Shown here: positions 1 through 64,000 of the stretch, in pieces | How the letters are laid out: each line of letters starts with the position of its first letter | Position numbering within the stretch: the stretch's first letter is position 1 | Assembly: GCA_038741355.1 (NCBI GenBank) | Contig: JAVYLC010000002.1 | Location: 8,738-72,737, forward strand | DNA length: 64,000 nt | Direction: 5' to 3' | DNA from: Nitrososphaerota archaeon | GTDB lineage: Archaea > Thermoproteota > Nitrososphaeria_A > Caldarchaeales > Calditenuaceae | Notes under the pieces: generated by a model | Told to the model about the DNA's origin: nothing | Databases searched by the model: none | Seen by the model: only the letters and a program-made list of their open reading frames with translations | Position numbers and translations under genes: made by a program

Positions 1-107
1 ACACAACTATAACATACAACCCATTCTCGTTCTCGGTAATACTCAGCCAAGTGATAAAGCCATCGCCCTGGGGAAGCTGGGCACCGGAACCCAGTCTGTC
101 CCAATTT

Positions 108-1241
108 CTATGGCTCTGTAACCATTCCGGTCTTTTTGAGGAGACTATATGCTCCCGTGGGCGTGAGGGGGGCGTGGTGTAGTATGGTGTATCTCTCTGG
201 GCGTAGGTTTTTACACTCTAGGAGGGCCTTTAGAGCCACCTCCGAAGAAACCTTGATGTCCGTAATGCTTGTAGGTGCTCCGGCCCGCCCTAAGTAGCTC
301 CTCAGCTCCTGGAATGTCAGCTCGGACCCCTGCTCAGGTAGGGAATCAAAGTCCTCATACCTGGCAGCCATCAATATAGCGCCTATCCCCACCTGCTCGC
401 CGTGCAGCCCACTCCCCTCACCCACCAAGTCGAGATAGTGTGAGAAGAGGTGTTCAGCCCCTGAGCACGGCCTCGAGGACTCCGCGAGGGTCATGGCTAG
501 TCCACACTTCACGGCTGCAGAGGCGAGGAGTAGGACATTGCTACAACCCGCATCGATGAATCTCCTAATATCGAGGAGGGCGGATGCGGTGAGGTTGAAC
601 GTTGTTTTGCAGAAGTATTCGTCCTTGACGAGGTGGCCGAGCAGCCAGTCTCTCAAGGATGTTGTTTTGGCGAGTATGTCGGCGCATCCTGAGGAGATGA
701 GCCGTCTGGGGGAGAGCTTAATCAGCGGCTCTGTTATCACTACTGTCTGGGGCGGTGTAGCCATCAGACTAGTCCTCCTAGAGCCGAGCAGGATTGATGC
801 GACCGGTGAGGATATGCCGTCGTGGGAGATGGTTGTGGGTATTGAGATGAAGGGTATGCCCAGCCTGTGAGCCGCGTATTTGCAGACATCTATAACCGTG
901 CCCCCGCCAACTGCAACAGCGAGCGAGCAGTTTGAGGCGACCCTCTCAAGCTCTGAGACCGTCCCTATATCCGCCCTCTCAACCTCAAACACTACTGAGC
1001 CATAGCCATGCTTGGAGAAGTGTGCTTTAACGAGCTCGCCGGCAATTGATCGCGTTTTATGCCCTGTCACAACTGCTACGGGGCCCCGGGGATCTATCCC
1101 ACTCGTCACAAGGTCCAGAAGCTCGCCCAGTGAGTCGCCGAAAAGGATCTGGCGGGTTGCCACCTTATGCACCCTGCCGCAGCTGCAGTCGAACTTCTCT
1201 CCGAGCCTGATCTCTGGGACAGTCAGCAGGGAGGGTGGCAT
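108..1241 (-). CDS. egsA: NAD(P)-dependent glycerol-1-phosphate dehydrogenase-like (iron-ADH/DHQ-synthase fold)
   Basis: 377 aa. Motifs AVGGGTVIDVCKYAA and ISIPTTISHDGISSP are typical of the G1PDH / glycerol dehydrogenase superfamily. On the minus strand a TATA-like box (tataattttta) lies ~30 bp upstream of the start, at plus-strand positions 1273-1285. Confidence 0.6.
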   Translation of the reverse strand: MPPSLLTVPEIRLGEKFDCSCGRVHKVATRQILFGDSLGELLDLVTSGIDPRGPVAVVTGHKTRSIAGELVKAHFSKHGYGSVVFEVERADIGTVSELERVASNCSLAVAVGGGTVIDVCKYAAHRLGIPFISIPTTISHDGISSPVASILLGSRRTSLMATPPQTVVITEPLIKLSPRRLISSGCADILAKTTSLRDWLLGHLVKDEYFCKTTFNLTASALLDIRRFIDAGCSNVLLLASAAVKCGLAMTLAESSRPCSGAEHLFSHYLDLVGEGSGLHGEQVGIGAILMAARYEDFDSLPEQGSELTFQELRSYLGRAGAPTSITDIKVSSEVALKALLECKNLRPERYTILHHAPLTPTGAYSLLKKTGMVTEP

Positions 1242-1368
1242 GGAGGAGCTAAAGCTTACTATTTATGCGGCTTAAAAATTATAGCTCTAAGACCACCATC
1301 CACAATACGGGCTTCACGAGATATTACGAGATATTAATCATTTATATCCGTTGCGACAGTCTCAATAC

Positions 1369-2334
1369 ATGTCCAAGAACTCGGGCAAAGCTGGGCGGTT
1401 CTATCCGGTAGACTCCCTCAAATCTCCCCGCTTCACTGGCCCCTACACTTTTGCGAGGCTGCCATACACACGGGACTTGGAGGGGGTTGATGCGCTCTTC
1501 ATAGGGGTCCCCTTCGATGGGGGTGTTGTCTTTAGGCCTGGTGCGAGGTTCGGTCCAGCGGCAGTTAGGCAGGCATCGCTACTTCTACGCCTCTACAACC
1601 CATACCTCAAGGTCAAGCCCTTCGACGTTCTAAACGTGGCCGACTACGGCGACATAAGCACCGTGCCCAGCAGCATAGAGTCTACATATCAGAGCATATC
1701 GCGGGAGCTGAGCGCGATCCACGAGAGAAGAATAACGCCACTAGTATGTGGTGGGGACCACTCGATAACACTCCCACTTCTTAGAGAGGCATCAAAAGCC
1801 TATGGGAGGCTAGCGCTAATCCATGTTGACGCTCATCTAGACATGGTTGAACAGCACTTCTCCCAGAAATACACACACGGAACGGTTTTCAGGAGGGCCT
1901 TCGAGGAGGGCCTCGTAGACCCTCACAGGTCGGTTCATGTAGGGATTAGAGGGAGCCTCTTCTCGGAGGACGAGATAAGCGAGACAGAGTCCCTCGGCTT
2001 CAAAGTCATAACCATGGAGACCATCGAGGAGAGGGGGGTAGTGGGCGTCAGCAGCGAGATTAAGAGGAGGGTTGGCGGGGGAGCTGTGTACCTCTCATTC
2101 GATATAGACGCCTGCGACCCATCATGTGCACCTGGAACTGGGACGCCGGAGGTGGGTGGCCTCTCTTCCCGAGAAGCGTTAAGGCTCCTGTACGGCCTCG
2201 CCGGCCTGGAGTTTGTAGGCTTCGACTTGGTAGAGATCGCCCCACCTTACGATCACGGGGAGATAACGGCATTCCTAGCCGCCAACATAATCTATGAATT
2301 CCTATCCCTCAAAGCCTTAAGAAAGACGCGATAA
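1369..2334 (+). CDS. speB: agmatinase (ureohydrolase family)
   Basis: GGDHSITLPLL, DAHLD and SFDIDACDP are arginase/agmatinase Mn-binding motifs. The track ORF starts at a TTG at 1351. The ATG at 1369 is preferred because a TATA-like tttatat sits at 1341-1347, ~25 bp upstream. Confidence 0.8.
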   Translation: MSKNSGKAGRFYPVDSLKSPRFTGPYTFARLPYTRDLEGVDALFIGVPFDGGVVFRPGARFGPAAVRQASLLLRLYNPYLKVKPFDVLNVADYGDISTVPSSIESTYQSISRELSAIHERRITPLVCGGDHSITLPLLREASKAYGRLALIHVDAHLDMVEQHFSQKYTHGTVFRRAFEEGLVDPHRSVHVGIRGSLFSEDEISETESLGFKVITMETIEERGVVGVSSEIKRRVGGGAVYLSFDIDACDPSCAPGTGTPEVGGLSSREALRLLYGLAGLEFVGFDLVEIAPPYDHGEITAFLAANIIYEFLSLKALRKTR

Positions 2335-2354
2335 AAAAATGGTTATGCTGGGTG

Positions 2355-3836
2355 CTAATAGCTAAGTTTAAGGATGCTCTTCCACTCCTTCGTTAGCTCT
2401 GTCGTCGCAGTTACCTCGTCAACATTTCCCGCGACATACTCGGTAATCCACTTGGCTATCGAGTCCTCTAGCATCGGGTTCTCAGGCACGTAGTTTCTGA
2501 ACCCTGCCTTAAGCAGGGAATCTAGGAAGACCTCCTTGAATATTCCAGGATACTTCGGTGCTAGAGACTCTATCACGCTCTTCCTCCCTGGGAAGGAGGA
2601 AGCAACATTCCACTGCTTCACAGCGGACTCCGGCAGGACTAGGAACTGTGTGAACAGCCAAGCCTCGCGCGGATTCTTAGAGTATCTGCTAACACCTATC
2701 TGCCAAGTACCATCGATCGGGACTCCCGGTGGTGGGGAAACCCAGATTTTTCCAGCGGTCTCGGGATAGTTCTGCGCCCCCTTCTCTATGAAGTCTATGA
2801 AGGTTGAGGCCCATGAGCCAGCCCACATGGCAGCCTTTCCCCTGCCTAAGAGCTCCATGCACTCAGACCACTCCGTCTGTGTAGCGTTCGGAACATAGTT
2901 ACAGAGCTCTTTGAATAATCTCGTTATCTTGATGCCCATGTCTGTTATCTCTGGGTCGAAGGCTATTCGGCCATCTTGGGTGAAGAGGTCACCCCATGGC
3001 TCAACCGGCTGACCCAGCTTAGAGACCCCCTCTGGCGACCTCCTCCACTGGGCAAAAAGCCAGGCGTACTCCCAGTGGATCGTGTGTGTCCTCATAGCCA
3101 TTATGGTGTTTCCAGCCTCGACTGGCGAGTCGGGGTTGTATCTCTTGGTGAAGAAGCGCCCTATGGCAAATACGTCTTCAAGAGTCTTGGGGACAACTAG
3201 GCTGGTGGGAATCTTCTTAGGGTCAAGCCCTAGGTCTGGAGCAATTGACTGAAGGTCGGAGAGGTTCCTGTCAATCCACTTGCTATACATGTCCTTTATC
3301 CTGGAGTCTTCCCAGAGGTCTCTCCTGTAAAACATGGCCATTACGTTGGCTGTGATTACATACCCAATCCTCTTCCCCTCCCAGTGCATATATCGCCGAT
3401 CAATGGTCTCGAGGAAGTCACCATACTCCTTGAATATCTCCGCATCAGGGTATCGCGATCTGAGCTCATCTATTGGGTAGCAGTGAGGGCCGAAGGCGCC
3501 AGTATAAATGCAGTCCCACATATAGACATCATACTCGCCCGCTCTTGTTGCGAAGTCGTGGAGCTGTCTATCCCTGCCCGTCTCCCAGTCGAAGAGAAGG
3601 AGCTCAACCTCAATGTTCGGATACTTGATCTTGAAGTCCTCCTCTGCGACGGCCTTCATCCCAGGGGCTGAGTGTGCGATAGCGACGACCCTAATCTTCT
3701 TCTGGGTCGGCTGGAGCGAGCTCCAAGCATATAGGCCCGCGCCAGCAGCCACAGCGGCGATTGCTACGCCTATCCCAACCTTAGCCGCGGTGGAGATGGC
3801 TTCTCGCCTGGTGATAAGGTCTTTCAGGTCGACCAT
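2355..3836 (-). CDS. ABC transporter extracellular solute-binding protein (sugar type) with N-terminal membrane anchor
   Basis: 493 aa. N-terminal hydrophobic anchor followed by an SBP-like fold. Divergently transcribed from the two permease genes. Confidence 0.7.
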   Translation of the reverse strand: MVDLKDLITRREAISTAAKVGIGVAIAAVAAGAGLYAWSSLQPTQKKIRVVAIAHSAPGMKAVAEEDFKIKYPNIEVELLLFDWETGRDRQLHDFATRAGEYDVYMWDCIYTGAFGPHCYPIDELRSRYPDAEIFKEYGDFLETIDRRYMHWEGKRIGYVITANVMAMFYRRDLWEDSRIKDMYSKWIDRNLSDLQSIAPDLGLDPKKIPTSLVVPKTLEDVFAIGRFFTKRYNPDSPVEAGNTIMAMRTHTIHWEYAWLFAQWRRSPEGVSKLGQPVEPWGDLFTQDGRIAFDPEITDMGIKITRLFKELCNYVPNATQTEWSECMELLGRGKAAMWAGSWASTFIDFIEKGAQNYPETAGKIWVSPPPGVPIDGTWQIGVSRYSKNPREAWLFTQFLVLPESAVKQWNVASSFPGRKSVIESLAPKYPGIFKEVFLDSLLKAGFRNYVPENPMLEDSIAKWITEYVAGNVDEVTATTELTKEWKSILKLSY

Positions 3837-3944
3837 AGCTTTTCATATGTATTCGGTTGATGTTTTGATATAAGCTTTTCCACGAGTCTTTTACACTGAG
3901 TGCAATTGATTTTTATATTCCACACCAAGTTTTAATGTGCGGAA

Positions 3945-4844
3945 TTGGGGAGCAGGAGTTCAGGTCTTCTATTCATAGCTCCGGCGACGGTTTACTTGGT
4001 GGCTTTAGTCATCTATCCGACAGTCTATCTCTACTACATGATCTTCCACTCCCTCAACCCTCTCTTCGACGTCACTCCCAGGTTTGTAGGCCTACAAAAC
4101 TTCTATACACTGCTGCAAGACTTGGACGCATCATACGCCATTCTAGCCATGCTCCTGTTGACGGGGATCACCGTCCCTGTCCAACTTGCTCTCGGATCGC
4201 TCTTAGCGCTGCTGTTTACCTCGCCACACCTGAGGGGAAGGCTAGTCCTACGATCCATTATGCTGATACCGTTGAGCATACCTGCCGTGATAGTTGGTCT
4301 AAACTGGAAGATGATCTTCTTCACATACGGGCCGTTGAACACCTTCCTCAGCTCAGTCGGTCTCGAGCCGCAGCCATGGCTTAGCGCGCCCTTCGGCCAC
4401 ACTTTCAACACATTCTTCGTCCTAGCAGTTTTAGATATATGGCAGTGGACCCCCTTTGTGGCCCTAGCTGTTGCCGCCGGCATAGAGAGTATACCACCCT
4501 ATATCCAAGAAGCTGCGGCCTTGGACGGCGCCACACGTCTCCAAATGATCCGGCATATAGTTTTTCCACTGAGCAAAACTGTCATAATCATCGTGTTATT
4601 GTTCAGGCTCATTGATTCTTTAAAGATCTTTGACATAATCTACATGCTGACTTTCGGCGGGCCTGGAAACCTAACAACCACTCTACCATTCTACATCTAT
4701 AAGGTTGGCTTCACCCTGACTGCCGCTAGGGCGGATATCGGATATGCCTCTCTTCTAGCAGTAATTCTACTCCTGATCGCTACTTTCCTCGTCCTGTTTG
4801 TGTTGACGCGTGTCCTCAACGTTAAACGAGTGGTGTGGGAGTGA
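3945..4844 (+). CDS. ABC sugar transporter permease (MalF/UgpA-like)
   Basis: 6 TM segments. EAAALDGAT is the EAA-loop permease signature. Confidence 0.8.
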   Translation: MGSRSSGLLFIAPATVYLVALVIYPTVYLYYMIFHSLNPLFDVTPRFVGLQNFYTLLQDLDASYAILAMLLLTGITVPVQLALGSLLALLFTSPHLRGRLVLRSIMLIPLSIPAVIVGLNWKMIFFTYGPLNTFLSSVGLEPQPWLSAPFGHTFNTFFVLAVLDIWQWTPFVALAVAAGIESIPPYIQEAAALDGATRLQMIRHIVFPLSKTVIIIVLLFRLIDSLKIFDIIYMLTFGGPGNLTTTLPFYIYKVGFTLTAARADIGYASLLAVILLLIATFLVLFVLTRVLNVKRVVWE

Positions 4845-4847
4845 GGG

Positions 4848-5702
4848 GTGTTGGGTTTGGATAAGAGGATTTTAGGACTCGCCATCACGTTCAGCGCATG
4901 GGCCCTCGGAATCATATACTTGCTCCCCTTCATATGGATGATAGGAACGTCTTTTAAGCCAATAGGCGAGTGGGGGCTACCTACACTCTTCCCCCAAAAC
5001 CCCACAGGTACGAACTACTCGGAGATCCTAGTCACGGGCGGTGTCTATGGCGTCAGGGGACACTTCCCTCCCATACTGAGATATCTCCTAAACAGTGTTG
5101 TGGTCTCGGTAACTGTTGCAATCTTGACAAGCCTCTTGGGCGCATTTACCGCCTACGGAATTCTTAGATACCGCGCAGGCGGTACATTCTTCGCCAACTG
5201 GATACTAAGCCTCAGAATGATACCGCCAGTCGTCATACTCTATCCGCTCGTAGTCTTAACGAAGGCAATCAACCTCTATAACACTCTTGGCGGCCTAATA
5301 TTCGTCTACCCGGTGATAACTCTACCTATAGTTACTTGGTTCATGATAGGGGCTTTTAAGAGTGTTCCACGAGAGACTGAGGAGGCCGCGATGCTCGATG
5401 GTTGCACTCCATTCCAAGTCTTCACGAGAATCGCGCTCCCCCAGGCTTCTCTAGGGCTCGCCACCTCGGCGATATTTGCTTTTCTCTTCAGCTGGTCCGA
5501 GTTCCTGATACCTCTCCTCCTAGCCCCCAGTGAGAGCGCCATGCCGCTCACGGCTTTTGCCGGATACTTCTCAAACCAGTATGGAATATTGTGGGGGCCG
5601 CTCTCCGCAGCTGCCGTGATAATATCTCTACCAGTAATAGTGATAGCCATAATGATTCAGAAATATCTGATTAGAGGTCTTACGCTAGGCTTCATACGCT
5701 GA
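4848..5702 (+). CDS. ABC sugar transporter permease (MalG/UgpE-like)
   Basis: EEAAMLDGCTPFQVF EAA loop. Lies 4 bp after the previous permease gene. Confidence 0.8.
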   Translation: MLGLDKRILGLAITFSAWALGIIYLLPFIWMIGTSFKPIGEWGLPTLFPQNPTGTNYSEILVTGGVYGVRGHFPPILRYLLNSVVVSVTVAILTSLLGAFTAYGILRYRAGGTFFANWILSLRMIPPVVILYPLVVLTKAINLYNTLGGLIFVYPVITLPIVTWFMIGAFKSVPRETEEAAMLDGCTPFQVFTRIALPQASLGLATSAIFAFLFSWSEFLIPLLLAPSESAMPLTAFAGYFSNQYGILWGPLSAAAVIISLPVIVIAIMIQKYLIRGLTLGFIR

Positions 5703-5742
5703 GCGGTAAAGGTTAATAGCCGCAGCCGCCGTTTTTAACAAT

Positions 5743-6183
5743 ATGAGCGAGACAAGTATCCCTCGCGACGGCCTCACAGATGAAGAAATTAAAAACATTC
5801 TCATAAAATCGAAGAGGATCGCCGTCGTAGGGATGTCGAGGGACCCTCAGAAGCCCTCAAACTATGTTCCGAGATATCTAATCTCTAAGGGATACATCGT
5901 CGTTCCAGTAAACCCGTCGGCTACTGAGATTCTGGGGTTGAAATCCTATAGAAGCTTGTTGGAGCTTGATACTGTTATTGACGTTGTAGATGTCTTTAGG
6001 CCGTCGGAGGAAGTGTTGGGGGTGGCGGAGCAGGCGCTTAAGATTAGGCCGCAGGTCTTCTGGATGCAGGAGGGAATATACAACGAGGCAGCCGCCAGGC
6101 TCCTCTCGTCCAATGGGATCAAAGTTGTCTGGAACAGGTGTATGATGCGGGAACATATAAGGCTCCTCGGCTCAGGATTGTAG
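5743..6183 (+). CDS. CoA-binding domain protein
   Basis: 146 aa. RIAVVGMSRDPQKPS...PVNP pattern of the CoA_binding_2 family. Confidence 0.55.
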   Translation: MSETSIPRDGLTDEEIKNILIKSKRIAVVGMSRDPQKPSNYVPRYLISKGYIVVPVNPSATEILGLKSYRSLLELDTVIDVVDVFRPSEEVLGVAEQALKIRPQVFWMQEGIYNEAAARLLSSNGIKVVWNRCMMREHIRLLGSGL

Positions 6184-6195
6184 TCGCCACCCCCA

Positions 6196-7776
6196 CTATT
6201 TTTCCTTCACAATCGTCTGGGCCTGCTCTCTCAGGAAGTTCAGCAGATAGTGTGGCCCACCTACGCCTCTACCCGTAGCGCCGCTTGCCTTCCACCCCAC
6301 AAACGTCTGGGCTCCAGGCCATGCTCCCGTCGTTGCGCCGCCGCGCCTATTGGCATAGCAGACGCCGAACTGGATCTCGTCAAAGAAGTACCTGACCTCC
6401 TCCGGGTCTTCAGAGAATATCCCAGCGGTCAAACCGTATTCTGTGTCGTTCGCCATCCTCAGTGCTTCTTGGAGGGTCTTGAAGGGGCAGACCAAGAGTA
6501 TGGGGAGGAAGAGCTCGTCCCTCCATAGGTGATGCTCTGCGGGCAGGTCAGCGATTATGGTGGGCTGGACATAGTAGCCGCGGTCGAAGATTCCGCCGGC
6601 CAGTACCTCGCCGCCAAACAGTATCCTCCCAGCCCTCCGAGCCTCCTCGACGTATTTCTTGAAGTTCTCGAGGGCTCGCTTATTGATGACGGGTCCCATG
6701 AATGTATCTCTCTCGCGGGGGTCTCCCACCCTCAGCCTGCTTGTCTCAGCGACCAGCCTAACAAGGAACTTGTCCATTATAGACTCTTGGACGTAGAGCC
6801 TTGAGGTAGCGGAGCACTTCTGTCCTCCATAACCGAATGCCGCCCTGATAACCCCAGTCACAGCCTTCTCTATGTCCGCCTTCTCAGTTACAATTGTGGG
6901 GTTCTTGCTCCCCATCTCAAGCACGATGGGCTTTGGATATGGCTGGCTCGTGAGGAACCTCCTATAGAGCCTCATACCTACATCCCTCGACCCTGTGAAT
7001 GCTATGCCAGCCACCTTCGTGTTGGTGGTGACCTCCTCCTCAAACACATCGCCCGGCCCAGTGACATAGTTGATAACCCCTGGAGGCACCCCAGCATCCC
7101 TGAAGACCCAGTAGAGTAGCAGGCCCGAAAGAGGCGCCTCACTAGTAGGCTTGAACACGACTGTATTTCCTGTCAAGAGTGCTCCGAGTATCATGCCATT
7201 CGCAAGCATGAATGGAAAGTTGAAGGGGGAGATCACAACCCATGCGCCGTATGGCTTGGCCGCCATCCTGCATTCCTCTCCCGGAGCACCCGGCCCCATC
7301 TCCCTCTCATATCCTTGGTTCTTCTCCATTATGTCCGCATAGTAGCGTAGAGCGTCTATGGCCTCCCAGCACTCGGCCAGCGCCTCAAACCTATTCTTAC
7401 CGACCTCGAGGCATATGACGGCCGCGATCTCGAACTTTCTCTCATCGACAATCTCAGCCGCCCTCCGCATAATAGCTACACGCTCACGCCAACTCCTTCT
7501 AAACCATTGCGCAAAAGCCTTGTCAGCAACCTCAATGGCCCTTGCGACATGCTTCCGCTCAGCCTTCTGGAACTTGCCGATAAGAATTGAGGCGTCTATC
7601 GGGGACCTGTCCTCGAACTCACCCGCCTCTGACCACGCCTCCTCGCCCCCGATATACATTGGATGGCTCTTGCCAAGTTTCTTGGCCGTGACTTCCCTGA
7701 GAGCCTCCTCGAAGGCTGGGTGTATGCTCGGATCACTCATCAGGGTTACATATGTTATTTTGGCTCCACTAGACAT
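6196..7776 (-). CDS. NAD(P)+-dependent aldehyde dehydrogenase family protein
   Basis: 526 aa. Carries the ALDH catalytic motifs LEMGSKNP and GQKCSATSRLYV. Confidence 0.85.
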   Translation of the reverse strand: MSSGAKITYVTLMSDPSIHPAFEEALREVTAKKLGKSHPMYIGGEEAWSEAGEFEDRSPIDASILIGKFQKAERKHVARAIEVADKAFAQWFRRSWRERVAIMRRAAEIVDERKFEIAAVICLEVGKNRFEALAECWEAIDALRYYADIMEKNQGYEREMGPGAPGEECRMAAKPYGAWVVISPFNFPFMLANGMILGALLTGNTVVFKPTSEAPLSGLLLYWVFRDAGVPPGVINYVTGPGDVFEEEVTTNTKVAGIAFTGSRDVGMRLYRRFLTSQPYPKPIVLEMGSKNPTIVTEKADIEKAVTGVIRAAFGYGGQKCSATSRLYVQESIMDKFLVRLVAETSRLRVGDPRERDTFMGPVINKRALENFKKYVEEARRAGRILFGGEVLAGGIFDRGYYVQPTIIADLPAEHHLWRDELFLPILLVCPFKTLQEALRMANDTEYGLTAGIFSEDPEEVRYFFDEIQFGVCYANRRGGATTGAWPGAQTFVGWKASGATGRGVGGPHYLLNFLREQAQTIVKEK

Positions 7777-7873
7777 CGGATTTCAATGGGTTAGAGTCTC
7801 GTAAAAGGGTTACGGATATCCCCGAGCTACTCGCTATACCGCATCCTTATTAACCTGAAAGCCCCCAAAAAAC

Positions 7874-9265
7874 TTGATGGCTCCTATCAAGTTAGCAGTT
7901 ATAGGTGCTGGAAGCGCCGTCTGGTCTATCAGACTGATAGGTGACTTATGCGTCACTAAGGATCTCTGGGGGTCGACAATAGCTCTGATGGATATCGACA
8001 AGAGGAGGCTTAGCGTAGTCTACGAGCTCGCTAAGAGGTATGCAAAGGAGACAGGTGCAGACTATAAGTTTATACATACAGACAATAGGGGTGAGGCGCT
8101 TAAGGATGCTGATTTCGTGATTAACGCAGCTCTTGCGGGAGGCCACCACAACTACGAGGTCCAGAGGAAAGTAGCTGAAGAGCAAGGTTACTACAGGGGC
8201 ATCGATGCAGTAGATCATAACATGGTCTCGGACTACCACGTCTTCGGCGGGTACAACCAGTTCAAACTCTTCACCGACATTCTACTGGACATGGAGCGGC
8301 TCTGCTCGGACGCTTGGCTCATCAACATCGCCAACCCCCTATTCGAGCTATGCACACTCGGAACACGAATTTCCAAGATAAAGATAGTGGGGCTGTGCCA
8401 CGGCCACCTGGGGTATAGAGAGCTGGCCTCGGCCCTTGGGCTTGACTATAGGCGCGTCACATTCGAGGCGCCCGGCATCAACCACTGCATCTGGCTGACA
8501 GACTTTAGGTATGAGGGAGAAAACGCATACCCACTAATTGATGAGTGGATAGAGAAGTATGCGGAGGAGTATTGGCGTAACTGGAAGCCAGAGTTCTGGG
8601 AGACGCAGATGTCTCCAGCATCTGTTGACATGTACCGGAGATACGGGCTCTTCCCTATAGGCGACACCACCCGGAGCGGGGGCTGGAAATACCACTACAA
8701 CCTTGAGACAAAGAAGAGGTGGTATGGACATTTAGGAGGATTCGACTCTGAGCTAGGGTGGGAAGCCTACCTCTCATACCTTCGAAAACGACTGGAGAGG
8801 CTTGAGGAGATTGCCTCAGACCCGTCCAAATCAATCACAGAGGAAGTTCCGCCAGTGCTCAGCGACGAGTCTGTAGTCCCAGTAATAAACTCGATACATA
8901 GCGACAAGGAGGCGATTTACCAGGTGAACGTGCCTAACAATGGCGTCATCCCTGGGATCCCCCATAACGTGGTGGTGGAGGCTCCAGCGGCAGTTTCTGC
9001 CAAGGGTGTTAGGCCGGTGCAGGTTACCCCTCTGCCTAAGAGGGTAGTGGAGATGGTGATCAAGCTGAGGATATTCAGGATGGAGCTTGGGGTTGAGGCC
9101 TTCCTAACCGGTGATAGAGATGTTCTGATTGAGGAGCTGCTCAGCGACCCGAGGACGAAAAGCCTAGAGCAGGCCGAGAGGGTGCTGGACGCCATAATGA
9201 GTCTTGAATTTAACAGGGAGATGGCTGAGCACTACAGGAGGAAAGGGAAGGAGCTCGCGGTTTAG
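7874..9265 (+). CDS. glycoside hydrolase family 4 (NAD/Mn-dependent alpha-glucosidase/galactosidase)
   Basis: N-terminal Rossmann motif KLAVIGAGSAVWS. GLCHGH and CIWLTD motifs are typical of GH4. 463 aa. Confidence 0.8.
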   Translation: MMAPIKLAVIGAGSAVWSIRLIGDLCVTKDLWGSTIALMDIDKRRLSVVYELAKRYAKETGADYKFIHTDNRGEALKDADFVINAALAGGHHNYEVQRKVAEEQGYYRGIDAVDHNMVSDYHVFGGYNQFKLFTDILLDMERLCSDAWLINIANPLFELCTLGTRISKIKIVGLCHGHLGYRELASALGLDYRRVTFEAPGINHCIWLTDFRYEGENAYPLIDEWIEKYAEEYWRNWKPEFWETQMSPASVDMYRRYGLFPIGDTTRSGGWKYHYNLETKKRWYGHLGGFDSELGWEAYLSYLRKRLERLEEIASDPSKSITEEVPPVLSDESVVPVINSIHSDKEAIYQVNVPNNGVIPGIPHNVVVEAPAAVSAKGVRPVQVTPLPKRVVEMVIKLRIFRMELGVEAFLTGDRDVLIEELLSDPRTKSLEQAERVLDAIMSLEFNREMAEHYRRKGKELAV

Positions 9266-9269
9266 AGCA

Positions 9270-9863
9270 CTACCACTCCATAGGCCTCCTCGAAAGTATC
9301 TCAGCACCGATGTGGACATTGTCTATGTGTTTGGATAGCTCGTGCGTCGTTCTGAATCTGGCGCCGCAGTAGGGGCATGAGATAACTTCCTTCTCAACCT
9401 CCGGCAGGATTGATGTTCTAGTGGTTAGTCCTCCTACCAGGGCCATTAGGGTCAAAACGCCCAAGACCTTTTTCCTATCCACGACAACTAGCCGCCTAAC
9501 CTGTCTAGAAGCCATGAGAGCAATTGCCTCGCTCAGCTTAGCCTTCGGGCTAATCGTTATGAGTGGTGAAGACATGATCTCCTTTATCTTCGTGTTATTT
9601 GGATCGCGCCCCTCGGCTACAACTCTGTAGAGGATGTCACGCTCAGTCACTATGCCGACGGGGTAGCCTTCTCGAGCGACTAGGACGCTTGTATGTCCAT
9701 GCGATCTCATCTCTAATGCGACCTCCTTTACGGTGGCCTCCTCCTTAACGACGATAAAGTCAGTTGTCATATACTTCTCGACTGGCTCGTTTAGCGCTTC
9801 CCAGTCCCGCACATGTTGTTGTCCGATACGGTTTAATATCAGCATTACTTTTGCGGCTGCCAT
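9270..9863 (-). CDS. tandem-CBS domain protein with C-terminal C2H2-type zinc finger
   Basis: CBS-pair-like region. C-terminal CPYCGARFRTTHELSKHIDNVH fits the C-x2-C-x12-H-x4-H C2H2 pattern. Confidence 0.6.
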   Translation of the reverse strand: MAAAKVMLILNRIGQQHVRDWEALNEPVEKYMTTDFIVVKEEATVKEVALEMRSHGHTSVLVAREGYPVGIVTERDILYRVVAEGRDPNNTKIKEIMSSPLITISPKAKLSEAIALMASRQVRRLVVVDRKKVLGVLTLMALVGGLTTRTSILPEVEKEVISCPYCGARFRTTHELSKHIDNVHIGAEILSRRPMEW

Positions 9864-10527
9864 GAGGAGGGTGGCCGTCAGCTGGAGTGGTGGAAAAGAC
9901 TCTGCAATGGCATTTCACACACTGGCAAAACAGGTAAATCTACAGGCCGACACCCTACTTACCACGTATAACGAGTCAAACAATAGGGCCAGCATGCATG
10001 GTGTCAGGCTGGAGCTCATAGAGAGGCAGGCTGAGAGTCTGGGGGCCAGGCTCTTAAAAGTCCCCCTACCCCCATATTGCAACAACGAGACGTATTCGGA
10101 GAGGATGAATGCGGCCCTTAAAGCCCTAGAAGCGGAGGGCGTGAAGGAGATAGTCTTCGGCGACATCTTTTTAGAGGATGTACGCAGGTTCAGGGAGGAG
10201 AATCTTGCTAGGGTAAATTTCCGCGGCATCTTCCCGCTCTGGGGTAGAGATACCTGGGAGCTAGCGGGTGAATTTCTTAGACTCGGATTTAAGGCAATCA
10301 TATGTTGCGTTGACACTCAGCAAGCCCCGGCGGACCTAATAGGCCTCGAGTATAGCTGGCAACTCCTAGACAGGCTGCCAAGCGGTGTAGATCCCTGCGG
10401 AGAGAGGGGGGAGTTCCACACATTCGTATACGACGGGCCAATTTTCTCGGAGCCGATACGGGTTGAGAGGGGAGAGACCGTCCTGCGGGAAAACAGGTTT
10501 CTCTTTATAGACCTACTCCCCTACTAA
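9862..10527 (+). CDS. PP-loop ATP-binding domain protein (Dph6 / MJ0570-like)
   Basis: The start was moved to the internal Met at MRRVAVSWSGGKDS, where SGGKDS is the PP-loop. It overlaps the start of the upstream CBS gene by 2 bp. Confidence 0.55.
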   Translation: MRRVAVSWSGGKDSAMAFHTLAKQVNLQADTLLTTYNESNNRASMHGVRLELIERQAESLGARLLKVPLPPYCNNETYSERMNAALKALEAEGVKEIVFGDIFLEDVRRFREENLARVNFRGIFPLWGRDTWELAGEFLRLGFKAIICCVDTQQAPADLIGLEYSWQLLDRLPSGVDPCGERGEFHTFVYDGPIFSEPIRVERGETVLRENRFLFIDLLPY

Positions 10528-10540
10528 GTGTGGATGTGTC

Positions 10541-11095
10541 TTGAGCGTTGAGAGAATAAACTCGGTTCTGAAGGAGATTGAGCGGCGTGTCAATAGTGGA
10601 TACTGGTTTCCCATAATAGGGCCTGTGAAGGGAGAGCTACTCTATGCCTTTACCCTCCTGGCCCGGCCGCTTCGTGTCCTCGAGCTGGGAACGGGTATCG
10701 GATACTCCGGGCTACAGATTGCGCGGGCGCTGAGGCCGGGAGCGAGGATAGTGACAGTAGATGCGGACAAGGAGAACGCGGATGAGGCTCTAGCCAACTT
10801 TAGGAGGGCTGGGGTAGAGGATCTATTAACGGTGGTTGTGGGTGAGGCAGGTAGATTCCTTCAGGGTGACAACTCCCTCTATGATATGATTTTCGTGGAC
10901 ATCGAGAAGTCGCGCTACCTCGACCTGCTGGAAGACTGTATTTCAAGGCTCAGACCAAATGGGATACTAGTCGCTGATAACGTGCTACGGCCAGAGCTCC
11001 GGAAATTTCGTCAGGCCATTGTGACACATCCACAACTAGCCTCTGCAATAATTCATATTGAGGACGGCGTCTCACTGAGCGTTAAGAAGGCCTAA
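10541..11095 (+). CDS. class I SAM-dependent O-methyltransferase (family 3 / CCoAOMT-like)
   Basis: SAM-binding motif VLELGTGIGYSG followed by a DADKEN acidic loop. 184 aa. Confidence 0.7.
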   Translation: MSVERINSVLKEIERRVNSGYWFPIIGPVKGELLYAFTLLARPLRVLELGTGIGYSGLQIARALRPGARIVTVDADKENADEALANFRRAGVEDLLTVVVGEAGRFLQGDNSLYDMIFVDIEKSRYLDLLEDCISRLRPNGILVADNVLRPELRKFRQAIVTHPQLASAIIHIEDGVSLSVKKA

Positions 11096-11974
11096 AACCG
11101 ACTCGATCATAACTGCTAGAAAAAGGATGGCTAGGTAGGGGCTGGTGAACTTGAATAGAATCCAAGCGCTCCTTTGGCTCGGTTTCCGGAGAACCGTTAT
11201 GGAGAGAGCTAAGAGAGAGGCTCCAATTATCGCCGCTGTGGCCAAGTAGGGCCCCCTGAGGAATCTCCCGTCGAATACTGGCAAGAGGAGTGAGGAGATA
11301 AGCAACAATATGACCGTCCCCGCTATGCATCTGATAGCAATCCTCTCAGGGACGACTGTGGGTAGCATCGGTATCCCAGCCCTGATGTAGTCTTCCTTGT
11401 ACTTTAGGGCAAGGCTCCAGACATGGCTTGGAATCCACAGAATCACCAGTAGGCCGAGAATTAACGCGGAGATGTCTATGAAACCGCTTGCGCCGGCGTA
11501 TCCAACTAGGACTGGGGCGGCGCCCGCGGGGCTTCCGAGTATGATGTTCCAGGCCGTCCTTCGCTTCGTCAGGACCACGTAGACTAGGATGTAGTCGAGT
11601 ATTCCTAGAAGCATGGCGAGGAGGGCTGTGAGGTTGAGTAGGAGGGCTGAGATCGCTAGGGAAGCGGATATGAGCACGAGGCCGAGTATCAATGCTTTTT
11701 CAGGTGGTTGAATCAGTCCCCTCGGCAGGGGCCTTCTCCTTGTCCTCTCCATAAGCGCATCTACATCCCTCTCAAGATAGTTTGCTACACTCTCGGCACC
11801 CGCCGATCCACACGCCAAACCCAGGGCCGAGGCCAATAGTGTCACAGGATTTATGGAATCTCTCAAACCTGCGAGATACCCTGCTAGGCCTACAAAGACT
11901 AGGAGCCACCACACATTAGGCTTTGTTAGGCTGAAATATGTGTGGATTGTCTCTGTGATCGTTAGAGTCCTCAA
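11072..11974 (-). CDS. ctaB: protoheme IX farnesyltransferase (heme O synthase), UbiA family
   Basis: 9 TM segments. NYLERDVDALMERTRRRPLPRG matches the CtaB/COX10 pattern N..D..D..M.RT..RP, not the DGGGP-synthase pattern. Confidence 0.7.
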   Translation of the reverse strand: MRTLTITETIHTYFSLTKPNVWWLLVFVGLAGYLAGLRDSINPVTLLASALGLACGSAGAESVANYLERDVDALMERTRRRPLPRGLIQPPEKALILGLVLISASLAISALLLNLTALLAMLLGILDYILVYVVLTKRRTAWNIILGSPAGAAPVLVGYAGASGFIDISALILGLLVILWIPSHVWSLALKYKEDYIRAGIPMLPTVVPERIAIRCIAGTVILLLISSLLLPVFDGRFLRGPYLATAAIIGASLLALSITVLRKPSQRSAWILFKFTSPYLAILFLAVMIESVLGLLNAQ

Positions 11975-12091
11975 TACTTGGGCACCATTGTGATTTAGTG
12001 CTAAGCCACTATTTATCTCGTCTCAATCAACATTTAGTGTAATGCGTCATCATCAAAGTTAAATGCTGCGCGGGGGGCGGTTGTTTTAGAA

Positions 12092-13249
12092 GTGTCACGT
12101 AGTCAAGTCGTAGTTGGTCAAACAGCGAGGCTTTGGGCATCCTTTCTCTGCTATACCATATCCACATCCATGACAGGTCCTCTAATAGGGCTCTATGCTT
12201 ATAGGCTCGGCGCCTCGTCAAGCGAGATTGGAGTGATATATGGCATCGCCGCTCTTACAACCTTTCTCACTAGGCTGCCCTTAGCCTCTCTACAGCAGAG
12301 ACTGGGTTCTAAATCACTAATTAGGGCCGGTGTGATTACCAATTCTACTTCCCTGCTGCTCTATGCGTTCTCACCTTCGATACCTTACATGTATATCGCT
12401 AGTGGGCTCCGAGGAGTTGGCTTCGCAAGTTTTCACCCCCCAGCCCTTTCGGAGGCCGTTAGGCTGTCAGGCAACAACCAGCGGCTTGGATGGGTCATGA
12501 CGGCTCCACCATTAGGGATGACCCTAGGTCCACTTCTATCCTCCACGCTACTGACACTTCTAGGCGCTCGCCTCGAATATAGCCTAACCTACAGCTCCGC
12601 ATTCATGATTGCAACCGCTCTATCCGCGATCGCATTCTTCGCCCCCTCCGGTGGCGATGACACACACGTCGGTCACCCGGCGCGTATGGGCGAACTTTCT
12701 AAGCTCTTGAGCAGGGATATGGTACTGCTGGTCAGCTCGAGGTTCTTGCTCAGCTACGTGGTTGGCGCAGTCACAGCGATGCTTCCAATCTACTTGGTGG
12801 AGAAATCGATTATGTCCGAACCAGAGGTACCTCTGCTTTTTGCATGGGCCTCGATGTTCAATGTTCTTGGAAGGCCGCTCTCATCGCTCCTAAAGTCTCC
12901 AACCCGCGGGATGATGGCGAGCTCTATACTCATCACAGTGGTGGGCATTCTTTTCCTAAGCCCAGCCTTGCCGACACTATTTGCCGGTATGGCCCTCTAT
13001 GGTCTCTCCCTCGGCCTCTTTATACCCTCAAGCCTCCTTGTTGTCCAATCGCTGATAGGGGACTCTTCCCTAACCATGGGGATAGCCATCTTAACCTTAG
13101 CGATCGACATAGGCGCCAGCTCGGGTAGCTTTGGTACAGGCGTCTTGAAAGAGTGGGTCGAGACAGAGTGGATTCTCAGCATCTCCGCGGTTTTAGCCGG
13201 TGTAGGTTCCCTCCTCCTCATGAGGCGATTTATGCCGGATAGGGATTGA
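12092..13249 (+). CDS. MFS transporter
   Basis: 385 aa. About 12 predicted TM segments arranged as two six-helix halves. Confidence 0.65.
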   Translation: MSRSQVVVGQTARLWASFLCYTISTSMTGPLIGLYAYRLGASSSEIGVIYGIAALTTFLTRLPLASLQQRLGSKSLIRAGVITNSTSLLLYAFSPSIPYMYIASGLRGVGFASFHPPALSEAVRLSGNNQRLGWVMTAPPLGMTLGPLLSSTLLTLLGARLEYSLTYSSAFMIATALSAIAFFAPSGGDDTHVGHPARMGELSKLLSRDMVLLVSSRFLLSYVVGAVTAMLPIYLVEKSIMSEPEVPLLFAWASMFNVLGRPLSSLLKSPTRGMMASSILITVVGILFLSPALPTLFAGMALYGLSLGLFIPSSLLVVQSLIGDSSLTMGIAILTLAIDIGASSGSFGTGVLKEWVETEWILSISAVLAGVGSLLLMRRFMPDRD

Positions 13250-13309
13250 GGCTTAATTATACGCTAGACAAAGCTAAAAGCCAGTAACCACTTCGTCTAG
13301 CCTGAGCCC

Positions 13310-13573
13310 TTGGAGCCCGATGAGGTCATATACCTTATACGCATAGTGCTTGCCCTAGCTGTAGGACTCGTTTCAGGAACCTTGCCTATCTACTGGCTTT
13401 ACTCTGTCCTGCTTGGAATCGGAGTTTACGCCCTGTCTATTCCGCTGGTTATAGCGCTATACAGCGGCTCCAGCTTTTTATCTAGGCGGTCTGCTGTGAC
13501 ATCGGGGATGGCTGCCTATGCATTTATCTGGCTTATGGTTTGGGTGCTCTTCTATAATCTCTCATTATTTTAA
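13310..13573 (+). CDS. small membrane protein (2-3 TM)
   Basis: Hydrophobic 87-aa ORF. No recognisable motifs. Confidence 0.3.
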   Translation: MEPDEVIYLIRIVLALAVGLVSGTLPIYWLYSVLLGIGVYALSIPLVIALYSGSSFLSRRSAVTSGMAAYAFIWLMVWVLFYNLSLF

Positions 13574-13956
13574 CTAGCCTCTTGCTGGTTCTCTGACTTC
13601 AGCCGATGTGGCGTCGGGAGATTTTTAATATTCTTCAATATGAATGACCAAACCTCAAAATAGTTGTCAGAACCTAGGTTCAGCAGTTTGAGATGCTGCT
13701 CCAAAGCCTCTAAAACTTCTTTAGCACTTCTCTTGGGGTCTGGATCCATAAAGACGCGATAAATTAGTGAGTCCCGGTCATCAAGCTGGTAAGCGTTAAG
13801 CAGACCACGTAGGGCGTGTATGACGCGCTTTTCCTCAGGGGTCTTAAACTTCTTCTCCATCCTCTCCAAACTCCTCTCGGCCTCGGCGAACCTCCCAGCC
13901 AAGAGAGAGTTCATGAAGTTTAGTATCCCCTTTCCCATATGAGATGTGCTAGCCAT
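13570..13956 (-). CDS. hypothetical alpha-helical protein, co-oriented 8 bp downstream of radA
   Basis: 128-aa ORF 8 bp after the radA stop on the same strand. No recognisable motifs. Confidence 0.4.
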   Translation of the reverse strand: MASTSHMGKGILNFMNSLLAGRFAEAERSLERMEKKFKTPEEKRVIHALRGLLNAYQLDDRDSLIYRVFMDPDPKRSAKEVLEALEQHLKLLNLGSDNYFEVWSFILKNIKNLPTPHRLKSENQQEAS

Positions 13957-13963
13957 CTTCTAT

Positions 13964-14989
13964 CTACCTCGATTTAACCTCAGCCTCCTCGGCGTCCTCT
14001 ATTCCATTCTCTGTGATTTTTATAATTACTTCACCCTCAGGCAGGTGTGGGCTGGAGACAAGCCGCACGATCCTCACATTCTTGCCTGCCGTTTTTCTTA
14101 TGAAGATTCTCATGTGGCTTGTGTGGCCAACTATATGTCCACCGACGGGTGAGACAGCGTTAAATGAGAAGAACTCGTCGGGCCGTGCCATGACCTGGTT
14201 AGTTACGACGGCTGCGAGGTTAAATGCGCGGGAGAGCCTGAGGAGCCGGTGCATGTGTTTGTTCAGCTTTTGCTGACGCTCCGCCAACATCTCTCTTCCG
14301 ATATACTCGCTCCTGAAGTGGGCTGTGAGGGAGTCAATAATTACGAGCTTCACGTTATGCTCCTTGATTATCCTATCTGCCTTCTCGAGTAGCAGTATCT
14401 GGTGGTCGGAGTTGTATGCCTCGGCGTAGATGATCTTCTCAGCAACGCTGTCAAAATCAAGACCCAAGTGTTTAGCCATCTGCTCTATCCGTTCTATCCT
14501 GAATGTGTTTTCGGTGTCGATGTAGAGTGCCGCCCCCTCTAGGCCGCCCCTCTCATAGGGGAGCTGGACATTAACAGCTAACTGATGGCAAATCTGGCTT
14601 TTACCTGAACCAAACTCTCCGAAGAACTCCGTGATGGCCTGGGTCTCAATCCCACCCCCCAGGAGACTATCAAGAGCCCTACTACCAGTTGTGAGGTGTC
14701 TTACGTTGCTTTTGAGAGATGCGAGCTCTTTCGCCGTCACCCAAGATATCTCGATAGACTTTCTGGCCAGGTCTATCAACTCTAAAGCCCTCTTCTCACC
14801 TATACCTGCCGCCTCTAGCTCAGCAACTGTAGCAGTCGCCAAGGCCTCAATAGTGGAGCAGCCTATCTCCCTCAGCCTCTCGACCGTCGCAGGCCCTACA
14901 CCTGGAAGCTCCGAGATGTCACTATACCTCTTCTCCCCCTCCTTCCCCCTCTCCCTCTGAGGCATCCCCAAGTCTAGGCTGGGCTCCAA
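13964..14989 (-). CDS. radA: DNA repair and recombination protein RadA
   Basis: N-terminal HhH region ([17 protein letters not shown]). Walker [10 protein letters not shown]. RecA/Rad51 core. A TATA-like ttataaaaata at 14993-15004 suggests the true start may be the second Met at 14965. Confidence 0.9.
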
Positions 14990-15178
14990 CCCTTATAAAA
15001 ATAAGTGCCCTGAAAATCCGGCTTAAAACTAGGGATGAAGGGGCAAAATTTTATACCTAAGCCTGTTTAGGAGTGTTTCAGCGCAGAAGGATGTTCGGAT
15101 ATGCGTAGTTGGGAAGGTTTTCAAGCCTAACAATCTAAAGGTTCTTGCGTAAACAAAACCCTCAGCGAATTCTTCAGA

Positions 15179-16317
15179 TTGGTTAAATGGTATCTGAGCT
15201 TTAACCCAAAGTCTAAGGGCTTTCTGCATGTGAACTGTTACAGAGATGCTAAGAAGCGGTTTAACTTGAACACTGCGCTGATTCAGACGGCGAGGGATAA
15301 GGCTATCGAAATCCTGAAGAGCTTCGAGAAGAACAGGAAAGAAGGGGGTGTCCTACGCCTTGAAAGGATATCGATACGCTTCGACAAGAGATGCTACAGC
15401 TTCGCCAAAGCGACAAACGCTCTACCCCGTACTGGCTAACTCTAAGCCTAAACAGAGGGGAAAGGATAAGCCTGCCCATAGCCTTCGGAGAGAGGCAAAT
15501 GCAAATGATTGAGGAAGCTTTCAGAGGAGTAGGAGGTTTTCAACGGTTGAAATGGTCAGATGGAAAGGCGAATGGTACGCCCACTTCACTTTAACAAAGA
15601 CCGTTGAGCTCGTAGATGACTTTGAGACTACAGTGGCTCTAGATAGAGGAGAGGTTAATTTAGCCGTTGCTGTTGCGATCTCAAAGAATAACCTAAGTAA
15701 GCCGATGAGGGGGCAGTTTTGGCGGGGCGAAGAGATTAAGAGGCTTAGAGGTCTCTACGGTCATATTAGAAGGAGGCTTCAAGAGAAGAAGATGATAGGA
15801 ATGGTTAAAAAGCTCAGAGATGGGGAAAGACGCAAAGTCTTACAGCAACTAAACACCATAAGCTAATCAGATAGTAGCCTACGCTAAGCAGTTCCACAAG
15901 CCGGTAATCGTCATGGAAGACCTGAATGGAATATGCAGCAACTTTAAAAAGGGGTAAAAAGCTCAATAAGAGATTCCACAACACACCATTTAGAAGACTC
16001 CAAACTATAGTGGAGTATAAGGCAAACCTCGAAGGAATAGGAGTTGAATACCTGACGAGAAGAGAAACAAAGACACTTCTAAGACATGCCATAAATGCGG
16101 GCATGTTGCCCAAGTAAAGGGAAGAGAGATTAGATGCCCAAAATGGGGGCTTATCTATAATAGGGACTTAAACGCATGCGTGAACATAGCCCATGACTTA
16201 ATGAGAGGTGTGGGATGGAGGAGCTGTGAGCCCCTCAAACCAACAGATGAGGGGATAGGCGTAAAGCCTGCCCCAAACGCTGGAATCTCCCGGCTTAGCC
16301 GAGGAGAAGCTCACTAA
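15179..16317 (+). pseudogene. tnpB: IS200/IS605-family OrfB/TnpB (RNA-guided nuclease ancestor) pseudogene, multiply frameshifted
   Basis: Four consecutive ORF pieces lie in different frames (15179-15439, 15391-15594, 15552-15866, 15926-16117). A fifth frame carries the C-terminal Zn ribbon CHKCGH...CPKWGLIYNRDLNACVNIAHD. No tnpA is present. Confidence 0.7.
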
Positions 16318-16346
16318 ACACTTAACACACTTCCTCTATCCTACAA

Positions 16347-16634
16347 TCACTCTCTAGTGGGTCTACTCCTACTTTCTGGGTCGACGAGTCGGAGACATTT
16401 GTCGAGTGCTATTATCCAGCGTAGGAAAGTGTTGAGCCCAGCCCTCAAGGCCACTAGGTCGTCAGCATCGAGGACTAAATCTAGGGCCCCGTCTTTGAGC
16501 TGGATAGAGGCTCTAATCCTCCTTGAGGGCAGAGAGGACAGCTCTGGCTCTACCGCCTTTAAAATCGTATCCGCATGCGGTGTCTGGACTATTAGCCGAA
16601 GACTAGAGACATGTCCCATGAAAACTCTACCCAT
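16347..16634 (-). CDS. pcc1: KEOPS complex subunit Pcc1-like
   Basis: The C-terminal ASIQLKDGALDLVLDADDLVALRAGLNTFLRWIIAL matches the Pcc1 consensus. The start was trimmed from 16742 to an internal Met. Confidence 0.5.
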   Translation of the reverse strand: MGRVFMGHVSSLRLIVQTPHADTILKAVEPELSSLPSRRIRASIQLKDGALDLVLDADDLVALRAGLNTFLRWIIALDKCLRLVDPESRSRPTRE

Positions 16635-16713
16635 CCACGGTGCCCTGATACTTCCGTTGAGAATATATGTGTTAAAAGATATATATGAGAGATAGCTAAG
16701 ATTACGTCTCGGA

Positions 16714-16950
16714 TTGCCGACCGCATACGTGTTAATCAACACAGAAATAGGAGCCGAGGAGGAGGTCTTAAAGCAGCTGAGGCAGATGCCGCCGGTTAAA
16801 GAGGCATACCTAGTCTACGGCGTCTACGACATCGTGGCCAAGGTAGAGGCAGAGTCGATGGATAAACTCAAGGAGACCGTGTCTTGGAATATTAGACGGC
16901 TGGAGAAGGTCAGGTCAACCCTAACCATGCTCGTTATGTCGCCTGAATGA
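16714..16950 (+). CDS. Lrp/AsnC ligand-binding (RAM) domain-only protein
   Basis: 78 aa. The YLVYGVYDIVAKVEAESMDKLKE pattern resembles a stand-alone AsnC C-terminal domain. Confidence 0.45.
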   Translation: MPTAYVLINTEIGAEEEVLKQLRQMPPVKEAYLVYGVYDIVAKVEAESMDKLKETVSWNIRRLEKVRSTLTMLVMSPE

Positions 16951-18216
16951 CTCAAGCTTCAGAGGCATAGTAAGGTGCCTCCGCGCTGAGACTCGAACCT
17001 CAAATACCCCCTCAGTTATCTTCCTCTCAGCCTCTACATAGAGTGGCTTTAGTCCAGGCCGCTTAATCCCGCACTTCTCACACCTGTAGCCCTTATCCCG
17101 CCCCATGCTCTTCATCCTACGGCCGCAGACGTTACAGGTGGGTGCGGCCTTCGATATTGCCCTAGCCAGCTTAATTATTGCGAGCTTCTCTAGGTTCATT
17201 GTTAAGCCGTAGGGCTTCGGCTTGAGTGCCCCATACGCCAGAACCTCGTCACCAACCACCAATCCCTGGACAACCCTCCTGAAACTACCAGTAGGCTCAT
17301 AGGCTGCAAGCGTCACCTCTCCAGTCCCGTCTCTAATCCTGATGAAAACATGCCCACCGGCTATAACGGTGGGGGGTGAGGAGACTACTCCCCTCACAAC
17401 ATACGATGTATTCGGCTTCATGTCGCAAATTCTTGCTGGTGTGTAGTGCAAGTCGCTTGCTTGGTTTGTCTTGAAGACTATGTGGAAGTCGACCGGCTCG
17501 TAGAACCTTACCATACTCAAGCCCTGCTCCGCGTGCTGTGGGGTTATTGCGCGGACACCAGCCAAGACGGGGCAAGGTGTGTGCGGAGTGATCCTGACCT
17601 CTCCCTTCTCATAGTCGTAGTTATCGAAGGTGTATCGCGAGAGTGCCCTATCCATCTCGATTACGCTCTGCTCGTCGACGAGCCTCTCGCGCCCCCACAT
17701 CTCTGGGACGCGGTATGCGATAGCCTCGAAGGTCTTCAACGAATCTGGGTCTGCTCCCACGGCAGCGGCTGCCCCAACAATGCCCCTACCCTCCTTCAAC
17801 CTAATGTAACGGACACCCAAGTCATCACATCTCTGCACAACCTCCTCGGGCTCGATAATCTCCCGAATAGCCCTCCAGTATAGTTCCCTCAACTTCTCAG
17901 CCTGCTCAGTCCACGCATACACGATACCTGGGTCTGTGCCCTCCGACTCGAGGTCCGCCCACCGCTCAACGGTCGAGACCACTATCTCATCGATCCGGGG
18001 TAGGTCGCTTGTGTTGGCTTGTATCGAGAGGCAGATTGCTGCGTTTCCCCGGGTCTTGTAGGGGCAGTTGGGGTTGAGCCTTACGAGCCAGGGGAGGTCT
18101 GCTGTCCTATACCCGTTCCTCTCCAACTCCTTCAGGGCCTGAACCGCGACGTAGGTTGTGCACATGGTGCGCTTCGAGTCCGTATCGTCGATCCCTATCC
18201 GCAGTTCCCTCCCCAA
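16921..18216 (-). CDS. tiaS: tRNA(Ile2) 2-agmatinylcytidine synthetase TiaS
   Basis: N-terminal LRIGIDDTDSKRTMCTTY and RLNPNCPYKTRGN are TiaS kinase-like domain signatures. C-terminal zinc ribbon CNVCGRR...CEKCG. 431 aa. Confidence 0.85.
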   Translation of the reverse strand: MGRELRIGIDDTDSKRTMCTTYVAVQALKELERNGYRTADLPWLVRLNPNCPYKTRGNAAICLSIQANTSDLPRIDEIVVSTVERWADLESEGTDPGIVYAWTEQAEKLRELYWRAIREIIEPEEVVQRCDDLGVRYIRLKEGRGIVGAAAAVGADPDSLKTFEAIAYRVPEMWGRERLVDEQSVIEMDRALSRYTFDNYDYEKGEVRITPHTPCPVLAGVRAITPQHAEQGLSMVRFYEPVDFHIVFKTNQASDLHYTPARICDMKPNTSYVVRGVVSSPPTVIAGGHVFIRIRDGTGEVTLAAYEPTGSFRRVVQGLVVGDEVLAYGALKPKPYGLTMNLEKLAIIKLARAISKAAPTCNVCGRRMKSMGRDKGYRCEKCGIKRPGLKPLYVEAERKITEGVFEVRVSARRHLTMPLKLESFRRHNEHG

Positions 18217-18275
18217 CCTTCTCCCAAGGCAATCCTTAAGACATCGAGTCTATATGGGTATCTTCTCAGGAAGTC

Positions 18276-19373
18276 TTGAGGTACAGGGCTTTACTAGACG
18301 TTTTTGAGCCCTATGGCTGGGAGCCATCCACGGAGCAGATAGCCTCTAGCTTGGGAATCAAGCCTGGCAGGATTCTTCGGCTGGACCTCAACACCTCTCC
18401 CACACCACCCTCCGCCTCGCTCAAGGCTGCCTCGAAAAAACTCCCAGGAATCAAGATCAACCTCTACCCGAATACGAGTTACACATCCTTGAGGCAGGCC
18501 ATCTCGGACTACACTTCGCACGACCCTGAAGCCATAATCCCGACCAATGGGGCTGACGAGGCAATCGACATAGTGGCTAGGGTTTTTCTGGAGAATGACA
18601 TGACAGCCTTGGCATCAGCGCCTACCTATAGCTACTTCAGAATAGCCTCTGAGCTCCAAGGGGCCAGGTTCATCGGGGTCCCACGCCTAGGGAATCTCCA
18701 AGACGACGTCGACGGTATTCTCTCACGCGTAGACGACAGTACCGGTGTGGTATTCCTCTGCAGCCCCAATAATCCGACCGGCAACATAACCCCGATACGA
18801 GATGTCGAGCGGCTGTGCGCTGAGACAGAGGCCTGCATAGTTGTGGATGAGGCCTACTACGAGTACTGTGGAGTCTCTGTACAGCCACTCCTCCAAAAGT
18901 ACAGCAACCTCATAGCCATCAGGACGCTCTCAAAGGGGTTCGGCTTGGCTGGAGCAAGGATAGGATACATCCTCGCGTGCGAGGAGACTGTGAAGCTGGT
19001 CAATAAGGCAAGGCCGCCTAACAGCCTCGGCACAGTAAATATAGAGATCGCCCACCACGCCCTGACACATCGGAACTACATGTACCGCTCAGTCAAGAAC
19101 GTAGTCAACGAGCGCGAGAGGATGCAAGCTGTCTTATCACGCATGGACGGATTGGAGGTCTACCCCTCACACGCAAACTTCCTCCTCATCCGCTTCACAG
19201 AGTTAGACGCCAACCAAGTCTATGCCGAGCTGTTGAAGAGGGGAATAGTCGTAAGAAACCTCTCCCAGAACCCGCTCACAAAGAACTGTCTCAGAGTCAC
19301 AGTCGGCCTGAGGGGTCAGAATAACAGATTTCTCAACGCCTTGAAATCTATTCTAACACTATTGAGGAGATAA
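18276..19373 (+). CDS. hisC: histidinol-phosphate aminotransferase-like class II aminotransferase
   Basis: PLP-lysine motif LSKGFGLAGARIGY. 365 aa. Confidence 0.7.
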   Translation: MRYRALLDVFEPYGWEPSTEQIASSLGIKPGRILRLDLNTSPTPPSASLKAASKKLPGIKINLYPNTSYTSLRQAISDYTSHDPEAIIPTNGADEAIDIVARVFLENDMTALASAPTYSYFRIASELQGARFIGVPRLGNLQDDVDGILSRVDDSTGVVFLCSPNNPTGNITPIRDVERLCAETEACIVVDEAYYEYCGVSVQPLLQKYSNLIAIRTLSKGFGLAGARIGYILACEETVKLVNKARPPNSLGTVNIEIAHHALTHRNYMYRSVKNVVNERERMQAVLSRMDGLEVYPSHANFLLIRFTELDANQVYAELLKRGIVVRNLSQNPLTKNCLRVTVGLRGQNNRFLNALKSILTLLRR

Positions 19374-20837
19374 TCTATTATATGCGTCGCGGAGCTCGGC
19401 TTGGAAGCGGCGGTGCCATGCCTCAAAGCCGCTCGGATCCTCTGGATACTTCTCGTATAAGGCTATCAGGCGCCTACTCTTCTCCGCGGTAAGCCTAAGC
19501 CCCTTTGCGAGCGTGGGGTCCTCTTTTATTCTCCTTCTCAACTCTCCATCGAGGAGATAGCGTGTCAGACTGGTGAGGAGTGGGAACCGCGGATGCTCAC
19601 GCCTCTTAATACTCTCAACATCCTCCTGCGAGAGGAAATACTTCATGCCAAAGCTGATCCTCTCGTTTGTGAGCCCTTGGAGATAGCGTCTAAGCACTTC
19701 AAAACTAGCCATCTGGTAACCGCGCCTCCTCACGTATTCAACATTATATTTCCATAGGCCCTTTTGGCTGACGTCTCCTGACTCGATGGCCTCTACGAGG
19801 CAACGCCCCAAAATAATACTCGCCTCGAGGGCAGGCCCAATCCCTCCTGCATCAATCGGTCTCGGCATCCACGCGGCGTCACCAACGATCGCAAAGCCGT
19901 TGGCTACGAGGCAGTCGTTTTGGCGTCGCACGGGAACCTGCCAGATGTTGAAGGTGTTGTTCTCGTCTAGGGGTGAGGTGGAGGGCCTCGGATTTTGCAC
20001 GGCACGGTTCAGGCTTAGATACTTCTCTATCAGGTCTTGGAGGCCTTCGTTGACGCCGAGGGCTGTGTTTCTCTTGTTGAGTAGGCGTCTCAGCACGCCG
20101 AGGCCTATGTTGGCTTTATTCTCCCCTTTTGGGAAGACCCAGGAGTAGCCGCCCGGGGCTAGGACTTGGTCTAGGTGTATGATGCAATAGCGGGGGTCAA
20201 ACCATGTCTCGTCCTCCTCTCCATGCTCAAACTCCACGATGTATCTACCTGTACCTATGATGTCGTTTTCCTTATCTATCTCCCTCTCGATGAAGCTAGG
20301 TATAGAAAGGTTAGAGCGAAGCTTTGAAGCAGAACCAGACGCATCAACTACCACTTTGGCGTAGAAGCTCAACTCCGCACCAGAGGCTAAGTCTTTACAT
20401 TTAACCCCCCGCACATACCCGTTATCGGCTATCAGTGTTTGGGCGTCTAGCCCGTGCCTCACCTCCACGCCGAATTTCTCGAGATACTCGAGCTGGCGTG
20501 CGGCCCAGACCCGCCTATTCAGAATGTAGCCCTCGCCGTCGAACAAGACCCTTGACTCGTGGTCGGGTGAGTAAACCAAGACGCCTTCAACCTTATGCTC
20601 GATCTCGGGGAAGCCATAAGAGATTCCGAGATTATTGCATGCGTAGTCCATGCTTTTCTTGCTGACCGCATCCCCACACGACCAGCCTGTCCGAGTCTTC
20701 TTACCAAACTCTTTTGAATCGTTTCTGTCGATCAGGAGTACTCTCAGCTGGCCTTTGGAGAATCGCTCCACAGCCATAGCGGTGTGGGCGCCCGCGACGC
20801 CTCCCCCGACAACTATAACGTCGTAGTCTATGTCCAC
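19359..20837 (-). CDS. FAD-dependent oxidoreductase, geranylgeranyl reductase family
   Basis: N-terminal dinucleotide fold YDVIVVGGGVAGAHTA. 492 aa, with a C-terminal extension beyond typical GGRs. Confidence 0.65.
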   Translation of the reverse strand: MDIDYDVIVVGGGVAGAHTAMAVERFSKGQLRVLLIDRNDSKEFGKKTRTGWSCGDAVSKKSMDYACNNLGISYGFPEIEHKVEGVLVYSPDHESRVLFDGEGYILNRRVWAARQLEYLEKFGVEVRHGLDAQTLIADNGYVRGVKCKDLASGAELSFYAKVVVDASGSASKLRSNLSIPSFIEREIDKENDIIGTGRYIVEFEHGEEDETWFDPRYCIIHLDQVLAPGGYSWVFPKGENKANIGLGVLRRLLNKRNTALGVNEGLQDLIEKYLSLNRAVQNPRPSTSPLDENNTFNIWQVPVRRQNDCLVANGFAIVGDAAWMPRPIDAGGIGPALEASIILGRCLVEAIESGDVSQKGLWKYNVEYVRRRGYQMASFEVLRRYLQGLTNERISFGMKYFLSQEDVESIKRREHPRFPLLTSLTRYLLDGELRRRIKEDPTLAKGLRLTAEKSRRLIALYEKYPEDPSGFEAWHRRFQAELRDAYNRLSPQ

Positions 20838-20903
20838 GCCTAATCCACTCTGGGAGCCCTTATTTAAAACGCTCTCACCCCTACAAACGAATTGAGGTGG
20901 AAG

Positions 20904-21515
20904 CTACAGTCTTTTCATTCTACCCCTGATTATCCTCTCGGCTCGCTTGGCGTCAGAGCTGTTCGCAACCCTGAAGAGGATATTCATTTTCTGGTCAAAG
21001 ACCTTTAGGGCTCCGATGTATATATACAGGACATTCTTTATGTGCTTAGTTATCTCGCCAATCTCCTCGCTCCCAGAGGCACTGCACGCCTCCAGAAAGG
21101 GCGTCTTTCTATAGGCTGAGAAGAGGTATTCAGCTCTCCCCTCAGCGTCCCTCAGAATTGCAGCCGAGAATTTCCTACAAGACTCAAGGATAAACGTCGT
21201 GAACTCTTGACTAACAAGGGGGGCGTCGCAGGGGAGTATCAAGAACCTGTCAGACTCTGAGAGGGGCATGTAAGATTTCAGCGCACTCCCCAGTCCCGCC
21301 TTGCTGACGTGTATCCTCGCCATATACTTCTCGGCAGTCTCAGAGTACGCCTCTTTCCCCGCCTCATCACCCACCCAGATCACCAGCTCATCCACCTCAT
21401 CGGGCAGGGAATCCAAGACATACTCGATCAATGGCTTATCGAGAATCCGGTAAAGCCCCCTCTGAACTCGGCCTATCTCCGTAAAATCGGTCAAAACTAT
21501 TGCAGTGGATGTCAA
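20904..21515 (-). CDS. MobA-like NTP-transferase domain protein with degenerate nucleotide-binding loop
   Basis: ILDKPLIEYVL and FLILPCDAPLV resemble MobA. The N-terminal GG.S.RMG loop is replaced by LTDFTEIG. Confidence 0.4.
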   Translation of the reverse strand: MTSTAIVLTDFTEIGRVQRGLYRILDKPLIEYVLDSLPDEVDELVIWVGDEAGKEAYSETAEKYMARIHVSKAGLGSALKSYMPLSESDRFLILPCDAPLVSQEFTTFILESCRKFSAAILRDAEGRAEYLFSAYRKTPFLEACSASGSEEIGEITKHIKNVLYIYIGALKVFDQKMNILFRVANSSDAKRAERIIRGRMKRL

Positions 21516-21661
21516 GGTCTTGACATTGAACTTAATGGGTCTGCTCTAATTAAGATTATTTAGAGACTAGTATTGGAGTTTCAGAGTATTGCGCCTATAG
21601 TCTCCGAGCGGGGGGCCCTACGAAACCTAAATACCTTCCTGAGGGGTTTGCCACTTGATAC

Positions 21662-22279
21662 ATGTTGAAAAACCCCTTCAAGAGGGATGTTGGACACGGG
21701 AGAGGGATAGTCGGCTCTGATAGCAGGTACCTAGAGATAGTCACAGCCCTGAAGATTCAGTCTGAGAAGCTGAACAGGACGGCGCAGAGGCTCATGTCAA
21801 GGGGCAAAGAGCTATTCGAGCAGTGTGTTAGGGCGCAGCAGGAGGGAGACACAGGACGCGCGACAATCTATGCCAACGAGATTGCACAGCTTAGGAAGAT
21901 GTCCAGAGTGGTTGTCCGGAGCCAGCTTTCACTCGAAAAGGTCATCTTGAGGCTTGAGACCGTAAAGGAGTTTGGTGACGTTATGCACGTCCTCGGCCCC
22001 GCTACCGCCATTATAAAGCACGTCCAGTCAGACTTGGCAGGGGTTGTGCCCGAGGTTGCGGAGAATCTACGATATGTAGACGAGATGCTCGAGGGCTTGA
22101 TCATCGAGGCCGGATCAGTCACCGGGTCCATAACAAGCGTCTCTGTAAGCGACGGTGAAGCCCAGAAGATACTCCAAGAAGCCTCGGAGATTGCGGCGCA
22201 GAGAATGAAGACAGCATTCCCAGAGATTCCTGAGTCACTCAAGGTAAGCGAGGCCGGTTCCGAGACGAAGACGATCTGA
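21662..22279 (+). CDS. Snf7/ESCRT-III-like (CdvB-like) coiled-coil protein
   Basis: 205 aa. Basic N-terminus and acidic C-terminus. Heptad-rich helices in an Snf7-like arrangement. No CdvA or Vps4 homolog occurs in this window. Confidence 0.4.
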   Translation: MLKNPFKRDVGHGRGIVGSDSRYLEIVTALKIQSEKLNRTAQRLMSRGKELFEQCVRAQQEGDTGRATIYANEIAQLRKMSRVVVRSQLSLEKVILRLETVKEFGDVMHVLGPATAIIKHVQSDLAGVVPEVAENLRYVDEMLEGLIIEAGSVTGSITSVSVSDGEAQKILQEASEIAAQRMKTAFPEIPESLKVSEAGSETKTI

Positions 22280-22382
22280 TAAAGCTTCGACTCGAAGTCC
22301 ATTACATACATAGCCTAATTTTTATCTATCCCGAAAACCTTACCTTCAGTCATAGAGTTAGCTGTAAGGGTGGTTAGAGGGA

Positions 22383-22802
22383 GTGTCTGAGGAGAGGCGG
22401 GCAATAGCTGCGGCCAGCGCGCTTGTCGAGAAAGAGGGGAAGGTGCTGCTAGTGAGGCGTGGAAGAATGCCAGCCCGCGGGAAATGGGCCCTACCAGGGG
22501 GTGCCGTCCGGTGGGGTGAGCCGATTAGAGACGCAGCTGTGAGGGAGGTCTTAGAGGAGACCAGCGTCCTGATAGAAGTGGGTCAGATCCTAGATGTCGT
22601 CGACGTCTTCTATAGAGAAGGTGGCGAGCTTCTATACCACTACGTGGTCGTCTGCTTTGCCGGCAGGTATCTTGGAGGAGATTTGAAGCCGGGAACAGAT
22701 GCCGAGGATGCTAGATGGGTCCCGATAAATGAGCTGAGAAACTACGATATCACGCCTACCGCTTGGAAAGTAATTGCGCGGGTATTTGGCATCAAACAAT
22801 GA
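22383..22802 (+). CDS. NUDIX hydrolase
   Basis: Nudix box GGAVRWGEPIRDAAVREVLEETSV. Confidence 0.75.
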   Translation: MSEERRAIAAASALVEKEGKVLLVRRGRMPARGKWALPGGAVRWGEPIRDAAVREVLEETSVLIEVGQILDVVDVFYREGGELLYHYVVVCFAGRYLGGDLKPGTDAEDARWVPINELRNYDITPTAWKVIARVFGIKQ

Positions 22803-23703
22803 AGAGCGGCTCTGAATCCCTTATGACGCGAGGCTCCACGCTCCTAAGTCCCACATAGTGCCTCGTCAATTCTCGAAGAGCCTCGTGCGTGGCCCCTCCA
22901 TAGAACCTGAGACCTCTGACCCCCGCCCTTATAAGAATTCTATCGACCTCTACCCCTCCAAGCGACTCTAGGCCTCTCTTCTTAGAGCCGTAGAGGAAAC
23001 CCCATACAGAAGAGAACGATATGATGAAGGTAGCCAGCTCGGAGACATTGGTAAAGGCTGTTTGCATCGTCTTTTTTATAGACTGGTATGCTAGCGGTGT
23101 GTGGGTGGGGGATGTGGCGTGGGTGGCTACAACGCCGTTCTCTGAGAGTTTTGAGTGCAGGAGTGAGTAAAACTCTGAGGTGTAGAGAAGGTAGGATGGG
23201 CCGTGCTCGAGGGGGTCGGTGACATCCACTATAAAGACATCTACGTTACCCGCTAGTTTCTCAGCCACCCAATTCCTCCCATCCTCAAAGAAAAGCCTCA
23301 CTCGTGGGTCATGAAACGCGCCCGAGGAAAGTTGGGGCAAATATTTCTGACAAAGCTCTACCACCTCCCTATCTAGATCTATTAAGAACACCTCCTCAAC
23401 TGTCTGCCATCTGAGAACCTCCCTGAGGGCTGCCCCCTCTCCACCTCCTATAATGACCACGCGTCTAGGCTCTCCACTTAGACACATGGCTGGATGGACG
23501 AGTGTTTCATGGTAGATGTGCTCGTCTAGTAGGGATGACTGCATTTTGCCGTCTAGGAGTAGGCAGGGGCCGTAGGGCTCTGTCTCCAGTATTTCAAGCC
23601 TCTGATAACTCGTCCTACCCCTATAAAATGGCTTAATAACCCTAAATGACTCGACTACTCCATCAGAGATCCATTCTGTATACCAGTAGGCCAGCTCATC
23701 CAC
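22792..23703 (-). CDS. speE: polyamine aminopropyltransferase (spermidine synthase family)
   Basis: VVIIGGGEGAALREV followed by DLD and DVTDP. 303 aa. Overlaps the upstream decarboxylase gene by 8 bp. Confidence 0.8.
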   Translation of the reverse strand: MDELAYWYTEWISDGVVESFRVIKPFYRGRTSYQRLEILETEPYGPCLLLDGKMQSSLLDEHIYHETLVHPAMCLSGEPRRVVIIGGGEGAALREVLRWQTVEEVFLIDLDREVVELCQKYLPQLSSGAFHDPRVRLFFEDGRNWVAEKLAGNVDVFIVDVTDPLEHGPSYLLYTSEFYSLLHSKLSENGVVATHATSPTHTPLAYQSIKKTMQTAFTNVSELATFIISFSSVWGFLYGSKKRGLESLGGVEVDRILIRAGVRGLRFYGGATHEALRELTRHYVGLRSVEPRVIRDSEPLFIV

Positions 23704-24166
23704 CTCTAAGCCTCTCTCCTTGGGCCTGAAGATTCACATGCCTATTCCTGTAAACGTTTAGTCCGCGTATTATCTCAAATGCCCCCACGTTCGCCGGCTC
23801 AAGCCTACCCACTATCAGCTCATAGGCCTTCCAAGGATCCACGCCCTCCCCACATGTGTAGATGTCGAGCGCCGCGTAGCCGAGCTCTGGCCACGTATGT
23901 ATTGAGATGTGGCTTTCCTTAATCACAACTATTGCCGAGACTCCCCCGCCCCCGCTAAACCTCTCAGAATACTTGCCCACTATGGTGGCGCCGCTATAGA
24001 GGGCCGCCTCAGTCAAAAGCTCGTTTAGCAGATCTGCATCACTTAAAATGCGGGGGTCACATCCGAATAACTCTACGATTAGGTGTCTGCCAAGGCCCTT
24101 TGAATTTGAAACGGGGTGTCCAGCCCGGCTCCCACCCCTCATCTCGGCAATATTTTCATTTAACAA
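23696..24166 (-). CDS. speH: pyruvoyl-dependent S-adenosylmethionine decarboxylase proenzyme (or its arginine decarboxylase paralog)
   Basis: The self-cleavage motif ESHISIHTWPE is present. 156 aa. Confidence 0.8.
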   Translation of the reverse strand: MLNENIAEMRGGSRAGHPVSNSKGLGRHLIVELFGCDPRILSDADLLNELLTEAALYSGATIVGKYSERFSGGGGVSAIVVIKESHISIHTWPELGYAALDIYTCGEGVDPWKAYELIVGRLEPANVGAFEIIRGLNVYRNRHVNLQAQGERLRGG

Positions 24167-24243
24167 TCTAAATATTAAGTTTTGTCGATTCTAAGTGGTT
24201 AGTGAAGTAAAGATTTTATGGTTGATGGCTCCTTAATTGTTAG

Positions 24244-26415
<2,172 letters not shown>

Positions 26416-26459
26416 ACCTGGCCTCAGGTTAAATAGAAGGCGTTGGGGTTGGATTTCTG

Positions 26460-27116
26460 ATGGACTCGACCTCGACGTGGATAGGTGTGGTAATGATCCT
26501 TCTGGGGGTGGTGGGCATATTCCTGACGTATTCAGGAATCTCCCACACCTTCGAGCTTGGGCTCCAGGCCCTATCCTCCCTACTCTTATTCATGGGTGTC
26601 ATAATCTTCGCGGGGGGTCTTGCGAGAGGCGGATTCCCAAACGTGAAGCCAGTACACATCGCAGCCATAGGGCTAGTGGTCTTCATTTCCACCGCAGGCC
26701 TCACGGTCTCCGCCGTCACATACACAGGACCCTTCAAGCTTCTAAAGGCTAAAGAGGAGTTCAAGGAATCCCCCATAAAGGTCATAGTAAACATTATCCC
26801 CGGCTCTTGGGACCCAAATCAGCAAGACAATTTTGTGCCAAAGAGCATTCGTGTTGTGTTAAACATCAACCACACGATAGTCTGGATTAATAGGGAGAAC
26901 ATAGATGTCTCCCACACGGTCACACATGTCAACAGGCTATTCGACTCGGGCCTCTTCGGGCCAGGGATAAACTGGAGCTACTCCTTCAGAGACCCTGGCT
27001 CGTACCAGTACTTCTGTATTCCACACCCATGGATGAGAGGGTCGGTTGAGGTAGTCCAACTCCCGGACGAGGAGGTCCAGCAAATCCTCTCCTCCCTCGG
27101 ATTAGGGAGTGAATAA
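26460..27116 (+). CDS. membrane-anchored type-1 copper protein (amicyanin/sulfocyanin-like cupredoxin)
   Basis: 3 N-terminal TM helices. Copper ligands: an H in VSHTVTHV, then YQYFCIPHPWM, which gives C-x2-H-x2-M (amicyanin-like spacing). Confidence 0.7.
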   Translation: MDSTSTWIGVVMILLGVVGIFLTYSGISHTFELGLQALSSLLLFMGVIIFAGGLARGGFPNVKPVHIAAIGLVVFISTAGLTVSAVTYTGPFKLLKAKEEFKESPIKVIVNIIPGSWDPNQQDNFVPKSIRVVLNINHTIVWINRENIDVSHTVTHVNRLFDSGLFGPGINWSYSFRDPGSYQYFCIPHPWMRGSVEVVQLPDEEVQQILSSLGLGSE

Positions 27117-27787
27117 TGGGTAGCGTTGAGCAGCCTATAGCCATCTTGGGTGGAACCGCTGGGTTAGGGAGGGCACTTGCCGTAAGGCTCGCGCTGGCCG
27201 GACGCAGGGTAATTATAGGCTCACGGAGCGAAGATAGAGCGGTGAAGGCCGCGGAAGAGGTTAACAGGATTACATCTACGAATTTGGCTTCGGGTGGCTT
27301 AAACGAGTCAGCTGCCGCAAAGGCCGACCTTGTCTTCTACGCCATCCCCTTCTCCGGTCTCTACCAGCTTGCTAAGAGCGTTAAAAGGGTCATGAAGGTG
27401 GGATCCATAGCTGTTTCCTGCGTCGTTCCCCTGGAATCCGAGTTAGGCGGCGGACCCGAATATTTGGAGCCCTCCACCGGGTCTGCGGCCGAGGCCCTCC
27501 AAGCAATCTTGGGAGATGGGGTGAAGGTTGTGTCGGCGCTGACCTACGTGTCGGCCAATGCGCTCGAGGATTTGAACAGTCCGGTCGACTGTGACGTGGT
27601 GGTCTGTGGCGAGAAGGAGGCTTCTAGGGAGGTCATGGATGTCCTATCGCTGATTAAGGGTGTCAGGCCACTCTACGCAGGCGGACTGAAATACTCCAGA
27701 ATCACCGAGAGGCTGACAGTGCTACTGATAAGGCTGAACCGGCAATATAGCTCTGACAGGGCTGGAATAAGGTTTACATATATCTGA
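27116..27787 (+). CDS. NADP-binding Rossmann oxidoreductase, F420-dependent NADP reductase (Fno/NpdG)-like
   Basis: IAILGGTAGLGRALAVRLALAGRRVIIGSR. Its ATG overlaps the cupredoxin stop (TAATG). Confidence 0.5.
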   Translation: MGSVEQPIAILGGTAGLGRALAVRLALAGRRVIIGSRSEDRAVKAAEEVNRITSTNLASGGLNESAAAKADLVFYAIPFSGLYQLAKSVKRVMKVGSIAVSCVVPLESELGGGPEYLEPSTGSAAEALQAILGDGVKVVSALTYVSANALEDLNSPVDCDVVVCGEKEASREVMDVLSLIKGVRPLYAGGLKYSRITERLTVLLIRLNRQYSSDRAGIRFTYI

Positions 27788-27809
27788 GGTAGGCCGCGGG
27801 TATTGTAGG

Positions 27810-29168
27810 TTGAGGGAAGCAAGCCAGGCGATCTTCAGGGCATACGACATCCGTGGAAGATATCCGGCAGACCTAGACGAGGCCATCGCTTATCGCGTCG
27901 GCCTATCCTTTGCGAAGATGCTTGGTGGTGAGGGCAGGGTCCTCGTTGGGAGGGATGTCAGGCTAAGCGGTCTAAGCCTCTCACAGGCAGTGATGGCAGG
28001 CCTTTTTGATGGAGGTGTTGAGGTCGAAGATGCCGGCATGGTTCCTACACCTGTCCTATACTTCGGTGTTGTTGAGCTGGGCTACAATGGTGGAGTACAA
28101 GTCACGGCGAGCCACAACCCTCCCGAGTGGAATGGCTTCAAGCTAGTGTTGGGCGACGGCGAGACTGTATCAGAACTACGCGGGATGAGCACGCTCAAGA
28201 AAATATTCTTCGAGGGGGTTAGAGTGGACCGGGCCTGGAAGGCGGAGGCAGAGGAGGTAGATATCATCTCACACTACATCGAGAGGGTTAAAGGTCTTGT
28301 AAGACCTCGGAAGAAGGTCAGGCTGCTTGTAGATTTCTCGAACGGCGCGGGGGGCGTCATAGGACCAAGGCTCCTGAGAGAGGTTGGATGCGACTTGATA
28401 CCACTTAACGAGGAGCCTGATGGAAGTTTCCCAGCCCACCCGCCGGAGCCTACACCCGAGACCCTCAAACAGCTCGTAGAAACCATGAGGCGAGGGGAGG
28501 CGGATCTGGGGGCCGGACTGGACGGAGATGCAGACCGATCAGTATTTCTAGATGAAAAGGGAAGGTTTCTCGAGGGCGACCTCACACTAGCGGTCTTCCT
28601 CCACGGACTCGATAAGAAGGGTAAGATAGTCTATGATGTGAGCTGTAGCTCTGTTGTAGAAGAGGTCGGTAGGAGGCTCGGATTCGAGCCAGTTCTGAGC
28701 AGGACAGGACGCGCCTTCATGCTCAGCAAGGTTAGAGAGGTTGGAGCCGTTATAGGCGGTGAGAAGAGCAATCACATATACTTCTCAGAACTTCACGGTT
28801 TTGACGACGGCATCTACGCCGTAGCAAAGATGGCTGAGCTCGTCTCAAGGCTCGACCAGCCCCTATCCAAGCTGGTGGATAGCCTCCCAAAATACTATGC
28901 ATCCAGCATCAGAGTTGTAGAGGTTCCAGACGAGCTGAAGCAGAGGGTCGTCGAGAAAGTGGCTGAGATGCTCCGCCCCAAGGCCCTAAAAATCATAGAC
29001 ATCGACGGCTTCAAGGCCTTCTTCAAGGATGGCTGGGTTCTCGTCAGACCCTCAAACACGATGCCCCAGGTAAAATATACGGCCGAGTCAACGACGCCGG
29101 ACGGTCTCAACAGGCTCACCCGGATGGCGGAAGAGGCCATCAAAGAGGTGCTGAAGACGGGTGTCTGA
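27810..29168 (+). CDS. phosphoglucomutase/phosphomannomutase family protein
   Basis: Active-site serine loop TASHNPPEWNGFK and metal loop DGDADR. Confidence 0.8.
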   Translation: MREASQAIFRAYDIRGRYPADLDEAIAYRVGLSFAKMLGGEGRVLVGRDVRLSGLSLSQAVMAGLFDGGVEVEDAGMVPTPVLYFGVVELGYNGGVQVTASHNPPEWNGFKLVLGDGETVSELRGMSTLKKIFFEGVRVDRAWKAEAEEVDIISHYIERVKGLVRPRKKVRLLVDFSNGAGGVIGPRLLREVGCDLIPLNEEPDGSFPAHPPEPTPETLKQLVETMRRGEADLGAGLDGDADRSVFLDEKGRFLEGDLTLAVFLHGLDKKGKIVYDVSCSSVVEEVGRRLGFEPVLSRTGRAFMLSKVREVGAVIGGEKSNHIYFSELHGFDDGIYAVAKMAELVSRLDQPLSKLVDSLPKYYASSIRVVEVPDELKQRVVEKVAEMLRPKALKIIDIDGFKAFFKDGWVLVRPSNTMPQVKYTAESTTPDGLNRLTRMAEEAIKEVLKTGV

Positions 29169-29850
29169 CTTCTCGGCGCTGAGCGACTTCTTTAGGCAGC
29201 TTGAAGTCTATGCGGTTAGGACCGGGTATCCGGGAGTCTTCCTACTCTCTCTGCTTGGGAGTGCGATACCCTTTCTCCCCTTCCCCTACCTATTCATAGT
29301 AGTTATCCTCTCAGGTGTCCTCGACCCTCTCCTGCTCGGACTCGTCTCGGGCCTTGGTGGAGCGATCGGGAAGATCACTTCCTATCTACTCGGCAGATTG
29401 GGGTACAGATTTCTTGGACGTGAAAAGAGGCGGAGCATGGATGCGCTTAACAGGCTGATAGGGAGGTATGGCTCCATAGGTGTATTCATATTCGCCCTAA
29501 CACCACTCCCCGACGACGTCTACTACATACCCATCGGCATGACAAGATACTCCTTCGCAAAATTCATGATCTACAGCACGGCAGGCAAGGTGCTCCTGGC
29601 AATCTTTGTCGCATATGCCGGGCGGACATACATGGAGGCGTTAGATGTACTTCTAAATGGAGGTCCTGGCGCAACTATCATCTCAATAGCTGCGCTTGTG
29701 GCAATAACAATCATCATTTTGAGAGTCGACTGGGAGCTGCTTGCACACCATCTCGAAAAGGGTGGTGTGAGGGCTGTCCTAGCCAATCTGGCAGAGATAC
29801 TTTCCTTGAGGCGGAACAAGACAAAGGTGGGAGACTCTGGTCCAAAGTAG
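29161..29850 (+). CDS. DedA/VTT-domain membrane protein
   Basis: 229-aa multi-TM protein with a DedA-like G-rich reentrant motif. Confidence 0.6.
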   Translation: MSDFSALSDFFRQLEVYAVRTGYPGVFLLSLLGSAIPFLPFPYLFIVVILSGVLDPLLLGLVSGLGGAIGKITSYLLGRLGYRFLGREKRRSMDALNRLIGRYGSIGVFIFALTPLPDDVYYIPIGMTRYSFAKFMIYSTAGKVLLAIFVAYAGRTYMEALDVLLNGGPGATIISIAALVAITIIILRVDWELLAHHLEKGGVRAVLANLAEILSLRRNKTKVGDSGPK

Positions 29851-29905
29851 CAGATGCCTTATTCGCTGATAAGGTTTTAGACTCTGCCAAGTCAATATAA
29901 GTTCT

Positions 29906-31138
29906 GTGGGAGAGGGGAAGCTGCTCTCAGGCCGCCAGTATAAGAGCTACGAGATCGGAATAATCGATGAGAACTCTGCATACCTCGGTGTCGAGAGGAG
30001 AATCCTAATGGAGAACGCGGGAGCGGCCGTGGCTAGGGTGGTGGCTAGAGAGGTGCCAGAGCTCGCAGCCGCCAGAGTACTCGTTGTTGCAGGCCCCGGG
30101 AATAATGGCGGTGACGCCTTTGTTGCCGCACGCCACCTAGCTGGCAGGGTCTCTAGACTATCTGTTGTCCTGCTGGCTAGGCCTGACCAGATAAGGACCC
30201 CTGAGGCGGCAGCCAACTGGGAGGCGATTTGCAGAATGAGGCGGAGCGTCGACTATTATATCGTGGACACACTTGAGGCTCTAGGCAGGCTCCAGCAACT
30301 CTTCAAACAGGCCGACGTCATAATAGACGGTATATTCGGAACCGGCATCCGAGGGGAGATCAGAGAACCGTACAAAACAGCCATCAACCTCATCAACTCC
30401 TCCGGTGCTAGGGTCTTCTCAATAGACGTTCCGTCCGGCATGGACCCGGACACGGGGAAATACACCACCACCGTCAGGCCGAGTGTCACGATTACACTCC
30501 ACGGCGCCAAGCCCTTCATGACTTTTCAACATGAGCTGGCGGGCAAAACCTACGTCGAGCCAATCGGTGCACCACCTGATGCCGAGACTATAGCCGGCCC
30601 AGGCGACCTATTCTACTCCCTGTCAAGGTTGAAGCAGCCCATGTCGGCTAGTGTGAGGGGTGGTGCTGAGGAGGCTCGGGGAGCGACCGAGGCCTTGAAG
30701 ATACTCGGCATGGATCCGTGGATGGAGGTGCTTGGAGAAGGGTTGACTGTGACGGTTGGCGGTCTTCTGGCCGGCTACGGGGTCGGAGGAAGCGTTAGAA
30801 TCCTTGGAGCCCTAGTAAAGCCAGTCCAAGAGCAGGTTGTAGCGGATGCGGCAGGCCTCGCGAAGACCCTTGGAAAGCCTGTCTACCTAGTGGGTGGTAG
30901 TGACTCAATCTCGGACGGCGTCTACCAGAAGTCCAACTGGATCGAGCCGCCAGTCAGCTCAAAATTCGTCCTAGGCGTGGCCACCTCCCTCTCAGCAGCC
31001 TTCCTAGCGAGTGGTGTTGAGCCGATCTACGCCCTAGGAGCGGCGTGCTATGCGGCTCGGAGACCGCTGAGGGGTAGAGGCCTAGAGGACTGGGGGGCAT
31101 ACCTTGATGGGCTTAGACGACTCCTCCTGATGAAATAG
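29906..31138 (+). CDS. nnr: NAD(P)H-hydrate repair enzyme (YjeF_N epimerase domain plus dehydratase-like C-terminus)
   Basis: ENAGAAVARVVARE and VVAGPGNNGGDAFVAARHL are YjeF_N motifs. The C-terminal half has a G-rich kinase-like fold. Confidence 0.55.
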   Translation: MGEGKLLSGRQYKSYEIGIIDENSAYLGVERRILMENAGAAVARVVAREVPELAAARVLVVAGPGNNGGDAFVAARHLAGRVSRLSVVLLARPDQIRTPEAAANWEAICRMRRSVDYYIVDTLEALGRLQQLFKQADVIIDGIFGTGIRGEIREPYKTAINLINSSGARVFSIDVPSGMDPDTGKYTTTVRPSVTITLHGAKPFMTFQHELAGKTYVEPIGAPPDAETIAGPGDLFYSLSRLKQPMSASVRGGAEEARGATEALKILGMDPWMEVLGEGLTVTVGGLLAGYGVGGSVRILGALVKPVQEQVVADAAGLAKTLGKPVYLVGGSDSISDGVYQKSNWIEPPVSSKFVLGVATSLSAAFLASGVEPIYALGAACYAARRPLRGRGLEDWGAYLDGLRRLLLMK

Positions 31139-31141
31139 TGG

Positions 31142-31951
31142 TCAGACATCCTTCAGTCTGGAGAGAATGCTGAGGAGGCCTTTGAAAGACTCGGTTGTGC
31201 CATCCTCTTTTGTACCGCCCCGCGGAATATAGTGCGTCTCGAGCGAGACTACGCCGTCGAATGCTCTGTCCAGATCCTGGAGCTGTCCGAAATAGTCTAT
31301 CATGCCGGCGCCTATCGGCTTAAACTTGAATACTCCGTTCTCCACGGCAGCATCCTTCAAGTGGACGTGGATGATATCGTCTCTTACATGCTCGTGGCCC
31401 TGGGGGTATGGATCCTCCCTTGCGAAGAAGGCGTTGCCGGGGTCCCAGAGAACTTTTAGCCAAGGGCTCTTGACGGTGTCAAGTAGCATTCTGGCCTCCC
31501 AGCCAGTCCCGATCATGCAGCTATACTCGTTCTCAACGGCGAGTACGACACCCTCGTCGGAGGCAAGGTCTATGGCAGGGCTTAGAAGCTCGGCAATACG
31601 GTCGAGATACCTATTCACACCACCCTGCCACCAGAAAGTGAATATCCTCGTGAATCTCAGGTCGAGGAGCTTTGTGAGCTCTATCGCCCTCCTCAGAATC
31701 CTAAGGCTCTGAGCATGCCCCTCCCTGTCATCAATGTAGACTTTGAAGGCGTAGGAATCTATATTGGATATCTCGAGCCCGTGCTCCTGTGCAGTCTTTT
31801 TGAGCTCGAGGACTTCGCTATCGCTCAGTCCACAGACATTTTTACCCCAGACATCGCGTATCTCGACATGTGTCGCTCCTAGACGCTTGACAACCTTGAA
31901 TGCGTGGTCCGGATCCTGAGATATCTCGTCAGAGATTATTCCCAGCCTCAT
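31142..31951 (-). CDS. sugar phosphate isomerase/epimerase (xylose-isomerase-like TIM barrel)
   Basis: 269 aa with a TIM-barrel pattern. Overlaps the next gene by 4 bp. Confidence 0.6.
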   Translation of the reverse strand: MRLGIISDEISQDPDHAFKVVKRLGATHVEIRDVWGKNVCGLSDSEVLELKKTAQEHGLEISNIDSYAFKVYIDDREGHAQSLRILRRAIELTKLLDLRFTRIFTFWWQGGVNRYLDRIAELLSPAIDLASDEGVVLAVENEYSCMIGTGWEARMLLDTVKSPWLKVLWDPGNAFFAREDPYPQGHEHVRDDIIHVHLKDAAVENGVFKFKPIGAGMIDYFGQLQDLDRAFDGVVSLETHYIPRGGTKEDGTTESFKGLLSILSRLKDV

Positions 31952-32721
31952 ATCAGCCGCCTCAGATAATCGCGATACAGGGGTAGGATGATGTCTCCAC
32001 TCACCAAATACCTATGCCAGAACCTCTCCCACTCCACGGAAAGATAACCCACGTACCCCGACAGCCTTAGGTCAGAGACTATTTCTCGGAGGGGGACTAC
32101 ACCCTCCCCCGGGCGCGTAAAAACCCGCTTACCCTCCCTCACAATAAAATCCTTCAAATGCACATGCCCTATCCGCCCCCTCAGGAGCTCGAAAGCCTCA
32201 CCATGTGACCCTCCCGCAAAGATTATGTTGGCCGGGTCGTAAAGGAATAGAGGTTCGTCCGAGAGGTCTAATAGCTCCGCGATGTTAGACGTATCAGCTA
32301 GGTGGTCGTGGGTCTCAATTAATATTCTGACGCCATGGTCTCCCGCGACTCGGGCCAAGAGCTTGTATCCATTAACCACACATTCTGAGGCTTTAGGAAA
32401 CTCGCCTCCATAAACCCTTAAGCCTGATGCGCCAATCTCTGCGGCCAGTTTGACCAAGTTATTCGCCAACGAGAGGGCCGGGTCCCTATCATCGCCGCGC
32501 ATTTCGGAGAGTCTGAGATAACTTGAGAGGACGGGGACTGGTATGTTGTAGGACTTTAGGAGCTCAAGCTGTGTGTGCGGGATAGGCGAGACTGGTCTCA
32601 CGTGAATCCCGTCGTCAGATACCCTCAGCTCGACGCCATCAAAACCCATCCTGACCGCCCGCTCCAAAACATCGGCCAAACTAAGCTCAGGATAGGCCAA
32701 GCTCGTAAAACACAGCCTCAA
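31948..32721 (-). CDS. sugar phosphate isomerase/epimerase (xylose-isomerase-like TIM barrel), paralog
   Basis: 257 aa, same fold. Overlaps its neighbours by 4 bp on each side. Confidence 0.6.
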   Translation of the reverse strand: MRLCFTSLAYPELSLADVLERAVRMGFDGVELRVSDDGIHVRPVSPIPHTQLELLKSYNIPVPVLSSYLRLSEMRGDDRDPALSLANNLVKLAAEIGASGLRVYGGEFPKASECVVNGYKLLARVAGDHGVRILIETHDHLADTSNIAELLDLSDEPLFLYDPANIIFAGGSHGEAFELLRGRIGHVHLKDFIVREGKRVFTRPGEGVVPLREIVSDLRLSGYVGYLSVEWERFWHRYLVSGDIILPLYRDYLRRLI

Positions 32722-33848
32722 AGAGGCACACCACCCAGCCTGAGCGGCAGTGAAACCTTCACACCCCTCTCGGAGCTCAGATAAATAGCCTTGATCAGCT
32801 CGAGGCTTTTAATACCCTCATCACCACTCACTGGAAACTCCCTCCCACTCCTGACACAGTCTGCGAAGTCCGCTAGGAGGGCCCTGTGGAGGTCTCCAAA
32901 GGCTACTCCGCTGCCTTCGACTTGGGCTTCACCCTCATCCATCCATATTCTAAGGGAGAGGTCATGTATCTCCGCAAACCCTTTGGTGCCTAGCACTCGT
33001 ATCTTCCTATACTGCCTGTTCGTCGGCCTCATATTCACTGTGGCTGAGATTATCCCGAGAGCCCCGCTTCTGAACCTTATTGCCGCCGTGGCCACATCCT
33101 CCACTTCTATCGATGGATGCGACGCGTTGGAGATAAATCCCGAAACCTCCTCCACATCTCCACCCAGCCAGAGGACGAGGTCTAGCGTGTGTATTGCCTG
33201 GTTCATCAAGACCCCGCCACCCTCCGTCTCCCAATAACCCCTCCAACTCCGTGCAATCTCGTCACTCCTGTAATACTCGCTCTCACCTCTCCACCACTTA
33301 AGCTCCGCCTCAACCAGGTAGACTCTTCCCAGACCACCGTCTGAGACCAACTCCATAAGCCGCCTCGCCGCTTCTAAGTATCTCTCCTGAAAAACAACCC
33401 CTAGCCTAAGCCCCATCTCTTTCGCGGTATCAGAGATCAGGCGCGCCCCCCGGAGCGTCGTGGCTATGGGCTTCTCCACTAGGACGTGTTTGCCATGTTG
33501 TAGGGCGTAGAGTGTCTGGGGCGCGTGGAGGTAGGATGGCGTCGCAACCACCACAGCCTCCACCTCCGGGTCTTTAACCACCTCATCTATCGAGGCGTAA
33601 GCCTTAGCGCCATACTGCCGCCCAACCACCTCAGCCCTCTCCCTCACCTGATCCGCCACAGCGACAAGCCGGCAACTCTCAAGCATCGAGATGTTTCTGG
33701 CATGGATCTGCCCAATAACCCCAGCCCCCACAACGGCAAACCCAACTCCATCCAAGCCGAGAACAAGACCACTATAGGCCAGTGATAAATCCTCCCCCAC
33801 CCATGTTATAAAAACAGCGCGGCCACCGAGTGTTGGCCCCCCACTCAT
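32718..33848 (-). CDS. Gfo/Idh/MocA family NAD(P)-dependent oxidoreductase
   Basis: N-terminal Rossmann motif FAVVGAGVIGQIHA. The C-terminal alpha/beta domain is typical of inositol/glucose-fructose dehydrogenases. Confidence 0.8.
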   Translation of the reverse strand: MSGGPTLGGRAVFITWVGEDLSLAYSGLVLGLDGVGFAVVGAGVIGQIHARNISMLESCRLVAVADQVRERAEVVGRQYGAKAYASIDEVVKDPEVEAVVVATPSYLHAPQTLYALQHGKHVLVEKPIATTLRGARLISDTAKEMGLRLGVVFQERYLEAARRLMELVSDGGLGRVYLVEAELKWWRGESEYYRSDEIARSWRGYWETEGGGVLMNQAIHTLDLVLWLGGDVEEVSGFISNASHPSIEVEDVATAAIRFRSGALGIISATVNMRPTNRQYRKIRVLGTKGFAEIHDLSLRIWMDEGEAQVEGSGVAFGDLHRALLADFADCVRSGREFPVSGDEGIKSLELIKAIYLSSERGVKVSLPLRLGGVPL

Positions 33849-33925
33849 TATAGTAACTCGTATGTTTGTAGAATTCTGCCTGTGGCCGTGAATCTTTATA
33901 AGCGGCTTAAGCCTGCCCCATATGC

Positions 33926-34954
33926 GTGGAGTACGTTCGTCTGGGATGGTCTGGGCTTAAGGTCTCTAGAATATGTGTGGGCTGTATGTCGTTCGGCGAC
34001 CCTAGACGTCAGCCGATGGGGGGTGGGGGATGGGTTGTAGGCAGAGAGGAGGCATTCAGGGTGCTGAACAGGGCGTGGGACTTAGGGATAAACTTCTATG
34101 ATACGGCAAACGTCTACTCAGCGGGCCTGTCTGAAGAGATTCTCGGCGAATTCCTTCAGGGCAGGAGAGACGACGCAGTAGTGGCCACAAAGGTCTTCTT
34201 CCCAATGAGCGACAAGCCAAACGACCGAGGATTGTCGAGGAAACACGTAATGAAGCAGATAAGGGACTCCCTCCGCAGACTCAAGACCGACTATGTGGAC
34301 CTCTACCAGACGCATAGGTGGGACCCGGAGACACCGGTTGAGGAGACCCTCTCAGCCCTCACGGACCTGGTCAGGCAAGGTTTGGTAAGATACATTGGGG
34401 GGTCAAGTATGTGGACGTGGCAGTTTGCTAAAGCCTTCTTCACCGCCGAGTTTAAGGGCTATGAGAAGTTCACAAGCACCCAGACACCCTATAACCTCCT
34501 CTACAGGGAGGAGGAGCGAGAAATGATTCCGTTCTGCAAGGCACACAACATCGGATACATGGTGTATAGCCCAACTGCGGTGGGAGTCCTCTCAGGAAAA
34601 TATTACAAGGATGGCAAACTCCTGGTTGGTTCGGATGCGCCTGATCGTCTTAGACCTGAGATAGGCTTCTACGCCTATAATGCATACATTGAACCGCCAG
34701 AAAACGCGGAGATAGTTAGGAGAGTCATAGAGGTGGCTGAGCATAAGGGCGTCAAGCCGGCCCAGATAGCCCTGGCTTGGCTCCTCCACAAAGGCGTCAC
34801 ATCCGTCATAATAGGCACCAGCAAAACAGAGCATCTCGAAGAAGCTGTCGAATCGCTCGAAATCACGCTGACAGACGAGGAGACCAAATACTTGGAGGAG
34901 CCCTACAGACCCAAACCGGTCATCCACATAACACAGCCCGCAACCACTCGGTGA
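33926..34954 (+). CDS. aldo/keto reductase
   Basis: AKR catalytic tetrad context (FYDTANVYS...VVATK...HRWD). 342 aa. Confidence 0.85.
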   Translation: MEYVRLGWSGLKVSRICVGCMSFGDPRRQPMGGGGWVVGREEAFRVLNRAWDLGINFYDTANVYSAGLSEEILGEFLQGRRDDAVVATKVFFPMSDKPNDRGLSRKHVMKQIRDSLRRLKTDYVDLYQTHRWDPETPVEETLSALTDLVRQGLVRYIGGSSMWTWQFAKAFFTAEFKGYEKFTSTQTPYNLLYREEEREMIPFCKAHNIGYMVYSPTAVGVLSGKYYKDGKLLVGSDAPDRLRPEIGFYAYNAYIEPPENAEIVRRVIEVAEHKGVKPAQIALAWLLHKGVTSVIIGTSKTEHLEEAVESLEITLTDEETKYLEEPYRPKPVIHITQPATTR

Positions 34955-34999
34955 CAGCCACGAGCGAAAGGTTATATCGTCACACTCTATTGGTGATGT

Positions 35000-35278
35000 A
35001 TGCCCCACCGCATTGAGCTCTTCGTCGGCAGGTGCCCCCTGTGTGAGGAGGCGCGCAACATTTTGGAGGTGGGGAAGTGTTCTGGCTGCAGACTCGACAT
35101 ATACGACTTAGCGGTACAGTACGCCTCTATCCGAGAGAAGATCCGAGAATACGATATAAGATGTGTCCCAACCATCGTGATAGACGGGAAAATTAAGGTC
35201 GAAGGGCTTCCTCAATTCACATTTATCTGCAGCGAAGAGCTATACCGGCAACTAGAAATGAACTATCGTTTCAGATAG
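35000..35278 (+). CDS. glutaredoxin/thioredoxin-like small protein
   Basis: CPLC redox motif near the N-terminus. RCVPTIVIDGK is a Trx-fold cis-Pro loop. Confidence 0.55.
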   Translation: MPHRIELFVGRCPLCEEARNILEVGKCSGCRLDIYDLAVQYASIREKIREYDIRCVPTIVIDGKIKVEGLPQFTFICSEELYRQLEMNYRFR

Positions 35279-35387
35279 TATATCTGCTTGGAATCTGGCC
35301 CACTATGGCTTCCATACCGAGCAGAGAGGTAAGCACTGCCTGCAAGTTCTCTTCAGCGTGGCGCAATAACGGCTTTTACAGGAAGGC

Positions 35388-36533
35388 CTAACTCGATACG
35401 CTGTGCATGGTGGACCGGCTAGGCTCATATATGCATGCTGGATCAGTAGCTAATGGGTCCCCGCATTCAGCGTAGGCCCTTGCCCTAGAGCCGCCACATA
35501 TTGACTTATACTCACATACACCACAGCGTCCAGTGAACAATCCCTGGCGCATCTTAACGAGTAGGGGGTGCATCCTATATATCTCTACGAGGTTCCTAAC
35601 CCTGATATTACCAAGAGGGAAGGGTAGGAAACCTGAAGGGTAAACAATCCCGTTGTGGGAAACAAATACTATTCCAAAGCCGTCTCTCGTTGGTGTTATG
35701 GTCTGGGCGGGGCCGCGTTTAGGATCACCCATAAGTGAATGTAGCCTATCCACCAACTCGTTATAGAGCGGGCCCTCATACTTTGCCCCATTAGCCCTCT
35801 CCAGCATAGCCCTCCGGTAGAATGGCGCCTCTACGGTACGCAGCTGCAAACCATATCTCGATACGTCGACCAGAAATTGAACCACATCCTCATATTCTTG
35901 CGGCGTTATGTCGAGCTCCTTTACGGCGCGTCCAGTCACAATAAGGAAGAAGACCTCCCAAATCCTCACCCCTAAGTCCGTGATCAGTTTTACGATCATT
36001 GGAAGTTCTCTAAGATTCTTCCTCCAGATAACTGTGTTGACCTGTACTACAAGTCCAGCTTTAACAGCTCTTGATATTGCCTCTACTGTGGCTCCAAAGT
36101 TACCGGGTGTTTGCCTCATCTCTTCATGTGTTTCGGCGGTTGCACCATCAAGACTTATAGATATGCTCCTCACACCTGCCTCCTTGAGCCTATTTAGGAT
36201 CTCATCCGATAGGTTTGATGATACGGCCGGCGAGACTGCCACAGGAACACCATACGAGTTTGCATAGTCAATCAATTCGAAGAGGTCTTTGCGCATCAGA
36301 GGGTCGCCACCTGTTATCACAAGGAATGGTGAGGGGTGTCCAAAGGCAGCTACCTGTTCGATAAGGAGCTTCCCTTCACTAGTTGTTAGCTCACCCGGCA
36401 GGGGCTTAAGTATTGCATCGGCGCGACAGTGCTTACATGCTAACGGGCAGGCCTTGGTCGACTCCCAGAAGACCAAGAGAGGTGCTTCATGAAACCTGCT
36501 TATCCAATCTTCAATCCTCATAAACACATACAC
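35388..36533 (-). CDS. radical SAM protein with C-terminal SPASM/twitch domain (AhbD/NirJ-like heme-pathway radical SAM)
   Basis: CPLACKHC is the radical-SAM CxxxCxxC motif. ITGGDPLM follows. A C-terminal Cys cluster CGVCEYKSICGGSRARAYAECG...ACIY is present. It is the last gene of the heme operon. Confidence 0.75.
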   Translation of the reverse strand: MYVFMRIEDWISRFHEAPLLVFWESTKACPLACKHCRADAILKPLPGELTTSEGKLLIEQVAAFGHPSPFLVITGGDPLMRKDLFELIDYANSYGVPVAVSPAVSSNLSDEILNRLKEAGVRSISISLDGATAETHEEMRQTPGNFGATVEAISRAVKAGLVVQVNTVIWRKNLRELPMIVKLITDLGVRIWEVFFLIVTGRAVKELDITPQEYEDVVQFLVDVSRYGLQLRTVEAPFYRRAMLERANGAKYEGPLYNELVDRLHSLMGDPKRGPAQTITPTRDGFGIVFVSHNGIVYPSGFLPFPLGNIRVRNLVEIYRMHPLLVKMRQGLFTGRCGVCEYKSICGGSRARAYAECGDPLATDPACIYEPSRSTMHSVSS

Positions 36534-36536
36534 ACC

Positions 36537-37025
36537 TCATGAGAACCTGAGTAGTGTACCCATCGCAATAATAGCGAGGGTCAGACATAGGGTAGCCCAT
36601 CCAACCACCAACATCTTTAACCTATCCCTAGAGTATTCTGGCCCATCCTCCATCTCGTAGAGCCTTCTACCTAGTCTCGAGTGTAGAGGGAGCATAAGGA
36701 GCACGGCTACGGTTAAGATCATCTTGATCAGCAAAATCATGCCCAAGTGTGTTGCATAGAAGGCCAGACTTGTAAGCAACTGGACTCCAAACCCCCGTGT
36801 TAAAAGGATGAACAGCCCAGACACCACGGCTAGGTAGAGAGAGTACCTCATAGGTCTCTGAATAGCTCTCCCAACAACTCCCAGCATCTTCGTGGCCTCT
36901 ACAGGGGGGTAGGTCTTTCTTAAACGCCTGTTTACAATCACGGTGAAGAGTATTCCCCCAACCCACAATGATGCGCTGACTATGTGAACTAGCTTAATAA
37001 TTGTTAGAACAGTTAGGATGCTCAA
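36537..37025 (-). CDS. 4-TM membrane protein, HemJ-like (protoporphyrinogen oxidase HemJ / CopD-like)
   Basis: 162 aa. The N-terminal helix carries KLVHIVSASLWVGGILF, which resembles the HemJ signature (H...W.GG.F). Its coordinates overlap hemE (37022-37025) on the same strand. Confidence 0.4.
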   Translation of the reverse strand: MSILTVLTIIKLVHIVSASLWVGGILFTVIVNRRLRKTYPPVEATKMLGVVGRAIQRPMRYSLYLAVVSGLFILLTRGFGVQLLTSLAFYATHLGMILLIKMILTVAVLLMLPLHSRLGRRLYEMEDGPEYSRDRLKMLVVGWATLCLTLAIIAMGTLLRFS

Positions 37026-38065
37026 CCCTCCTCTCCTCTCCCCCCGTATTCGTGGACAAACTCTACAAGGGCTGCCACGTTGTCGGGCGGAGTCTCTGGG
37101 AGTACCCCATGGCCCAGGTTGAAGATGTGTCCAGGCCTATCTCTCGTCGCATCTATTATCTTGCCCGCCCTTGATACAATAATATGCCGGTCCGCTAGGA
37201 GGACGGCGGGGTCTAGGTTGCCCTGTATCCCCACATCGTATCCTATGCTTCGCCAAGCCCGGTCTATCTCTATGCGCCAGTCAATACCTATCACGTCGGC
37301 GCCCGTTCTCTTCAAAAGCTCAGGCATCCCCGCACTGCAGGTAGTGAAGTATATCACTGGCACCCCTCGATTTTTTATATCTTCGACAAGAGTCTTCACG
37401 TATGGAAGAACACTCTCTCTGTAGTCTGACGGCGACAGACTCCCAGCCCAGCTATCGAAGAGCTGGATAACCCGAGCACCTGCAGCAACCTGTAATTTAC
37501 AGTATTGCGACACAGCCTCACTGACGGTCTCCATAAGCACCTTCCAGAGGTATGGTCTCCTATACATTAGGGACCTCGCTAAGGGAAAATCTCTGGACAC
37601 CACATCGCCTACCATGTAACAAGCGGTGGTGAATGGCCCGCCCGCAAAGCCTATTATTGGTACTCTATCATTAAGGATTGACCTGGCGAGACGTATCGTC
37701 TCGTAGACGTAGCCGACCTTAGAGCTGTCAAAGTTCTGTATATCTTTGACGTCTCCCTCATCCCTAATGGGTTTCTCGACCACTGGGCCTTCACCATCAA
37801 CTATTCTAAACGACACGCCTAAACCCTCTAGGGGGACGGCTATGTCGGCGAATAGTATTGCTGCATCCACACCGAATTTTAAAACTGGAAGAGCGGTTAG
37901 CTCCGCAGCGGCTTCTGAGTCTTTGCATAGTGATAGTAGGTCCCGATCCCTCCTCAACCCCCTATACTCGGGAAGGTATCTCCCAGCCTGTCTCATCAGC
38001 CAGATGGGCTTCTTATCTGTCTTTTCCAGCCTACACGCTCTAAGAAGCCTGTCATTCACGCCCCT
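37022..38065 (-). CDS. hemE: uroporphyrinogen decarboxylase
   Basis: NDRLLRA...PIWLMRQAGRYLPEY is the HemE N-terminal signature. The start was trimmed to a GTG near 38065. The track ORF extends to 38113. Confidence 0.85.
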   Translation of the reverse strand, partial: RGVNDRLLRACRLEKTDKKPIWLMRQAGRYLPEYRGLRRDRDLLSLCKDSEAAAELTALPVLKFGVDAAILFADIAVPLEGLGVSFRIVDGEGPVVEKPIRDEGDVKDIQNFDSSKVGYVYETIRLARSILNDRVPIIGFAGGPFTTACYMVGDVVSRDFPLARSLMYRRPYLWKVLMETVSEAVSQYCKLQVAAGARVIQLFDSWAGSLSPSDYRESVLPYVKTLVEDIKNRGVPVIYFTTCSAGMPELLKRTGADVIGIDWRIEIDRAWRSIGYDVGIQGNLDPAVLLADRHIIVSRAGKIIDATRDRPGHIFNLGHGVLPETPPDNVAALVEFVHEYGGRGEEG

Positions 38066-39371
38066 CACCGATGACGCGCAGGGCTTCAGTGAACGCTTCA
38101 ATCGATCGCTCAATTACTGCTTCTTCGTGTGAGGCTGAAACGAATATCGTCTCGAATGGTGAAGGTGGGAGTAGAACTCCTCTCCTAGCCATTTCCCAGA
38201 AGAGCCGCGTGAAGCTCCCCCTATTACTGCTTAGCACATCACTGTAATTCTCGATCTTCTGTCTGTCTGTGAAGAATAAGCTAATCATCGAGCCAACCCT
38301 ATTTATGAGCATGGTGACGTTTGAGTTATTTGCAGCCTCGACTATCCCCCGCTCCAGCATCGAAGATAGTCGCTCAAGCTTCTCATACACGTGGGGTGTG
38401 AGGAGGTCGATGGTGGCTATGCCGGCCGACATAGAGATAGGGTTCCCTGAAAATGTCCCCGCTTGATATACTCTCCCAGTCGGAGCCAAAAGCTTCATTA
38501 TTTCTTCTCTACCACCAACAGCTCCTATCGGGAATCCCCCACCAATGATTTTCCCCAAGCAAGTAAGATCGGGGTGGACACTGTAAAGCTCTTGGACCCC
38601 ACCCCTTGTAATCCTGAACCCTGTTATGACCTCGTCGAATATTAGCAGGGAGCCGTACTTCTCCGTTATATCTCTGAGTGCCTCAAGAAAACCTTGTTTA
38701 GGAGGTACCACCCCCATATTTCCCGCTATGGGTTCAACTATTACACAGGCGATCTCGGGCCCGGCTTGTCTGAAGACTCTTTCCACCACGCTGGTATCGT
38801 TATAGGGAACTGTTATCGTGTCCTTGGTTATCTCTTCGGGGATACCGTCTGAGGCCGGCAGCGAGTAAGTCGCTAGCCCTGAGCCGGCCTTTGTCAGGAG
38901 GTAGTCAACGTGGCCGTGGTAGCATCCGTCGAACTTCAGGACCTTCCTCCTGCCGGTGTAGGCCCTCGCCAGGCGGATTGCCGTCATGGCTGCCTCAGTC
39001 CCCGAATTAACGAATCTGACAAGCTCGATCGATGGGAAAGCCTCGGCTATCCGCTCAGCTAGCTCTATTTCGAGCTCGTTTGTAAGACCGAGGATCGATC
39101 CACGCTCTAATGCCTCCTGCACAGCCAGTAAAACCTCTCTTCTAGCATGGCCGAGTATGAGGGACCCCCACCCGCAGATTAAGTCCACGTATTCGTTCCC
39201 GTCAGCGTCGTAGATGTAGGGGCCCTCCCCTCTCCTTACAATCAGGGGCTCACCCCCAACAGACATGAAGGACCTTACCGGACTGTTGACCCCCCCAACA
39301 AGGATTTTCATGGCTCTCTTATACTTCCTGTGGGATTCCTCTATCCGTGGGCTAGATCCTTGGGCGGTCAT
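38052..39371 (-). CDS. hemL: glutamate-1-semialdehyde 2,1-aminomutase
   Basis: Class III aminotransferase fold. The PLP-lysine region FDEVITGFR is present. 439 aa. Confidence 0.9.
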
Positions 39372-40360
39372 GCCTTAAGCCACCCCGCAACTTGCGGCGC
39401 AAAATATGTGATTATTATGTCGGCTCCAGCTCTCTTTATGGAGGTCAAAAACTCCATGACCACTCGCTTTTCATCAATCCACCCCTTCTCCGCCACCGCC
39501 TTTATCATTGAATACTCCCCACTTACGCTGTATGCGGCTATCGGCACATTGAACTTGGAGCGCGCCCTAACGATCACGTCCAAGTAGGCTAGGGCCGGTT
39601 TAACCATAACAATGTCCGCCCCCTCTCTCAAGTCTAACTCTATCTCCCGCATGGCCTCTCTGATGTTTGACGGATCCATCTGGTAGCTACTCCTGTCGCC
39701 GAATGATGGTGAGGAGTATGCTGCCTCCCTGAAGGGGCCGTAGAGTGCGGAGGCATACTTGGCGCTATAACTCATTATAGCTACATCGGTGAATCCAGCT
39801 TTGTCGAGGCCCTCCCTGATCGCGAGTACCTGGTGATCCATCATGGCACTTGGCGCCACAACATCGACACCAGCTTCCGCGTGGGAGACGGCTATTCTCG
39901 CCAAGATCTCGATGCTCTCATCATTGGCGACGCGCCCCTCCTTTATTACTCCGCAATGTCCATGAATTGTGTACTGACATAAACAGACATCAGTTGCCAC
40001 TAGTAGGTCCCCAACATTCTCTTTAACTGCCCTCACAGCCTTTTGAACTATCCCATCCGCCCTGTATGCACTCGAGCCTAGCTCATCCTTGGACGATGGA
40101 ATGCCGAAGACGAGGATTCCAGGGATTCCAAGCCTCTTTGCTCTGGAAGCCTCTACAACTAACTCGTCTAACGAAAGGCGGTAGATGCCCGGCATAGAAG
40201 GTATCTTCTCCCTCCCAACCAGTGCCTCCTTGACGAAGACTGGGTAGATTAGATCGTTTACCGAGAGCTCCGTCTCTCTGATCATCTCCCGTATCTGAGC
40301 GGTCCTTCTAAGCCTCATCGGCCTCGCACGGCCCCTTCTCTCGGCGATTCTTTTTAGCAT
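39368..40360 (-). CDS. hemB: porphobilinogen synthase (delta-aminolevulinate dehydratase)
   Basis: Catalytic Lys regions VKPA and MSYSAKYAS are present. 330 aa. Confidence 0.9.
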
Positions 40361-41112
40361 GGGTTCAGCCCCCTCACTAGCGCCTCAACAACCCCCCCGG
40401 CAGTGTGTCTTTCGGCTACTATGTGAGCCCTCAAACCGAGTTCCTCGGCAGCCATAGCCGTCACAGGTCCTATGCAACACACTATCACATCTTCTCTGAG
40501 GGCCCCACCATGTGAGTCTAAAGCTCTCTTCAACGCCTCAGCGGTTGAGGGGCTCGTCAATATCACCACGTCAAACTGGGGGAGCGTTGCTGGGCAGTCT
40601 ACTGTGCTGACTTTATATGCAGGCACCTGCTCTACAACAGCGCCCCTCATTTCAAATATCCTTGCCATTAGATCGTCCACACCCTCGCTCCTCACGAGTA
40701 ATACCCTCTTACCGGAAACGTCCGGTAGCTGTTCCGCCAAAGTTTTTGTCAGGTATTTGGAGGGAGTGAAGGAGACTTTTAGGCCTTTCTTTTCAGCCTC
40801 TTTCGCCGTGGCTGGGCCAACTGCTGCAACCCTACCCCTTATTCGACTGAGGTCTACGCCCCTATTGGTAGCCCTCTCTACGAATGCCCTAACACCTGCC
40901 TTACTGGTGAAGACTATCCAGTCATAGCCGTCCAGCCTGCTGAGAACGCTCTCTAGAGCAGACCAATCAGTCGGCGGCCCCCTTTGTATAAGTTCGAGGT
41001 GAATAGGCTCCCCTCCCAGCTCGTAGATGATTCTGCTCAGCTCATCTGCTTCCTCCCTTGGTCTTAGGAAGAGGACCCTTCTGCCCCTGAGCGGTTTTAT
41101 CAATGCTCCCAC
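40354..41112 (-). CDS. hemD: uroporphyrinogen-III synthase
   Basis: 252 aa with the two-lobe HemD pattern. Located between hemC and hemB. Confidence 0.7.
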
Positions 41113-42044
41113 CCTTTTGACGCTACTTGTGCCTTCAACGTCACGATGCGTTCGGCAAGCCTGTAGCCAATCGCCGCCGCCTCTGAAACCTCACCACACT
41201 CGACAAGCCTGATGATTTCCCAAGAGTCAGGTAGAGAAACCATACCATCCAATAACAGCCTTCCATCCTCTATACGCGCGTAAGCCGCTACAGGAATGTC
41301 GCATCCACCCCCAATTCTAGCCATGAAGGCCCTCTCTGCCTCAACGCAGATCCTGGTCTCGCGGTGATCTATTCGTTCCAATACTTGGAGGATGTTCGCG
41401 TCATCCTCCATGGCTTCTACAGCGAGGGCACCCTGACCGGGAGCTGGTAGTACCGATTGAACTGGTAAGAATTCCGACACCAAGTCAGCTAGACCGAGCC
41501 TCTTTAACCCCGCGAATGCAAGCACGATGGCATCTAAATTAAGTTCCGAAAGCTTCCTTATCCGGGTGTCAACATTCCCCCTAATCTCTACAATATGCAG
41601 GTCAGGTCTTATGGATAGGAGCTGAACCTTTCTCCTAATACTGCTGGTTCCGACCCTTGCGCCTTCAGGAAGCTCTGATAATCTTTTCCCCTGCCTCGAA
41701 ATTAATACGTCACGAGGATCCTCCCTAGGGGGGACGGCGGCGATTATCAACCCCTTTGGCAGCTTAGCCGGCATATCCTTCATACTATGTACCGCGAAGT
41801 CTATCTCTCCCTCTAAGAGTCGCACTTCTATTGCCTTGACGAAGGCATCCTTGCCCTTCTTGGGCCGACCCTCCTTGAAGTCCTCGTCACCCTCAGTAGC
41901 AATGGGTACGATCTCGAACCTCAGGCCAGGCGAGATCGATCGGAGAGTCTCCACTACCGATTCAGTCTGGTTGATTGCGAGTCTACTCCTCCTACACCCA
42001 ACCCTAATTACTCGGCTCAGCAAGCCCGAACAAATCCCTAGCAA
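41100..42044 (-). CDS. hemC: hydroxymethylbilane synthase (porphobilinogen deaminase)
   Basis: LRIGCRRSRLA...SIRRKVQL matches HemC N-terminal motifs. The dipyrromethane cofactor Cys region GGGCDIPV is present. Confidence 0.9.
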   Translation of the reverse strand: MLGICSGLLSRVIRVGCRRSRLAINQTESVVETLRSISPGLRFEIVPIATEGDEDFKEGRPKKGKDAFVKAIEVRLLEGEIDFAVHSMKDMPAKLPKGLIIAAVPPREDPRDVLISRQGKRLSELPEGARVGTSSIRRKVQLLSIRPDLHIVEIRGNVDTRIRKLSELNLDAIVLAFAGLKRLGLADLVSEFLPVQSVLPAPGQGALAVEAMEDDANILQVLERIDHRETRICVEAERAFMARIGGGCDIPVAAYARIEDGRLLLDGMVSLPDSWEIIRLVECGEVSEAAAIGYRLAERIVTLKAQVASKGWEH

Positions 42045-43251
42045 GCTTCACGTAAAGCTCCCCCTTCTCTGATGCTGCCAGCCTCCTGAGCCGTACAGTG
42101 GGTTCATGTAACAGCTTGTTGACTATGCTCTTTGACAGTGCCTCCAACACGCTAGCATCTCTTTCTTGAGACCCTGTTAGGAGTCTGAGAGCCTTAGAAA
42201 GTTCCCTCTGCCTCAACATCTCCGCCCTCACTCTCACTGATCTAATTATATCATCCGCACTAATGGCACGCAGCCATGCAAAAAGCCTATCAGCCTCCTT
42301 CTCTAACATCTCATCCACGTCCACATTACCGTTAGAGAATCTGGGCGCAGGGGCAAGCGCTTTCAAGTCTTCTATATCGTATAGCTCGACAAAATCATTC
42401 GTGGAAAGGGTAGGGTCGATGTTTCTCGGAACCGAGAGGTCAATCATCACGAGCCTTTTCCCGTCAGCGAAGCCGTTTAACACTCTATCGTCTATCACGT
42501 AGTTTTTTGACGACGTGGCTACTATCACACCATCAACCATGCCTAAGATTTCATGAATGGAGTCTAACCCCGTGACGGACCTCACAAGCCTCTTCGCGTG
42601 CTGAGGCACCGATGATGGATTCCTCGTCGCGACGTATACCTCTTCAAACCCGGCCTGGGCAAGCCCCTCGATTACGGCCTTTCCAATCTTCCCCGCACCT
42701 ACAACTAATACTGGCCGTGACGCGCCGAGCCTTGCCTTCAATAACTGGATCGCGAGTGTGCCTATGTTTATCGAGTCATCTATTCCCACAGCCCTCCTTA
42801 TACGTCTAGCCGCGTTGTAGGATCTGACAAAGAGTTCTTTCACGACCTGACTGTACTTGCCTACGCCATGAAATTTCGCGTCCCTAACTTGTTGAAGTAT
42901 TTGTGTCTCGCCCGGCGCAAGTGAGTCGAGCCCACATGCCACTTCTATCAGATGTTTTATCGCTTCCCTCCCCTCCATCATGTAAAACTGGCATTCCGAC
43001 ACGCCCACCCCAGCGAAAAGTGCTACGATTCTGCGTCGCGGCGCGTCCAGCTTATCAGTAACCAAATAAATCTCAAACCTATTACACGTGAATAGTATGG
43101 AAAGTCCGTAGCTGTCGCAGACCGTATATAAAGCTTGAATCACTCTGTCAAGCGTAAGATCGATGGCTAACCTTTCTAGCACATCCAATGAACAAGTCCT
43201 AAAATTTGATCCTATGAGAAGTATATCTAGCCTAGACTCCTCCACAGCCAT
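42004..43251 (-). CDS. hemA: glutamyl-tRNA reductase
   Basis: The catalytic motif FTCNRFEIY (CNR.E) is present. Rossmann motif VVGAGKIGK. 415 aa. Confidence 0.85.
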   Translation of the reverse strand: MAVEESRLDILLIGSNFRTCSLDVLERLAIDLTLDRVIQALYTVCDSYGLSILFTCNRFEIYLVTDKLDAPRRRIVALFAGVGVSECQFYMMEGREAIKHLIEVACGLDSLAPGETQILQQVRDAKFHGVGKYSQVVKELFVRSYNAARRIRRAVGIDDSINIGTLAIQLLKARLGASRPVLVVGAGKIGKAVIEGLAQAGFEEVYVATRNPSSVPQHAKRLVRSVTGLDSIHEILGMVDGVIVATSSKNYVIDDRVLNGFADGKRLVMIDLSVPRNIDPTLSTNDFVELYDIEDLKALAPAPRFSNGNVDVDEMLEKEADRLFAWLRAISADDIIRSVRVRAEMLRQRELSKALRLLTGSQERDASVLEALSKSIVNKLLHEPTVRLRRLAASEKGELYVKLARDLFGLAEPSN

Positions 43252-43757
43252 GCAGGATAAGTACTTCCACTGTTCCTATATTACTTTTCACTTTCAACAA
43301 AAAAATTCAGTGTTGTTGTGGAATCCACAACACAACTACCTATCTACTTACCCATGAATAAAGAATGAGGACCTAAATATTGAGGGAAGGTTAAGGTGTT
43401 TCGGCCCGTTATACCTCTACGCTTCTCATAGAGCTTTAAAAATATATTTGGTGAACTTCAGGTTGGTTGTCCCTCCAGTTTATAAGAGGTCGGCCCACAA
43501 AAAGTCTAGACCAGCCTTTCACACCGCCGGGGCTTCTCAAAGAGAGCGACCATGGCTCCAGAGCATGGGTAAAGTAGAATACAGATAGAAGTGAGCAGAG
43601 CAGAATATATCAGACTAGGCTGGATGGTCTGGAACCCGTCTATCGTTGGGCTGCTTATCGTCTTTTAGCCATGTCTGCCAGCGGTATTCATGTGGGCAGA
43701 TTTTGAGTGGCTTTAGCGTTAGGGGGGTTGTAAAGGTTATATAACAGGCCCAATAGT

Positions 43758-44231
43758 TTAAGGACTAAAAACTCTTCCCCGTGTTCTAAGAAAGGTGGCG
43801 ATGATGATTATTTGAATTATGATAAGTAGATCATATGAGACGATGAACGGTGGACAGAGAAATGGACAGCTGAACTGCGGAGTGCTTGCTATTGGAGTTA
43901 TGCCGAAGAGGTATAGGGCAAAAGCCTCTACAGGTATTCCTATAGACGGCCCCGTGAGAGGATTGAGCAAGAGGAGGATAAGATACAACATAGCCCAGTA
44001 AAAAGCCAGCCTATAACCTGTACGGGGCTTGAAAAACAGAAGACCGCCTATAGACACTTGGATGATTATAAAAGCGATCAACGCTGTGGCATGGTGTGTC
44101 TTAGGATTGTCAAACCACAATAGTCCATCGAATGCAAGAATAACAAAACTTACTAAAATGGATAGAGCTAACAAAACTCTAATAAGAGTAAAAGTTTTGC
44201 TGAGGCTCATTAGGTTACCAACCTGATCCAC
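43758..44231 (-). CDS. hypothetical 4-TM membrane protein (low GC)
   Basis: 157-aa hydrophobic ORF. It is the first low-GC gene after hemA. Confidence 0.35.
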   Translation of the reverse strand: MDQVGNLMSLSKTFTLIRVLLALSILVSFVILAFDGLLWFDNPKTHHATALIAFIIIQVSIGGLLFFKPRTGYRLAFYWAMLYLILLLLNPLTGPSIGIPVEAFALYLFGITPIASTPQFSCPFLCPPFIVSYDLLIIIQIIIIATFLRTRGRVFSP

Positions 44232-44505
44232 TAATATAAATTTTTCCCGTGATCTAACTTTTAAGAATCACACCATTTTTATATGCGTAGATATTGTGCG
44301 TAAATCCTCTAGTTTACTAGTTACAAAAACTCCGGCTAACCATATTTCAGTGGGATGCTGGTCCAACCCAAGACTCACTATGCTGACTTACATAGGGAAG
44401 ACAGGGAGTTATAACAAATATGCGCGCTGGAGCATATATTGAAGAAATTGTTAAATAATCCAATGTGTAATGACGGTATCCCGGTCTTAAGGACATAGCC
44501 ATCTT

Positions 44506-45107
44506 TAACATTGGCTCTGTTAACTTAAGGCTTTTGGTCTAGGGCTGTGGTTGTTTGGTCATGTTTGTTGGGCAGAGGACGGCTTTACCCGTGGTCCTCT
44601 ACGGGCTTTACCTCGTAGCCCTAGGCCTAGGCTTCGGGAGTGCAGCTATGGCTCTTAAACCTTTCGTAGACAGGAGTCATGTGGCTGTCTGGAAGTGGGT
44701 TCAGAGGCTTCTAGGATTCAGGAGGATCTTCGGGGCTAGGTGCAGGGTATCCCTATCCTCTTGGATGAGACGGCTGTCATGGTTAAAGGCCTCCTAGCAT
44801 GGGTGTGGGTTGCATATGAGCCTTTCAGCAAAAGAACCCTGGTATATTGGAGCATGCGCTAGGCTTGGTCTAACCCATCACAGATACAGGTTTGGGGATT
44901 GGCTCTTCCAAGCAATTGAGAGGGCTGTACAGATGCTCAAGGACAGGACGGAAAACTTCGACGACTACTTCCCATGCAGAAAGAAAGCATGCATTCTAGG
45001 GCATGTATGGAGCTGGCTGAACCTATTCCACATATTCAACCAGCCAGAGACGCTACATCTGATGAAGACCATAACAGGGGTGATAGAGATGGCTTAAGTT
45101 AACAGAG
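44506..45107 (+). mobile_element. degenerate IS6-family insertion sequence, copy 1
   Basis: Imperfect terminal inverted repeats: ggctctgttaacttaagg at 44508-44525 and cttaagttaacagagcc at 45090-45106. Flanked by TTAACATT at 44498-44505 and 45111-45118. Confidence 0.6.
44555..45097 (+). pseudogene. IS6-family transposase, frameshifted (two ORF pieces)
   Basis: The pieces 44555-44797 and 44810-45097 align with the intact neighbouring transposase (FVDRSHVAVWKWVQR versus FRVSHQSVRGWFLR). This is the IS6 HTH signature VS/DHSTIyRWVQk. Confidence 0.6.
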
Positions 45108-45118
45108 CCCTTAACATT

Positions 45119-45768
45119 GGGACTGTCAACTTAAGGCCACCCATGACCTTATCCACTTCTCTGATACCTTAGGCCTGTATGTTGGGGAGCATGTGTTGAA
45201 CTGTTTTATTCTTCTCTTGAGCTTGCTGAACCAAGACTCTATCGCGTTCCTCCTGCCGAATGTCTCTACCCTCCTCCTAAAGCCCAGAATCTTCATGGGC
45301 CATCGGTACCATGGAGCCCTATCCGTGTAGACGGTAGGGTTATTAGCGCACCTATCCCTAACCACCTCAAGGAACCTTATACACTCGGCTATCCCCCTAC
45401 CCCTAGATACCTGGACTGCCATCACCTCCCTAGCAGCCCATAGATAGGCCCTCCTGACGAGATTACGGATTACTATCGGCCCACGCCTACGCCTATCTAC
45501 AAGTGAGAAGGCCTCACCAGCCCTAAGGAACCAACCCCTAACAGACTGATGGCTCACCCTGAATCCTAGCTCTCCTAAGACCTCTGCAACCCCTCTAAGA
45601 CTGAGCCCCCTCCACATACATCCTGACAGCAAGCCCCCTAACCCATGAAGGATAACGCATACGAGGAAAGACACTTCTATCACCAAAGAAACCCATAAGA
45701 CGGCCTAGGCCGACCCCAACTCTATCCACCCCCAACTAATGGGAAGGCCCAGACCATAGACCTTAAGT
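45119..45768 (-). mobile_element. IS6-family insertion sequence, copy 2 (intact)
   Basis: Perfect 18-bp terminal inverted repeats: GGGACTGTCAACTTAAGG at 45119-45136 and CCTTAAGTTGACAGTCCC at 45751-45768. An 8-bp direct repeat TTAACATT flanks both sides, which is the TSD length typical of IS6. Confidence 0.7.
45126..45686 (-). CDS. IS6-family DDE transposase (short form, 186 aa)
   Basis: HTH motif LGFRVSHQSVRGWFLRAGE. TDRAPWY. C-terminal RRNAIESWFSKLKRR resembles the IS6 N.IE..H..IKRR catalytic E/K region. Confidence 0.65.
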   Translation of the reverse strand: MVIEVSFLVCVILHGLGGLLSGCMWRGLSLRGVAEVLGELGFRVSHQSVRGWFLRAGEAFSLVDRRRRGPIVIRNLVRRAYLWAAREVMAVQVSRGRGIAECIRFLEVVRDRCANNPTVYTDRAPWYRWPMKILGFRRRVETFGRRNAIESWFSKLKRRIKQFNTCSPTYRPKVSEKWIRSWVALS

Positions 45769-45827
45769 TGACAGTCCCTTAACATTTGAAGAAAAGCTTA
45801 AATCATAATGCAGAGGGATAGTTAAGT

Positions 45828-46163
45828 ATGGCTGACAAACCTATAAAGAGGCTGTTCTCATGGCTTTTACTAAGCACGAGGGGTGGACCTACACGTCTTC
45901 TAATACTTTTACTTCTCCGGAAAGGGTCAGCCAACGCTAATCAGATAGCGAATTCGCTTCATCTCCACTATAAAACTGTTCAATATCACTTGGAGGTTTT
46001 ATTGGAGAATAAGCTAGTCGAAGCTGATGACGTGAAATATGACGTAAAATATAGGTTATCCCCGCTCGTCCTTGCAAACATGGATGTTTTCGAGTCATTA
46101 ATAGATGAGATTTTCTCACATAGAGAAGAGAAGGTGAGTATAGTGTGGGACCTCTCTGGATAA
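45828..46163 (+). CDS. winged helix-turn-helix transcriptional regulator (ArsR-like)
   Basis: 111 aa. NQIANSLHLHYKTVQYHLEVLLENKLV is an HTH recognition-helix pattern. Confidence 0.5.
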   Translation: MADKPIKRLFSWLLLSTRGGPTRLLILLLLRKGSANANQIANSLHLHYKTVQYHLEVLLENKLVEADDVKYDVKYRLSPLVLANMDVFESLIDEIFSHREEKVSIVWDLSG

Positions 46164-46429
46164 CTAATATTGTAGTATCTATCATGATTGTTTTAGGTCT
46201 TTTATACTCGCTAAGAAACTATCTAATAACGCGAAGGCTTGCCAGAACCAAATTTACAAACGCTCTTGTCGCATTAACGGCGATTTTCTTACTCCAAAAC
46301 GTTTACGCTGCATACATGTTCTACGTGCTCTCTTGGAGCTATGATGTGGAGATAGCTTATCCTCTTCTAATGCTAAATCTTCTCGGCCTAGCTGGCTTCA
46401 GCATATTCGTATATCTTTCACACGTATAA
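46145..46429 (+). CDS. small membrane protein (3 TM)
   Basis: Hydrophobic 94-aa ORF. Overlaps the regulator gene by 19 bp. Confidence 0.3.
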   Translation: MGPLWITNIVVSIMIVLGLLYSLRNYLITRRLARTKFTNALVALTAIFLLQNVYAAYMFYVLSWSYDVEIAYPLLMLNLLGLAGFSIFVYLSHV

Positions 46430-46790
46430 AGCCAGTATTTGACAGAAACATTACAAAACTCGGGCCAGTATGGCGGCTCATCACTAATTTTCAAAGACGC
46501 AGGAACAATTAGGGTGAGACCTACATAGAGAGGATGGGGTTTATAGGTGTGATGGAGAGTGGGGAATGTATTCGTCTGTCCTTGGACCTCCTAATTGGAA
46601 GCTTTCGTTTATATGTGTCGCAGTGTCGATAAGACTTCGCAGGCACTATCGTAATAGATCAGCTAGCACGTATGCTCACTACAGCCCGGCCCACTACATC
46701 TCAAGCCAAGGATACGCTGTATGTCATACATTTTTAAGGTTTTGAAGATTTGGGGGAAAGATTAACTTTAGGTCTGAAGTTTTATCTGAG

Positions 46791-47942
46791 ATGTTGAATT
46801 ACTTAAAGAAGCGTGAAGTGTTTATCTCTGTTCTACTTCAGCTCGCTCTAGCATTCTTCTTCGCTCATGGATATGATTTCCGTGTAAACTATCTGGCTGG
46901 AAGAAATATTGTTTTAGGTTTGTCTCCTTACCAGGGCGGATATTTAGAGGGGCCGTTGGCTGTAGGGTATGGCCCGTATGTGCAGGGTTTGGGTGAAACT
47001 CCTTTGTGGGCCCTTTACGCAGGACTAGCGTACATTGCATCAGCAGGCAACTTATTCCTCTTTAACTTGATTCTAAAGATACCTATCATCATTGCGAATG
47101 TAGCCCTCAGCTTTCTTACAATGAAAAAAGGTGGCGACAGTTTCTTCTTCCTCTACAATCCATACCTTCTCTTAGTCTCTGCAGTATGGGGAAAACCTGA
47201 TAATGTGGCAGTATTGCTCGCAGTAGCATCAATTACCATATTGCATAGATACTATGGCTCTTTGTCGGTGGCTGTATCGGTGATGATCAAGCCGCTGGCT
47301 CTTGTAATGGCGCCATCATTCATACTGGCTTGGTGGAAAGAGAAGGAAAAAATATTCATCGCTTTTGTAGCGTTGGTTCTGATGTTTTTTACACCTTTCG
47401 TCTTATTGAACTGGAGGTTGGAGACTGTCGTCTATGGATTTCCTAACTGGTTTAGATCAGTTGGTGGGATATCTCCGTTTGATTTTGTAGAAGCAGTTTA
47501 CGGGACATCAACCGTACCCACGTGGCTTGAGCCTATATCATATCTTTCGGCGGTCTCTCTAGCGGTTATGGTTATGTTGGCGATTAAGCGCCCACCGACG
47601 AGTATTGATGGTATATTCCGTCTAGGTCTTGTCTCTGCATCTCTTTTCTTTAGCCTTCGCCCATGGGTGTCGGAGCAAAACCTTCTCATCATTTTGTCGC
47701 TTTTTATCATTGTCTGCGGCAGACTGCCTTCCCGGCTGCTTTGGATAATTCCTTTGATATTCGCTGGTCTTAATCTATCGATACCACAACAGCTATATCT
47801 TTTATATCCCTCAATAATTGAGGATCTTATTGCTTTAAATCATCCTATCAGGTACTGGCTTAAGTTCGTAGTGTCGGTAGCCTGGGTTATTGTTCTATGG
47901 ACGGTGCTGGTTAAAAAGTGTCTGTGGAAGTGGTGGATTTAA
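46791..47942 (+). CDS. polytopic membrane protein, possible GT-C-type glycosyltransferase (DUF2029/PMT-like)
   Basis: 383 aa with ~10 TM segments. An acidic first loop (HGYDF) and W-rich periplasmic loops are present. No definitive motif was found. Confidence 0.35.
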   Translation: MLNYLKKREVFISVLLQLALAFFFAHGYDFRVNYLAGRNIVLGLSPYQGGYLEGPLAVGYGPYVQGLGETPLWALYAGLAYIASAGNLFLFNLILKIPIIIANVALSFLTMKKGGDSFFFLYNPYLLLVSAVWGKPDNVAVLLAVASITILHRYYGSLSVAVSVMIKPLALVMAPSFILAWWKEKEKIFIAFVALVLMFFTPFVLLNWRLETVVYGFPNWFRSVGGISPFDFVEAVYGTSTVPTWLEPISYLSAVSLAVMVMLAIKRPPTSIDGIFRLGLVSASLFFSLRPWVSEQNLLIILSLFIIVCGRLPSRLLWIIPLIFAGLNLSIPQQLYLLYPSIIEDLIALNHPIRYWLKFVVSVAWVIVLWTVLVKKCLWKWWI

Positions 47943-48595
47943 AGATAGTCGTTAGAGGATTAGCGGCTGTACATATTTTATGGGGGCTATCCCTTCTACT
48001 AGAGCCTACTAGGTATGTTTCTAAACCTATCATACCTGCTTTATTCGCGTCTATACATTTTATAATCTTCCTCCTACTGTTGACTCATGAGAAGTACGGA
48101 GCTGTTTTGGGGTCTGTTTTTCTAACCTACTATTGGTTTTTTGTTAAACCTATCGCGCCGATAGCTGAGCCTCAAACAGTTGGGATACTTAGCATCACAC
48201 TATCCATTCTAACACCATATGCCCCAAAACTGTCGCCAGATAAACATGGAACAATTCAGGATGCTCTACTGAGACTTGGCTTGGCCTATCCCTTTATTGA
48301 GTGGGGGTTAGATGCTTTCCGTAACCCTCTTCATTTCAAATCATATCTTTCTGGAAATGTTATAACATCTTTTCTTATACCGACAGGTCTCCTCGACCTG
48401 GCTGTATTATGTCTTGGTTTATTTGAAGTTTCTCTATCGCTTCTAATTTTGACAGGTTTTAAGAGGCGTGTAGTCTCGTTCCTGACATTCTCTGTATTGA
48501 TTGTTTTTTCCTTAGTGGCCGGCTATCCACTCGCGCTACCTCAGAACATAGCTCTCATGGGCGTTGCATATATTTGGCTTAAGCCATCTTCTTGA
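47918..48595 (+). CDS. membrane protein (DoxX-like, 5-6 TM)
   Basis: 225-aa hydrophobic ORF. Overlaps the upstream gene by 25 bp. Confidence 0.35.
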   Translation: MSVEVVDLKIVVRGLAAVHILWGLSLLLEPTRYVSKPIIPALFASIHFIIFLLLLTHEKYGAVLGSVFLTYYWFFVKPIAPIAEPQTVGILSITLSILTPYAPKLSPDKHGTIQDALLRLGLAYPFIEWGLDAFRNPLHFKSYLSGNVITSFLIPTGLLDLAVLCLGLFEVSLSLLILTGFKRRVVSFLTFSVLIVFSLVAGYPLALPQNIALMGVAYIWLKPSS

Positions 48596-49958
48596 ACTTA
48601 TGATCTGTGTAGAATTCCCATGGCTTCAGCAATATATAAAATGGTCCAATCTTTTTCCTCAGCTTGGCTTGGGTCACAGCTTTCCACATGCCATACTTGA
48701 GTTTCTCTATGCTGAAGTCGTGTTTAAAGAGTAGGCGATGGTCATAGCCGTGAAGGGGTTTCTCCCATTCCTCTACAAGCATCTTATCTTTTACCATTTC
48801 ATAAAGTTTGGTTCCAGGAAGCGGGTAAGGTACTGTCATGGAGAAATAGTCAAGGGGGAGGCTTGACGCCATTTTTATTGTTTTTAGCATTGTCTCGTTT
48901 GTCTCACCAGGATATCCGAGTATGAAAAACGCGCCAACTTTTATGCCGGCCTTAACACCCGTATAAACAGCTTTCTTAGACTGCTCAACTGTCAGTCTTT
49001 TATTCATGAGTTGAAGCGTCCTATCATCGCCTGCCTCGAGTCCGAAAATTATTTTATGGCATCCTGCGCGTTTCATGGCTTTAGCGACCTCTGCGTCGAA
49101 CAGATCAGCCCTAGCCAGACACTCCCATAGGATGTCCAGCTTCCTATCCATTATTTCGCGACATAGCCGTAGAACATGTCTTTTATTGGCTATAAACAGC
49201 TCATCAGCAAACCATATCCTTTCATAGCCAAACTTATACCGTATCTCCTCCATCTCGTCGACTATGTTTTCAGGGCTTCTTGTACGATAAACGCGGCCGT
49301 AGTCTGGCCGCCAGCAAAAACCGCATGAAAAAGGGCAGCCCCGCGAGGCTATCATCGAGGTCATGGTGTATCCGTAGTTTCGGAGATAGTACCGCTTATA
49401 GTGATCGTTATCATATAGATCCCTAGCCGGGAAGGGTAGGTCGTCTAAGTTTTTTATGAGAGGCCTTTGCCCCGTGAAGAAGTGACTGTCACTGTTGGCT
49501 GGAACAGCTTGGGTGGTCTTTTTTAAAAATTGCCCAGAAATGTGCAGGCCTTTAACACGCTGGAATTTCATGCTGTTATCTAATTCGGTCATTAGCTCAA
49601 GCATTGCTTCCTCACCTTCACCCTGAACAGCGATATCGAATAGGCCGAGGAATTTTGCCGGATATGCTGAAGGCATGGGTCCACCGGCGACAAGTAGCTC
49701 TACCTTCTCCCTTAGCGCAGAGGCTATATCCAATGCCGGCTTCACCATCGAAAGCATGCTGTAGATGCCTACTACCCTTGACTGCGCCGCTTCTCTTATA
49801 ACGTCTTCTATTTTTTTGAATGTACAGTCAATGATTTTGACTTTGTATCCATGCATTCTAATATACGATGCAATATATCCTATGCCCAGCGGTGGAAACT
49901 TAAAAGATCTAGACCTACCGTCATCGAAGTATGGAAAGATGAGCGCTAAGTCATTCAA
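48579..49958 (-). CDS. B12-binding domain radical SAM protein (class B rSAM)
   Basis: N-terminal cobalamin-binding Rossmann-like region (LGIGYIASYIRMHGYKVKIID). The radical-SAM motif CPFSCGFC follows. 459 aa. Confidence 0.8.
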   Translation of the reverse strand: MNDLALIFPYFDDGRSRSFKFPPLGIGYIASYIRMHGYKVKIIDCTFKKIEDVIREAAQSRVVGIYSMLSMVKPALDIASALREKVELLVAGGPMPSAYPAKFLGLFDIAVQGEGEEAMLELMTELDNSMKFQRVKGLHISGQFLKKTTQAVPANSDSHFFTGQRPLIKNLDDLPFPARDLYDNDHYKRYYLRNYGYTMTSMIASRGCPFSCGFCWRPDYGRVYRTRSPENIVDEMEEIRYKFGYERIWFADELFIANKRHVLRLCREIMDRKLDILWECLARADLFDAEVAKAMKRAGCHKIIFGLEAGDDRTLQLMNKRLTVEQSKKAVYTGVKAGIKVGAFFILGYPGETNETMLKTIKMASSLPLDYFSMTVPYPLPGTKLYEMVKDKMLVEEWEKPLHGYDHRLLFKHDFSIEKLKYGMWKAVTQAKLRKKIGPFYILLKPWEFYTDHKFKKMA

Positions 49959-50730
49959 GCTGTTTAAACACCAGCCGGTAACGAAGTGTGTCCTTCTCTT
50001 CCGGAAATTCTAAGCTTACGCCGGCCCAGTCGAGGCGGTTACCAAGCACCTCCCTGCCGGCAAAGGACTTAACATCATCTGGCCTATCAATAATCATCGA
50101 AAGTTTTAGAGAAGGTGAAACTAGTTCGACAACACCGTTTTCAAGTTTCATCCAAGGCGGCAGGTTCTTCTTTACGCCCTCAATTCTCATGTATGTGAAC
50201 AACCTCCCTGAGAGCTCATTTGCGACAAGAACGCGCATATTCTTGGGTGTATCTCGCCTAGCAGTAACTTCTACCTCGGATCCATTTATTCTGTACATCA
50301 GATGTACTGATCCATATGCCTTTAGTTGTATGTAGCGGCTTTTTACACCTAAGAGTGTACGTCCAGTCATTAACATGAAGTATAGTGGCCTAAGCGCCTT
50401 GCTCTGTAAGTAGAGAGGTGACAACAGTCTCTTTAGCTTCCTATAGAGTTTATCGATACACGCTTTTGAGAGGTATTTTACTGATACGCCGTCTAGCTGG
50501 ATTTTTCTGGCTATGAATCCATTATTAATTTGACGTGTCTCAGCCGTGAGTGGGAAAAGGGTCCTCCTACCTAATATTCCCACAACACCTCCTAACCCTA
50601 TCCCCTCGCCAATCAAAGCTAAGCCATCTAAAACTGGCACAAGACCACGTACAACACCCTCGATCTCATGTGAAGGGGTAGAAGGTGTGTTAAATGTAAA
50701 GAAAAGTCTCTCGACTAGTCTACTCATCAA
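49951..50730 (-). CDS. hypothetical protein, 8-bp overlap with the B12-rSAM gene (probable partner)
   Basis: 259-aa ORF immediately upstream of the rSAM gene on the same strand. No recognisable motifs. Confidence 0.4.
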   Translation of the reverse strand: MMSRLVERLFFTFNTPSTPSHEIEGVVRGLVPVLDGLALIGEGIGLGGVVGILGRRTLFPLTAETRQINNGFIARKIQLDGVSVKYLSKACIDKLYRKLKRLLSPLYLQSKALRPLYFMLMTGRTLLGVKSRYIQLKAYGSVHLMYRINGSEVEVTARRDTPKNMRVLVANELSGRLFTYMRIEGVKKNLPPWMKLENGVVELVSPSLKLSMIIDRPDDVKSFAGREVLGNRLDWAGVSLEFPEEKDTLRYRLVFKQLE

Positions 50731-50881
50731 GCAGCGGCTCCTGTCTTTAGTAGATAATGTTTTTCCGAAATTTCACGATGTTAAAAATGTTTAAACATCG
50801 TTTAAATGCAGATGCCCTCATTTTCTATTACTCCTAATTTGGGAAAACTCTTTTGTCCTCCCTTCCTCCATTACAGCGTTA

Positions 50882-52804
50882 ATGATGTTTTTACAGTCTA
50901 TGATAACTTTAGCTTTCATGGCTATTTCAGTCATTCTCCCCCTCTATATCGTGGCATATGTTCATCTACTCATTCTATCGCGACGATATACACAGCCATC
51001 AAGAACGACACTTCAGCGATACCCTAAAGTCTCTGTCCATCTACCAATCTTTAATGAGAAACATGTTGTCGGGAGGCTGATAGAAGCTGTGTGCAACTTA
51101 ATCTATCCATCAGACAGGCTTGAGATAATAATCATAGACGACTCTGTAGATGAAACATCATCTATATGTGAAGAACTAGTCAGAAAGTATAGAGCCAAAG
51201 GGATAAACATTGTTCACATCAAGCGTAATGATAGGAAAGGGTTCAAGGCAGGCGCCCTCCAGTATGCTCTCCAAAACTCAAGCGGCGAGTTTATAGCAAT
51301 TTTTGACGCAGATTTTATCCCGCAACCAAGCTTTCTAATACAAATCCTCCCCTACTTCACAGATAGCCGGATTGGGGTAGTTCAAGCAAGGTGGGGGCAT
51401 CTAAACAGATACTACTCCCCTTTAACAGCCGCACAAGCGCTCAGCCTAGACCTCCATTTCACCATTGAGCAGAGAGGGCGTTCATCTAGATACTTTTTGA
51501 ATTTCAACGGCACGGCTGGTGTTTGGAGAAGAGCATGCATAGAGGACGCTGGCGGATGGATAGACTCTCTAGCCGAGGACCTTGACCTGAGTTATAGGGC
51601 CCAGCTAAAAGGTTGGCGTATTGTTTACATCGATGATTTAGTCGTTCCAGCCGAGGTTCCCGTGCAGATGAAAGCGGTGCGCAGACAGCAATATAGATGG
51701 GCTTACGGATCAATTCAAACAGCTATAAGATACATGTCTCAAATTCTCCTATCACATCTTCCCAGCCTCGTCAAGATACATGCCATAATTCATCTTACTA
51801 GGCATTTACCTCAGTTACTCTTAACTGTCCAAGTTTTAATGATTCCTTTAGTTGTAAGTTCGGGGGTTCAAGCTCGCTTTGACATAATGCTTGGATGGGT
51901 GGTGTTGTATCCATTGTTATTAACATCATCACTTCTTCTCACAGCTGAAAACCATCTTAAAAAAACATACAGCAGCCTGCTAAAATTTGTTAAAGATGTG
52001 CTACTGATGTTTTTATGGGGGATGGGCATGTCAGTTAACAACTCATTGGCTGTCATCCATGCTTTTTTGAAAAAAGATTTAGAGTTTGAGAGGACTCCGA
52101 AGTTTGGCATAGTGGGTAAAAAAGGCAACTGGCGATGGAGTAGCTATGCTCTATTGAATGAACCCAACATCGTCTTTGACCTCGCAATGGGAGTATACAG
52201 CCTTTACGCTTCTCTATACTGTTTCTATACGAGGGCCCTTTACTTCCTACCTCTAACCACATTATATTCTAGCTCCCTATTCTACACTGTTTTCGCCTCA
52301 ATAATCCAGACAGCACGTCGAGGTAGGCAAACACACCGATGGCCACGCACTGATGTCCTTGCTATCATTTTAGCGGCGGTGTTTGTAGTAATTTCTTTCC
52401 ATTCATTTGCGATGATCGTGTATCCATTAGAGACGGCTATCGCAGCTATTGAAAAAGCCTCAACTTCAGTCGATAACGTTTACATGGTTAAACAACTTGA
52501 TGATGCACTTGCCCACCTCCCATCGCAAGGTAACCCTGTATGGGTGCTGCCGACTGCAAACACGGACTATCAGCTCATTAGATACGATTTGCAATCCATT
52601 AAAATAAGGCTCTTAAATGTATACAAAAACGATTACTTCACATATCACTCTGTCACAGAGGATGCTAGATACGCCTTAGAAGTAGTAGTCGGCCAGTTGC
52701 GACGAATACAACCGTTTGCATGGCTTAGTGTCTGGAACCTATCAGCATCACTTATTGTAGTATATTCAGTGTTTTATTTCGTGGTGAAAGAAAGTCATGC
52801 CTAG
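50882..52804 (+). CDS. processive family-2 glycosyltransferase (cellulose/chitin/hyaluronan-synthase-like) with C-terminal membrane extension
   Basis: GT-A motifs in order: IIIIDDSVDET, FDADF, and RRQQYRWAYG (Q-x-x-R-W). TM helices flank the catalytic domain. A ~250-aa C-terminal extension carries additional TM helices. Confidence 0.8.
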   Translation: MMFLQSMITLAFMAISVILPLYIVAYVHLLILSRRYTQPSRTTLQRYPKVSVHLPIFNEKHVVGRLIEAVCNLIYPSDRLEIIIIDDSVDETSSICEELVRKYRAKGINIVHIKRNDRKGFKAGALQYALQNSSGEFIAIFDADFIPQPSFLIQILPYFTDSRIGVVQARWGHLNRYYSPLTAAQALSLDLHFTIEQRGRSSRYFLNFNGTAGVWRRACIEDAGGWIDSLAEDLDLSYRAQLKGWRIVYIDDLVVPAEVPVQMKAVRRQQYRWAYGSIQTAIRYMSQILLSHLPSLVKIHAIIHLTRHLPQLLLTVQVLMIPLVVSSGVQARFDIMLGWVVLYPLLLTSSLLLTAENHLKKTYSSLLKFVKDVLLMFLWGMGMSVNNSLAVIHAFLKKDLEFERTPKFGIVGKKGNWRWSSYALLNEPNIVFDLAMGVYSLYASLYCFYTRALYFLPLTTLYSSSLFYTVFASIIQTARRGRQTHRWPRTDVLAIILAAVFVVISFHSFAMIVYPLETAIAAIEKASTSVDNVYMVKQLDDALAHLPSQGNPVWVLPTANTDYQLIRYDLQSIKIRLLNVYKNDYFTYHSVTEDARYALEVVVGQLRRIQPFAWLSVWNLSASLIVVYSVFYFVVKESHA

Positions 52805-53288
52805 GAAACTACTCTATGTATCTGTATATTTGTTTGTAGGTGTGGCCCTCATATCTGCTGCGTACATTCTAGACGTATACCCACTTGAGCAGGCGGCCGG
52901 CTTCCTCAGCAGAGCGCAGTCGGCTGGATACGCAGAAGACATGGCTGCATACGTTGCTCAAGCCTTGCACTTCATACCCCGTGAAGGGAATCCCGTCTGG
53001 CTATTCCCCACACAGAGAACTGACTTCGCCCTGATAAGAAACGACATTTTTGCCATAATTGACAGATTGAATAGCCTAACTGATATTCCACGCCAGAGTG
53101 CTGCATACGCACAGACTCTAAACGATATAAGGGGAAAAATTGCTGTATTAACCAGCCAGCTCTACGAAGCAATGCCCTACATGTTTTTTAAACCAATCAA
53201 TATAATAGCCGCAATAGCCTATCTGCTTACACCCATTATCATACAAACAAAAATTAACAGACAAAAAAGTCACGCTAAAAAGGCTTAA
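52797..53288 (+). CDS. membrane protein paralogous to the C-terminal module of the upstream GT2 synthase
   Basis: VYPLEQAAGFL...REGNPVWLFPTQRTDFALIRNDIFAIIDRL aligns with the GT2 C-terminus VYPLETAIAAI...SQGNPVWVLPTANTDYQLIRYDLQSIKIRL. Its coordinates overlap the GT2 gene by 8 bp. Confidence 0.5.
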   Translation: MPRKLLYVSVYLFVGVALISAAYILDVYPLEQAAGFLSRAQSAGYAEDMAAYVAQALHFIPREGNPVWLFPTQRTDFALIRNDIFAIIDRLNSLTDIPRQSAAYAQTLNDIRGKIAVLTSQLYEAMPYMFFKPINIIAAIAYLLTPIIIQTKINRQKSHAKKA

Positions 53289-53393
53289 GTAAGAGTTGCC
53301 AATTACTGATCATAAATGGTTTTTAAAGCATTTTCCCGACACTTCCATTTATTGGTAGTTTCAGAATTTTTTTAAGCCTCAAAGCAGTAACCA

Positions 53394-56300
53394 TTGATGA
53401 ATTTGATTGATGGAAGATTTCTGAAGGAGCGAGGATACGATGTTTATAATGGAAACGAACTAGTAGTAAAAGGCGCACTAGAGGCCGGCATACCAATAGC
53501 ATCTGGCTATCCGGGTTCTCCAGTTGCTGAGTTTTTCACATTTACTGAGAAATACGCAGATTGGCTTGCAGAAAATGGATTTTATTGGGAAGCTGCAAAA
53601 AACGAGGCCGAAGGAGCAGGTAGGCTCAATGGCGCAAGAATTATCAACAAAGATGCAATGGTTGTCATGAAGAGTGTCGGATTAAACGTCGCTACTGACC
53701 CCTTGGAAATTTCTAATTATCAAGCAGCTGCAACTATTGGATGGGGTGGAGTTGTTGTAGTTGGGGATGATCCGCATGCTTCTAGCACACAGATTGCTTC
53801 CAGCTCAAGACTTCTGCTAAAGAAGCTTAGGATACCAATTTTAGAGCCTAGTACTCCGCAAGAAGTGAAAGATTACATTGGAGAAGCATTGGAATTATCA
53901 CGGTCATCGCAGTTAATAGCCGGATATATCATCCAATCATGGCAAGCTGATGGAATAGGGTCGGTGGAACTCTATAAAAACAAATATCCGACTAGAGTGA
54001 AAGAAAGGATTGATATAAGTAAAATAAATGTGGAGAAAGAAGTAAGCCTTCCTCCGGTTACTGCGGAGTTAGAAAAAGATATTGTTATAAGGAGGTTTCC
54101 GGCCGCGGTAAGTCATGCAAGAAGAAGGAATCTGAATCGAATACTTTATTCGGATGGTGGAAAAAGGAAGATTGGATTCGTTACCTCTGGTCTGGCTTAT
54201 AACTATCTCGAACAAGCATTGTATGAGTTGGGAATGCAGGGAAGACTTCCTATTCTAAAACTGGGACTGGTTTATCCACTTGATGAGAATTTAGTGAAAG
54301 ATTTTGCAAGACAAGTTGAAAACATTTATGTCGTAGAGGAAAAAGAGCCTTTCATAGAGTCTGAGATTTCTCTTATTCTGAGAGACGCTTACCAAAACAA
54401 AGAAATCGAATATGTTAACGTTTGGGGCAAAAGATTCCCTAACGACAGGGAGGGCTTCCCTGAACACGGCGGTCTGAGTCCCACTATTGTGATTAAGATA
54501 ATAGGTGAAGAGCTACTCAATGCTTTAGATGATTTGTCTTATGAAGAGAAAAGTAGAATTAATAAGGTCCTCGAACTAGTCGAGGACGCTAACAAATATT
54601 CCTTACAGCCTCCAAAAAGGATTCCTACCTATTGTGCAGGCTGCCCACACAGGGGGACTAGTAGTGTTCTTAAATATTTGAGGAGGTCTCCTGGAAATGA
54701 TTTCCTCACAGTACCAGACATCGGGTGCTATTCAATGTCGGCTTTTACTCCGTGGAAGGAGGCCCACGCTTTCAATGCAATGGGTCGTGCAGGAGCCTCT
54801 GCATATTCCATGGGGGTAGTAGAAAACAAGAAAGTTCTTCTCGTTGGTGATGGAACTTTCGTCCACGGCGGCTATGTGTCTGTACAGGAAGCTATAGACA
54901 AAAATCTAGACGCCATCATAGTTATACTTTATAATCACTATGTGGCCATGACCGGGCATCAAAAAGTTCAGATAAAGGATGCAAAAGATATAGAGGAAAA
55001 AGTAAAAGCGATGGCGAGAGGAAAGGATGTCTATGTAAGAATAATAGATCCAGATGATAGGAAAGGCTACATTGAAGAAATGAAAAAACTGATGAATAGA
55101 AAAGGTACAGCTGTACTGATCTCGGATAAGGAATGCGGTATAACTAGGGAAAGGAGAAGGAGGGCTGAGAGGGCGGGAAAACCTAAGACGGAATTCATAA
55201 ACATAACTAACGAAGTATGTGAGAACTGCAGGGAGTGCACCATGAACACAGGCTGCCCAGGGTTAACTCTTGTAAACACGCCGTATGGCGAAAAAGTTGC
55301 GATAGACATGTCAATATGCACAGAGGATGAGTACTGTGCGAAAATAGAAGCCTGCCCCTCATTCGAAAGAGTTAGGGTGCACTACGCAGGAGGGAAACCA
55401 AAGGAGAGATTGCTTGATTCAGAACTGGATGGTGTGCCAGAACCTGATAATAAGGTAGAGTTTAACGATACTTACTCTATTTACACCGCAGCTGTTGGCG
55501 GTATGGGTGGTGGGCTGCTCTCCGTGATTTTGGCTCGAGCTGGAGCGAAAAGCGGCTATAATATAGGTAGATGGATAGGACACGATAAAAAAGGATTAGC
55601 CATAAGAAATGGCGGTGTTTACAGTCATATAATATTTTCTAAAAACGATGCACAATTATCTCCTGTTATTGTAGCCGGCAAAGCTGATCTAATAATTGGT
55701 CTTGACAAGCTTGAAGGCTCAAAGGGGTTAAAGTATGCTAACGCTAGTACAAAATTTGTTTCAAATCAAACAGAGCTACCTACCATACCTATGCTCATAG
55801 GAGAGGAGGAATATCCACACGATATTGACGAAAAAATTAAAAATAGGTTGACATCATATAATAATTATGGGCTGCCGATTTCGGAGCTTGCAGAGTTTTA
55901 CTTAGGAAACAAACTATTTTCCAACATAGTCATGCTGGGAGTCTGCTATCAGCTCGGCCTATTACCATTGGACTCTAAAAATATAGAGGATGCGATAATT
56001 GAATCAGTCAAAGCAGAGCGGGAGAAAAATCTAAGGGCTTTCAAGTTTGGAAGGAAGCTTGTGTATGACAGTACTTTTTTGGATAAGCTAATAAACAATC
56101 CTCATTTCCTAAGAATATACCATGAACACATGTGGTTTTCAAGAAGATCTCTGGAAGAGGTACTCTATGAGAAGAAGGACTATCTGAAAGATTACTATTT
56201 GATAAAGTCTAGGGGGTTGAAAATTGCTAATATGTATGAAAAACTAATAAAAGATTTTAAGAATGATAAAAAGTTGGATGAAGATGCCTTGAAACATTTT

Positions 56301-57041
56301 GCTATAAGGGTTTATGACTTGATAAAATGGGGCGGCATAGACTATGCTAAAAAATATGTGGAGTTGGTCTCCAAGGTTTATTATAAGGATAAAGAGGAAA
56401 AAGGATTTGCGGCTACCAAAGCTGTTATAGAAAATTTATACAAGGTAATGGCTATAAAGGATGAGTTATGGGTTTCCGAGCTACTATTAAGCAGAGAGAA
56501 GCTGGAGAGAGACAAGATTAAGTACAATGTACATGAGGAGCGAGGTGATAGTATAGAGTATATTCATTTAACAAGGCCGCAGATAGTTATAAGTGTTGGG
56601 AAACCTTTGGGAAAAATCATAAAATTCTTGAAAAAGAACTTGCCAAATTTGGCAAACAAAAAGATTGAGCTAGACGTTGAAGATGGCATGCTCAAAGTCA
56701 AATTAGTTATGAATACCAAAAATTGGCAGCTCCGAATCATCAGGAGGATGAAGTTTCTCCGGAAATATTTGTTTAGACATAAGAAGGAAGAAGAATTCAG
56801 AGACTGGTATGTTGAAAGGGTCATAAGTTACTTCCTCGAAAATTCTGAACAAAATTATGAGCTTGCTGTAGAGTTTCTTAAGATGCCGCTTAGTTTTAAT
56901 GTTCCAGCACATGCTAAGGGCATTACTGGATTCAGGGAAGTTATATATCCTAAAATGGACTTAGCGAGAAAAACTTTTGAGAACCTAACTTCTACCTCGA
57001 ACCTTGTTTCCGAGTTAGAGCCTGTCGGCAAAAAGCAATGA
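53394..57041 (+). CDS. fused indolepyruvate:ferredoxin oxidoreductase-family protein (2-oxoacid:Fd oxidoreductase, bacterial long form)
   Basis: 1215 aa. N-terminal IorA signature GNELVVKGALEAG...GYPGSP. TPP/Fe-S region CAGCPHRG and CENCRECTMNTGCPG. IorB/POR-gamma-like AVGGMGGGLLS. ~350-aa K-rich C-terminal extension. Low GC. Confidence 0.8.
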   Translation: MMNLIDGRFLKERGYDVYNGNELVVKGALEAGIPIASGYPGSPVAEFFTFTEKYADWLAENGFYWEAAKNEAEGAGRLNGARIINKDAMVVMKSVGLNVATDPLEISNYQAAATIGWGGVVVVGDDPHASSTQIASSSRLLLKKLRIPILEPSTPQEVKDYIGEALELSRSSQLIAGYIIQSWQADGIGSVELYKNKYPTRVKERIDISKINVEKEVSLPPVTAELEKDIVIRRFPAAVSHARRRNLNRILYSDGGKRKIGFVTSGLAYNYLEQALYELGMQGRLPILKLGLVYPLDENLVKDFARQVENIYVVEEKEPFIESEISLILRDAYQNKEIEYVNVWGKRFPNDREGFPEHGGLSPTIVIKIIGEELLNALDDLSYEEKSRINKVLELVEDANKYSLQPPKRIPTYCAGCPHRGTSSVLKYLRRSPGNDFLTVPDIGCYSMSAFTPWKEAHAFNAMGRAGASAYSMGVVENKKVLLVGDGTFVHGGYVSVQEAIDKNLDAIIVILYNHYVAMTGHQKVQIKDAKDIEEKVKAMARGKDVYVRIIDPDDRKGYIEEMKKLMNRKGTAVLISDKECGITRERRRRAERAGKPKTEFINITNEVCENCRECTMNTGCPGLTLVNTPYGEKVAIDMSICTEDEYCAKIEACPSFERVRVHYAGGKPKERLLDSELDGVPEPDNKVEFNDTYSIYTAAVGGMGGGLLSVILARAGAKSGYNIGRWIGHDKKGLAIRNGGVYSHIIFSKNDAQLSPVIVAGKADLIIGLDKLEGSKGLKYANASTKFVSNQTELPTIPMLIGEEEYPHDIDEKIKNRLTSYNNYGLPISELAEFYLGNKLFSNIVMLGVCYQLGLLPLDSKNIEDAIIESVKAEREKNLRAFKFGRKLVYDSTFLDKLINNPHFLRIYHEHMWFSRRSLEEVLYEKKDYLKDYYLIKSRGLKIANMYEKLIKDFKNDKKLDEDALKHFAIRVYDLIKWGGIDYAKKYVELVSKVYYKDKEEKGFAATKAVIENLYKVMAIKDELWVSELLLSREKLERDKIKYNVHEERGDSIEYIHLTRPQIVISVGKPLGKIIKFLKKNLPNLANKKIELDVEDGMLKVKLVMNTKNWQLRIIRRMKFLRKYLFRHKKEEEFRDWYVERVISYFLENSEQNYELAVEFLKMPLSFNVPAHAKGITGFREVIYPKMDLARKTFENLTSTSNLVSELEPVGKKQ

Positions 57042-57165
57042 AGTGACAATTATCCTCTCCTCGCTAACTGAAAGATGGTAGACCTCTAGCAAGCCCAGTG
57101 CGCTAAACCAATTTTCTCAACTCTTTCACCACACATATTAACCCTCTTGGAATCGTTTGGGGTGG

Positions 57166-57193
57166 GGGATTGGCATCCCCCACCCGACAAGGC
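57166..57193. repeat. GC-rich perfect hairpin (11-bp stem, 4-nt loop)
   Basis: ggggtgggggat tggc atcccccacccg. Lies 125 bp downstream of the IOR stop, at the island boundary. Confidence 0.4.
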
Positions 57194-57364
57194 CGGGCTG
57201 CCGAGAAGTAGGGTGAGAAGATGTCCACATCTTCTTCCTAGAGAACTGAGGATAGAACTGTACTATGAGGTTGGAGGGCTGAGGAGGCAGGGACTATCAT
57301 ACTGAAGAATCATAGGCTCTGTGAGGGAGAGATATGGTGTTGTATTACAAAAATCCCACATTAG

Positions 57365-58237
57365 CTACTGGGTCAGAGGAATACACAGCCCATACAACTG
57401 CATAGAATACCTTCAATAAAGTTTCTAAAACCTTCTGAGGAGCCTGCGTATGTTGTAGGTGTAGTTGCTGGAGAAGGTTATGTCCTGCGGCGGCGACGGC
57501 TTCGAAAATCATACCACGAAGTGTATGTAGGGTTGAAAGTTAGGGATAGGGAGTTTGCTGAGGAGTTCTCAAGATGTCTTGCAGTAGTCTTGAAGAGAGA
57601 ACCGCCTAAACCTGCTGATCCTAGGTCGTCGGGAGGACGATTCGTCGTCGAACTAGAAAGTAAGGTCCTCTACGAGCTGCTGAAGAAGCCTTTAAGGCTG
57701 GAGAAGATCAAAAAGTTTATAGAACACTCTAACCGATGTAAATCGGCCTTCCTGAGAGGCTTCTTCGACAGCGAAGGAAGCGTAGATGAGGACGGAGAAG
57801 TAACAGTCTATAACACCGACTTAGCCCTGCTTAGATACGTCAAACAACTTCTCTCTTCTCTAGGGATAGAGACTACAGGACCACATCTCTACTCAAGGCG
57901 TGGAACGGCCTTCAGAGACCCGAGGACGGGAAAAACATATAGGACTAAGAAGGACGCATATGGGTTATATGTTACCGCTGGCTCTCGGCTGATGTTCTAC
58001 AATCGCGTAGGATTCACGGTGAGAAGAAAACAGCAGAGGCTGGAGAACTACCTCACAAGGACTGGACGGCTAAAACCCCCAGCCAACCCACCCCCCATCT
58101 CTTCCCAACCACATCACGATCACGATAATAATGTACAAGGTACGGGCCCGCTGGGACTTGAACCCAGGACCTTCGGCTCCGGAGGCCGACGTACCAGAGA
58201 TATTACATGCATAATATCTTCTCTGTGTCCATGCTGA
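57365..58237 (+). CDS. double-motif LAGLIDADG homing-endonuclease-like ORF; no canonical start codon upstream of motif 1 (possibly decayed)
   Basis: Motif 1 PAYVVGVVAGEGY at 57443-57481. Motif 2 SAFLRGFFDSEGS at ~57737-57775. Their ~99-aa spacing resembles I-DmoI-type enzymes. The frame is open from 57365, but the first ATG/GTG/TTG is the GTG at 57521. The 3' end runs antisense through the tRNA. Confidence 0.55.
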   Translation, partial: LLGQRNTQPIQLHRIPSIKFLKPSEEPAYVVGVVAGEGYVLRRRRLRKSYHEVYVGLKVRDREFAEEFSRCLAVVLKREPPKPADPRSSGGRFVVELESKVLYELLKKPLRLEKIKKFIEHSNRCKSAFLRGFFDSEGSVDEDGEVTVYNTDLALLRYVKQLLSSLGIETTGPHLYSRRGTAFRDPRTGKTYRTKKDAYGLYVTAGSRLMFYNRVGFTVRRKQQRLENYLTRTGRLKPPANPPPISSQPHHDHDNNVQGTGPLGLEPRTFGSGGRRTRDITCIISSLCPC

Positions 58238-58248
58238 GCTACGGGCCC
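58143..58248 (-). tRNA. tRNA-Arg (anticodon CCG) with a ~30-nt intron at a non-canonical position (D-arm/anticodon-stem junction)
   Basis: The minus-strand reading is GGGCCCG-UA-GCUC...[intron with palindrome AGAUAUUA-UGCAUG-UAAUAUCU]...UCGGC-CUCCGGA-GCCGA-AGGUC-CUGGG-UUCAAGU-CCCAG-CGGGCCC-G. It shows a perfect 7-bp acceptor stem, a 5-bp anticodon stem, U33, and a canonical T-arm. The D-stem closure is imperfect, so the exact intron boundaries are uncertain. Confidence 0.7.
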
Positions 58249-58289
58249 AACGAAAACAACAATTTCCCATATATATGTTTAAGAGGAAA

Positions 58290-58445
58290 ATAGGGGGAGA
58301 GTTTGGCTGGAGGCCCGTCATCTGACAACGTCTGGGAAGCCGGATGAAAACCGTGCATTGGCTGCGGAATCGCCGTAAAGCGTTCGACGCCCTATTGCCC
58401 GGCCTTCATCCGGTTTTTCCCCACTGTCAGGCCGGGCCTCCAGCT
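58290..58445. other. ~150-nt block of nested inverted repeats (candidate structured RNA or terminator region)
   Basis: Outer 12-bp pair gctggaggcccg / cgggcctccagc. Middle pair ctgaca / tgtcag. Inner 9-13-bp pair gaagccggatgaa / ttcatccggtttt. The block sits immediately upstream of the tRNA on the minus strand. Confidence 0.3.
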
Positions 58446-58657
58446 CTGACGTAATTCTTGATTTTCTTCAGCAGTTCTCGGGCTTCTCTGGCTTTAACGC
58501 TGTTCATCCTGTAGTAGCTGATTGCAATGGAATGAACAGCCTGTTTCAGTCGATGGTTGTATTTGCCGATGTTTGGTTTATAAAGTCCGACGTAGCACAA
58601 AATCCTCCTCAGCTTCGCCGTAAAGTTCACGTGTAGAAGAATGTCTGCGAAAGCCAC
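58427..58657 (-). CDS. hypothetical small basic protein (uncertain)
   Basis: 76-aa ORF. No motif recognised. The region is structure-rich and could be non-coding. Confidence 0.2.
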   Translation of the reverse strand: MAFADILLHVNFTAKLRRILCYVGLYKPNIGKYNHRLKQAVHSIAISYYRMNSVKAREARELLKKIKNYVRAGGPA

Positions 58658-58826
58658 CTTACCGTACAGACAGTCATCCGATAAGCCAAGAGGTTCGCAT
58701 AAAGGCCTGTATATGCTTATTGTGTTCGTCGCGATGTTTATTATCTGCCGTGCCAGCCTATATTTTTCTCTACGAACGGTGTTGATGGATTCCAGGATTC
58801 TCCCCGCTGTTTCATCATCTTGAGCA

Positions 58827-59066
58827 GTGCTTGTTTCGCATAGTACTTCACCATTATCTTCATCAGCTCTATTTGGTCAGTGGATACTTCGACGAAGATT
58901 CACTTATAAAGATTATGAAGAGCCTCCGTCTATCCCTTCAGGCGTTCAGCCACAGTATGACAGGGGACAGTCATTCTGTAGCGTGTGTCATGAAACATTC
59001 GAGAACAGGGATAGATGTCCCCATTGTAACAGAGTATTAAGAAAAAAGAAATACAAACAACCCTAA
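58827..59066 (+). CDS. hypothetical small zinc-ribbon protein (uncertain)
   Basis: C-terminal CSVCHETFENRDRCPHC (CxxC-x10-CxxC). An alternative overlapping frame 58831-59040 also exists. Confidence 0.25.
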   Translation: MLVSHSTSPLSSSALFGQWILRRRFTYKDYEEPPSIPSGVQPQYDRGQSFCSVCHETFENRDRCPHCNRVLRKKKYKQP

Positions 59067-59147
59067 CAGACCAAGATAATAGTCGATATTATCTTAGGCC
59101 AGCGCCCTATCCATTCTAGGCCACGGGCCCGCCAACCCCATCCTAAG

Positions 59148-59885
59148 CTATCCTTTTCTCAAATAGTTAATCATGATATCTGGATAATCTGTGACAATGA
59201 CGTCCGCTCCCATACCCATCAGCCTCTCGGCCTCCTCCACCTCGTTGACCGTCCATACGGCAACGGTAAGTAGCCTCTGATGGGCTCGATAGATAATCTC
59301 TTTACATACGCGGCCCTGGTAGAGCGCGAGCGCGGTAGCTCCACATTCTAAGGCCCAGTATACTGGTAGCTCCTTACTGACTTCCTCGACTTCGTTGAGC
59401 CACCCAACTATCAGGCTCCTCCCAACCCTAGGCTCGATAGAGTAAGTATTCTTGATGACTTGTGGGTGGAAGCTTGAGATCAAGACCCAGTCTAAGGCTC
59501 CGCATTCTTTGATGACTTTTAGGACTGCCTCCTCATCACCCGGCTCCTTCACCTCGACGTGTAGCACAACCCTCCCACCCGTCTCGGCCAACACATCCTC
59601 CAGCCTAGGGACAGGCTCACCCCTAAACTCCTCACCCTTCCATGAGCCTGCATCGAGCCTCCTTATCACGGGCCAGGTCAAGTCCCTAACCCTTCCGCCC
59701 CCATTCGTTGTTCTCTCTACCGTTTCGTCGTGCATCAAGACAACTATGCCATCCTTAGTGGTCCGCGCATCTACCTCGATGCCGTCGACTCCCAGCCTCA
59801 ATGCTTCCTTAACGGCCCTCAAGGTATTCTCGGGGAATCTGCCTGAGAATCCTCTATGCGCGGTTATGAGGGGCTTAAGGGGCAT
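59148..59885 (-). CDS. ugpQ: glycerophosphodiester phosphodiesterase
   Basis: AHRGFSGRFPENTLRA...EVDARTTKDGIVVLMHDETVERTT is the GDPD catalytic signature (H-R...E.D...HD). Confidence 0.85.
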   Translation of the reverse strand: MPLKPLITAHRGFSGRFPENTLRAVKEALRLGVDGIEVDARTTKDGIVVLMHDETVERTTNGGGRVRDLTWPVIRRLDAGSWKGEEFRGEPVPRLEDVLAETGGRVVLHVEVKEPGDEEAVLKVIKECGALDWVLISSFHPQVIKNTYSIEPRVGRSLIVGWLNEVEEVSKELPVYWALECGATALALYQGRVCKEIIYRAHQRLLTVAVWTVNEVEEAERLMGMGADVIVTDYPDIMINYLRKG

Positions 59886-59944
59886 GCCTCAAGCCGCGGT
59901 CATGTTTCTCAGGCTTTTAGGCTTTTGCCATCCGTATACCAGAA

Positions 59945-60679
59945 TTACTCTACGAGTAGGAGCTCCGGCCTGGAGTTTATTCTCGGCTGTAGGCGCATCT
60001 GCCCGAGGCCTCGTGAGACATAGAGCCGGATTCCTCTGGCTAGGTGGTAAATCCCTCTACTGTACTTTGAGTTGGAGTAGAGTGTCACGCCGAATAAATT
60101 TATGCCACCGTGGGTGTGCCCCGCCAGCACTAGAGAGGCTTCCTCAACACTGTCTGCAGCGTTAGGGTCATGGGAGGCTATAAGACCATCGAAAGTTATG
60201 CGGGGATAAGCTCTATTTTCACTCCAGTCGTAGCCGTATACTCTGCCAATCGAGGTCTCTGTGAACTTGTTGAATAGTATTTTAAAGCCGCTCCTCCTCA
60301 GCAAAGTTACCGCTCTGCCCGCGTAGCCGCTCCAGTATTCATGGTTGCCCATAACAGCTATATCCTCACCACAGCAGATCATACCCAAGAACTCCTCTAA
60401 CCCCTCAAAGTCTCTTGTCTCCTCATCAACTAAGTCACCTCCTAAAACTATGATGTCTGGCTCAGCCCTTATTATCGCATCTGTCGCAGATTCAACACGC
60501 TTCTCTCCACGCGAGTAGTAGTGTAGGTCTGGGACAAAAGCTAGCCTTGCTCCAAGCCCTATTTCTAGACGTGTTATATCTAGCTCATTGTTGAGAGATG
60601 CAGCGGAGGATGCGGTCGCCCCAGCGGCAATTCCAAGGAGGGCTACACCTATGAAACCCCTTCTGGATAGGCGGCGCAA
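59945..60679 (-). CDS. secreted metallophosphoesterase (calcineurin-like), Tat-type signal
   Basis: The N-terminal RRGFIGVALLG is a twin-arginine motif. The GDLVD...GNHEY metallophosphatase motifs are present. Confidence 0.7.
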   Translation of the reverse strand: MRRLSRRGFIGVALLGIAAGATASSAASLNNELDITRLEIGLGARLAFVPDLHYYSRGEKRVESATDAIIRAEPDIIVLGGDLVDEETRDFEGLEEFLGMICCGEDIAVMGNHEYWSGYAGRAVTLLRRSGFKILFNKFTETSIGRVYGYDWSENRAYPRITFDGLIASHDPNAADSVEEASLVLAGHTHGGINLFGVTLYSNSKYSRGIYHLARGIRLYVSRGLGQMRLQPRINSRPELLLVE

Positions 60680-60684
60680 ATAGG

Positions 60685-62181
60685 CTAGCCCTTGACGACG
60701 CCTATTGGAACTAGCCTAGCAACTTTTGAGCTGATGCCTACATTGTGCGCGACCTCAACCACATCGTCAGGATTCTTATAGGCCTCCGGAACCTCTTCGA
60801 CGATTGTATCTATTGTGTCGCCCTTAACATATATTCCTCTGCTCTCGAGGGCGCGGACCACCTGGTCGCCTCGGTACTGTCTCTTCGCTCCTGCCCTGCT
60901 CATCTGCCTCCCGGCTCCATGTACGGTGCTGCCGAAGGTTAGGTCAAGTGACCCGGCTACACCCCTCAGGATCCAGCTTGCAGTCCCCATGCTTCCTGGA
61001 ACAAAGACTGGTTGGCCGAGACCCCTATAGGTTTCTGGAATCATGTCGGAGTAGTATGTTACGCCGCCTGGGAAGCTCCTCGTTGCGCCTTTCCTATGGA
61101 CAAAGACGTCTCTAGTTTCGCCATCAATCTTATGCCTTTCGAGCTTTACGATGTTGTGGCATACGTCGTACACTATTCTCAGATCCATCTCCTCTGCGGG
61201 TCTCTTGAAGACCTGCTCGAAGCTCTGTCTAACCCAGTGGCTTATCGCTTGCCTATTGGCGAATGCGAAGTTGACGGCGCAGCCAAAAGCCTTGAGGTAC
61301 TGAGCCGCTTCGGGACTACTGGCTGGGGTGCAGGCCAGCTCCCTATCCGGTAGCCTGATATTATATTTGGAGACAGCCCGCTCCATTACTTTTAGATAGT
61401 CGCTGCAGATCTGATGCCCGTATCCTCGGCTCCCACAGTGTATCAGTATTGTTATCTGGCCTTCAGTGTAAATCCCCATGGCCTCGGCCGCCTCCCTATC
61501 AAAGATTCTATCAACCTTCTGGATCTCGAGGAAATGGTTTCCACTTCCAAGCGTGCCTATCTGGGACTCTCCCCTGCTTTTTGCCTCTCGCGAGACGACA
61601 GAGGGATCTGGGTCTGGTATGTTTCCTGTACGATATCTCGGGTATTTTCCCTCTTCCTCGATGTGTTTATAGTCTTCATGCCATCCAAGGCCGTATCTCT
61701 CAACAACATACCTCGCGCCCTCAACAGCTATTCTGTCTAAGTCAGAGTGGGTGACGACGAAGTCTCTTCTCCTTGACCCCAGCCCTGCGGGGACGTTTCT
61801 GAAAATAGTGTTGATAAGCTCCGTGATCTTGGGTCTAACATCCTTCTCTGTAAGGCTCGTCACCATAAGCCGGACACCGCAGTTGATATCATAGCCCACC
61901 CCGCCAGGCGATATCACCCCCTCCACCGAATCCATCGCCGCGACACCCCCAATCGGGAATCCATATCCTTCATGGGCGTCTGGGAGCACTGCGACGTGTT
62001 TTTGGACACCGGGCAGAGTGGCCACGTTCACCCCCTGGAGAAGCGTACGGTCACCCTGCATTTTCTGGAGCAGTTTCTCCGATGCGAGGACATAGACAGG
62101 CACCCTCATGTCACTCCGGTGGTCCTGTGGTATGAGCCAGATATACTCGCCGATCCTTTGTAGTGGTATTCGCGCGCTCAT
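60685..62181 (-). CDS. rtcB: RNA-splicing ligase RtcB (tRNA exon ligase)
   Basis: 498 aa. The LPDAHEGYGFPIGGVAA metal-site motif and the conserved RtcB C-terminal region are present. Confidence 0.9.
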   Translation of the reverse strand: MSARIPLQRIGEYIWLIPQDHRSDMRVPVYVLASEKLLQKMQGDRTLLQGVNVATLPGVQKHVAVLPDAHEGYGFPIGGVAAMDSVEGVISPGGVGYDINCGVRLMVTSLTEKDVRPKITELINTIFRNVPAGLGSRRRDFVVTHSDLDRIAVEGARYVVERYGLGWHEDYKHIEEEGKYPRYRTGNIPDPDPSVVSREAKSRGESQIGTLGSGNHFLEIQKVDRIFDREAAEAMGIYTEGQITILIHCGSRGYGHQICSDYLKVMERAVSKYNIRLPDRELACTPASSPEAAQYLKAFGCAVNFAFANRQAISHWVRQSFEQVFKRPAEEMDLRIVYDVCHNIVKLERHKIDGETRDVFVHRKGATRSFPGGVTYYSDMIPETYRGLGQPVFVPGSMGTASWILRGVAGSLDLTFGSTVHGAGRQMSRAGAKRQYRGDQVVRALESRGIYVKGDTIDTIVEEVPEAYKNPDDVVEVAHNVGISSKVARLVPIGVVKG

Positions 62182-62309
62182 TTTAGAATCCTGAGGTAAA
62201 AAGCCCAGTTGTCTTATTTAAGTTGGAATTTTTGACACGTCTGCCTAAAAGTTTCTATATAGTCTATATATAAGAATATAGGATATATCTTGCCACATAG
62301 CCTATTTAC

Positions 62310-63011
62310 ATGATGGCCATGCCCCAGTCTGAGTTAACTATACCACTAGCAGGGGCTTTAGCCGGGCTCGTATATGGGCTGGTGGGACTGGGCTGGGGTG
62401 GCGTTGTATTTAGGACTCTACTCTTGACGGGTGTAGCTCCTAGGCAGGCCCTCTCAACCGCCCTTCTCTCAGATGTTATCCTTAACGTGGGTGGAAAACT
62501 ATACCCAGTCGGGAAAACTGAGGAGAAGGGCTCTGCAAAAGATGCCACATTCTCTGGCCTGACACTATTAACGACTCTACTGGTCAGCGCAGCGACCATA
62601 GGCTACATAGAGACACCCTATGAGAAGCATTTGGGCGCCGCGCTAAATCTGCTTCTTGCATTCCTCCATGCCACACAATGGAATGGAGGAAAGGGAGGTG
62701 TATCAGTACTCTCACATAGTTCTTCATGTGTTGCCTTGGGCAGGAGTGGTTGGCGGCTAAACCTGTATCCCCGTCTTATTCAGCGCTCAAGACCTTTGCA
62801 ACTATTGACCATCTTGCCCAGAATACTCATCCTCGAACTTCTGCTACCACTACATGAGGAGAACGTGCTCCATGCTCTTTTGCTATCAGCTCCGGCACTA
62901 CCCACGCTATGGATAGCAAGGAGAGTAAGAGAATGGATTGGTGAAGAAGTGCTGGGCTGGCTGGCGGTGATAGCCTTCGCCCTCAAAGGGTTAACTAGCC
63001 TCATCACATAA
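62310..63011 (+). CDS. hypothetical membrane protein (first ~120 aa convincing; remainder low complexity)
   Basis: The N-terminal TM helices are G/A-rich. The C-terminal half is L-rich and may be out of frame. AT-rich promoter-like sequence ctatatataag lies at ~62262. Confidence 0.25.
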   Translation: MMAMPQSELTIPLAGALAGLVYGLVGLGWGGVVFRTLLLTGVAPRQALSTALLSDVILNVGGKLYPVGKTEEKGSAKDATFSGLTLLTTLLVSAATIGYIETPYEKHLGAALNLLLAFLHATQWNGGKGGVSVLSHSSSCVALGRSGWRLNLYPRLIQRSRPLQLLTILPRILILELLLPLHEENVLHALLLSAPALPTLWIARRVREWIGEEVLGWLAVIAFALKGLTSLIT

Positions 63012-63087
63012 CCTTACAGTCTGTATAATGGGTGGGCTGGCCCGCGGTTTATCAAGCATAAATATTGCCGCATGTCATCTCCTGTCT

Positions 63088-63252
63088 GTGGCAAAGATCC
63101 GGACGCCAAAGAAGCGGAAGTTTGGGAAAGGTGTGGCAACCTGTAGGCGTTGTGGTACTAGTGTAGGGGTGATCAGAAAGTATAAGCTATACCTTTGTAG
63201 GCGTTGCATAAACGAGGTTGCCCCCGCGATAGGGTTCAAAGTCTACAACTAG
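63088..63252 (+). CDS. rps14: 30S ribosomal protein uS14 (S14 type Z, zinc-binding)
   Basis: From the GTG at 63088 it is 54 aa: AKIRTPKKRKFGKGVATCRRCGTSVGVIRKYKLYLCRRCINEVAPAIGFKVYN. This matches the archaeal S14 CxxC...CxxC pattern and length. The track ORF starts at 63028. Confidence 0.6.
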   Translation: MAKIRTPKKRKFGKGVATCRRCGTSVGVIRKYKLYLCRRCINEVAPAIGFKVYN

Positions 63253-63991
63253 GCAAGGGTGGCGGCCTCAACCCCTCAAAGATATAGGATAGCTCAAGCT
63301 CCTTTATCGAGCCTTCAACCGCCCTCCTAGCAACATCAAGGAACATATTCGACCTCGCAGTTAGCTCAGTCAAATAGGCTAGCAGGCTCTGGCTACGGTC
63401 TCCCTTGCTCAGCCAATTCTCAGCTATCTTGACACTTAGAAGGGCAGAAGCTGTTAAGTGGTCTCCTATCCAGGGCGGCTTCACAAGCCCGCTCCGCATC
63501 CCGGCATATAGTAGGGGCATTATGCCCAAATCGACATCTTTGCCTAGTGGGAGTGTGGTTCTGCATAGGCCGCTGGGGCGTCTAATCTCTCCGCCTACTT
63601 GGACATGTGTCTTTAGCCTACTATGAGGCACGGTGAGGAGAATGGATGGTCCCGAGAGGTCCAAGAGAGCATCCTTCCCCGTTGACAGTGAAGTATGAAT
63701 AACAACATCCCCACCTGTCACCTTCTCCTGTTCAGTATCTATCAATACTTTGGCGGAGCCTTCGAGCCTTTCACCAGCCCTAGTCAAGACTACGTACTCA
63801 ACGCCTTCCCCCTTCTTCCGCCATCTTACATCCCTGCACCAATTCTCTACCACCCCCCCACCAATCGACAATAATTGCTCAGAGATCTTTCTAGCATCCC
63901 CTACACAGACCTTAATGGCTGGATAAAATCTGCCGCAAAAACTCTCCGAGGTCCTAAGCAAAATTTTATGCTCCTCTGAAAACTCATTCAC
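63236..63991 (-). CDS. hypothetical protein (possibly truncated by the window end)
   Basis: 251-aa ORF running to the window edge. No motif recognised. Overlaps the rps14 3' end convergently. Confidence 0.3.
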   Translation of the reverse strand: MNEFSEEHKILLRTSESFCGRFYPAIKVCVGDARKISEQLLSIGGGVVENWCRDVRWRKKGEGVEYVVLTRAGERLEGSAKVLIDTEQEKVTGGDVVIHTSLSTGKDALLDLSGPSILLTVPHSRLKTHVQVGGEIRRPSGLCRTTLPLGKDVDLGIMPLLYAGMRSGLVKPPWIGDHLTASALLSVKIAENWLSKGDRSQSLLAYLTELTARSNMFLDVARRAVEGSIKELELSYIFEGLRPPPLPSCRL

Positions 63992-64000
63992 ACCCAGCTT

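Follow-up and report, generated by a model that had tools for sequence, protein, structure and literature searches.

A candidate siroheme-bypassing, coproporphyrin-type heme b operon in a Caldarchaeales-type archaeon

How does an archaeon arrive at heme b if its heme operon contains hemE and ends in two genes that encode neither HemN, HemF, HemY, HemG, nor HemQ? This question is raised by an eight-gene operon in a 64-kb window (the whole stretch of DNA analyzed here, 64,000 nucleotides) from a Nitrososphaerota MAG of the Caldarchaeales type, a hot-spring archaeon. A first-pass annotation, which had rightly set the last two genes apart from these five families, proposed a mixed route. With moderate confidence, we read the locus as a heme b operon following a siroheme-bypassing, coproporphyrin-type route, in which an AhbD-type radical SAM enzyme would act last and a small membrane protein would serve as the oxidase.

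Operon organization and early heme genes

All features described here lie on the minus strand. The operon had been delimited correctly and consists of eight consecutive ORFs at 35388–43251 in the order hemA, hemC, hemD, hemB, hemL, hemE, a gene for a 162-aa membrane protein, and a radical SAM gene. In maximal-ORF coordinates, the first six junctions are overlaps of 41, 13, 7, 4, 62, and 4 bp, and the final one, between the membrane protein and radical SAM genes, is a 3-bp gap. With the publicly annotated starts of an identical contig, the overlaps amount to 20, 4, 7, 4, 50, and 4 bp, and the gap at the last junction to 9 bp. Hence, the tight packing by overlaps of 4–60 bp, originally described for every junction, applies to six of them (4–62 bp in maximal ORFs) but not to the last. 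The eight-gene order recurs in independent assemblies and, thus, did not arise by chance. A putative operon promoter region, read directly from the letters, is located at 43277–43330. It contains a TATA-like TAATATA at 43283–43277, 26–32 nt 5′ of the hemA ATG, and the palindrome TTGTGGA-T-TCCACAA at 43330–43316. A relative with 86% identity retains both putative elements; at 65%, another relative still has the TATA block.

Genes were identified by Pfam and NCBIfam profiles with curated cutoffs, and five of the six hem genes exceed their NCBIfam cutoff, hemD being the exception. Glutamyl-tRNA reductase is encoded by hemA (42004–43251, 415 aa, ATG start; TIGR01035, 266 bits versus a cutoff of 210) and contains the GlutR_N, Shikimate_DH, and GlutR_dimer domains. 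It is followed by hemC for hydroxymethylbilane synthase (maximal ORF 41100–42044; TIGR00212, 340 versus 164 bits), which probably starts at the TTG at 42023, as in the gene call on the identical contig. The uroporphyrinogen-III synthase gene hemD (40354–41112) carries no methyltransferase fusion; it was identified by Pfam HEM4 (PF02602, 179 bits) and by uroporphyrinogen-III synthase models, the latter below their cutoffs. Porphobilinogen synthase is encoded by hemB (39368–40360; NF006762, 499 versus 297 bits) and glutamate-1-semialdehyde 2,1-aminomutase by hemL (38052–39371; TIGR00713, 595 versus 527 bits).

The sixth gene, hemE (maximal ORF 37022–38113, with a likely start at 38101 or 38059), encodes a uroporphyrinogen decarboxylase (UROD; TIGR01464, 393 versus 303 bits). 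The entire protein aligns with solved URODs (E=1e-82), including the blocks RQAGRYLPEYR, DAAILFxDI, CYMV, and FNLGHG. The operon, therefore, holds a genuine archaeal UROD, as had been assumed.

The last two genes

The last gene (35388–36533, likely start 36527 or 36521) encodes a radical SAM protein of the TIGR04053 family (508 bits versus a cutoff of 395). Its next-best NCBIfam families are AhbD (TIGR04545, 295 bits, below the curated cutoff of 500), NirJ2 (203), AhbC (157), and NirJ (155); AhbD is, hence, the best-scoring characterized family. The protein is 71% identical to P0010 of Pyrobaculum calidifontis, whose gene adjoins hemL in an Ahb cluster. Besides the TIGR04053 gene and hemL, this cluster comprises a uroporphyrinogen methyltransferase (SUMT), hemD, a precorrin-2 dehydrogenase (PC2-DH), hemB, a fused AhbA/B (above cutoff), hemC, and a second, AhbC/NirJ1-like radical SAM protein; hemL has been listed as PCAL_1717 and ahb-nirJ1 as PCAL_1716 (Storbeck 2010, Table 1; PMC3004389). 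The window thus shares with Pyrobaculum the terminal radical SAM enzyme and its clustering with early hem genes. Otherwise the gene sets are reversed, as Pyrobaculum has SUMT, PC2-DH, AhbA/B, and the AhbC-like protein without hemE or the membrane protein.

The radical SAM protein contains a CX3CX2C motif and a C-terminal CX2CX5CX20C motif, both invariant in 119 homologues; the latter is described as the auxiliary-cluster motif of NirJ, AhbC, and AhbD (PMC10114771). Of the SPASM cysteine cluster originally assigned to the protein, the cysteines are present, but the Pfam SPASM domain is not detected in the operon's sequence. The AhbD score and the Pyrobaculum orthology speak against an unrelated SPASM maturase. 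Judged by orthology, the operon ends with the gene of an archaeal AhbD-type radical SAM heme synthase, in agreement with its first assignment. To our knowledge, no member of TIGR04053 has an assayed activity. Decarboxylation of coproporphyrinogen by this protein, an option of the first-pass annotation, is disfavored by its 71% identity to the Pyrobaculum enzyme, for which coproheme is the substrate implied by the gene cluster.

The gene between hemE and ahbD (36537–37025) has a TTG start codon overlapping the stop of hemE (TTGA), with GGAGAGGAGGG just before it. Its 162-aa product has four transmembrane helices, as first described; the AlphaFold model (pLDDT 97) shows four long helices. The protein is an unclassified member of the CopD/HemJ/DUF2269 superfamily. 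A search of representative proteins retrieved 177 relatives; H14, W21, G23, G24, G70, K101, and H115 are near-invariant, and the two histidines have predicted positions close to opposite faces of the membrane. The protein itself has no Pfam match, and its NCBIfam CopD match is weak (E=0.003). Among 141 relatives, 130 match CopD (PF05425, best E=8e-22), the best Pfam family for the wider relatives, and 46 match HemJ/UPF0093 (PF03653) below threshold; the clan matched contains both HemJ and the membrane urate oxidase.

HemJ (PgdH2), a protoporphyrinogen IX dehydrogenase, is a b-type hemoprotein of the membrane that works independently of oxygen (PMC13564367). It resembles the window protein as a small polytopic member of the same superfamily, with a first helix of the K-x2-H-x6-W-x-G-G type and a heme-pathway gene context. 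The HemJ-like motif reported earlier is real, but it is superfamily-wide rather than specific for HemJ. Membership in the HemJ family does not hold, as the window protein lacks a PF03653 match, and CopD and DUF4149 match more of its relatives than HemJ does. Moreover, its presumed substrate is coproporphyrinogen as opposed to protoporphyrinogen, and no HemJ was recorded across 89 surveyed archaeal genomes (PMC4231631). Compared with CopD, the protein is sub-threshold, has half of the helices of full-length CopD (profile positions 148–251 of 295 matched), and is encoded in a heme operon with no linked copper genes.

In nine lineages, the radical SAM gene is immediately preceded by the membrane protein gene; eight of these also have hemE upstream, and the order hemE, membrane gene, ahbD is preserved down to 33–35% identity of the membrane protein. 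The wider family shows no link to heme genes (about 40 high-GC bacterial and low-GC archaeal loci), and in one archaeal sub-clade the gene adjoins cofG/cofH. The protein is a candidate (copro)porphyrinogen oxidase or else a candidate membrane partner of AhbD. It may be a new porphyrinogen oxidase, and that it acts on coproporphyrinogen is plausible.

The proposed route and its alternatives

Because HemE and an AhbD-type last gene are combined in one operon, a coproporphyrin-type route that bypasses siroheme is proposed, running from uroporphyrinogen III via coproporphyrinogen III, coproporphyrin III, and coproheme to heme b. By homology, HemA, HemL, HemB, HemC, and HemD supply uroporphyrinogen III, which HemE decarboxylates to coproporphyrinogen III. 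The six-electron oxidation of the latter would take place at the membrane, by the translationally coupled 162-aa protein; this is the weakest step of the scheme. After iron insertion, AhbD would turn coproheme into heme b, oxidatively decarboxylating two propionates to vinyl groups, and would take the place of HemQ/ChdC. CtaB would then form heme o from heme b. Its gene (11072–11974; UbiA family, TIGR01473, 259 versus 210 bits) had been recognized correctly as that of heme o synthase and is unlinked to the operon, 23 kb away.

Iron insertion is omitted from the first mixed-route reading. No chelatase gene is present within the 64-kb window, and the enzyme would be encoded outside it. The obvious candidate is the CbiX-type class II chelatase of sister lineages, whose gene (~170 aa) immediately follows ahbD; among the best 120 matches, this cluster-linked subfamily has no member from the window's own lineage. 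A contig of Ca. Caldiarchaeum subterraneum holds hemE, the membrane gene, ahbD, and cbiX as a module with 4-bp overlaps, adjacent to ctaB and an operon for a heme-copper oxidase. Loci L006/L007/L023, L022, and L024 share this order. Uroporphyrinogen III is four chemical steps away from heme b, and the module holds four genes. Like CbiX-S/CfbA, the sister-lineage protein has a PF01903 match and the conserved histidine motifs GHG and GGEH; however, it scores far below the CfbA cutoffs (33 versus 120 bits) and has an insertion of ~45 residues. Canonical CbiX-S inserts no metal into coproporphyrin in vitro (PMC11568245).

Porphyrinogens oxidize spontaneously in air, so a dedicated oxidase is perhaps dispensable. 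The AhbD-terminated coproporphyrin-type route could be right with a membrane protein that is not the oxidase, coproporphyrinogen being oxidized spontaneously or by an unlinked enzyme; we regard this as rather unlikely, albeit deserving serious weight. Since each AhbD decarboxylation leaves one electron in need of an acceptor, the protein may then take up this electron at the membrane or offer AhbD a docking site. It may also pass heme on to membrane-located enzymes (CtaB, the oxidase) or handle copper for the oxidase in a CopD-like manner. In locus L021, the membrane gene is paired with the radical SAM gene, and hemE is absent within 10 kb, which links the protein as closely with the AhbD step as with oxidation. 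However, the AhbD-type genes of Pyrobaculum and of an actinobacterium have no adjacent homologue of the membrane protein, and AhbD is, hence, not generally dependent on it. In no lineage is an alternative oxidase candidate linked to the operon, and the pathway logic demands exactly one further enzyme—in L080, four genes face four steps.

That the organism is an ordinary siroheme-dependent archaeon, with SUMT, PC2-DH, sirohydrochlorin ferrochelatase, AhbA/B, and AhbC encoded elsewhere, is improbable. Herein, ahbD would simply sit with the early hem genes as in Pyrobaculum, the membrane protein would be unrelated, the sister-lineage CbiX would be a sirohydrochlorin chelatase, and hemE would be redundant, recently acquired, or otherwise used. 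This agrees with the siroheme-dependent route of most archaea (PMC3004389, PMC11459464), with sirohydrochlorin as the normal substrate of CbiX-type chelatases (PMC11568245), and with the radical SAM protein being most similar to Thermoproteales Ahb-cluster genes. A dispensable hemE is, however, hard to reconcile with an equivalog-level gene that keeps its operon position and its stop–start codon overlaps even where the HemE proteins of different lineages have diverged to 47–49% identity. Apart from the AhbC match of the operon's own radical SAM protein, homologues of SUMT, PC2-DH, AhbA/B, and AhbC are absent from the 64-kb window, and they are likewise absent from the flanks of related loci (up to 10 kb on each side); in Pyrobaculum, all are found within 10 kb. 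Furthermore, an actinobacterial hemE–TIGR04053 pair shows this radical SAM family at work downstream of HemE. Still more doubtful is a protoporphyrin-type route, already among the options of the first-pass annotation, in which a HemN-like radical SAM enzyme would make protoporphyrinogen IX from coproporphyrinogen III for a HemJ-like membrane oxidase, and a chelatase would insert iron into protoporphyrin IX. HemJ, the only characterized porphyrinogen oxidase of the superfamily, does use protoporphyrinogen IX, in functional coupling with coproporphyrinogen oxidase (PMC13564367). Against this stand the lack of HemN-family similarity in the NCBIfam scan, the close Pyrobaculum counterpart, to which coproheme is supplied by its pathway context, and the occurrence of TIGR04053 in an actinobacterial cluster of the coproporphyrin-dependent gene set (hemY, hemH, hemQ).

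Relation to other HemE-containing systems

Thermoplasmatales (Thermoplasma, Picrophilus) are likewise archaea with hemE; their ahb-nir genes are absent, and their heme route has been called unclear (PMC3004389). They differ from the window lineage by phylum and gene set: their HemH is of the bacterial type, and no AhbD has been reported for them.

The preferred coproporphyrin-type reading has its nearest parallel in the coproporphyrin-dependent (CPD) pathway of Gram-positive bacteria, where AhbD serves organisms without other Ahb enzymes and is the proposed oxygen-independent coproheme decarboxylase (reviewed in PMC13564367, PMC10114771). In a Nanopelagicaceae locus (L013, the actinobacterium mentioned above), hemA, hemC, hemD, hemB, and hemL are clustered with hemE, and the TIGR04053 gene directly follows hemE as in a CPD variant with AhbD; hemY, hemQ, and hemH are 2–5 kb away. 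These HemY/CgoX, HemH/CpfC, and HemQ/ChdC genes are found neither in the window nor in the loci of its archaeal relatives. Instead, hemE and ahbD of the archaeal operons are separated by the gene of a CopD-superfamily membrane protein, and sister lineages add the CbiX-type chelatase; the CPD pathway is described as consisting of soluble enzymes throughout (PMC13564367). The combination of HemE with AhbD, initially considered an under-described variant, is, hence, known from Gram-positive bacteria, but no description for archaea was found in the literature searched. What is new is the archaeal occurrence of the HemE and AhbD route, together with its two accessory genes.

Operon architecture and uroporphyrinogen decarboxylase

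The minus strand of the window is filled between 35388 and 43251 by eight same-strand ORFs: hemA, hemC, hemD, hemB, hemL, hemE, a gene for a 162-aa membrane protein, and a radical SAM gene. All six hem genes are strongly matched by Pfam and NCBIfam models, and five of them exceed the curated NCBIfam cutoff. The identity of hemD is given by Pfam HEM4 (179 bits) together with uroporphyrinogen-III synthase models scoring under their cutoffs. HemE matches TIGR01464 with 393 bits (cutoff 303), compared with just 103 bits for its MtaA/CmuA methyltransferase relatives. The best match among solved uroporphyrinogen decarboxylases (URODs) in the PDB (E=1e-82) is full-length, spanning residues 2–339, and the blocks RQAGRYLPEYR, DAAILFxDI, CYMV, and NLGHG are in register with these structures. 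The initial reading of hemE as a genuine uroporphyrinogen decarboxylase is hence borne out, and the heme o synthase gene ctaB, placed at 11072–11974, is likewise confirmed (TIGR01473, 259 versus 210 bits). The window stems from a "Nitrososphaerota archaeon" MAG; among named taxa, Candidatus Caldarchaeales and Caldiarchaeum are its closest relatives, and the remainder of its gene content is typically archaeal (RadA, Pcc1, TiaS, ESCRT-III, RtcB).

The first-pass annotation had described tight packing with an overlap at every junction. Six junctions do overlap, by 41, 13, 7, 4, 62, and 4 bp for maximal ORFs and by 20, 4, 7, 4, 50, and 4 bp for the gene calls of the identical public contig, but the last one, between the membrane gene and the radical SAM gene, is a gap of 3–9 bp. 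The membrane gene, seventh in order, has a TTG start that overlaps the hemE stop, with a strong GGAGG-type element just 5′ of it. Upstream of hemA, within 43277–43330 (minus strand), a putative promoter with the TATA-like sequence TAATATA lies 26–32 nt 5′ of the hemA ATG and is itself preceded by the palindrome TTGTGGA-T-TCCACAA. Both elements are kept in the 86% relative (relatives are named by the identity of their membrane protein to that of the window), and the TATA block also in the 65% relative. The position of the TATA-like element suggests a leaderless operon transcript, and the palindrome could be the binding site of a regulator.

At the far end of the operon, a thioredoxin/glutaredoxin-like small protein that bears CxxC motifs is encoded convergently (35000–35278, plus strand), in the same place as in the 86% relative. 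In that relative, a 1213-aa POR/TPP/DUF6537 gene is found 0.5 kb from hemA. The 1215-aa ORF at 53394–57041 is its putative homologue, so that about 10 kb of lower-GC DNA (0.43–0.47) would intervene at 43300–53400 of the window. This stretch contains ORFs without family matches (44555–45686), a DoxX-domain ORF, a B12-binding radical SAM gene (48579–49958; best NCBIfam matches HpnJ, BchE, and a lipid B12-rSAM family, all under cutoff), and a GT2 glycosyltransferase (50882–52804). A block of GT2 glycosyltransferase, two unknown proteins, and B12-binding radical SAM gene adjoins the heme operon in the window (48579–52804) and in two of the related loci fetched for comparison, L006 (12833–17566) and L022 (9054–12352); in these 33–35% lineages it lies on the opposite operon side. 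The block may serve to modify membrane lipids or the cell envelope. A free-standing LAGLIDADG-domain ORF of 238 aa (57521–58237, plus strand) is found in the low-GC stretch immediately beyond the 1215-aa ORF.

The radical SAM protein

The radical SAM protein scores 508 bits against TIGR04053 (NCBIfam cutoff 395) and covers profile positions 3–366 of 366. Among the characterised families, AhbD ranks first (TIGR04545, 295 bits, under its curated cutoff of 500), followed by NirJ2 (203 bits), AhbC (157 bits), and NirJ (155 bits); the AhbD score is also far above those of the peptide-maturase SPASM families in NCBIfam. The motifs CX3CX2C and CX2CX5CX20C are formed by seven cysteines (Cys25/29/32 and Cys333/336/342/363) that do not vary among 119 homologues. 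For the NirJ/AhbC/AhbD group, the auxiliary-cluster motif at the C-terminus is CX2CX5CX20-21C (PMC10114771). A PDB search found no solved structure close to this protein.

Beyond the lineage, the closest homologues belong to Pyrobaculum and Thermoproteus (64–71% identity) and then to Caldivirga, Vulcanisaeta, and Pyrodictium (53–57%), with Actinobacteria next. The Pyrobaculum calidifontis protein P0010 is 71% identical to that of the window, and its gene directly follows hemL in a cluster for siroheme-dependent alternative heme biosynthesis (Ahb). This cluster further comprises uroporphyrinogen methyltransferase (SUMT), hemD, precorrin-2 dehydrogenase (PC2-DH), hemB, a fused AhbA/B scoring over the cutoffs of both curated models, hemC, and another radical SAM protein, with best matches to NirJ1 and AhbC. 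In Table 1 of Storbeck et al., PCAL_1717 is hemL and PCAL_1716 is ahb-nirJ1; the authors proposed Ahb-NirJ1 as the vinyl-group-forming enzyme (PMC3004389), a step now assigned to AhbD. Because P0010 sits at the Ahb-NirJ1/AhbD place in the Pyrobaculum cluster, TIGR04053 is read, from sequence and gene position, as the AhbD of Thermoproteales, and the window protein as the orthologue of the gene found where AhbD belongs in a genuine Ahb cluster. The earlier AhbD-type assignment agrees with this orthology, with the family ranking, and with the cysteines. A 63%-identical AhbD-type homologue from Calditenuaceae archaeon HR02 (P0042) carries the public label "putative mycofactocin radical SAM maturase MftC", probably a misannotation that would hide the heme pathway from automated reconstructions.

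The combination of HemE with an AhbD-type enzyme, initially put forward as an under-described hybrid late pathway, is indeed present, but bacteria already provide precedents for the idea, since both reviews and an actinobacterial locus show this pairing. AhbD occurs in coproporphyrin-pathway Gram-positives (PMC13564367, PMC10114771). A Nanopelagicaceae actinobacterium is such a case: its TIGR04053 gene directly follows hemE, and the pair is flanked by hemA-C-D-B-L and, on the opposite side at a distance of a few kb, by hemY, hemQ, and hemH.

The membrane protein

The 162-aa membrane protein has no match in Pfam, and none to HemJ (PF03653) even at E≤5; its close relatives reach 14–18 bits against PF03653, whose cutoff is 34. 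No match to CopD is obtained with Pfam PF05425, and the NCBIfam CopD model gives E=0.003 and 17 bits versus a cutoff of 195, so that by profile comparison the CopD relation is superfamily membership only. A word-based search retrieved three homologues and an exhaustive profile search 177, nearly all of them 150–170 aa long. Pfam matches among 141 relatives comprise CopD (130), DUF4149 (102), UPF0093, that is, HemJ (46), DUF2269 (22), DUF2214 (14), and the membrane urate oxidase N-terminal domain (8). The archaeal clade yields sub-threshold matches alone, spread across CopD, HemJ, and DUF2269, which places the protein, as far as profiles tell, in an unclassified branch of the CopD-like superfamily, not in HemJ. 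The HemJ likeness suggested at first did not survive the PF03653 family test, and the relatives match CopD more often than HemJ. A survey of 89 archaeal genomes records no HemJ (PMC4231631).

Nine positions are near-invariant in the 141-sequence alignment: H14, A18, W21, G23, G24, G70, G95, K101, and H115. With HemJ/PgdH2, the protein shares a small polytopic membrane architecture and a conserved His in the first helix, here H14. An AlphaFold model built on this alignment has four long helices and a pLDDT of 97; a first model from three sequences was dropped at a pLDDT of 63. Searching the PDB with the protein gave no specific match. From the distribution of Arg and Lys, both termini are predicted to face outward. 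In this topology, H14 would point toward the outer face, and the cytoplasmic face would hold H115 and three arginines that do not vary within the archaeal clade (R33, R60, and R135). The predicted arrangement is compatible with a candidate site for an anionic tetrapyrrole, by inference only.

Gene linkage and a proposed route to heme b

Heme synthesis as taught proceeds by a siroheme-dependent route in archaea, a coproporphyrin-dependent route in Gram-positive bacteria, and a protoporphyrin-dependent route elsewhere. In the present operon, an archaeon of the TACK group, the superphylum uniting Thermoproteota and Nitrososphaerota, joins HemE to the archaeal terminal enzyme AhbD. The three routes are taken as covering all heme-synthesising organisms, and the enzymes of the coproporphyrin pathway are described as all soluble (PMC13564367). 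In archaea, the siroheme route is dominant, with a complete coproporphyrin route limited to part of the Halobacteria and a single genome of Hydrothermarchaeota (PMC11459464); Thermoplasmatales with hemE and hemH were noted as unexplained (PMC3004389). A full-text literature search of incomplete coverage found no description of hemE with ahbD, or of this membrane protein, in Nitrososphaerota/Aigarchaeota, and no account of a CbiX linked to heme genes in Nitrososphaerota.

The gene order hemA-C-D-B-L-E, membrane gene, radical SAM gene is shared by the 86% relative (on a 1.55-Mb contig) and the 65% relative, is partly present in a 54% Caldarchaeales contig, and is found again in three 33–35% lineages (L006/L007/L023, L022, and L024) and in L080, a contig of Candidatus Caldiarchaeum subterraneum. 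In these 33–35% loci and the Caldiarchaeum contig, a CbiX-family protein of about 170 aa with conserved GHG and GGEH histidine motifs is encoded 3′ of the radical SAM gene. In L080, neighbouring genes of the set hemE, membrane gene, ahbD, and cbiX overlap by 4 bp or are separated by a gap of 1 bp. Beyond this four-gene module come a ctaB-like UbiA gene, genes of cupredoxin-like proteins, and an operon for a heme-copper oxidase (COX2, an 830-aa protein, COX4), and 4049–11089 of L080 is hence a heme-making and heme-using supercluster. Converting uroporphyrinogen III to heme b takes four chemical steps, which the four genes match; this is the strongest argument for the proposed pathway.

Homologues of the linked CbiX occur in Caldarchaeum and other Nitrososphaerota MAGs, in Nitrospiria, in Acidobacteriota, and in others. 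A Nitrospiria member of this subfamily lies beside a MerR/B12-binding regulator without heme genes, so only the archaeal clade shows the heme linkage. The best 120 matches included neither the 78-kb contig of the window nor the 1.55-Mb relative genome, and tblastn with CbiX proteins found none in the 64-kb window. Canonical CbiX-S does not metallate coproporphyrin, and a single CfbA substitution confers coproporphyrin I activity (PMC11568245). Two other small proteins were discarded as chelatases: the 130-aa ORF after ahbD in L010, with no Pfam match and no chelatase look, and a 178-aa protein of the Pyrobaculum cluster with FHGS/FHGP motifs, for which profile comparison with the CbiX alignment gave 0.15% probability.

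We lean slightly toward a coproporphyrin-type route that bypasses siroheme, with the membrane protein as best candidate for the oxidation step. HemE would act first, oxidation and iron insertion would follow, and AhbD, inherited from the archaeal Ahb pathway, would complete the sequence. The canonical coproporphyrin-dependent pathway (HemE, CgoX/HemY, CpfC/HemH, ChdC/HemQ) differs from this gene set, as HemY, HemH, and HemQ were found neither in the 64-kb window (Pfam scan of the larger ORFs; tblastn with actinobacterial queries) nor in the fetched flanks of the related loci. Two conserved accessory genes sit where oxidase and ferrochelatase activities are needed, and recognised versions of neither are linked. 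A protoporphyrin-type reading of the operon is very improbable. That the organism is an ordinary Ahb organism with its remaining genes elsewhere would fit the Pyrobaculum orthology of its AhbD, but we consider this quite improbable: SUMT, PC2-DH, and AhbA/B are missing from the window (same ORF scan; tblastn with Pyrobaculum queries), the AhbC query matched the operon's own radical SAM gene alone, and the fetched flanks contain none of the four.

The distribution of the membrane gene bears on its role. In L020/L021 it is paired with the radical SAM gene, and hemE is absent within 10 kb; its tightest partner is the radical SAM gene, not hemE. The same HemE-AhbD route, with a membrane protein that serves the AhbD step or heme hand-off, is compatible with this pairing, and we regard it as unlikely. 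In L008/L012 the membrane gene adjoins cofG/cofH, and neither the low-GC archaeal homologues nor about 40 high-GC bacterial homologues have heme neighbours; its heme link is therefore clade-specific. The contigs of the distant homologues P0126 and P0129 are too short for informative gene context.

Within the favoured coproporphyrin-type route, a more specific proposal is possible rather than probable: the 162-aa protein as a new membrane-bound, oxygen-independent coproporphyrinogen III oxidase. Four enzymes, namely HemE, this oxidase, a small CbiX-type chelatase with coproporphyrin III as its substrate, and AhbD, would then make up an archaeal pathway leading from uroporphyrinogen III to heme b. 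Such a mix of siroheme-dependent and coproporphyrin-dependent parts could be an evolutionary intermediate between both, in which the ancestral chelatase type and the terminal enzyme would be retained and siroheme bypassed via HemE. If the membrane protein is the oxidase, it would stand for a new class of coproporphyrinogen oxidases and give the CopD-like superfamily, large and poorly understood, its first functional assignment in this branch. Should the CbiX-type protein be the chelatase, it would tie ancestral small chelatases to ferrochelatase function, and if both hold, they would illustrate in a living organism the transition that has been proposed from the siroheme to the coproporphyrin route. 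The findings provide a plausible evolutionary intermediate and two concrete candidate enzymes open to testing, in genomes that automated pathway callers will score as heme-incomplete.

A luciferase-like, possibly F420-dependent oxidoreductase adjoins the heme cluster in two lineages (L006 11830–12768, L010 9362–10306), and in L012 (10528–13067) cofG and cofH, which serve F420 biosynthesis, lie immediately downstream of the membrane-protein homologue. These neighbours may be a coincidence or a hint at a redox partner.

What the first reader, a model, noticed from the sequence alone, without database searches (positions are those of the whole stretch)
36537..37025. Small 4-TM protein with HemJ-like histidine/WxGG motif embedded between hemE and the radical SAM gene
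Its first helix reads KLVHIVSASLWVGGILF. Synechocystis-type HemJ protoporphyrinogen oxidases have a conserved N-terminal His followed by a W-x-G-G-(L/I)-F patch in TM1. HemJ is a small 4-5 TM protein of about this size. Its coordinates overlap the hemE stop (37022-37025) and it precedes the radical SAM gene by 4 bp, so it is expressed with the operon. HemJ has not been biochemically defined in archaea as far as I know. A homolog here could oxidise protoporphyrinogen or coproporphyrinogen.
Basis: partly seen in the sequence, partly recalled or inferred. Interest (0 to 1): 0.55.

Follow-up and report, generated by a model that had tools for sequence, protein, structure and literature searches.

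The report
HemJ-like membrane protein in archaeal heme operon
A small four-helix membrane protein, distantly related to the bacterial heme enzyme HemJ, sits inside the heme-synthesis operon of hot-spring archaea and is the best candidate for an oxidation step for which no gene is otherwise seen in these operons.

Summary
Window 36537-37025 (- strand) is a real, conserved 162-aa gene (dN/dS 0.11-0.19). It overlaps the hemE stop by 4 nt and ends 3 nt before a radical SAM gene, inside an eight-gene operon hemA-C-D-B-L-E-X-rSAM. AlphaFold gives four long membrane helices (pLDDT 95.9).

The protein is not a HemJ orthologue: it fails PF03653 and TIGR00701, and HemJ and subfamily HMMs do not find each other. 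It belongs to a small archaeal branch (about 20 clusters at 90% identity; named members are Nitrososphaerota/Caldarchaeales) of the CopD-like superfamily that includes HemJ. Profile-profile alignment with real HemJ (probability 74-91%) superposes its invariant His14, Trp21, Lys101 and His115 on HemJ's invariant His, Trp, Lys and His.

In 7 of 9 lineages the gene is adjacent to, or within a gene or two of, a terminal heme-synthesis gene. One contig reads hemAC-hemD-hemB-chdC-X-hemL-hemE-hemH, a coproporphyrin-pathway operon lacking only the coproporphyrinogen oxidase.

Best reading (confidence 0.5): an oxygen-independent, membrane-bound porphyrinogen dehydrogenase, most likely oxidising coproporphyrinogen III, paired with an AhbD-like radical SAM heme synthase.

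Not shown: heme binding, activity, substrate, absence of CgoX/CgoN elsewhere in the genomes, and the chelatase in this window.

The parts
36537..37025 (-). The finding: a 162-aa, four-helix membrane protein of the CopD/HemJ-like superfamily (archaeal heme-operon subfamily). It is the candidate porphyrinogen dehydrogenase.
   Evidence: ORF and translation. dN/dS 0.13-0.18. AlphaFold2 pLDDT 95.9 with four TM helices. Superfamily placement. hhalign to HemJ, probability 74-91%.
36984..36986 (-). Codon of His14 (TM1, outer half of the membrane). It aligns with the invariant TM1 His of HemJ and is the putative heme b ligand.
   Evidence: Invariant in 24/24 subfamily members and at least 90% conserved in 147 relatives. 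Aligned to HemJ His. Its role as a ligand is inferred.
36963..36965 (-). Codon of Trp21, seven residues after His14. HemJ has the same spacing.
   Evidence: Invariant. HemJ invariant W15 lies seven residues after H8.
36723..36725 (-). Codon of Lys101 (TM3, outer half of the membrane). It aligns with the invariant Lys of HemJ.
   Evidence: Invariant in 24/24 and in the 119-sequence alignment. hhalign register.
36681..36683 (-). Codon of His115 (cytoplasmic end of TM3). It aligns with the invariant second His of HemJ.
   Evidence: Invariant in 24/24. hhalign register. Position from helix boundaries and the positive-inside count.
37022..38113 (-). hemE, uroporphyrinogen decarboxylase, which makes coproporphyrinogen III. 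The true start is probably about 18 codons downstream of the longest-ORF start.
   Evidence: TIGR01464 392.8 bits and PF01208 400.9 bits. Orthologues are 337-345 aa.
35388..36533 (-). Radical SAM/SPASM protein of family TIGR04053. Its nearest characterised relative is AhbD (heme b synthase). Proposed role: oxygen-independent coproheme decarboxylase.
   Evidence: TIGR04053 507.6 bits (cut-off 395). AhbD TIGR04545 295 bits over its full length, below the 500 cut-off. The function is inferred.
38052..39371 (-). hemL, glutamate-1-semialdehyde aminomutase
   Evidence: TIGR00713 595 bits
39368..40360 (-). hemB, porphobilinogen synthase
   Evidence: NF006762 498.8 bits
40354..41112 (-). hemD, uroporphyrinogen-III synthase
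   Evidence: Several uroporphyrinogen-III synthase models match, E down to 5.5e-28, all below their equivalog cut-offs. PF02602 HEM4 is recorded for the orthologues.
41100..42044 (-). hemC, hydroxymethylbilane synthase
   Evidence: TIGR00212 339.5 bits
42004..43251 (-). hemA, glutamyl-tRNA reductase; first gene of the operon
   Evidence: TIGR01035 265.9 bits

Best explanation
The gene encodes a four-helix, N-out/C-out membrane protein of the CopD/HemJ-like superfamily. I propose that it performs the six-electron oxidation of a porphyrinogen in the terminal part of heme synthesis without using oxygen.

The most likely substrate is coproporphyrinogen III, the product of the upstream HemE, oxidised to coproporphyrin III. 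By analogy with HemJ, electrons would pass through a bound b-type heme to the membrane quinone pool. Candidate heme ligands are the invariant His14 and/or His115, possibly contributed across a dimer. A chelatase would then insert iron. That chelatase is a CbiX-like gene next to the radical SAM gene in sister lineages, hemH in one lineage, and is not found in this window. The downstream TIGR04053 radical SAM protein, an AhbD relative, would finally decarboxylate coproheme to heme b. Together these steps would make an oxygen-independent, archaeal version of the coproporphyrin-dependent pathway.

Shown here: the gene is real, conserved, translationally coupled within the operon, has four TM helices, belongs to the superfamily, and its conserved residues align with those of HemJ.

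Inferred: heme binding, catalytic activity, substrate, electron acceptor, and the role of the radical SAM partner.
For: (1) Position. The gene is the seventh of eight tightly packed or overlapping genes hemA-C-D-B-L-E-X-rSAM.

(2) Conserved context across divergent members (29-86% identity). The full hemACDBLE-X-rSAM operon occurs in L001/L025, L004/L024, L008 (Calditenuaceae HR02), L010, L012-14 and L038/39. The hemerythrin-X-TIGR04053 rSAM arrangement occurs in L040/41.

(3) Contig L011 reads hemA/C fusion-hemD-hemB-ChdC-X-hemL-hemE-hemH. Every step from glutamyl-tRNA to heme by the coproporphyrin route is present except the coproporphyrinogen oxidase, and X is the only unassigned gene. It overlaps chdC by 11 nt and abuts hemL.

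(4) Homology to the one known membrane-bound, heme-b-containing, oxygen-independent porphyrinogen oxidase. hhalign against four real HemJ sequences gives probability 74-91% and E from 1e-6 to 3e-5. His14, Trp21, Lys101 and His115 fall on HemJ's invariant His, Trp, Lys and His. In alpha-proteobacteria hemJ also directly follows hemE.

(5) The cytoplasmic loops are rich in conserved Arg/Lys (R33, R36, R60, R135 invariant or nearly so; 6.6 and 5.8 K+R per loop against 0-1.3 on the outside). That is compatible with binding a polycarboxylate porphyrinogen at the cytoplasmic face.

(6) The partner rSAM family is nearest to AhbD. Elsewhere it sits in anaerobic or heme-demanding contexts: Thermus nirSJM, haloarchaeal nirK/norB islands, and Deinococcus next to P450/CbiX/cobA. 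AhbD in coproporphyrin-pathway organisms is an accepted anaerobic substitute for ChdC (PMC13564367).

(7) Only CgoX and CgoN are known for this step, and neither appears in any of these operons.
Against: The single sequence fails every curated HemJ and CopD model.

HemJ is only detectable at profile-profile level.

The nearest relatives are bacterial CopD/DUF4149 proteins. These sit next to nirK, SCO1 and NsrR-like genes, a context that fits copper handling or NO stress rather than heme synthesis.

Two of the nine archaeal lineages examined have no heme gene nearby. One lies next to cofG/cofH (L027) and one next to cobQ/cbiA (L015, L028, L036/37).

No chelatase is detectable in the 64-kb window.

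I could not check whether these genomes encode CgoX, CgoN, HemG or HemY elsewhere.

In one lineage hemE is truncated while X and the rSAM remain intact.

No structural comparison with HemJ models was possible, because the fold libraries were unavailable.

HemJ itself is poorly characterised biochemically.
Confidence: 0.5

Rival explanations
1. Classical HemJ function. The protein oxidises protoporphyrinogen IX to protoporphyrin IX. The adjacent radical SAM enzyme would act as an oxygen-independent coproporphyrinogen decarboxylase (functionally like HemN/CgdH), giving a protoporphyrin-type route.
For: Homology to HemJ with the conserved residues aligned. The hemE-hemJ adjacency is the same as in alpha-proteobacteria that use the protoporphyrin route. 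The rSAM's substrate is unproven, since it scores below the AhbD equivalog cut-off.
Against: The rSAM belongs to the AhbD/NirJ SPASM group. Its characterised members act on metallated tetrapyrroles, and it did not match a HemN-type model among the listed hits. In L011 the partner genes are ChdC and a ferrochelatase, with no HemF/HemN-type gene. That is the signature of the coproporphyrin route.
Confidence: 0.13
2. A membrane redox partner for the radical SAM enzyme. A small cytochrome-b-like protein would take the electrons released during the two oxidative decarboxylations by the AhbD-like enzyme, or supply its reducing electron, and connect them to the quinone pool. It would not itself touch the porphyrinogen.
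For: The most constant neighbour is the TIGR04053 rSAM, found next to the gene in 6 of 9 lineages. This includes L040/41, where no hemE is nearby. It also includes the lineage whose hemE is truncated.
Against: In L011 the protein occurs with ChdC and without any rSAM. TIGR04053 genes in Thermus, haloarchaea and Deinococcus have no CopD-like neighbour in the regions examined.
Confidence: 0.12
3. Metal handling, as the family name CopD suggests. The protein would be a copper (or iron) permease or chaperone that happens to be encoded in, or supplies metal to, the heme operon.
For: The nearest relatives match the CopD model (136 of 147 by Pfam; 140 of 147 by NCBIfam). Sources call them 'putative copper export/resistance protein'. 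Bacterial relatives sit beside nirK and SCO1/SenC. L040 has a ZnuABC transporter downstream.
Against: No copper-resistance or copper-chaperone gene lies in the archaeal operons. The names are automatic annotations. The heme-operon context is conserved down to about 30% identity. The superfamily also contains HemJ and the N-terminal domain of a membrane urate oxidase.
Confidence: 0.1
4. A membrane protein with another role around tetrapyrroles, such as anchoring the soluble enzymes, exporting or sequestering porphyrin intermediates, or salvaging external coproporphyrin(ogen). It would have no redox catalysis of its own.
For: Tetrapyrrole-related neighbours differ between clades: heme, cobalamin amidases, and a hemE-less lineage that keeps X and the rSAM.
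Against: Invariant His, Lys and His within the membrane helices, shared with a known redox enzyme, point to cofactor binding rather than scaffolding. A four-helix, 162-aa protein is small for a porphyrin transporter.
Confidence: 0.1

Closest known systems
HemJ / PgdH2 (Pfam PF03653 UPF0093; NCBIfam TIGR00701), the membrane-bound, b-heme, oxygen-independent protoporphyrinogen IX oxidase of proteobacteria and cyanobacteria
   Same: Similar size: 140-178 aa for HemJ against 162 aa here. Helical membrane protein. Conserved TM1 His followed seven residues later by Trp, and a conserved Lys and His in the third helix, all in the same alignment register. Located directly after hemE in some genomes. 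Acts, or is proposed to act, in terminal heme synthesis.
   Different: There is no HMM-level similarity. The query fails PF03653 and TIGR00701, and HemJ and subfamily HMMs do not recognise each other. It is archaeal, whereas no HemJ was found in 89 archaeal genomes in 2014. HemJ's conserved PRL-x-VYH and NE-x-P motifs are absent. The context points to coproporphyrinogen rather than protoporphyrinogen as substrate.
Bacterial single-domain CopD/DUF4149 proteins (about 165-170 aa; Pfam PF05425 + PF13664), function unknown
   Same: These are the nearest sequence relatives outside the archaeal subfamily: full-length alignments at 23-33% identity, with the same invariant His, Ala, Trp, Gly, Gly, Lys and His. 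They supplied the alignment that gave the confident four-helix model.
   Different: They are bacterial. The two examined lie divergent from an Rrf2 regulator, nirK, a nirV-like gene and SCO1, not in heme operons. They pass the CopD model, which the archaeal protein does not.
CgoX (HemY) and CgoN (YtpQ), the two known coproporphyrinogen III oxidases of the coproporphyrin-dependent pathway
   Same: They carry out the reaction proposed here and hold the same place in the pathway, between HemE and the coproporphyrin ferrochelatase (PMC13564367; PMC10965808). Like CgoN, the proposed reaction would be oxygen-independent with a quinone-type acceptor.
   Different: Both are soluble FAD enzymes unrelated in sequence. 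This is a four-helix integral membrane protein with no flavin-binding domain and no match to such families.
AhbD-substituted coproporphyrin pathway of anaerobic or facultative Gram-positive bacteria
   Same: HemE is combined with a radical SAM coproheme decarboxylase in place of ChdC, without the other Ahb enzymes. The operon here pairs hemE with an AhbD-like rSAM.
   Different: The rSAM here is a TIGR04053 member, not an AhbD equivalog (295 bits against a cut-off of 500). The organism is an archaeon. The oxidase step would be done by a membrane protein. The chelatase may be CbiX-like rather than CpfC.

Membership tests
HemJ / PgdH2 (PF03653, TIGR00701) | Scores above the curated threshold of the family HMMs | tested here: not met
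   No PF03653 or TIGR00701 hit for the query even at E<=10. Only 8 of 24 subfamily members give weak PF03653 hits (best E=1.1e-5). A HemJ HMM built from 4 real HemJ sequences scores subfamily members at 17 bits or less.
HemJ / PgdH2 (PF03653, TIGR00701) | Conserved N-terminal His in TM1 (reported heme ligand; my recollection of Skotnicova et al. 2018, paper not held), with Trp seven residues later | tested here: met
   His14 and Trp21 are invariant in 24 of 24 members. They align to HemJ H8/W15 in hhalign.
HemJ / PgdH2 (PF03653, TIGR00701) | Conserved Lys and second His in the third helix | tested here: met
   Lys101 and His115 are invariant. They align to HemJ K84/H95 (L019 numbering).
HemJ / PgdH2 (PF03653, TIGR00701) | Small (about 140-200 aa) polytopic helical membrane protein | tested here: met
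   162 aa with four TM helices, pLDDT 95.9. Real HemJ sequences here are 140-178 aa.
HemJ / PgdH2 (PF03653, TIGR00701) | Binds heme b; homodimer | not testable with these tools
   The property is reported for Synechocystis HemJ (PMC13564367). It needs purified protein.
HemJ / PgdH2 (PF03653, TIGR00701) | Protoporphyrinogen IX oxidase activity, or complementation of a hemG/hemY mutant | not testable with these tools
   Requires an experiment.
CopD-like superfamily (PF05425 CopD, PF13664 DUF4149, PF10027 DUF2269, PF03653 UPF0093, PF06181 Urate_ox_N) | Detectable profile similarity to superfamily members over the whole four-helix unit | tested here: met
   An exhaustive profile search finds 177 representatives at E<=1e-3, mostly full-length and about 165 aa. 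Of 147 of them, 136 match CopD, 108 DUF4149, 49 UPF0093, 23 DUF2269 and 8 Urate_ox_N. The query itself scores only E=0.003 on NF033808 and E=0.25 on DUF2269.
CopD copper-resistance/homeostasis protein (NF033808 equivalog) | Scores above the equivalog cut-off; roughly 295-position model with eight or so helices; copper-resistance gene context (copC/copA/copB) | tested here: not met
   17.2 bits against a cut-off of 195, matching only model positions 148-251 of 295. No cop genes occur in the window near the operon or in the related loci.
Coproporphyrin-dependent (CPD) heme pathway, as a system | HemE producing coproporphyrinogen III | tested here: met
   TIGR01464 392.8 bits.
Coproporphyrin-dependent (CPD) heme pathway, as a system | A coproporphyrinogen oxidase (CgoX or CgoN) | tested here: inconclusive
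   None was found in the operon, in the roughly 30 window ORFs scanned against Pfam or NCBIfam, or among the recorded or scanned genes of the related loci. The rest of the window and the rest of the genomes could not be searched. The protein studied here is the candidate replacement.
Coproporphyrin-dependent (CPD) heme pathway, as a system | A coproporphyrin ferrochelatase | tested here: inconclusive
   Not detectable in the window by tblastn with hemH or the CbiX-like protein. hemH is present in L011 (TIGR00109 236.5 bits against a cut-off of 124.6). A CbiX-like ORF follows the rSAM in L010 and L012-14.
Coproporphyrin-dependent (CPD) heme pathway, as a system | A coproheme decarboxylase (ChdC or AhbD) | tested here: inconclusive
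   The window rSAM aligns over the full length of AhbD but scores below its cut-off (295 against 500), and belongs to the uncharacterised family TIGR04053. L011 has a ChdC homologue (PF06778; HemQ_actino 106.7 bits, below the 235 cut-off).

The most novel reading that the evidence does not exclude
This archaeal subfamily is a third, non-homologous type of coproporphyrinogen III oxidase, after the soluble flavoenzymes CgoX and CgoN. It would be a membrane-bound, heme-b, quinone-linked enzyme distantly related to HemJ. Together with a TIGR04053 radical SAM coproheme decarboxylase, and in some lineages a small CbiX-type chelatase, it would form a fully oxygen-independent coproporphyrin pathway in thermophilic Nitrososphaerota/Caldarchaeales. 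That group has been described as using only the siroheme route or as heme auxotrophs.
Probability: 0.35. Interest if true: 0.75.

Novelty: new variant of a known kind. Interest (0 to 1): 0.62.

Why it matters
A 2026 review of heme biosynthesis states that all known heme-making organisms are now covered by the enzymes of the three described routes. It names only CgoX and CgoN for coproporphyrinogen oxidation (PMC13564367).

A 2024 survey of 2,978 archaeal genomes found complete coproporphyrin pathways only in some Halobacteria and one Hydrothermarchaeota genome, and 'partial' classical pathways in many other archaea (PMC11459464).

Aigarchaeota (now Caldarchaeales) with highly expressed heme-copper oxidases were inferred to be heme auxotrophs (PMC4681859).

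If this protein is the oxidase, several things would follow:
- The 'partial' pathways would be complete.
- A new enzyme type would be added to a textbook pathway.
- Cultivation advice for these archaea would change.
- The poorly characterised HemJ/CopD superfamily would gain a second, thermostable and experimentally attractive redox member.

The hypothesis can be tested directly by complementation and in vitro assay.

Tried and rejected
- Single-sequence Pfam and NCBIfam scans gave no usable hit.
- The first AlphaFold model, from a 3-sequence alignment, was poor (pLDDT 63) and was discarded.
- Foldseek against the PDB returned only generic helical bundles and cytochrome bd subunit I, all at E>=0.3, so there is no informative solved relative. 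A profile search of PDB sequences also found nothing.
- Broad alignments (A3, A8) had no stretch conserved enough for collection scans. The narrower A6 found 5 genome loci and 7 metagenome loci, mostly lineages already seen.
- tblastn for a ferrochelatase, CbiX-like chelatase or ChdC in the window was negative.
- About 20 neighbouring window ORFs scanned by Pfam showed nothing related to heme or copper resistance.
- Literature searches for HemJ+CopD and for TIGR04053 returned nothing. The key HemJ paper (Skotnicova 2018) and the 2017 MMBR review are not held.
- Pseudogene or spurious ORF: rejected, given dN/dS 0.11-0.19 and conservation down to 29% identity.
- Copper-resistance CopD: considered unlikely because of context, but kept as a low-weight rival.
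- My recalled Synechocystis HemJ sequence was used only as a tblastn probe to fetch real, annotated hemJ genes. It was not used as evidence.
Full report
**The object**

Window 36537-37025 (minus strand) holds a 162-aa ORF with a TTG start. Its start overlaps the stop of the upstream gene as TTGA. Its stop lies 3 nt before the longest ORF of the downstream gene.

The upstream gene is a bona fide uroporphyrinogen decarboxylase (TIGR01464, 392.8 bits). The downstream gene is a radical SAM/SPASM protein of NCBIfam family TIGR04053 (507.6 bits, cut-off 395). Its next-best model is the heme b synthase AhbD (295 bits over the full length, below the 500 cut-off).

Further upstream, with overlapping or abutting reading frames, lie hemL, hemB, hemD, hemC and hemA. 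The finding is therefore the seventh gene of an eight-gene operon, hemA-C-D-B-L-E-X-rSAM. The exact protein is on record as a hypothetical protein of a Nitrososphaerota archaeon metagenome-assembled genome.

**Is it a real gene?**

Yes.
- Orthologues at 86% and 65% identity give dN/dS of 0.13-0.18.
- Another clade gives 0.11 for this gene and 0.12 for the radical SAM gene.
- Orthologues in other lineages start with ATG at the same position, overlapping hemE.
- AlphaFold2 with three sequences gave a poor model (pLDDT 63). With a 119-sequence alignment it gave pLDDT 95.9 and four long helices: 3-38, 41-76, 93-124 and 129-161.
- Counting K+R in 24 subfamily members gives 6.6 and 5.8 in loops 31-60 and 115-137, against 0-1.3 elsewhere. 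This indicates an N-out/C-out topology.
- In that topology His14 and Lys101 sit in the outer half of the membrane. His115, Arg33, Arg36, Arg60 and Arg135 sit at the cytoplasmic face.

**What family is it?**

On its own the sequence matches nothing significantly. There is no PF03653 (HemJ) and no TIGR00701 hit. CopD NF033808 scores E=0.003 (17 bits against a cut-off of 195), and DUF2269 scores E=0.25.

A word-indexed search found only three close relatives. An exhaustive HMMER search of 1.84 billion cluster representatives found 177 proteins at E<=1e-3. Almost all are 150-175 aa and align over their full length.

Of 147 of these, 136 match Pfam CopD, 108 DUF4149, 49 UPF0093 (HemJ), 23 DUF2269 and 8 the N-terminal domain of membrane urate oxidase. 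By NCBIfam, 140 match CopD and 13 weakly match HemJ.

Across these relatives His14, Ala18, Trp21, Gly23, Gly70, Gly95, Lys101 and His115 are invariant or at least 90% conserved.

A closer archaeal subfamily has about 20 clusters at 90% identity. Its named members are Nitrososphaerota, Caldarchaeales and Calditenuaceae genomes. In it, His14, Trp21, Gly23, Arg33, Leu63, Gly70, Lys101, His115, Arg135, Gly142 and Gly156 are invariant in 24 sequences. Individually these members give only sub-threshold hits to DUF2269 (13), UPF0093 (8) and CopD (7).

**Relation to HemJ**

I fetched four real, annotated hemJ (or HemJ-like 'CopD family') genes from public replicons of Legionella, Acinetobacter baumannii, Sinorhizobium and Sphingomonas.

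Profile-profile comparison gave:

| Query alignment | Probability | E-value |
|---|---|---|
| 13-sequence subfamily | 74% | 2.8e-5 |
| 24-sequence subfamily | 77% | 2e-5 |
| 119-sequence wider family | 91% | 9e-7 |

In every case His14, Trp21, Lys101 and His115 fall on HemJ's invariant His, Trp, Lys and His.

At HMM-to-sequence level the two families do not see each other. The HemJ HMM gives subfamily members 17 bits or less, and the subfamily HMM does not report HemJ at all. The bacterial CopD/DUF4149 proteins score a median 61 bits.

So this is a homologue of HemJ at superfamily level, not an orthologue. No solved structure exists for any member: a PDB profile search found nothing, and Foldseek's best hits had E>=0.3 and were generic bundles. 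This agrees with a 2026 review stating that HemJ has not been crystallised and is little characterised beyond being a membrane-bound, homodimeric b-type hemoprotein (PMC13564367).

**Genomic context across lineages**

Context is the strongest functional evidence. I examined nine distinguishable lineages of the archaeal subfamily.

| Lineage (identity to query) | Gene order |
|---|---|
| Window clade (86%, 65%) | hemACDBLE-X-rSAM |
| P0156 (51%) | Same operon, followed by an ORF whose first 82 residues resemble the CbiX-like protein |
| P0004 (54%; one population seen in many samples) | Truncated hemE (C-terminal about 140 aa)-X-rSAM-CbiX-like fragments; no hemA-L upstream |
| P0013/P0159/P0161 (31-34%) | hemACDBLE-X-rSAM-CbiX-like |
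| Calditenuaceae HR02 (36%) | hemACDBLE-X-rSAM |
| P0007 (39%) | hemerythrin-X-TIGR04053 rSAM (443 bits) |
| P0010 (about 33%) | hemA/C fusion-hemD-hemB-ChdC-X-hemL-hemE-hemH |
| P0005 (43%) | X-cofG-cofH |
| P0009 clade (about 30%) | GNAT-X-ORF, divergent from cobQ and cbiA |

Seven of the nine lineages place X beside, or within a gene or two of, a terminal heme-synthesis gene.

The P0010 contig (L011) is the most informative. It encodes every step of the coproporphyrin-dependent route from glutamyl-tRNA to heme except coproporphyrinogen oxidase. X is the only unassigned gene there, overlapping chdC by 11 nt and abutting hemL.

**The partner radical SAM enzyme**

TIGR04053 has no characterised member that I could find. 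In Thermus thermophilus it is the 'nirJ' of the nirSJM nitrite-respiration operon. In haloarchaea it lies beside nirK and norB. In Deinococcus ficus it lies beside a P450, a CbiX/SirB protein and cobA.

Its closest characterised relative is AhbD, which decarboxylates coproheme to heme b. AhbD is already known to replace the peroxide-dependent ChdC in anaerobic coproporphyrin-pathway bacteria. I infer the same role here, but this is not shown.

**Proposed mechanism**

HemE makes coproporphyrinogen III. X, a HemJ-like membrane protein, removes six electrons to give coproporphyrin III and passes them through a bound heme b to the quinone pool. A chelatase inserts iron. The rSAM (or ChdC in L011) then forms the two vinyl groups.

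The conserved basic residues at the cytoplasmic face would suit a tetracarboxylate substrate.

X together with the rSAM would be the oxygen-independent counterparts of CgoX together with ChdC. That would explain why the two genes travel together.

Shown: gene reality, topology, superfamily homology with aligned conserved residues, and conserved operon context. Inferred: heme binding, catalysis, substrate, electron acceptor, and the rSAM's reaction. My confidence is about 0.5 for a porphyrinogen dehydrogenase role with coproporphyrinogen as the favoured substrate.

**Weaknesses and rivals**

- The nearest relatives are bacterial CopD/DUF4149 proteins next to an Rrf2 regulator, nirK, a nirV-like gene, SCO1 and NnrS. 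That context fits copper delivery or NO stress. It could also fit an anaerobic-heme role, but this is speculation.
- Two archaeal lineages lack heme neighbours.
- No chelatase is detectable in this window.
- I could not search whole genomes for CgoX, CgoN, HemG or HemY.
- The hemE-truncated lineage keeps X and the rSAM intact, which is unexplained. It could reflect salvage of external coproporphyrin(ogen) or recent decay.
- Rivals kept, with my confidence in each: classical protoporphyrinogen oxidase (0.13), redox partner of the rSAM (0.12), metal handling (0.10), and a non-catalytic tetrapyrrole-related role (0.10).

**Comparison with what is known, and novelty**

Kobayashi et al. (2014) found HemJ in none of 89 archaeal genomes. 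A 2024 survey of 2,978 archaeal genomes reports complete coproporphyrin pathways only in some Halobacteria and one Hydrothermarchaeota genome, and 'partial' classical pathways in many other archaea. Beam et al. (2015) inferred heme auxotrophy for Aigarchaeota despite highly expressed heme-copper oxidases. Searches for HemJ together with CopD, or for TIGR04053, found no paper.

I rate this as a new variant of a known kind: a HemJ-like superfamily member in a new domain of life, probably acting on a different substrate within a differently assembled pathway. It is testable by complementation and in vitro assay. Interest 0.62.

Noticed in passing
L005-L007, L026, L031-L035 (e.g. L006 6552-8738): One Caldarchaeales population, seen in many samples with over 99% identical DNA, has hemE reduced to its C-terminal 140-150 aa. 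It has no hemA-L upstream, and the CbiX-like ORF is split across frames. The membrane protein (162 aa) is intact in every copy. The radical SAM gene is intact (379 aa) in most copies but split or shortened in L005 and L007. The sister lineage (L038/L039) has the full operon. dN/dS between the two lineages is 0.11-0.12 for both genes. This could be recent decay or a salvage function.
   Followed up: partly
L011 372-8087: An AT-rich metagenome contig of unknown taxon carries a near-complete coproporphyrin-pathway operon. It includes a hemA-hemC fusion ORF (628 aa), a short ChdC (213 aa) and hemH, with the membrane protein in place of CgoX.
   Followed up: partly
L016-L018 (gene at 6001-6513): The bacterial CopD/DUF4149 relatives lie divergent from an Rrf2 (NsrR-like) regulator followed by a cytochrome-c-fused multicopper nitrite-reductase-like gene, an FGE-sulfatase (nirV-like) gene and SCO1/SenC. 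NnrS lies nearby. This looks like an NO/denitrification module whose CopD-like member has no assigned role.
   Followed up: no
L029 5986-7113; L030 5929-7056; L043 4968-6074; L042 4950-6119: The TIGR04053 radical SAM family is the 'nirJ' of the Thermus nirSJM operon. It also sits beside copper nitrite reductase or NorB in haloarchaea, which need no heme d1, and beside P450/CbiX-SirB/cobA in Deinococcus ficus. The 'heme d1 synthesis' label in Thermus may deserve re-examination as an anaerobic heme b synthase.
   Followed up: partly
L015 2649-6568; L036 4614-8459; L028: In an AT-rich clade of the subfamily (about 30% identity; includes 'Crenarchaeote SCGC AAA261-N23') the gene lies in a GNAT-X-191aa unit divergent from cobQ and cbiA/cobB (cobalamin amidases). 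In L028 it appears fused to an ABC-2 permease across an assembly gap, which is probably an artefact.
   Followed up: partly
L027 9989-13067: In a Nitrososphaerota genome (ERB_5_1) the 43%-identical homologue is directly followed by cofG and cofH (F420 chromophore synthase subunits). A deoxyhypusine synthase gene lies upstream on the other strand. No heme genes occur within 10 kb.
   Followed up: partly
window 37022-38113 / 38052-39371: The longest hemE ORF (363 aa, TTG) overlaps hemL by 62 nt. Orthologues are 337-345 aa and the Pfam match starts at residue 20, so the true start is probably the GTG about 18 codons downstream.
   Followed up: partly
window 35000-35278 (+): A small thioredoxin/glutaredoxin-like protein (92 aa with a CxxC motif) is convergent with the end of the operon. 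It is conserved at the same place in the 86% relative (L004/L024) together with the aldo-keto reductase next to it.
   Followed up: no
window 45126-45686 (-); L001 1-336: An IS6-family transposase lies about 2 kb upstream of hemA in the window. A DDE_Tnp_IS240 fragment lies just upstream of hemA in L001, hinting that the operon borders a mobile or rearranged region.
   Followed up: no
window 57521-58237 (+); L038 10955-14068 (-): A free-standing LAGLIDADG endonuclease-like ORF follows the 1215-aa ORF at 53394-57041 in the window. That ORF was not scanned; the corresponding 1213-aa product in the 86% relative L004 carries TPP_enzyme_C, POR and DUF6537 domains. In L038 a radical SAM gene next to the operon carries an intein with a LAGLIDADG domain.
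   Followed up: no
window 48579-49958 (-), 47918-48595 (+), 26460-27116 (+): Other redox-related genes in the window: a B12-binding radical SAM protein, a DoxX-domain membrane protein, and a plastocyanin/azurin-like copper protein. None is linked to the operon.
   Followed up: no

Follow-up and report, generated by a model that had tools for sequence, protein, structure and literature searches.

The GC-poor block of the window (the whole 64,000-bp stretch of DNA analysed here) is confirmed at 43,700-57,050, and it probably consists of two adjacent, long-resident modules of a Calditenuaceae-like archaeon (Caldarchaeales, Nitrososphaerota), not of one recent island. To judge from its gene content, module 1 (43.7-53.3 kb) would be a membrane-associated cluster for glycosylation that keeps its gene order across Caldarchaeales, and module 2 (53.3-57.0 kb) is, by its domain matches, a fused IOR-family 2-oxoacid:ferredoxin oxidoreductase. 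Both modules were at the locus before the window species split from a sister species, and their GC3 has been kept near 0.4. With its sharp drop of 10 GC points, its tRNA and its IS elements, the block looks like a fresh island and is not one. Its genes match their neighbours in age and remain GC-poor through synonymous saturation, so GC deviation taken by itself would over-call transfer in these archaea.

Composition of the low-GC block

Sliding windows placed the lowest-GC 13.35-kb span of the 64 kb at 43,701-57,050 (42.9% GC), just where the initial annotation had drawn a block of about 13 kb, and all 13.35-kb windows to the left of 43,701 have 51.2-53.9% GC. Its hand counts of five 60-nt lines (53401, 49201, 43801, 41401 and 25201) were reproduced as 36.7, 43.3, 33.3, 58.3 and 56.7%. 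The flanks, however, had been put too high, at 55-58% GC with a step of about 15 points; their computed mean is 52.5%, and the step into the block is about 10 points. The profile is also not uniform at the codon level, with a GC3 of 0.35-0.49 in the block genes, IS fragments excepted (0.56-0.58), against 0.55-0.67 in nearly all flanking genes. Among the encoded proteins, the IOR, the radical SAM and DoxX-like proteins and the membrane protein of 383 aa reach Lys/(Lys+Arg) ratios of 0.56-0.63. Tetranucleotide usage, normalised for composition, departs only mildly from the host: the block correlates with the host reference at r = 0.42-0.60, host windows at 0.58-0.79.

Gene content of the two modules

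The genes listed earlier for this region (a winged-helix regulator, polytopic membrane proteins, a B12-radical SAM protein, a GT2 with a duplicated module, a fused IOR, a LAGLIDADG gene and a tRNA) were correctly recognised. Module 1 lies in a segment, S1, that distinguishes two sister genomes, HR02 and L012:

43,337-53,320: segment S1, the nine-gene cluster plus a pair of IS elements, present in HR02 and not in L012 (blastn against both)
43,758-44,231, minus strand: 157-aa membrane protein, first gene of the cluster; no family match; GC3 0.41
45,828-46,163, plus strand: ArsR/SmtB-type winged-helix regulator, 111 aa (Pfam HTH_5, E 4e-9; NCBIfam)
46,145-46,429, plus strand: 94-aa membrane protein with three hydrophobic segments (DUF8036 in the precomputed Pfam table)
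46,791-47,942, plus strand: 383-aa polytopic protein, putative GT-C-fold (GT87/PIG-M-like) glycosyltransferase (family-profile similarity)
47,918-48,595, plus strand: DoxX-like membrane protein, 225 aa (Pfam DoxX, E 2e-6)
48,579-49,958, minus strand: B12-binding radical SAM enzyme, 459 aa (Pfam)
49,951-50,730, minus strand: 259-aa protein of no recognised family, in all cluster copies; its gene overlaps the radical SAM gene
50,882-52,804, plus strand: membrane GT2 synthase, 640 aa (Pfam Glyco_tranf_2_3, E 6e-32; NCBIfam; PDB)
52,797-53,288, plus strand: 163-aa paralogue of GT2 residues 500-624 (33% identity, E 8e-16)

The GT2 synthase carries the D, DxD, (T/A)ED and QxxRW motifs of a BcsA-like GT-A domain (IIDDS at residue 84, FDADF at 141, FNGTAGVWRR at 208, AED at ~231 and QQYRW at 269), and its residues 37-281 match BcsA structures (E 6e-18). 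Together with its 163-aa partner it is present in every relative examined. The 383-aa polytopic protein by itself has no Pfam match; 19 of 32 relatives match GT87 (Pfam), and the profile of its family matches the structure of GPI mannosyltransferase 1 (E 2.4e-18). It is a putative GT-C glycosyltransferase that would use a lipid-linked sugar donor, and this family similarity to GT87/PIG-M enzymes bears out the glycan-type cargo proposed before. The view that the cargo is not viral also stands, as the two gap proteins tested have no viral relatives. Orthologues of the 157-aa protein show 84% identity in HR02, 68% in L017 and 49% in Ca. Caldarchaeum subterraneum.

All functional assignments are homology-based with scores under curated cut-offs; on them, the GT2 would act at the membrane, transferring a sugar from a nucleotide-activated donor, the GT-C enzyme would use a lipid-linked sugar to lengthen a glycan or glycolipid at the outer face, the radical SAM enzyme would modify a sugar or lipid, and the output of module 1 would be an envelope glycoconjugate. 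Genes for sugar-nucleotide synthesis and a flippase were not recognised in the cluster. Combining GT2, GT-C and B12-radical SAM genes, the cluster may represent a conserved, uncharacterised envelope-glycosylation/lipid-modification locus of Caldarchaeales.

GC-poor surface-glycan clusters are familiar from bacterial O-antigen and capsule loci and from haloarchaeal agl/glycosylation islands. Module 1 is similar to these in being glycosyltransferase-rich and membrane-associated and in lying about 10 GC points below the genome in several species; unlike them, it is conserved in content and order across an order and is not hypervariable. Pairs of a GT2 and a B12-radical SAM enzyme lead to bacteriohopanetetrol cyclitol ether (HpnI/HpnJ) and to calditol (Cds) (PMC13459092). 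The likeness to HpnI/HpnJ lies in the presence of both enzyme types in one cluster and in the NCBIfam matches, which include HpnI for the GT2 and, as top match, HpnJ for the radical SAM enzyme; however, the latter scores 156 bits against a cutoff of 578, far under the equivalog level, and module 1 has no hopanoid genes. The likeness to Cds is one of gene pairing, not of sequence comparison. The top PDB match of the radical SAM enzyme is AprD4, its nearest solved relative, which acts on a sugar.

Module 2 contains one gene:

53,394-57,041, plus strand: fused IOR-family 2-oxoacid:ferredoxin oxidoreductase, 1215 aa (domain and NCBIfam matches)

An IorA-like part with a TPP-binding domain (TPP_enzyme_C), an IorB-like POR domain and DUF6537 make up this protein, as in the fused IOR of the NCBIfam PRK13030 type. 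Its score (440 bits, cutoff 816) sets it apart from that type, as does the fact that, beyond its own clade, archaea come closest to it (Conexivisphaerales 60%, Bathyarchaeia 44%), with bacteria at ~40%. The bacterial or distant best hits predicted for the IOR were borne out only in part. The conserved unit spans 53,309/53,321 to 57,044/57,096. In L054 the IOR has a different context, between two tRNA-like genes, and the left boundary of the unit is nearly identical (53,309; 53,321) in the two contexts.

Synteny and age of the modules

L012 has the order GDPD, tRNA-Arg(CCG), IOR, hemA and lacks the cluster. Its DNA homology to the window is 79-83% (blastn) on both sides and across the IOR, which is orthologous and syntenic (53,321-57,044) at a backbone-like 85% amino-acid identity. 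At the S1 position it holds 345 bp weakly similar to window 43,322-43,724, and no scar was seen when the junction lacking the cluster was inspected. HR02, with a DNA homology of 81-85% to the window, has the order thioredoxin, nine-gene cluster, tRNA-Arg(CCG), GDPD, and lacks both the heme operon and the IOR. It retains a 64-nt remnant of the last gene of the heme operon, fused to the clipped first gene of the cluster, which indicates that heme operon and cluster were neighbours in the ancestor that HR02 shares with the window species. Parsimony fits either a loss of the cluster in L012 or a gain in the ancestor of HR02 and the window species.

The variable presence expected of the block among close relatives was thus found, the cluster being missing from L012 and the IOR from HR02. 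A single 13-kb unit was not, since the IOR is shared with L012 and the cluster with HR02, at the same locus and with different presence and absence. Module by module, the block is present, syntenic and of similar composition in relatives, an outcome that the initial annotation had itself set against its island. For the cluster it had predicted bacterial or distant best hits; those found are from Caldarchaeales, the GT2 matching best in HR02 (87%), a Nitrososphaerota genome (70%) and Ca. Caldarchaeum (52%), with Nitrosocaldus at 39%. The gene order of the cluster also occurs in L017/L018 and Ca. C. subterraneum. In three independent copies, the cluster or its GT2 core lies 0-300 bp from a tRNA gene: HR02 (Arg), L017 (Leu) and L020 (Ser).

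Divergence of the modules follows that of their surroundings. Between the window and HR02, the cluster proteins are 79-97% identical and the backbone 66-95%, and identity at four-fold sites is 0.70 in the cluster and 0.65 in the backbone. Between the window and L012, the IOR is 85% identical at the amino-acid level and the backbone 73-96%, and the four-fold-site identities are 0.56 vs 0.58. The recent acquisition that had been proposed does not agree with this synonymous divergence, nor with the low GC of the same genes in relatives. Both modules are GC-poor in every Calditenuaceae-like relative examined: GC3 of the IOR is 0.44 in L012 and 0.39 in L054, and that of the cluster is 0.37-0.49 in HR02 and L017, with flanks mostly at 0.58-0.70. 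Window and L017 clusters are identical at 36% of four-fold sites, near saturation, and their GC4 values are 0.40 and 0.37. The GT2 of a more distant relative, L021, has host-like GC, so low GC is not intrinsic to this protein family. Polarised four-fold changes numbered 70 from AT to GC and 43 from GC to AT, a count biased toward AT to GC by the saturated AT-rich outgroup; the excess fits what slow amelioration would give.

IS6-family elements

Two insertion sequences lie in an intergenic spacer of the cluster:

44,513-45,109, plus strand: IS6-family copy A, degenerate, with perfect 17-bp terminal inverted repeats and a frameshifted transposase
45,119-45,778, minus strand: IS6-family copy B, with perfect 18-bp terminal inverted repeats and a 186-aa transposase (45,126-45,686)

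The 8-bp target TTAACATT occurs three times, at 44,505-44,512, 45,111-45,118 and 45,779-45,786, and the empty site in HR02 has a single target copy, TTAACATG. Described before as nested, the copies actually stand side by side and share one 8-bp target; they are two diverged elements, head-to-tail, at one reused site. Nor did the block enter through them, since target duplication and empty site show that the pair was inserted later into the spacer. Copy B has a host-like GC (52%) and is probably multicopy, as short-read contigs break at its ends. Membership in the IS6 family is suggested by the DDE transposase match (NCBIfam NF033587, E 2.6e-17, profile 20-196 of 202, 63 bits vs a cutoff of 125; Pfam DDE_Tnp_IS240, E 9e-4, below cutoff), the short perfect inverted repeats and the 8-bp target duplication. 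Unlike typical members, the copies measure 597-660 bp, shorter than the usual 0.7-0.9 kb, and score under the curated cut-off.

Origin of the block

Archaeal tRNA-linked islands and integrative elements include those of the SSV and pNOB8 types, which carry integrases. The block resembles them in its atypical GC, its place on the 3′ side of a tRNA and its presence and absence in close relatives. It is unlike them in having neither an integrase nor tRNA-derived border repeats, and in comprising two modules with separate histories, backbone-level divergence and lineage-typical cargo. Among the ORFs of 43.2-59.1 kb, Pfam and NCBIfam searches detected no integrase or recombinase, only IS6 transposases and a LAGLIDADG pseudogene. 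Repeats of the tRNA region of at least 12 nt were found neither elsewhere in the window nor in HR02, L017 or L020. The direct repeats of the tRNA 3′ half that the initial annotation proposed to look for at the island edges are among those missing. An integrase-mediated tRNA island is not supported: the composition deviates, but att sites, an integrase, a younger age and a foreign phylogeny were not found.

That one island of about 13 kb came from bacteria or distant archaea to a place beside tRNA-Arg, with the IS6 copies marking its entry and its GC being a donor signature, is highly improbable. The GC step is real, the block does lie 3′ of the tRNA, IS elements are present, and bacteria commonly have the fused IOR architecture (matches of ~40% identity). 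However, the halves differ in sister-genome presence and each has its orthologue in place there, both have diverged to the same extent as the backbone, the cluster best matches Caldarchaeales, and the IS pair interrupts the cluster at a duplicated target whose site is empty in HR02; with neither att repeat nor integrase, the proposal is contradicted. Old yet mobile cassettes, relocating among the tRNA loci of Caldarchaeales and owing their GC to a shared GC-poor source pool or to incomplete amelioration, are a second alternative, which we regard as unlikely. They would move by tRNA-gene recombination, possibly triggered by tRNA-associated homing endonucleases or by integrases since lost. The proximity of the cluster or its GT2 core to three different tRNAs is in their favour, as are the near-constant left boundary of the IOR in two contexts, its copy between tRNA-like genes in L054, the excess of AT to GC changes, and the endonuclease cassettes and tRNA remnants, which show that tRNA loci recombine. 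But direct repeats and recombinase genes are absent at every copy, the clusters of the window and HR02 are syntenic and have diverged as much as the backbone, identity drops with phylogenetic distance as vertical descent predicts, and the tRNA adjacency is based on few independent loci.

A transfer-free alternative, which we hold to be somewhat less unlikely than mobile cassettes, is that dispensable or weakly expressed genes rest at a lower GC equilibrium, as accessory genes do generally, through AT-biased mutation and weaker GC-favouring selection or gene conversion. Low GC3 does survive synonymous saturation, each module is dispensable in a sister species, and amino-acid usage favours Lys at the expense of Arg, as prolonged AT pressure would have it. 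Against it, protein constraint is not relaxed (cluster identity 79-97%, synonymous divergence equal to the backbone's), GC changes abruptly at the module edges, and host GC is seen in neighbours that are dispensable too, among them the heme operon that HR02 has lost. For the two long-resident modules that we favour, the low GC may stem either from an equilibrium that is kept low or from amelioration that has been very slow since an ancient transfer. Differential loss and insertion shape the locus from the thioredoxin gene to tRNA-Arg/GDPD: HR02 deleted the heme operon and lacks the IOR, and L012 lacks the cluster. Later, the window genome received two IS6 elements in the cluster at a single TTAACATT target and a homing-endonuclease cassette next to the 3′ end of the tRNA, and an insertion of 0.9 kb apparently split the ancestral tRNA gene.

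The tRNA-Arg(CCG) gene and the LAGLIDADG cassette

The region following module 2 contains the following features:

57,045-58,142, plus strand: segment S2, homing-endonuclease cassette, absent from L012 and HR02
~57,147-58,100, plus strand: HTH plus double-LAGLIDADG homing-endonuclease pseudogene, in S2
58,143-58,248, minus strand: intron-containing tRNA-Arg(CCG), with a TATA box at 58,270-58,277
58,143-58,191, minus strand: exon 2 of this tRNA, 92-94% identical to relatives
58,192-58,220, minus strand: 29-nt insert in the D arm
58,221-58,248, minus strand: exon 1, divergent
58,192-59,095: segment S3, absent from relatives, separating two tRNA 5′ parts
59,096-59,130, minus strand: stranded 5′ half (nt 1-35) of the ancestral tRNA-Arg(CCG), with 2 mismatches to the L012 tRNA

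A LAGLIDADG ORF had been placed in the gap before the tRNA; the gene is present, but as a pseudogene with an in-frame TGA (57,303-57,305) and a frameshift near 57,420. The reconstructed protein has two LAGLIDADG_3 stretches (E 2.6e-16). Homologues are uninterrupted over residues 1-278 in metagenome contigs, and L031 has an intact ORF. Genes of this family are convergent with tRNAs of at least nine identities, 6-170 bp from their 3′ ends, and homologous trailers were found behind different tRNAs. The site is filled in the window and empty in L012 and HR02. Putative cleavage and homing by the family fits these filled and empty sites and the shared trailers. Free-standing homing endonucleases include T4 SegB in a phage tRNA cluster, and archaeal LAGLIDADG enzymes are borne by introns and inteins. 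The double LAGLIDADG, the presence and absence in close relatives and the tRNA linkage are shared with these; the position outside an intron or intein, the N-terminal HTH-like extension and the convergent placement at tRNA 3′ ends are not.

The tRNA adjacency and the intron-containing tRNA-Arg(CCG) of the initial annotation proved right: unspliced, the gene is missed by ARAGORN and by Rfam at the gathering threshold, and removal of the 29-nt insert restores the cloverleaf and lets ARAGORN call tRNA-Arg(CCG). On folding, a hairpin with an outer GAG/CTC helix is obtained at the splice sites, and no clean 3-4-3 bulge-helix-bulge motif. The tRNA-Arg(UCU) of L054 has a 29-nt insert at the identical D-arm position. 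The stranded 5′ half directly follows the gene for GDPD (glycerophosphodiester phosphodiesterase), as in relatives. The gene looks like a chimera, its ancestral 5′ half apparently stranded 0.9 kb away.

We suggest, tentatively, that the decayed HTH-LAGLIDADG gene of the 1.1-kb gap represents an apparently undescribed family of free-standing homing-endonuclease cassettes at tRNA 3′ ends, and that break repair remodels the tRNAs and turns their loci into hot spots. Such cassettes would insert exactly at the 3′ ends of tRNAs with many different identities, both in thermophilic Nitrososphaerota and in archaea related to them. Break repair would yield a tRNA-Arg(CCG) with a 5′ exon and a D-arm intron from a tRNA-Arg(UCU)-type gene, and neighbouring modules such as the cluster and the IOR would be lost, gained or moved. 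A literature search returned no description of a LAGLIDADG family at tRNA 3′ ends. This association may be more original than the GC finding; if confirmed, it would add selfish elements of a new kind, which target tRNAs, and a new way for non-canonical tRNA introns to arise. Within segment S3 lie a 150-nt hairpin (58,301-58,450), a minus-strand open frame of 149 codons and a zinc-ribbon ORF (58,827-59,066).

Low-GC block and its genes

Sliding GC analysis showed that the lowest 13.35-kb interval in all 64 kb starts at 43,701 and has 42.9% GC. Every interval of this size to the left of it has 51.2–53.9%. The GC drop claimed in the initial annotation is thus real and lies where it had been placed. 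The five lines of sequence whose GC had been counted by hand there were reproduced on recount, but the flanks, put at 55–58% GC, have a mean of 52.5%. The shift in composition affects synonymous sites as well as total GC. GC3 is 0.35–0.49 in the island genes, the IS fragments excepted (0.56–0.58), and 0.55–0.67 in nearly all flanking genes. Several island proteins have a Lys/(Lys+Arg) ratio of up to about 0.6. The tetranucleotide signature, which had been proposed as a check, also deviated in the island after normalisation for base composition, but mildly, and proved to discriminate weakly.

A second, smaller GC-poor patch (45–49%) was found at 15,179–16,117 (plus strand). It contains three frame-shifted ORF fragments, which show a weak resemblance to a decayed TnpB/Cas12f-like gene (Cas12f1-like TNB domain, E = 0.003, and a DRG..RuvC-like motif identified by eye).

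Genes of the low-GC block, from hemA rightward
42,004–43,251, minus strand: hemA, left neighbour of the block
157-aa membrane protein
44,513–45,109: IS6-family copy A, perfect 17-bp terminal inverted repeats, transposase frameshifted
45,119–45,778: IS6-family copy B, perfect 18-bp terminal inverted repeats, 186-aa transposase
ArsR-type wHTH protein
94-aa membrane protein
383-aa polytopic protein
DoxX-like protein
minus strand: B12-radical SAM enzyme
minus strand: 259-aa protein, overlapping the B12-radical SAM gene
640-aa membrane GT2
163-aa paralogue of the GT2 C-terminal module
1215-aa fused 2-oxoacid:ferredoxin oxidoreductase (IOR)
57,147–58,100: LAGLIDADG ORF
58,143–58,248, minus strand: tRNA-Arg(CCG), functional-looking

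In the 640-aa GT2, the D, DxD, AED, and QxxRW motifs are all present; among solved structures, its best match is BcsA. The 163-aa protein is 33% identical to the C-terminal module of this GT2 (E = 8e-16). The radical SAM enzyme is nearest to HpnJ and AprD4, with scores far under the curated cut-offs. No Pfam family was found for the 157-, 259-, and 163-aa proteins, even at E values of up to 5. The 383-aa protein gave no direct family match either. It was read as a putative GT-C glycosyltransferase because 19 out of its 32 relatives match Pfam GT87 and the profile of its family matches structures of GPI mannosyltransferase 1 (E = 2.4e-18). The heme operon to the left of the block, in this genome (36,537–38,113) as in its sister genome, has URO-D (uroporphyrinogen decarboxylase) and radical SAM genes beside hemALBCD.

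Synteny with relatives

Proteins identical to those of the window are encoded in MAGs that carry the NCBI label Nitrososphaerota archaeon. The nearest named relative of the host is Candidatus Calditenuaceae archaeon HR02. With hemA as a query, the genome contigs returned only Archaeoglobi matches of about 30% identity. Relatives were gathered through homologous proteins, and then through the contigs encoding them. One of these, the sister-genome locus L012, lies on a 1.55-Mb contig whose backbone proteins are 73–96% identical to those of the window. Its gene order is RtcB, metallophosphoesterase, glycerophosphodiester phosphodiesterase (GDPD), an intronless tRNA-Arg(CCG), IOR, hemA, and the remaining heme operon. 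By blastn, the window and L012 share 79–83% DNA identity over 31,924–43,336, 53,321–57,044, 58,143–58,191, and 59,096–63,999. Relative to L012, therefore, three segments are specific to the window.

Window segments without counterpart in L012 by blastn
43,337–53,320: S1, nine-gene cluster (putative glycosylation) and IS pair
57,045–58,142: S2, LAGLIDADG cassette
58,192–59,095: S3

At the cluster indel, the L012 junction showed neither a direct repeat nor a gene remnant, and for this reason deletion and insertion are indistinguishable there.

HR02 has a presence/absence pattern complementary to that of L012. Its locus (L016) reads thioredoxin, the nine-gene cluster, 120 bp, tRNA-Arg(CCG), and GDPD, and both the heme operon and the IOR are missing. 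At L016 4,064–4,127 there are 64 nt from the 3′ end of the last heme-operon gene (radical SAM), equivalent to window 35,422–35,485. Joined to this remnant is the first cluster gene in clipped form, starting at the equivalent of window 43,774. The fusion indicates that the heme operon was deleted in HR02 and that heme–cluster adjacency is ancestral to the window and HR02. It shows that 8.3 kb were deleted in the HR02 lineage and that the entire heme biosynthesis operon went with them. The HR02 RtcB gene (L016 14,214–17,111) encodes 965 aa and carries an intein with an Intein_splicing domain; the RtcB proteins of the window and L012 are intein-free, with 498 aa, and the exteins are 95–96% identical.

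Among more distant Caldarchaeales, the same cluster order was found at other chromosomal positions in contigs L017/L018 (GT2 70% identical) and in Ca. Caldarchaeum subterraneum (52%), and only the pair of GT2 and its partner is kept in yet more distant contigs. The IOR unit (window 53,309–57,096) recurs at 85.5% nucleotide identity in a further different context in a fourth genome, on contig L054, where it is flanked by tRNA-Arg(UCU) and a second tRNA-like gene.

Age and origin of the modules

The initial annotation had taken the block for a single acquired island. The separate presence and absence of its two halves in L012 and HR02 speak against this. Between the window and HR02, protein identity is 79–97% for the cluster and 66–95% for the backbone, and identity at four-fold degenerate sites is 0.70 and 0.65, respectively. 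For the window and L012, the corresponding protein identities are 85% (IOR) and 73–96% (backbone), with four-fold site identities of 0.56 and 0.58. Since the divergence of each module matches that of the backbone, neither is younger than the speciation events.

Within this clade, both modules are GC-poor throughout. The GC3 of the IOR is 0.44 in L012 and 0.39 in L054, and that of the cluster in HR02 and L017 is 0.37–0.49, against mostly 0.58–0.70 in the flanks. The GC gap of the cluster is narrower in Ca. C. subterraneum and contig L020, and L021, which is more distant, lacks it. Four-fold sites in the window and L017 clusters are near saturation (36% identical), and their GC4 is still 0.40 and 0.37. 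Low GC is therefore a persistent property and not a fresh donor signature. Polarised substitutions numbered 70 for AT to GC and 43 for GC to AT, an excess which could reflect slow amelioration. However, the outgroup is saturated and AT-rich and skews the count in the same direction, so this test is ambiguous.

Best hits in bacteria or distant archaea had been predicted for the cargo. For GT2 they were not found, as its best matches are all Nitrososphaerota (HR02 87%, the next 70%, Ca. Caldarchaeum 52%, Nitrosocaldus 39%). For the IOR the prediction held in part: bacterial matches of about 40% identity are present, but they come after Conexivisphaerales (60%, shorter proteins) and Bathyarchaeia (44%) as the nearest matches beyond the clade. 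The IOR has a bacterial-like fused architecture, yet its nearest relatives are archaeal.

Taken together, the initial observation was confirmed and its interpretation is partly supported. The best-supported explanation is that the block comprises two old, lineage-typical modules, a putative envelope-glycosylation or lipid-modification cluster and the fused IOR, in a locus which would evolve through differential loss and insertion. The GC-poor state of the modules may be maintained, or may be ameliorating very slowly. Recent events in this genome are small: insertion of the IS6 pair and of the endonuclease cassette, and the splitting of the tRNA.

A rival explanation also merits consideration: within Caldarchaeales, the two modules may be cassettes which are old yet mobile and which move among tRNA loci. 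Independent copies of the cluster or of its GT2 core lie 0–300 bp from tRNA-Leu (L017 4,075–4,160), tRNA-Ser (L020 6,727–6,812), and tRNA-Arg (L016 12,576–12,651), and the L054 IOR lies between tRNAs, as such movement would predict. However, neither a recombinase nor a repeat was found in its support, and the comparison of the window with HR02 is plainly vertical. Direct repeats of the tRNA, for which the initial annotation had proposed a search, were found at neither island edge, and no att-like tRNA repeats were present in three relatives. The block itself is an ordinary case of a known type, a GC-poor, flexible glycosylation region by a tRNA. The unexpected parts are low GC persisting through synonymous saturation and, more than anything, a LAGLIDADG family associated with tRNA ends together with a rebuilt tRNA-Arg gene.

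IS6-family pair

The two IS copies had been described as nested and as the point of entry of the island. Our analysis showed that they lie side by side, and that they are a late insertion within the cluster. The octamer TTAACATT occurs three times, once between the copies and once on the outer side of each. When both copies are removed, the spacer aligns continuously with that of HR02, where there is one TTAACATG. The GC content of the pair is host-like. Alignment between copies A and B is limited to their ends, and no internal repeats were found within the window. The copy B transposase matched the NCBIfam IS6 model with E = 2.6e-17, under the curated cut-off. Short-read contigs stop at 45,120 and restart at 45,751, the ends of copy B, and these breaks fit a multicopy element.

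LAGLIDADG family at tRNA 3′ ends

The LAGLIDADG gene has decayed to a pseudogene: its reading frame is interrupted by an in-frame TGA at 57,303 and shifts near 57,420. Before decay it encoded about 280 aa, comprising an HTH-like region at the N terminus and two LAGLIDADG domains. The site is empty in both L012 (5,780–5,850) and HR02 (12,540–12,600). We found 32 relatives of this gene on metagenome contigs (loci L022–L053), 23 of them evaluable (at least 150 nt of downstream sequence). One family member, an ORF ending at L031 4,891, is intact. At 12 of the 23 loci the endonuclease gene converges on a complete tRNA gene, which is encoded on the opposite strand, and at a further two the tRNA contains an intron or is recognisable by motif only (range 12–14/23); another two retain only 3′ remnants of a tRNA. 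At the 11 loci with a complete tRNA gene and an uninterrupted endonuclease frame, the 3′ end of the tRNA is at most about 140 bp from the endonuclease stop. The tRNAs were called as Arg, Ile, Pro, Gly, Asp, Cys, Phe, and Leu, and those at L024 and L046/L047 carry no amino-acid call. Homology among the trailers behind tRNA-Ile, tRNA-Phe, and tRNA-Arg begins with the very first base past the tRNA. With roughly one tRNA gene per 30 kb, a density which we estimated ourselves, chance adjacency is negligible. No description of such a family was found in the literature searched.

tRNA-Arg(CCG) locus

Neither ARAGORN nor Rfam at the gathering threshold reported any tRNA in the window, and the tRNA-Arg(CCG) gene was detected only by a permissive Rfam search and manual splicing. 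ARAGORN calls it once 29 nt are taken out. Exon 2 (58,143–58,191) is 92–94% identical to the tRNA of the relatives, and this homology ends exactly at the 29-nt insert in the D-arm. Exon 1 (28 nt) is divergent; about 26 nt upstream of it lies a separate TATA box. The ancestral 5′ half is kept 0.9 kb from this replacement gene, at 59,096–59,130 (minus strand), directly after GDPD as in the relatives, with two mismatches in 35 nt to the L012 tRNA. Nucleotides 25–33 of the tRNA are found at both junctions, as CGCTGGCCT and CGTCGGCCT, and similar AAGATA..TATCT hairpins stand at either end of the inserted 0.9 kb.

S3 was also considered as a tRNA intron of about 0.9 kb, with the stranded half as its 5′ exon. 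This idea was dropped as less probable, since the proximal gene comes with a TATA box and its anticodon stem is better paired; the stranded half pairs less well with the current 3′ strand of that stem. In L054, the tRNA-Arg(UCU) gene (1,673–1,776) has an exon 1 almost identical to that of the window gene and, at the matching place in its D-arm, likewise an insert of 29 nt; directly behind it lies what is left of a copy of the endonuclease gene, truncated (1,777–1,920). The window gene therefore looks like a chimera, in which the 5′ part is of UCU type and the 3′ part is that of the resident CCG gene. The L054 tRNA gene and endonuclease remnant lie upstream of the IOR, beside HEPN and PIN genes.

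S3 contains a near-perfect hairpin of 150 nt (58,301–58,450; −82 to −85 kcal/mol; z = −5.0 on the plus and −6.9 on the minus strand), without a match in Rfam. Its 149-codon frame matched no Pfam family at E values of up to 5, and no relatives of this frame or of an intact endonuclease of the family were found in the viral contigs scanned. The S3 zinc-ribbon ORF has its DNA repeated on another contig, beside a copy of the endonuclease gene. Assemblies built from short reads of the same population also break at 57,335, in the endonuclease pseudogene, and at about 58,393, in the middle of the hairpin. One assembly has the island by itself on a contig of 11.6 kb, and binning could be misled by this.
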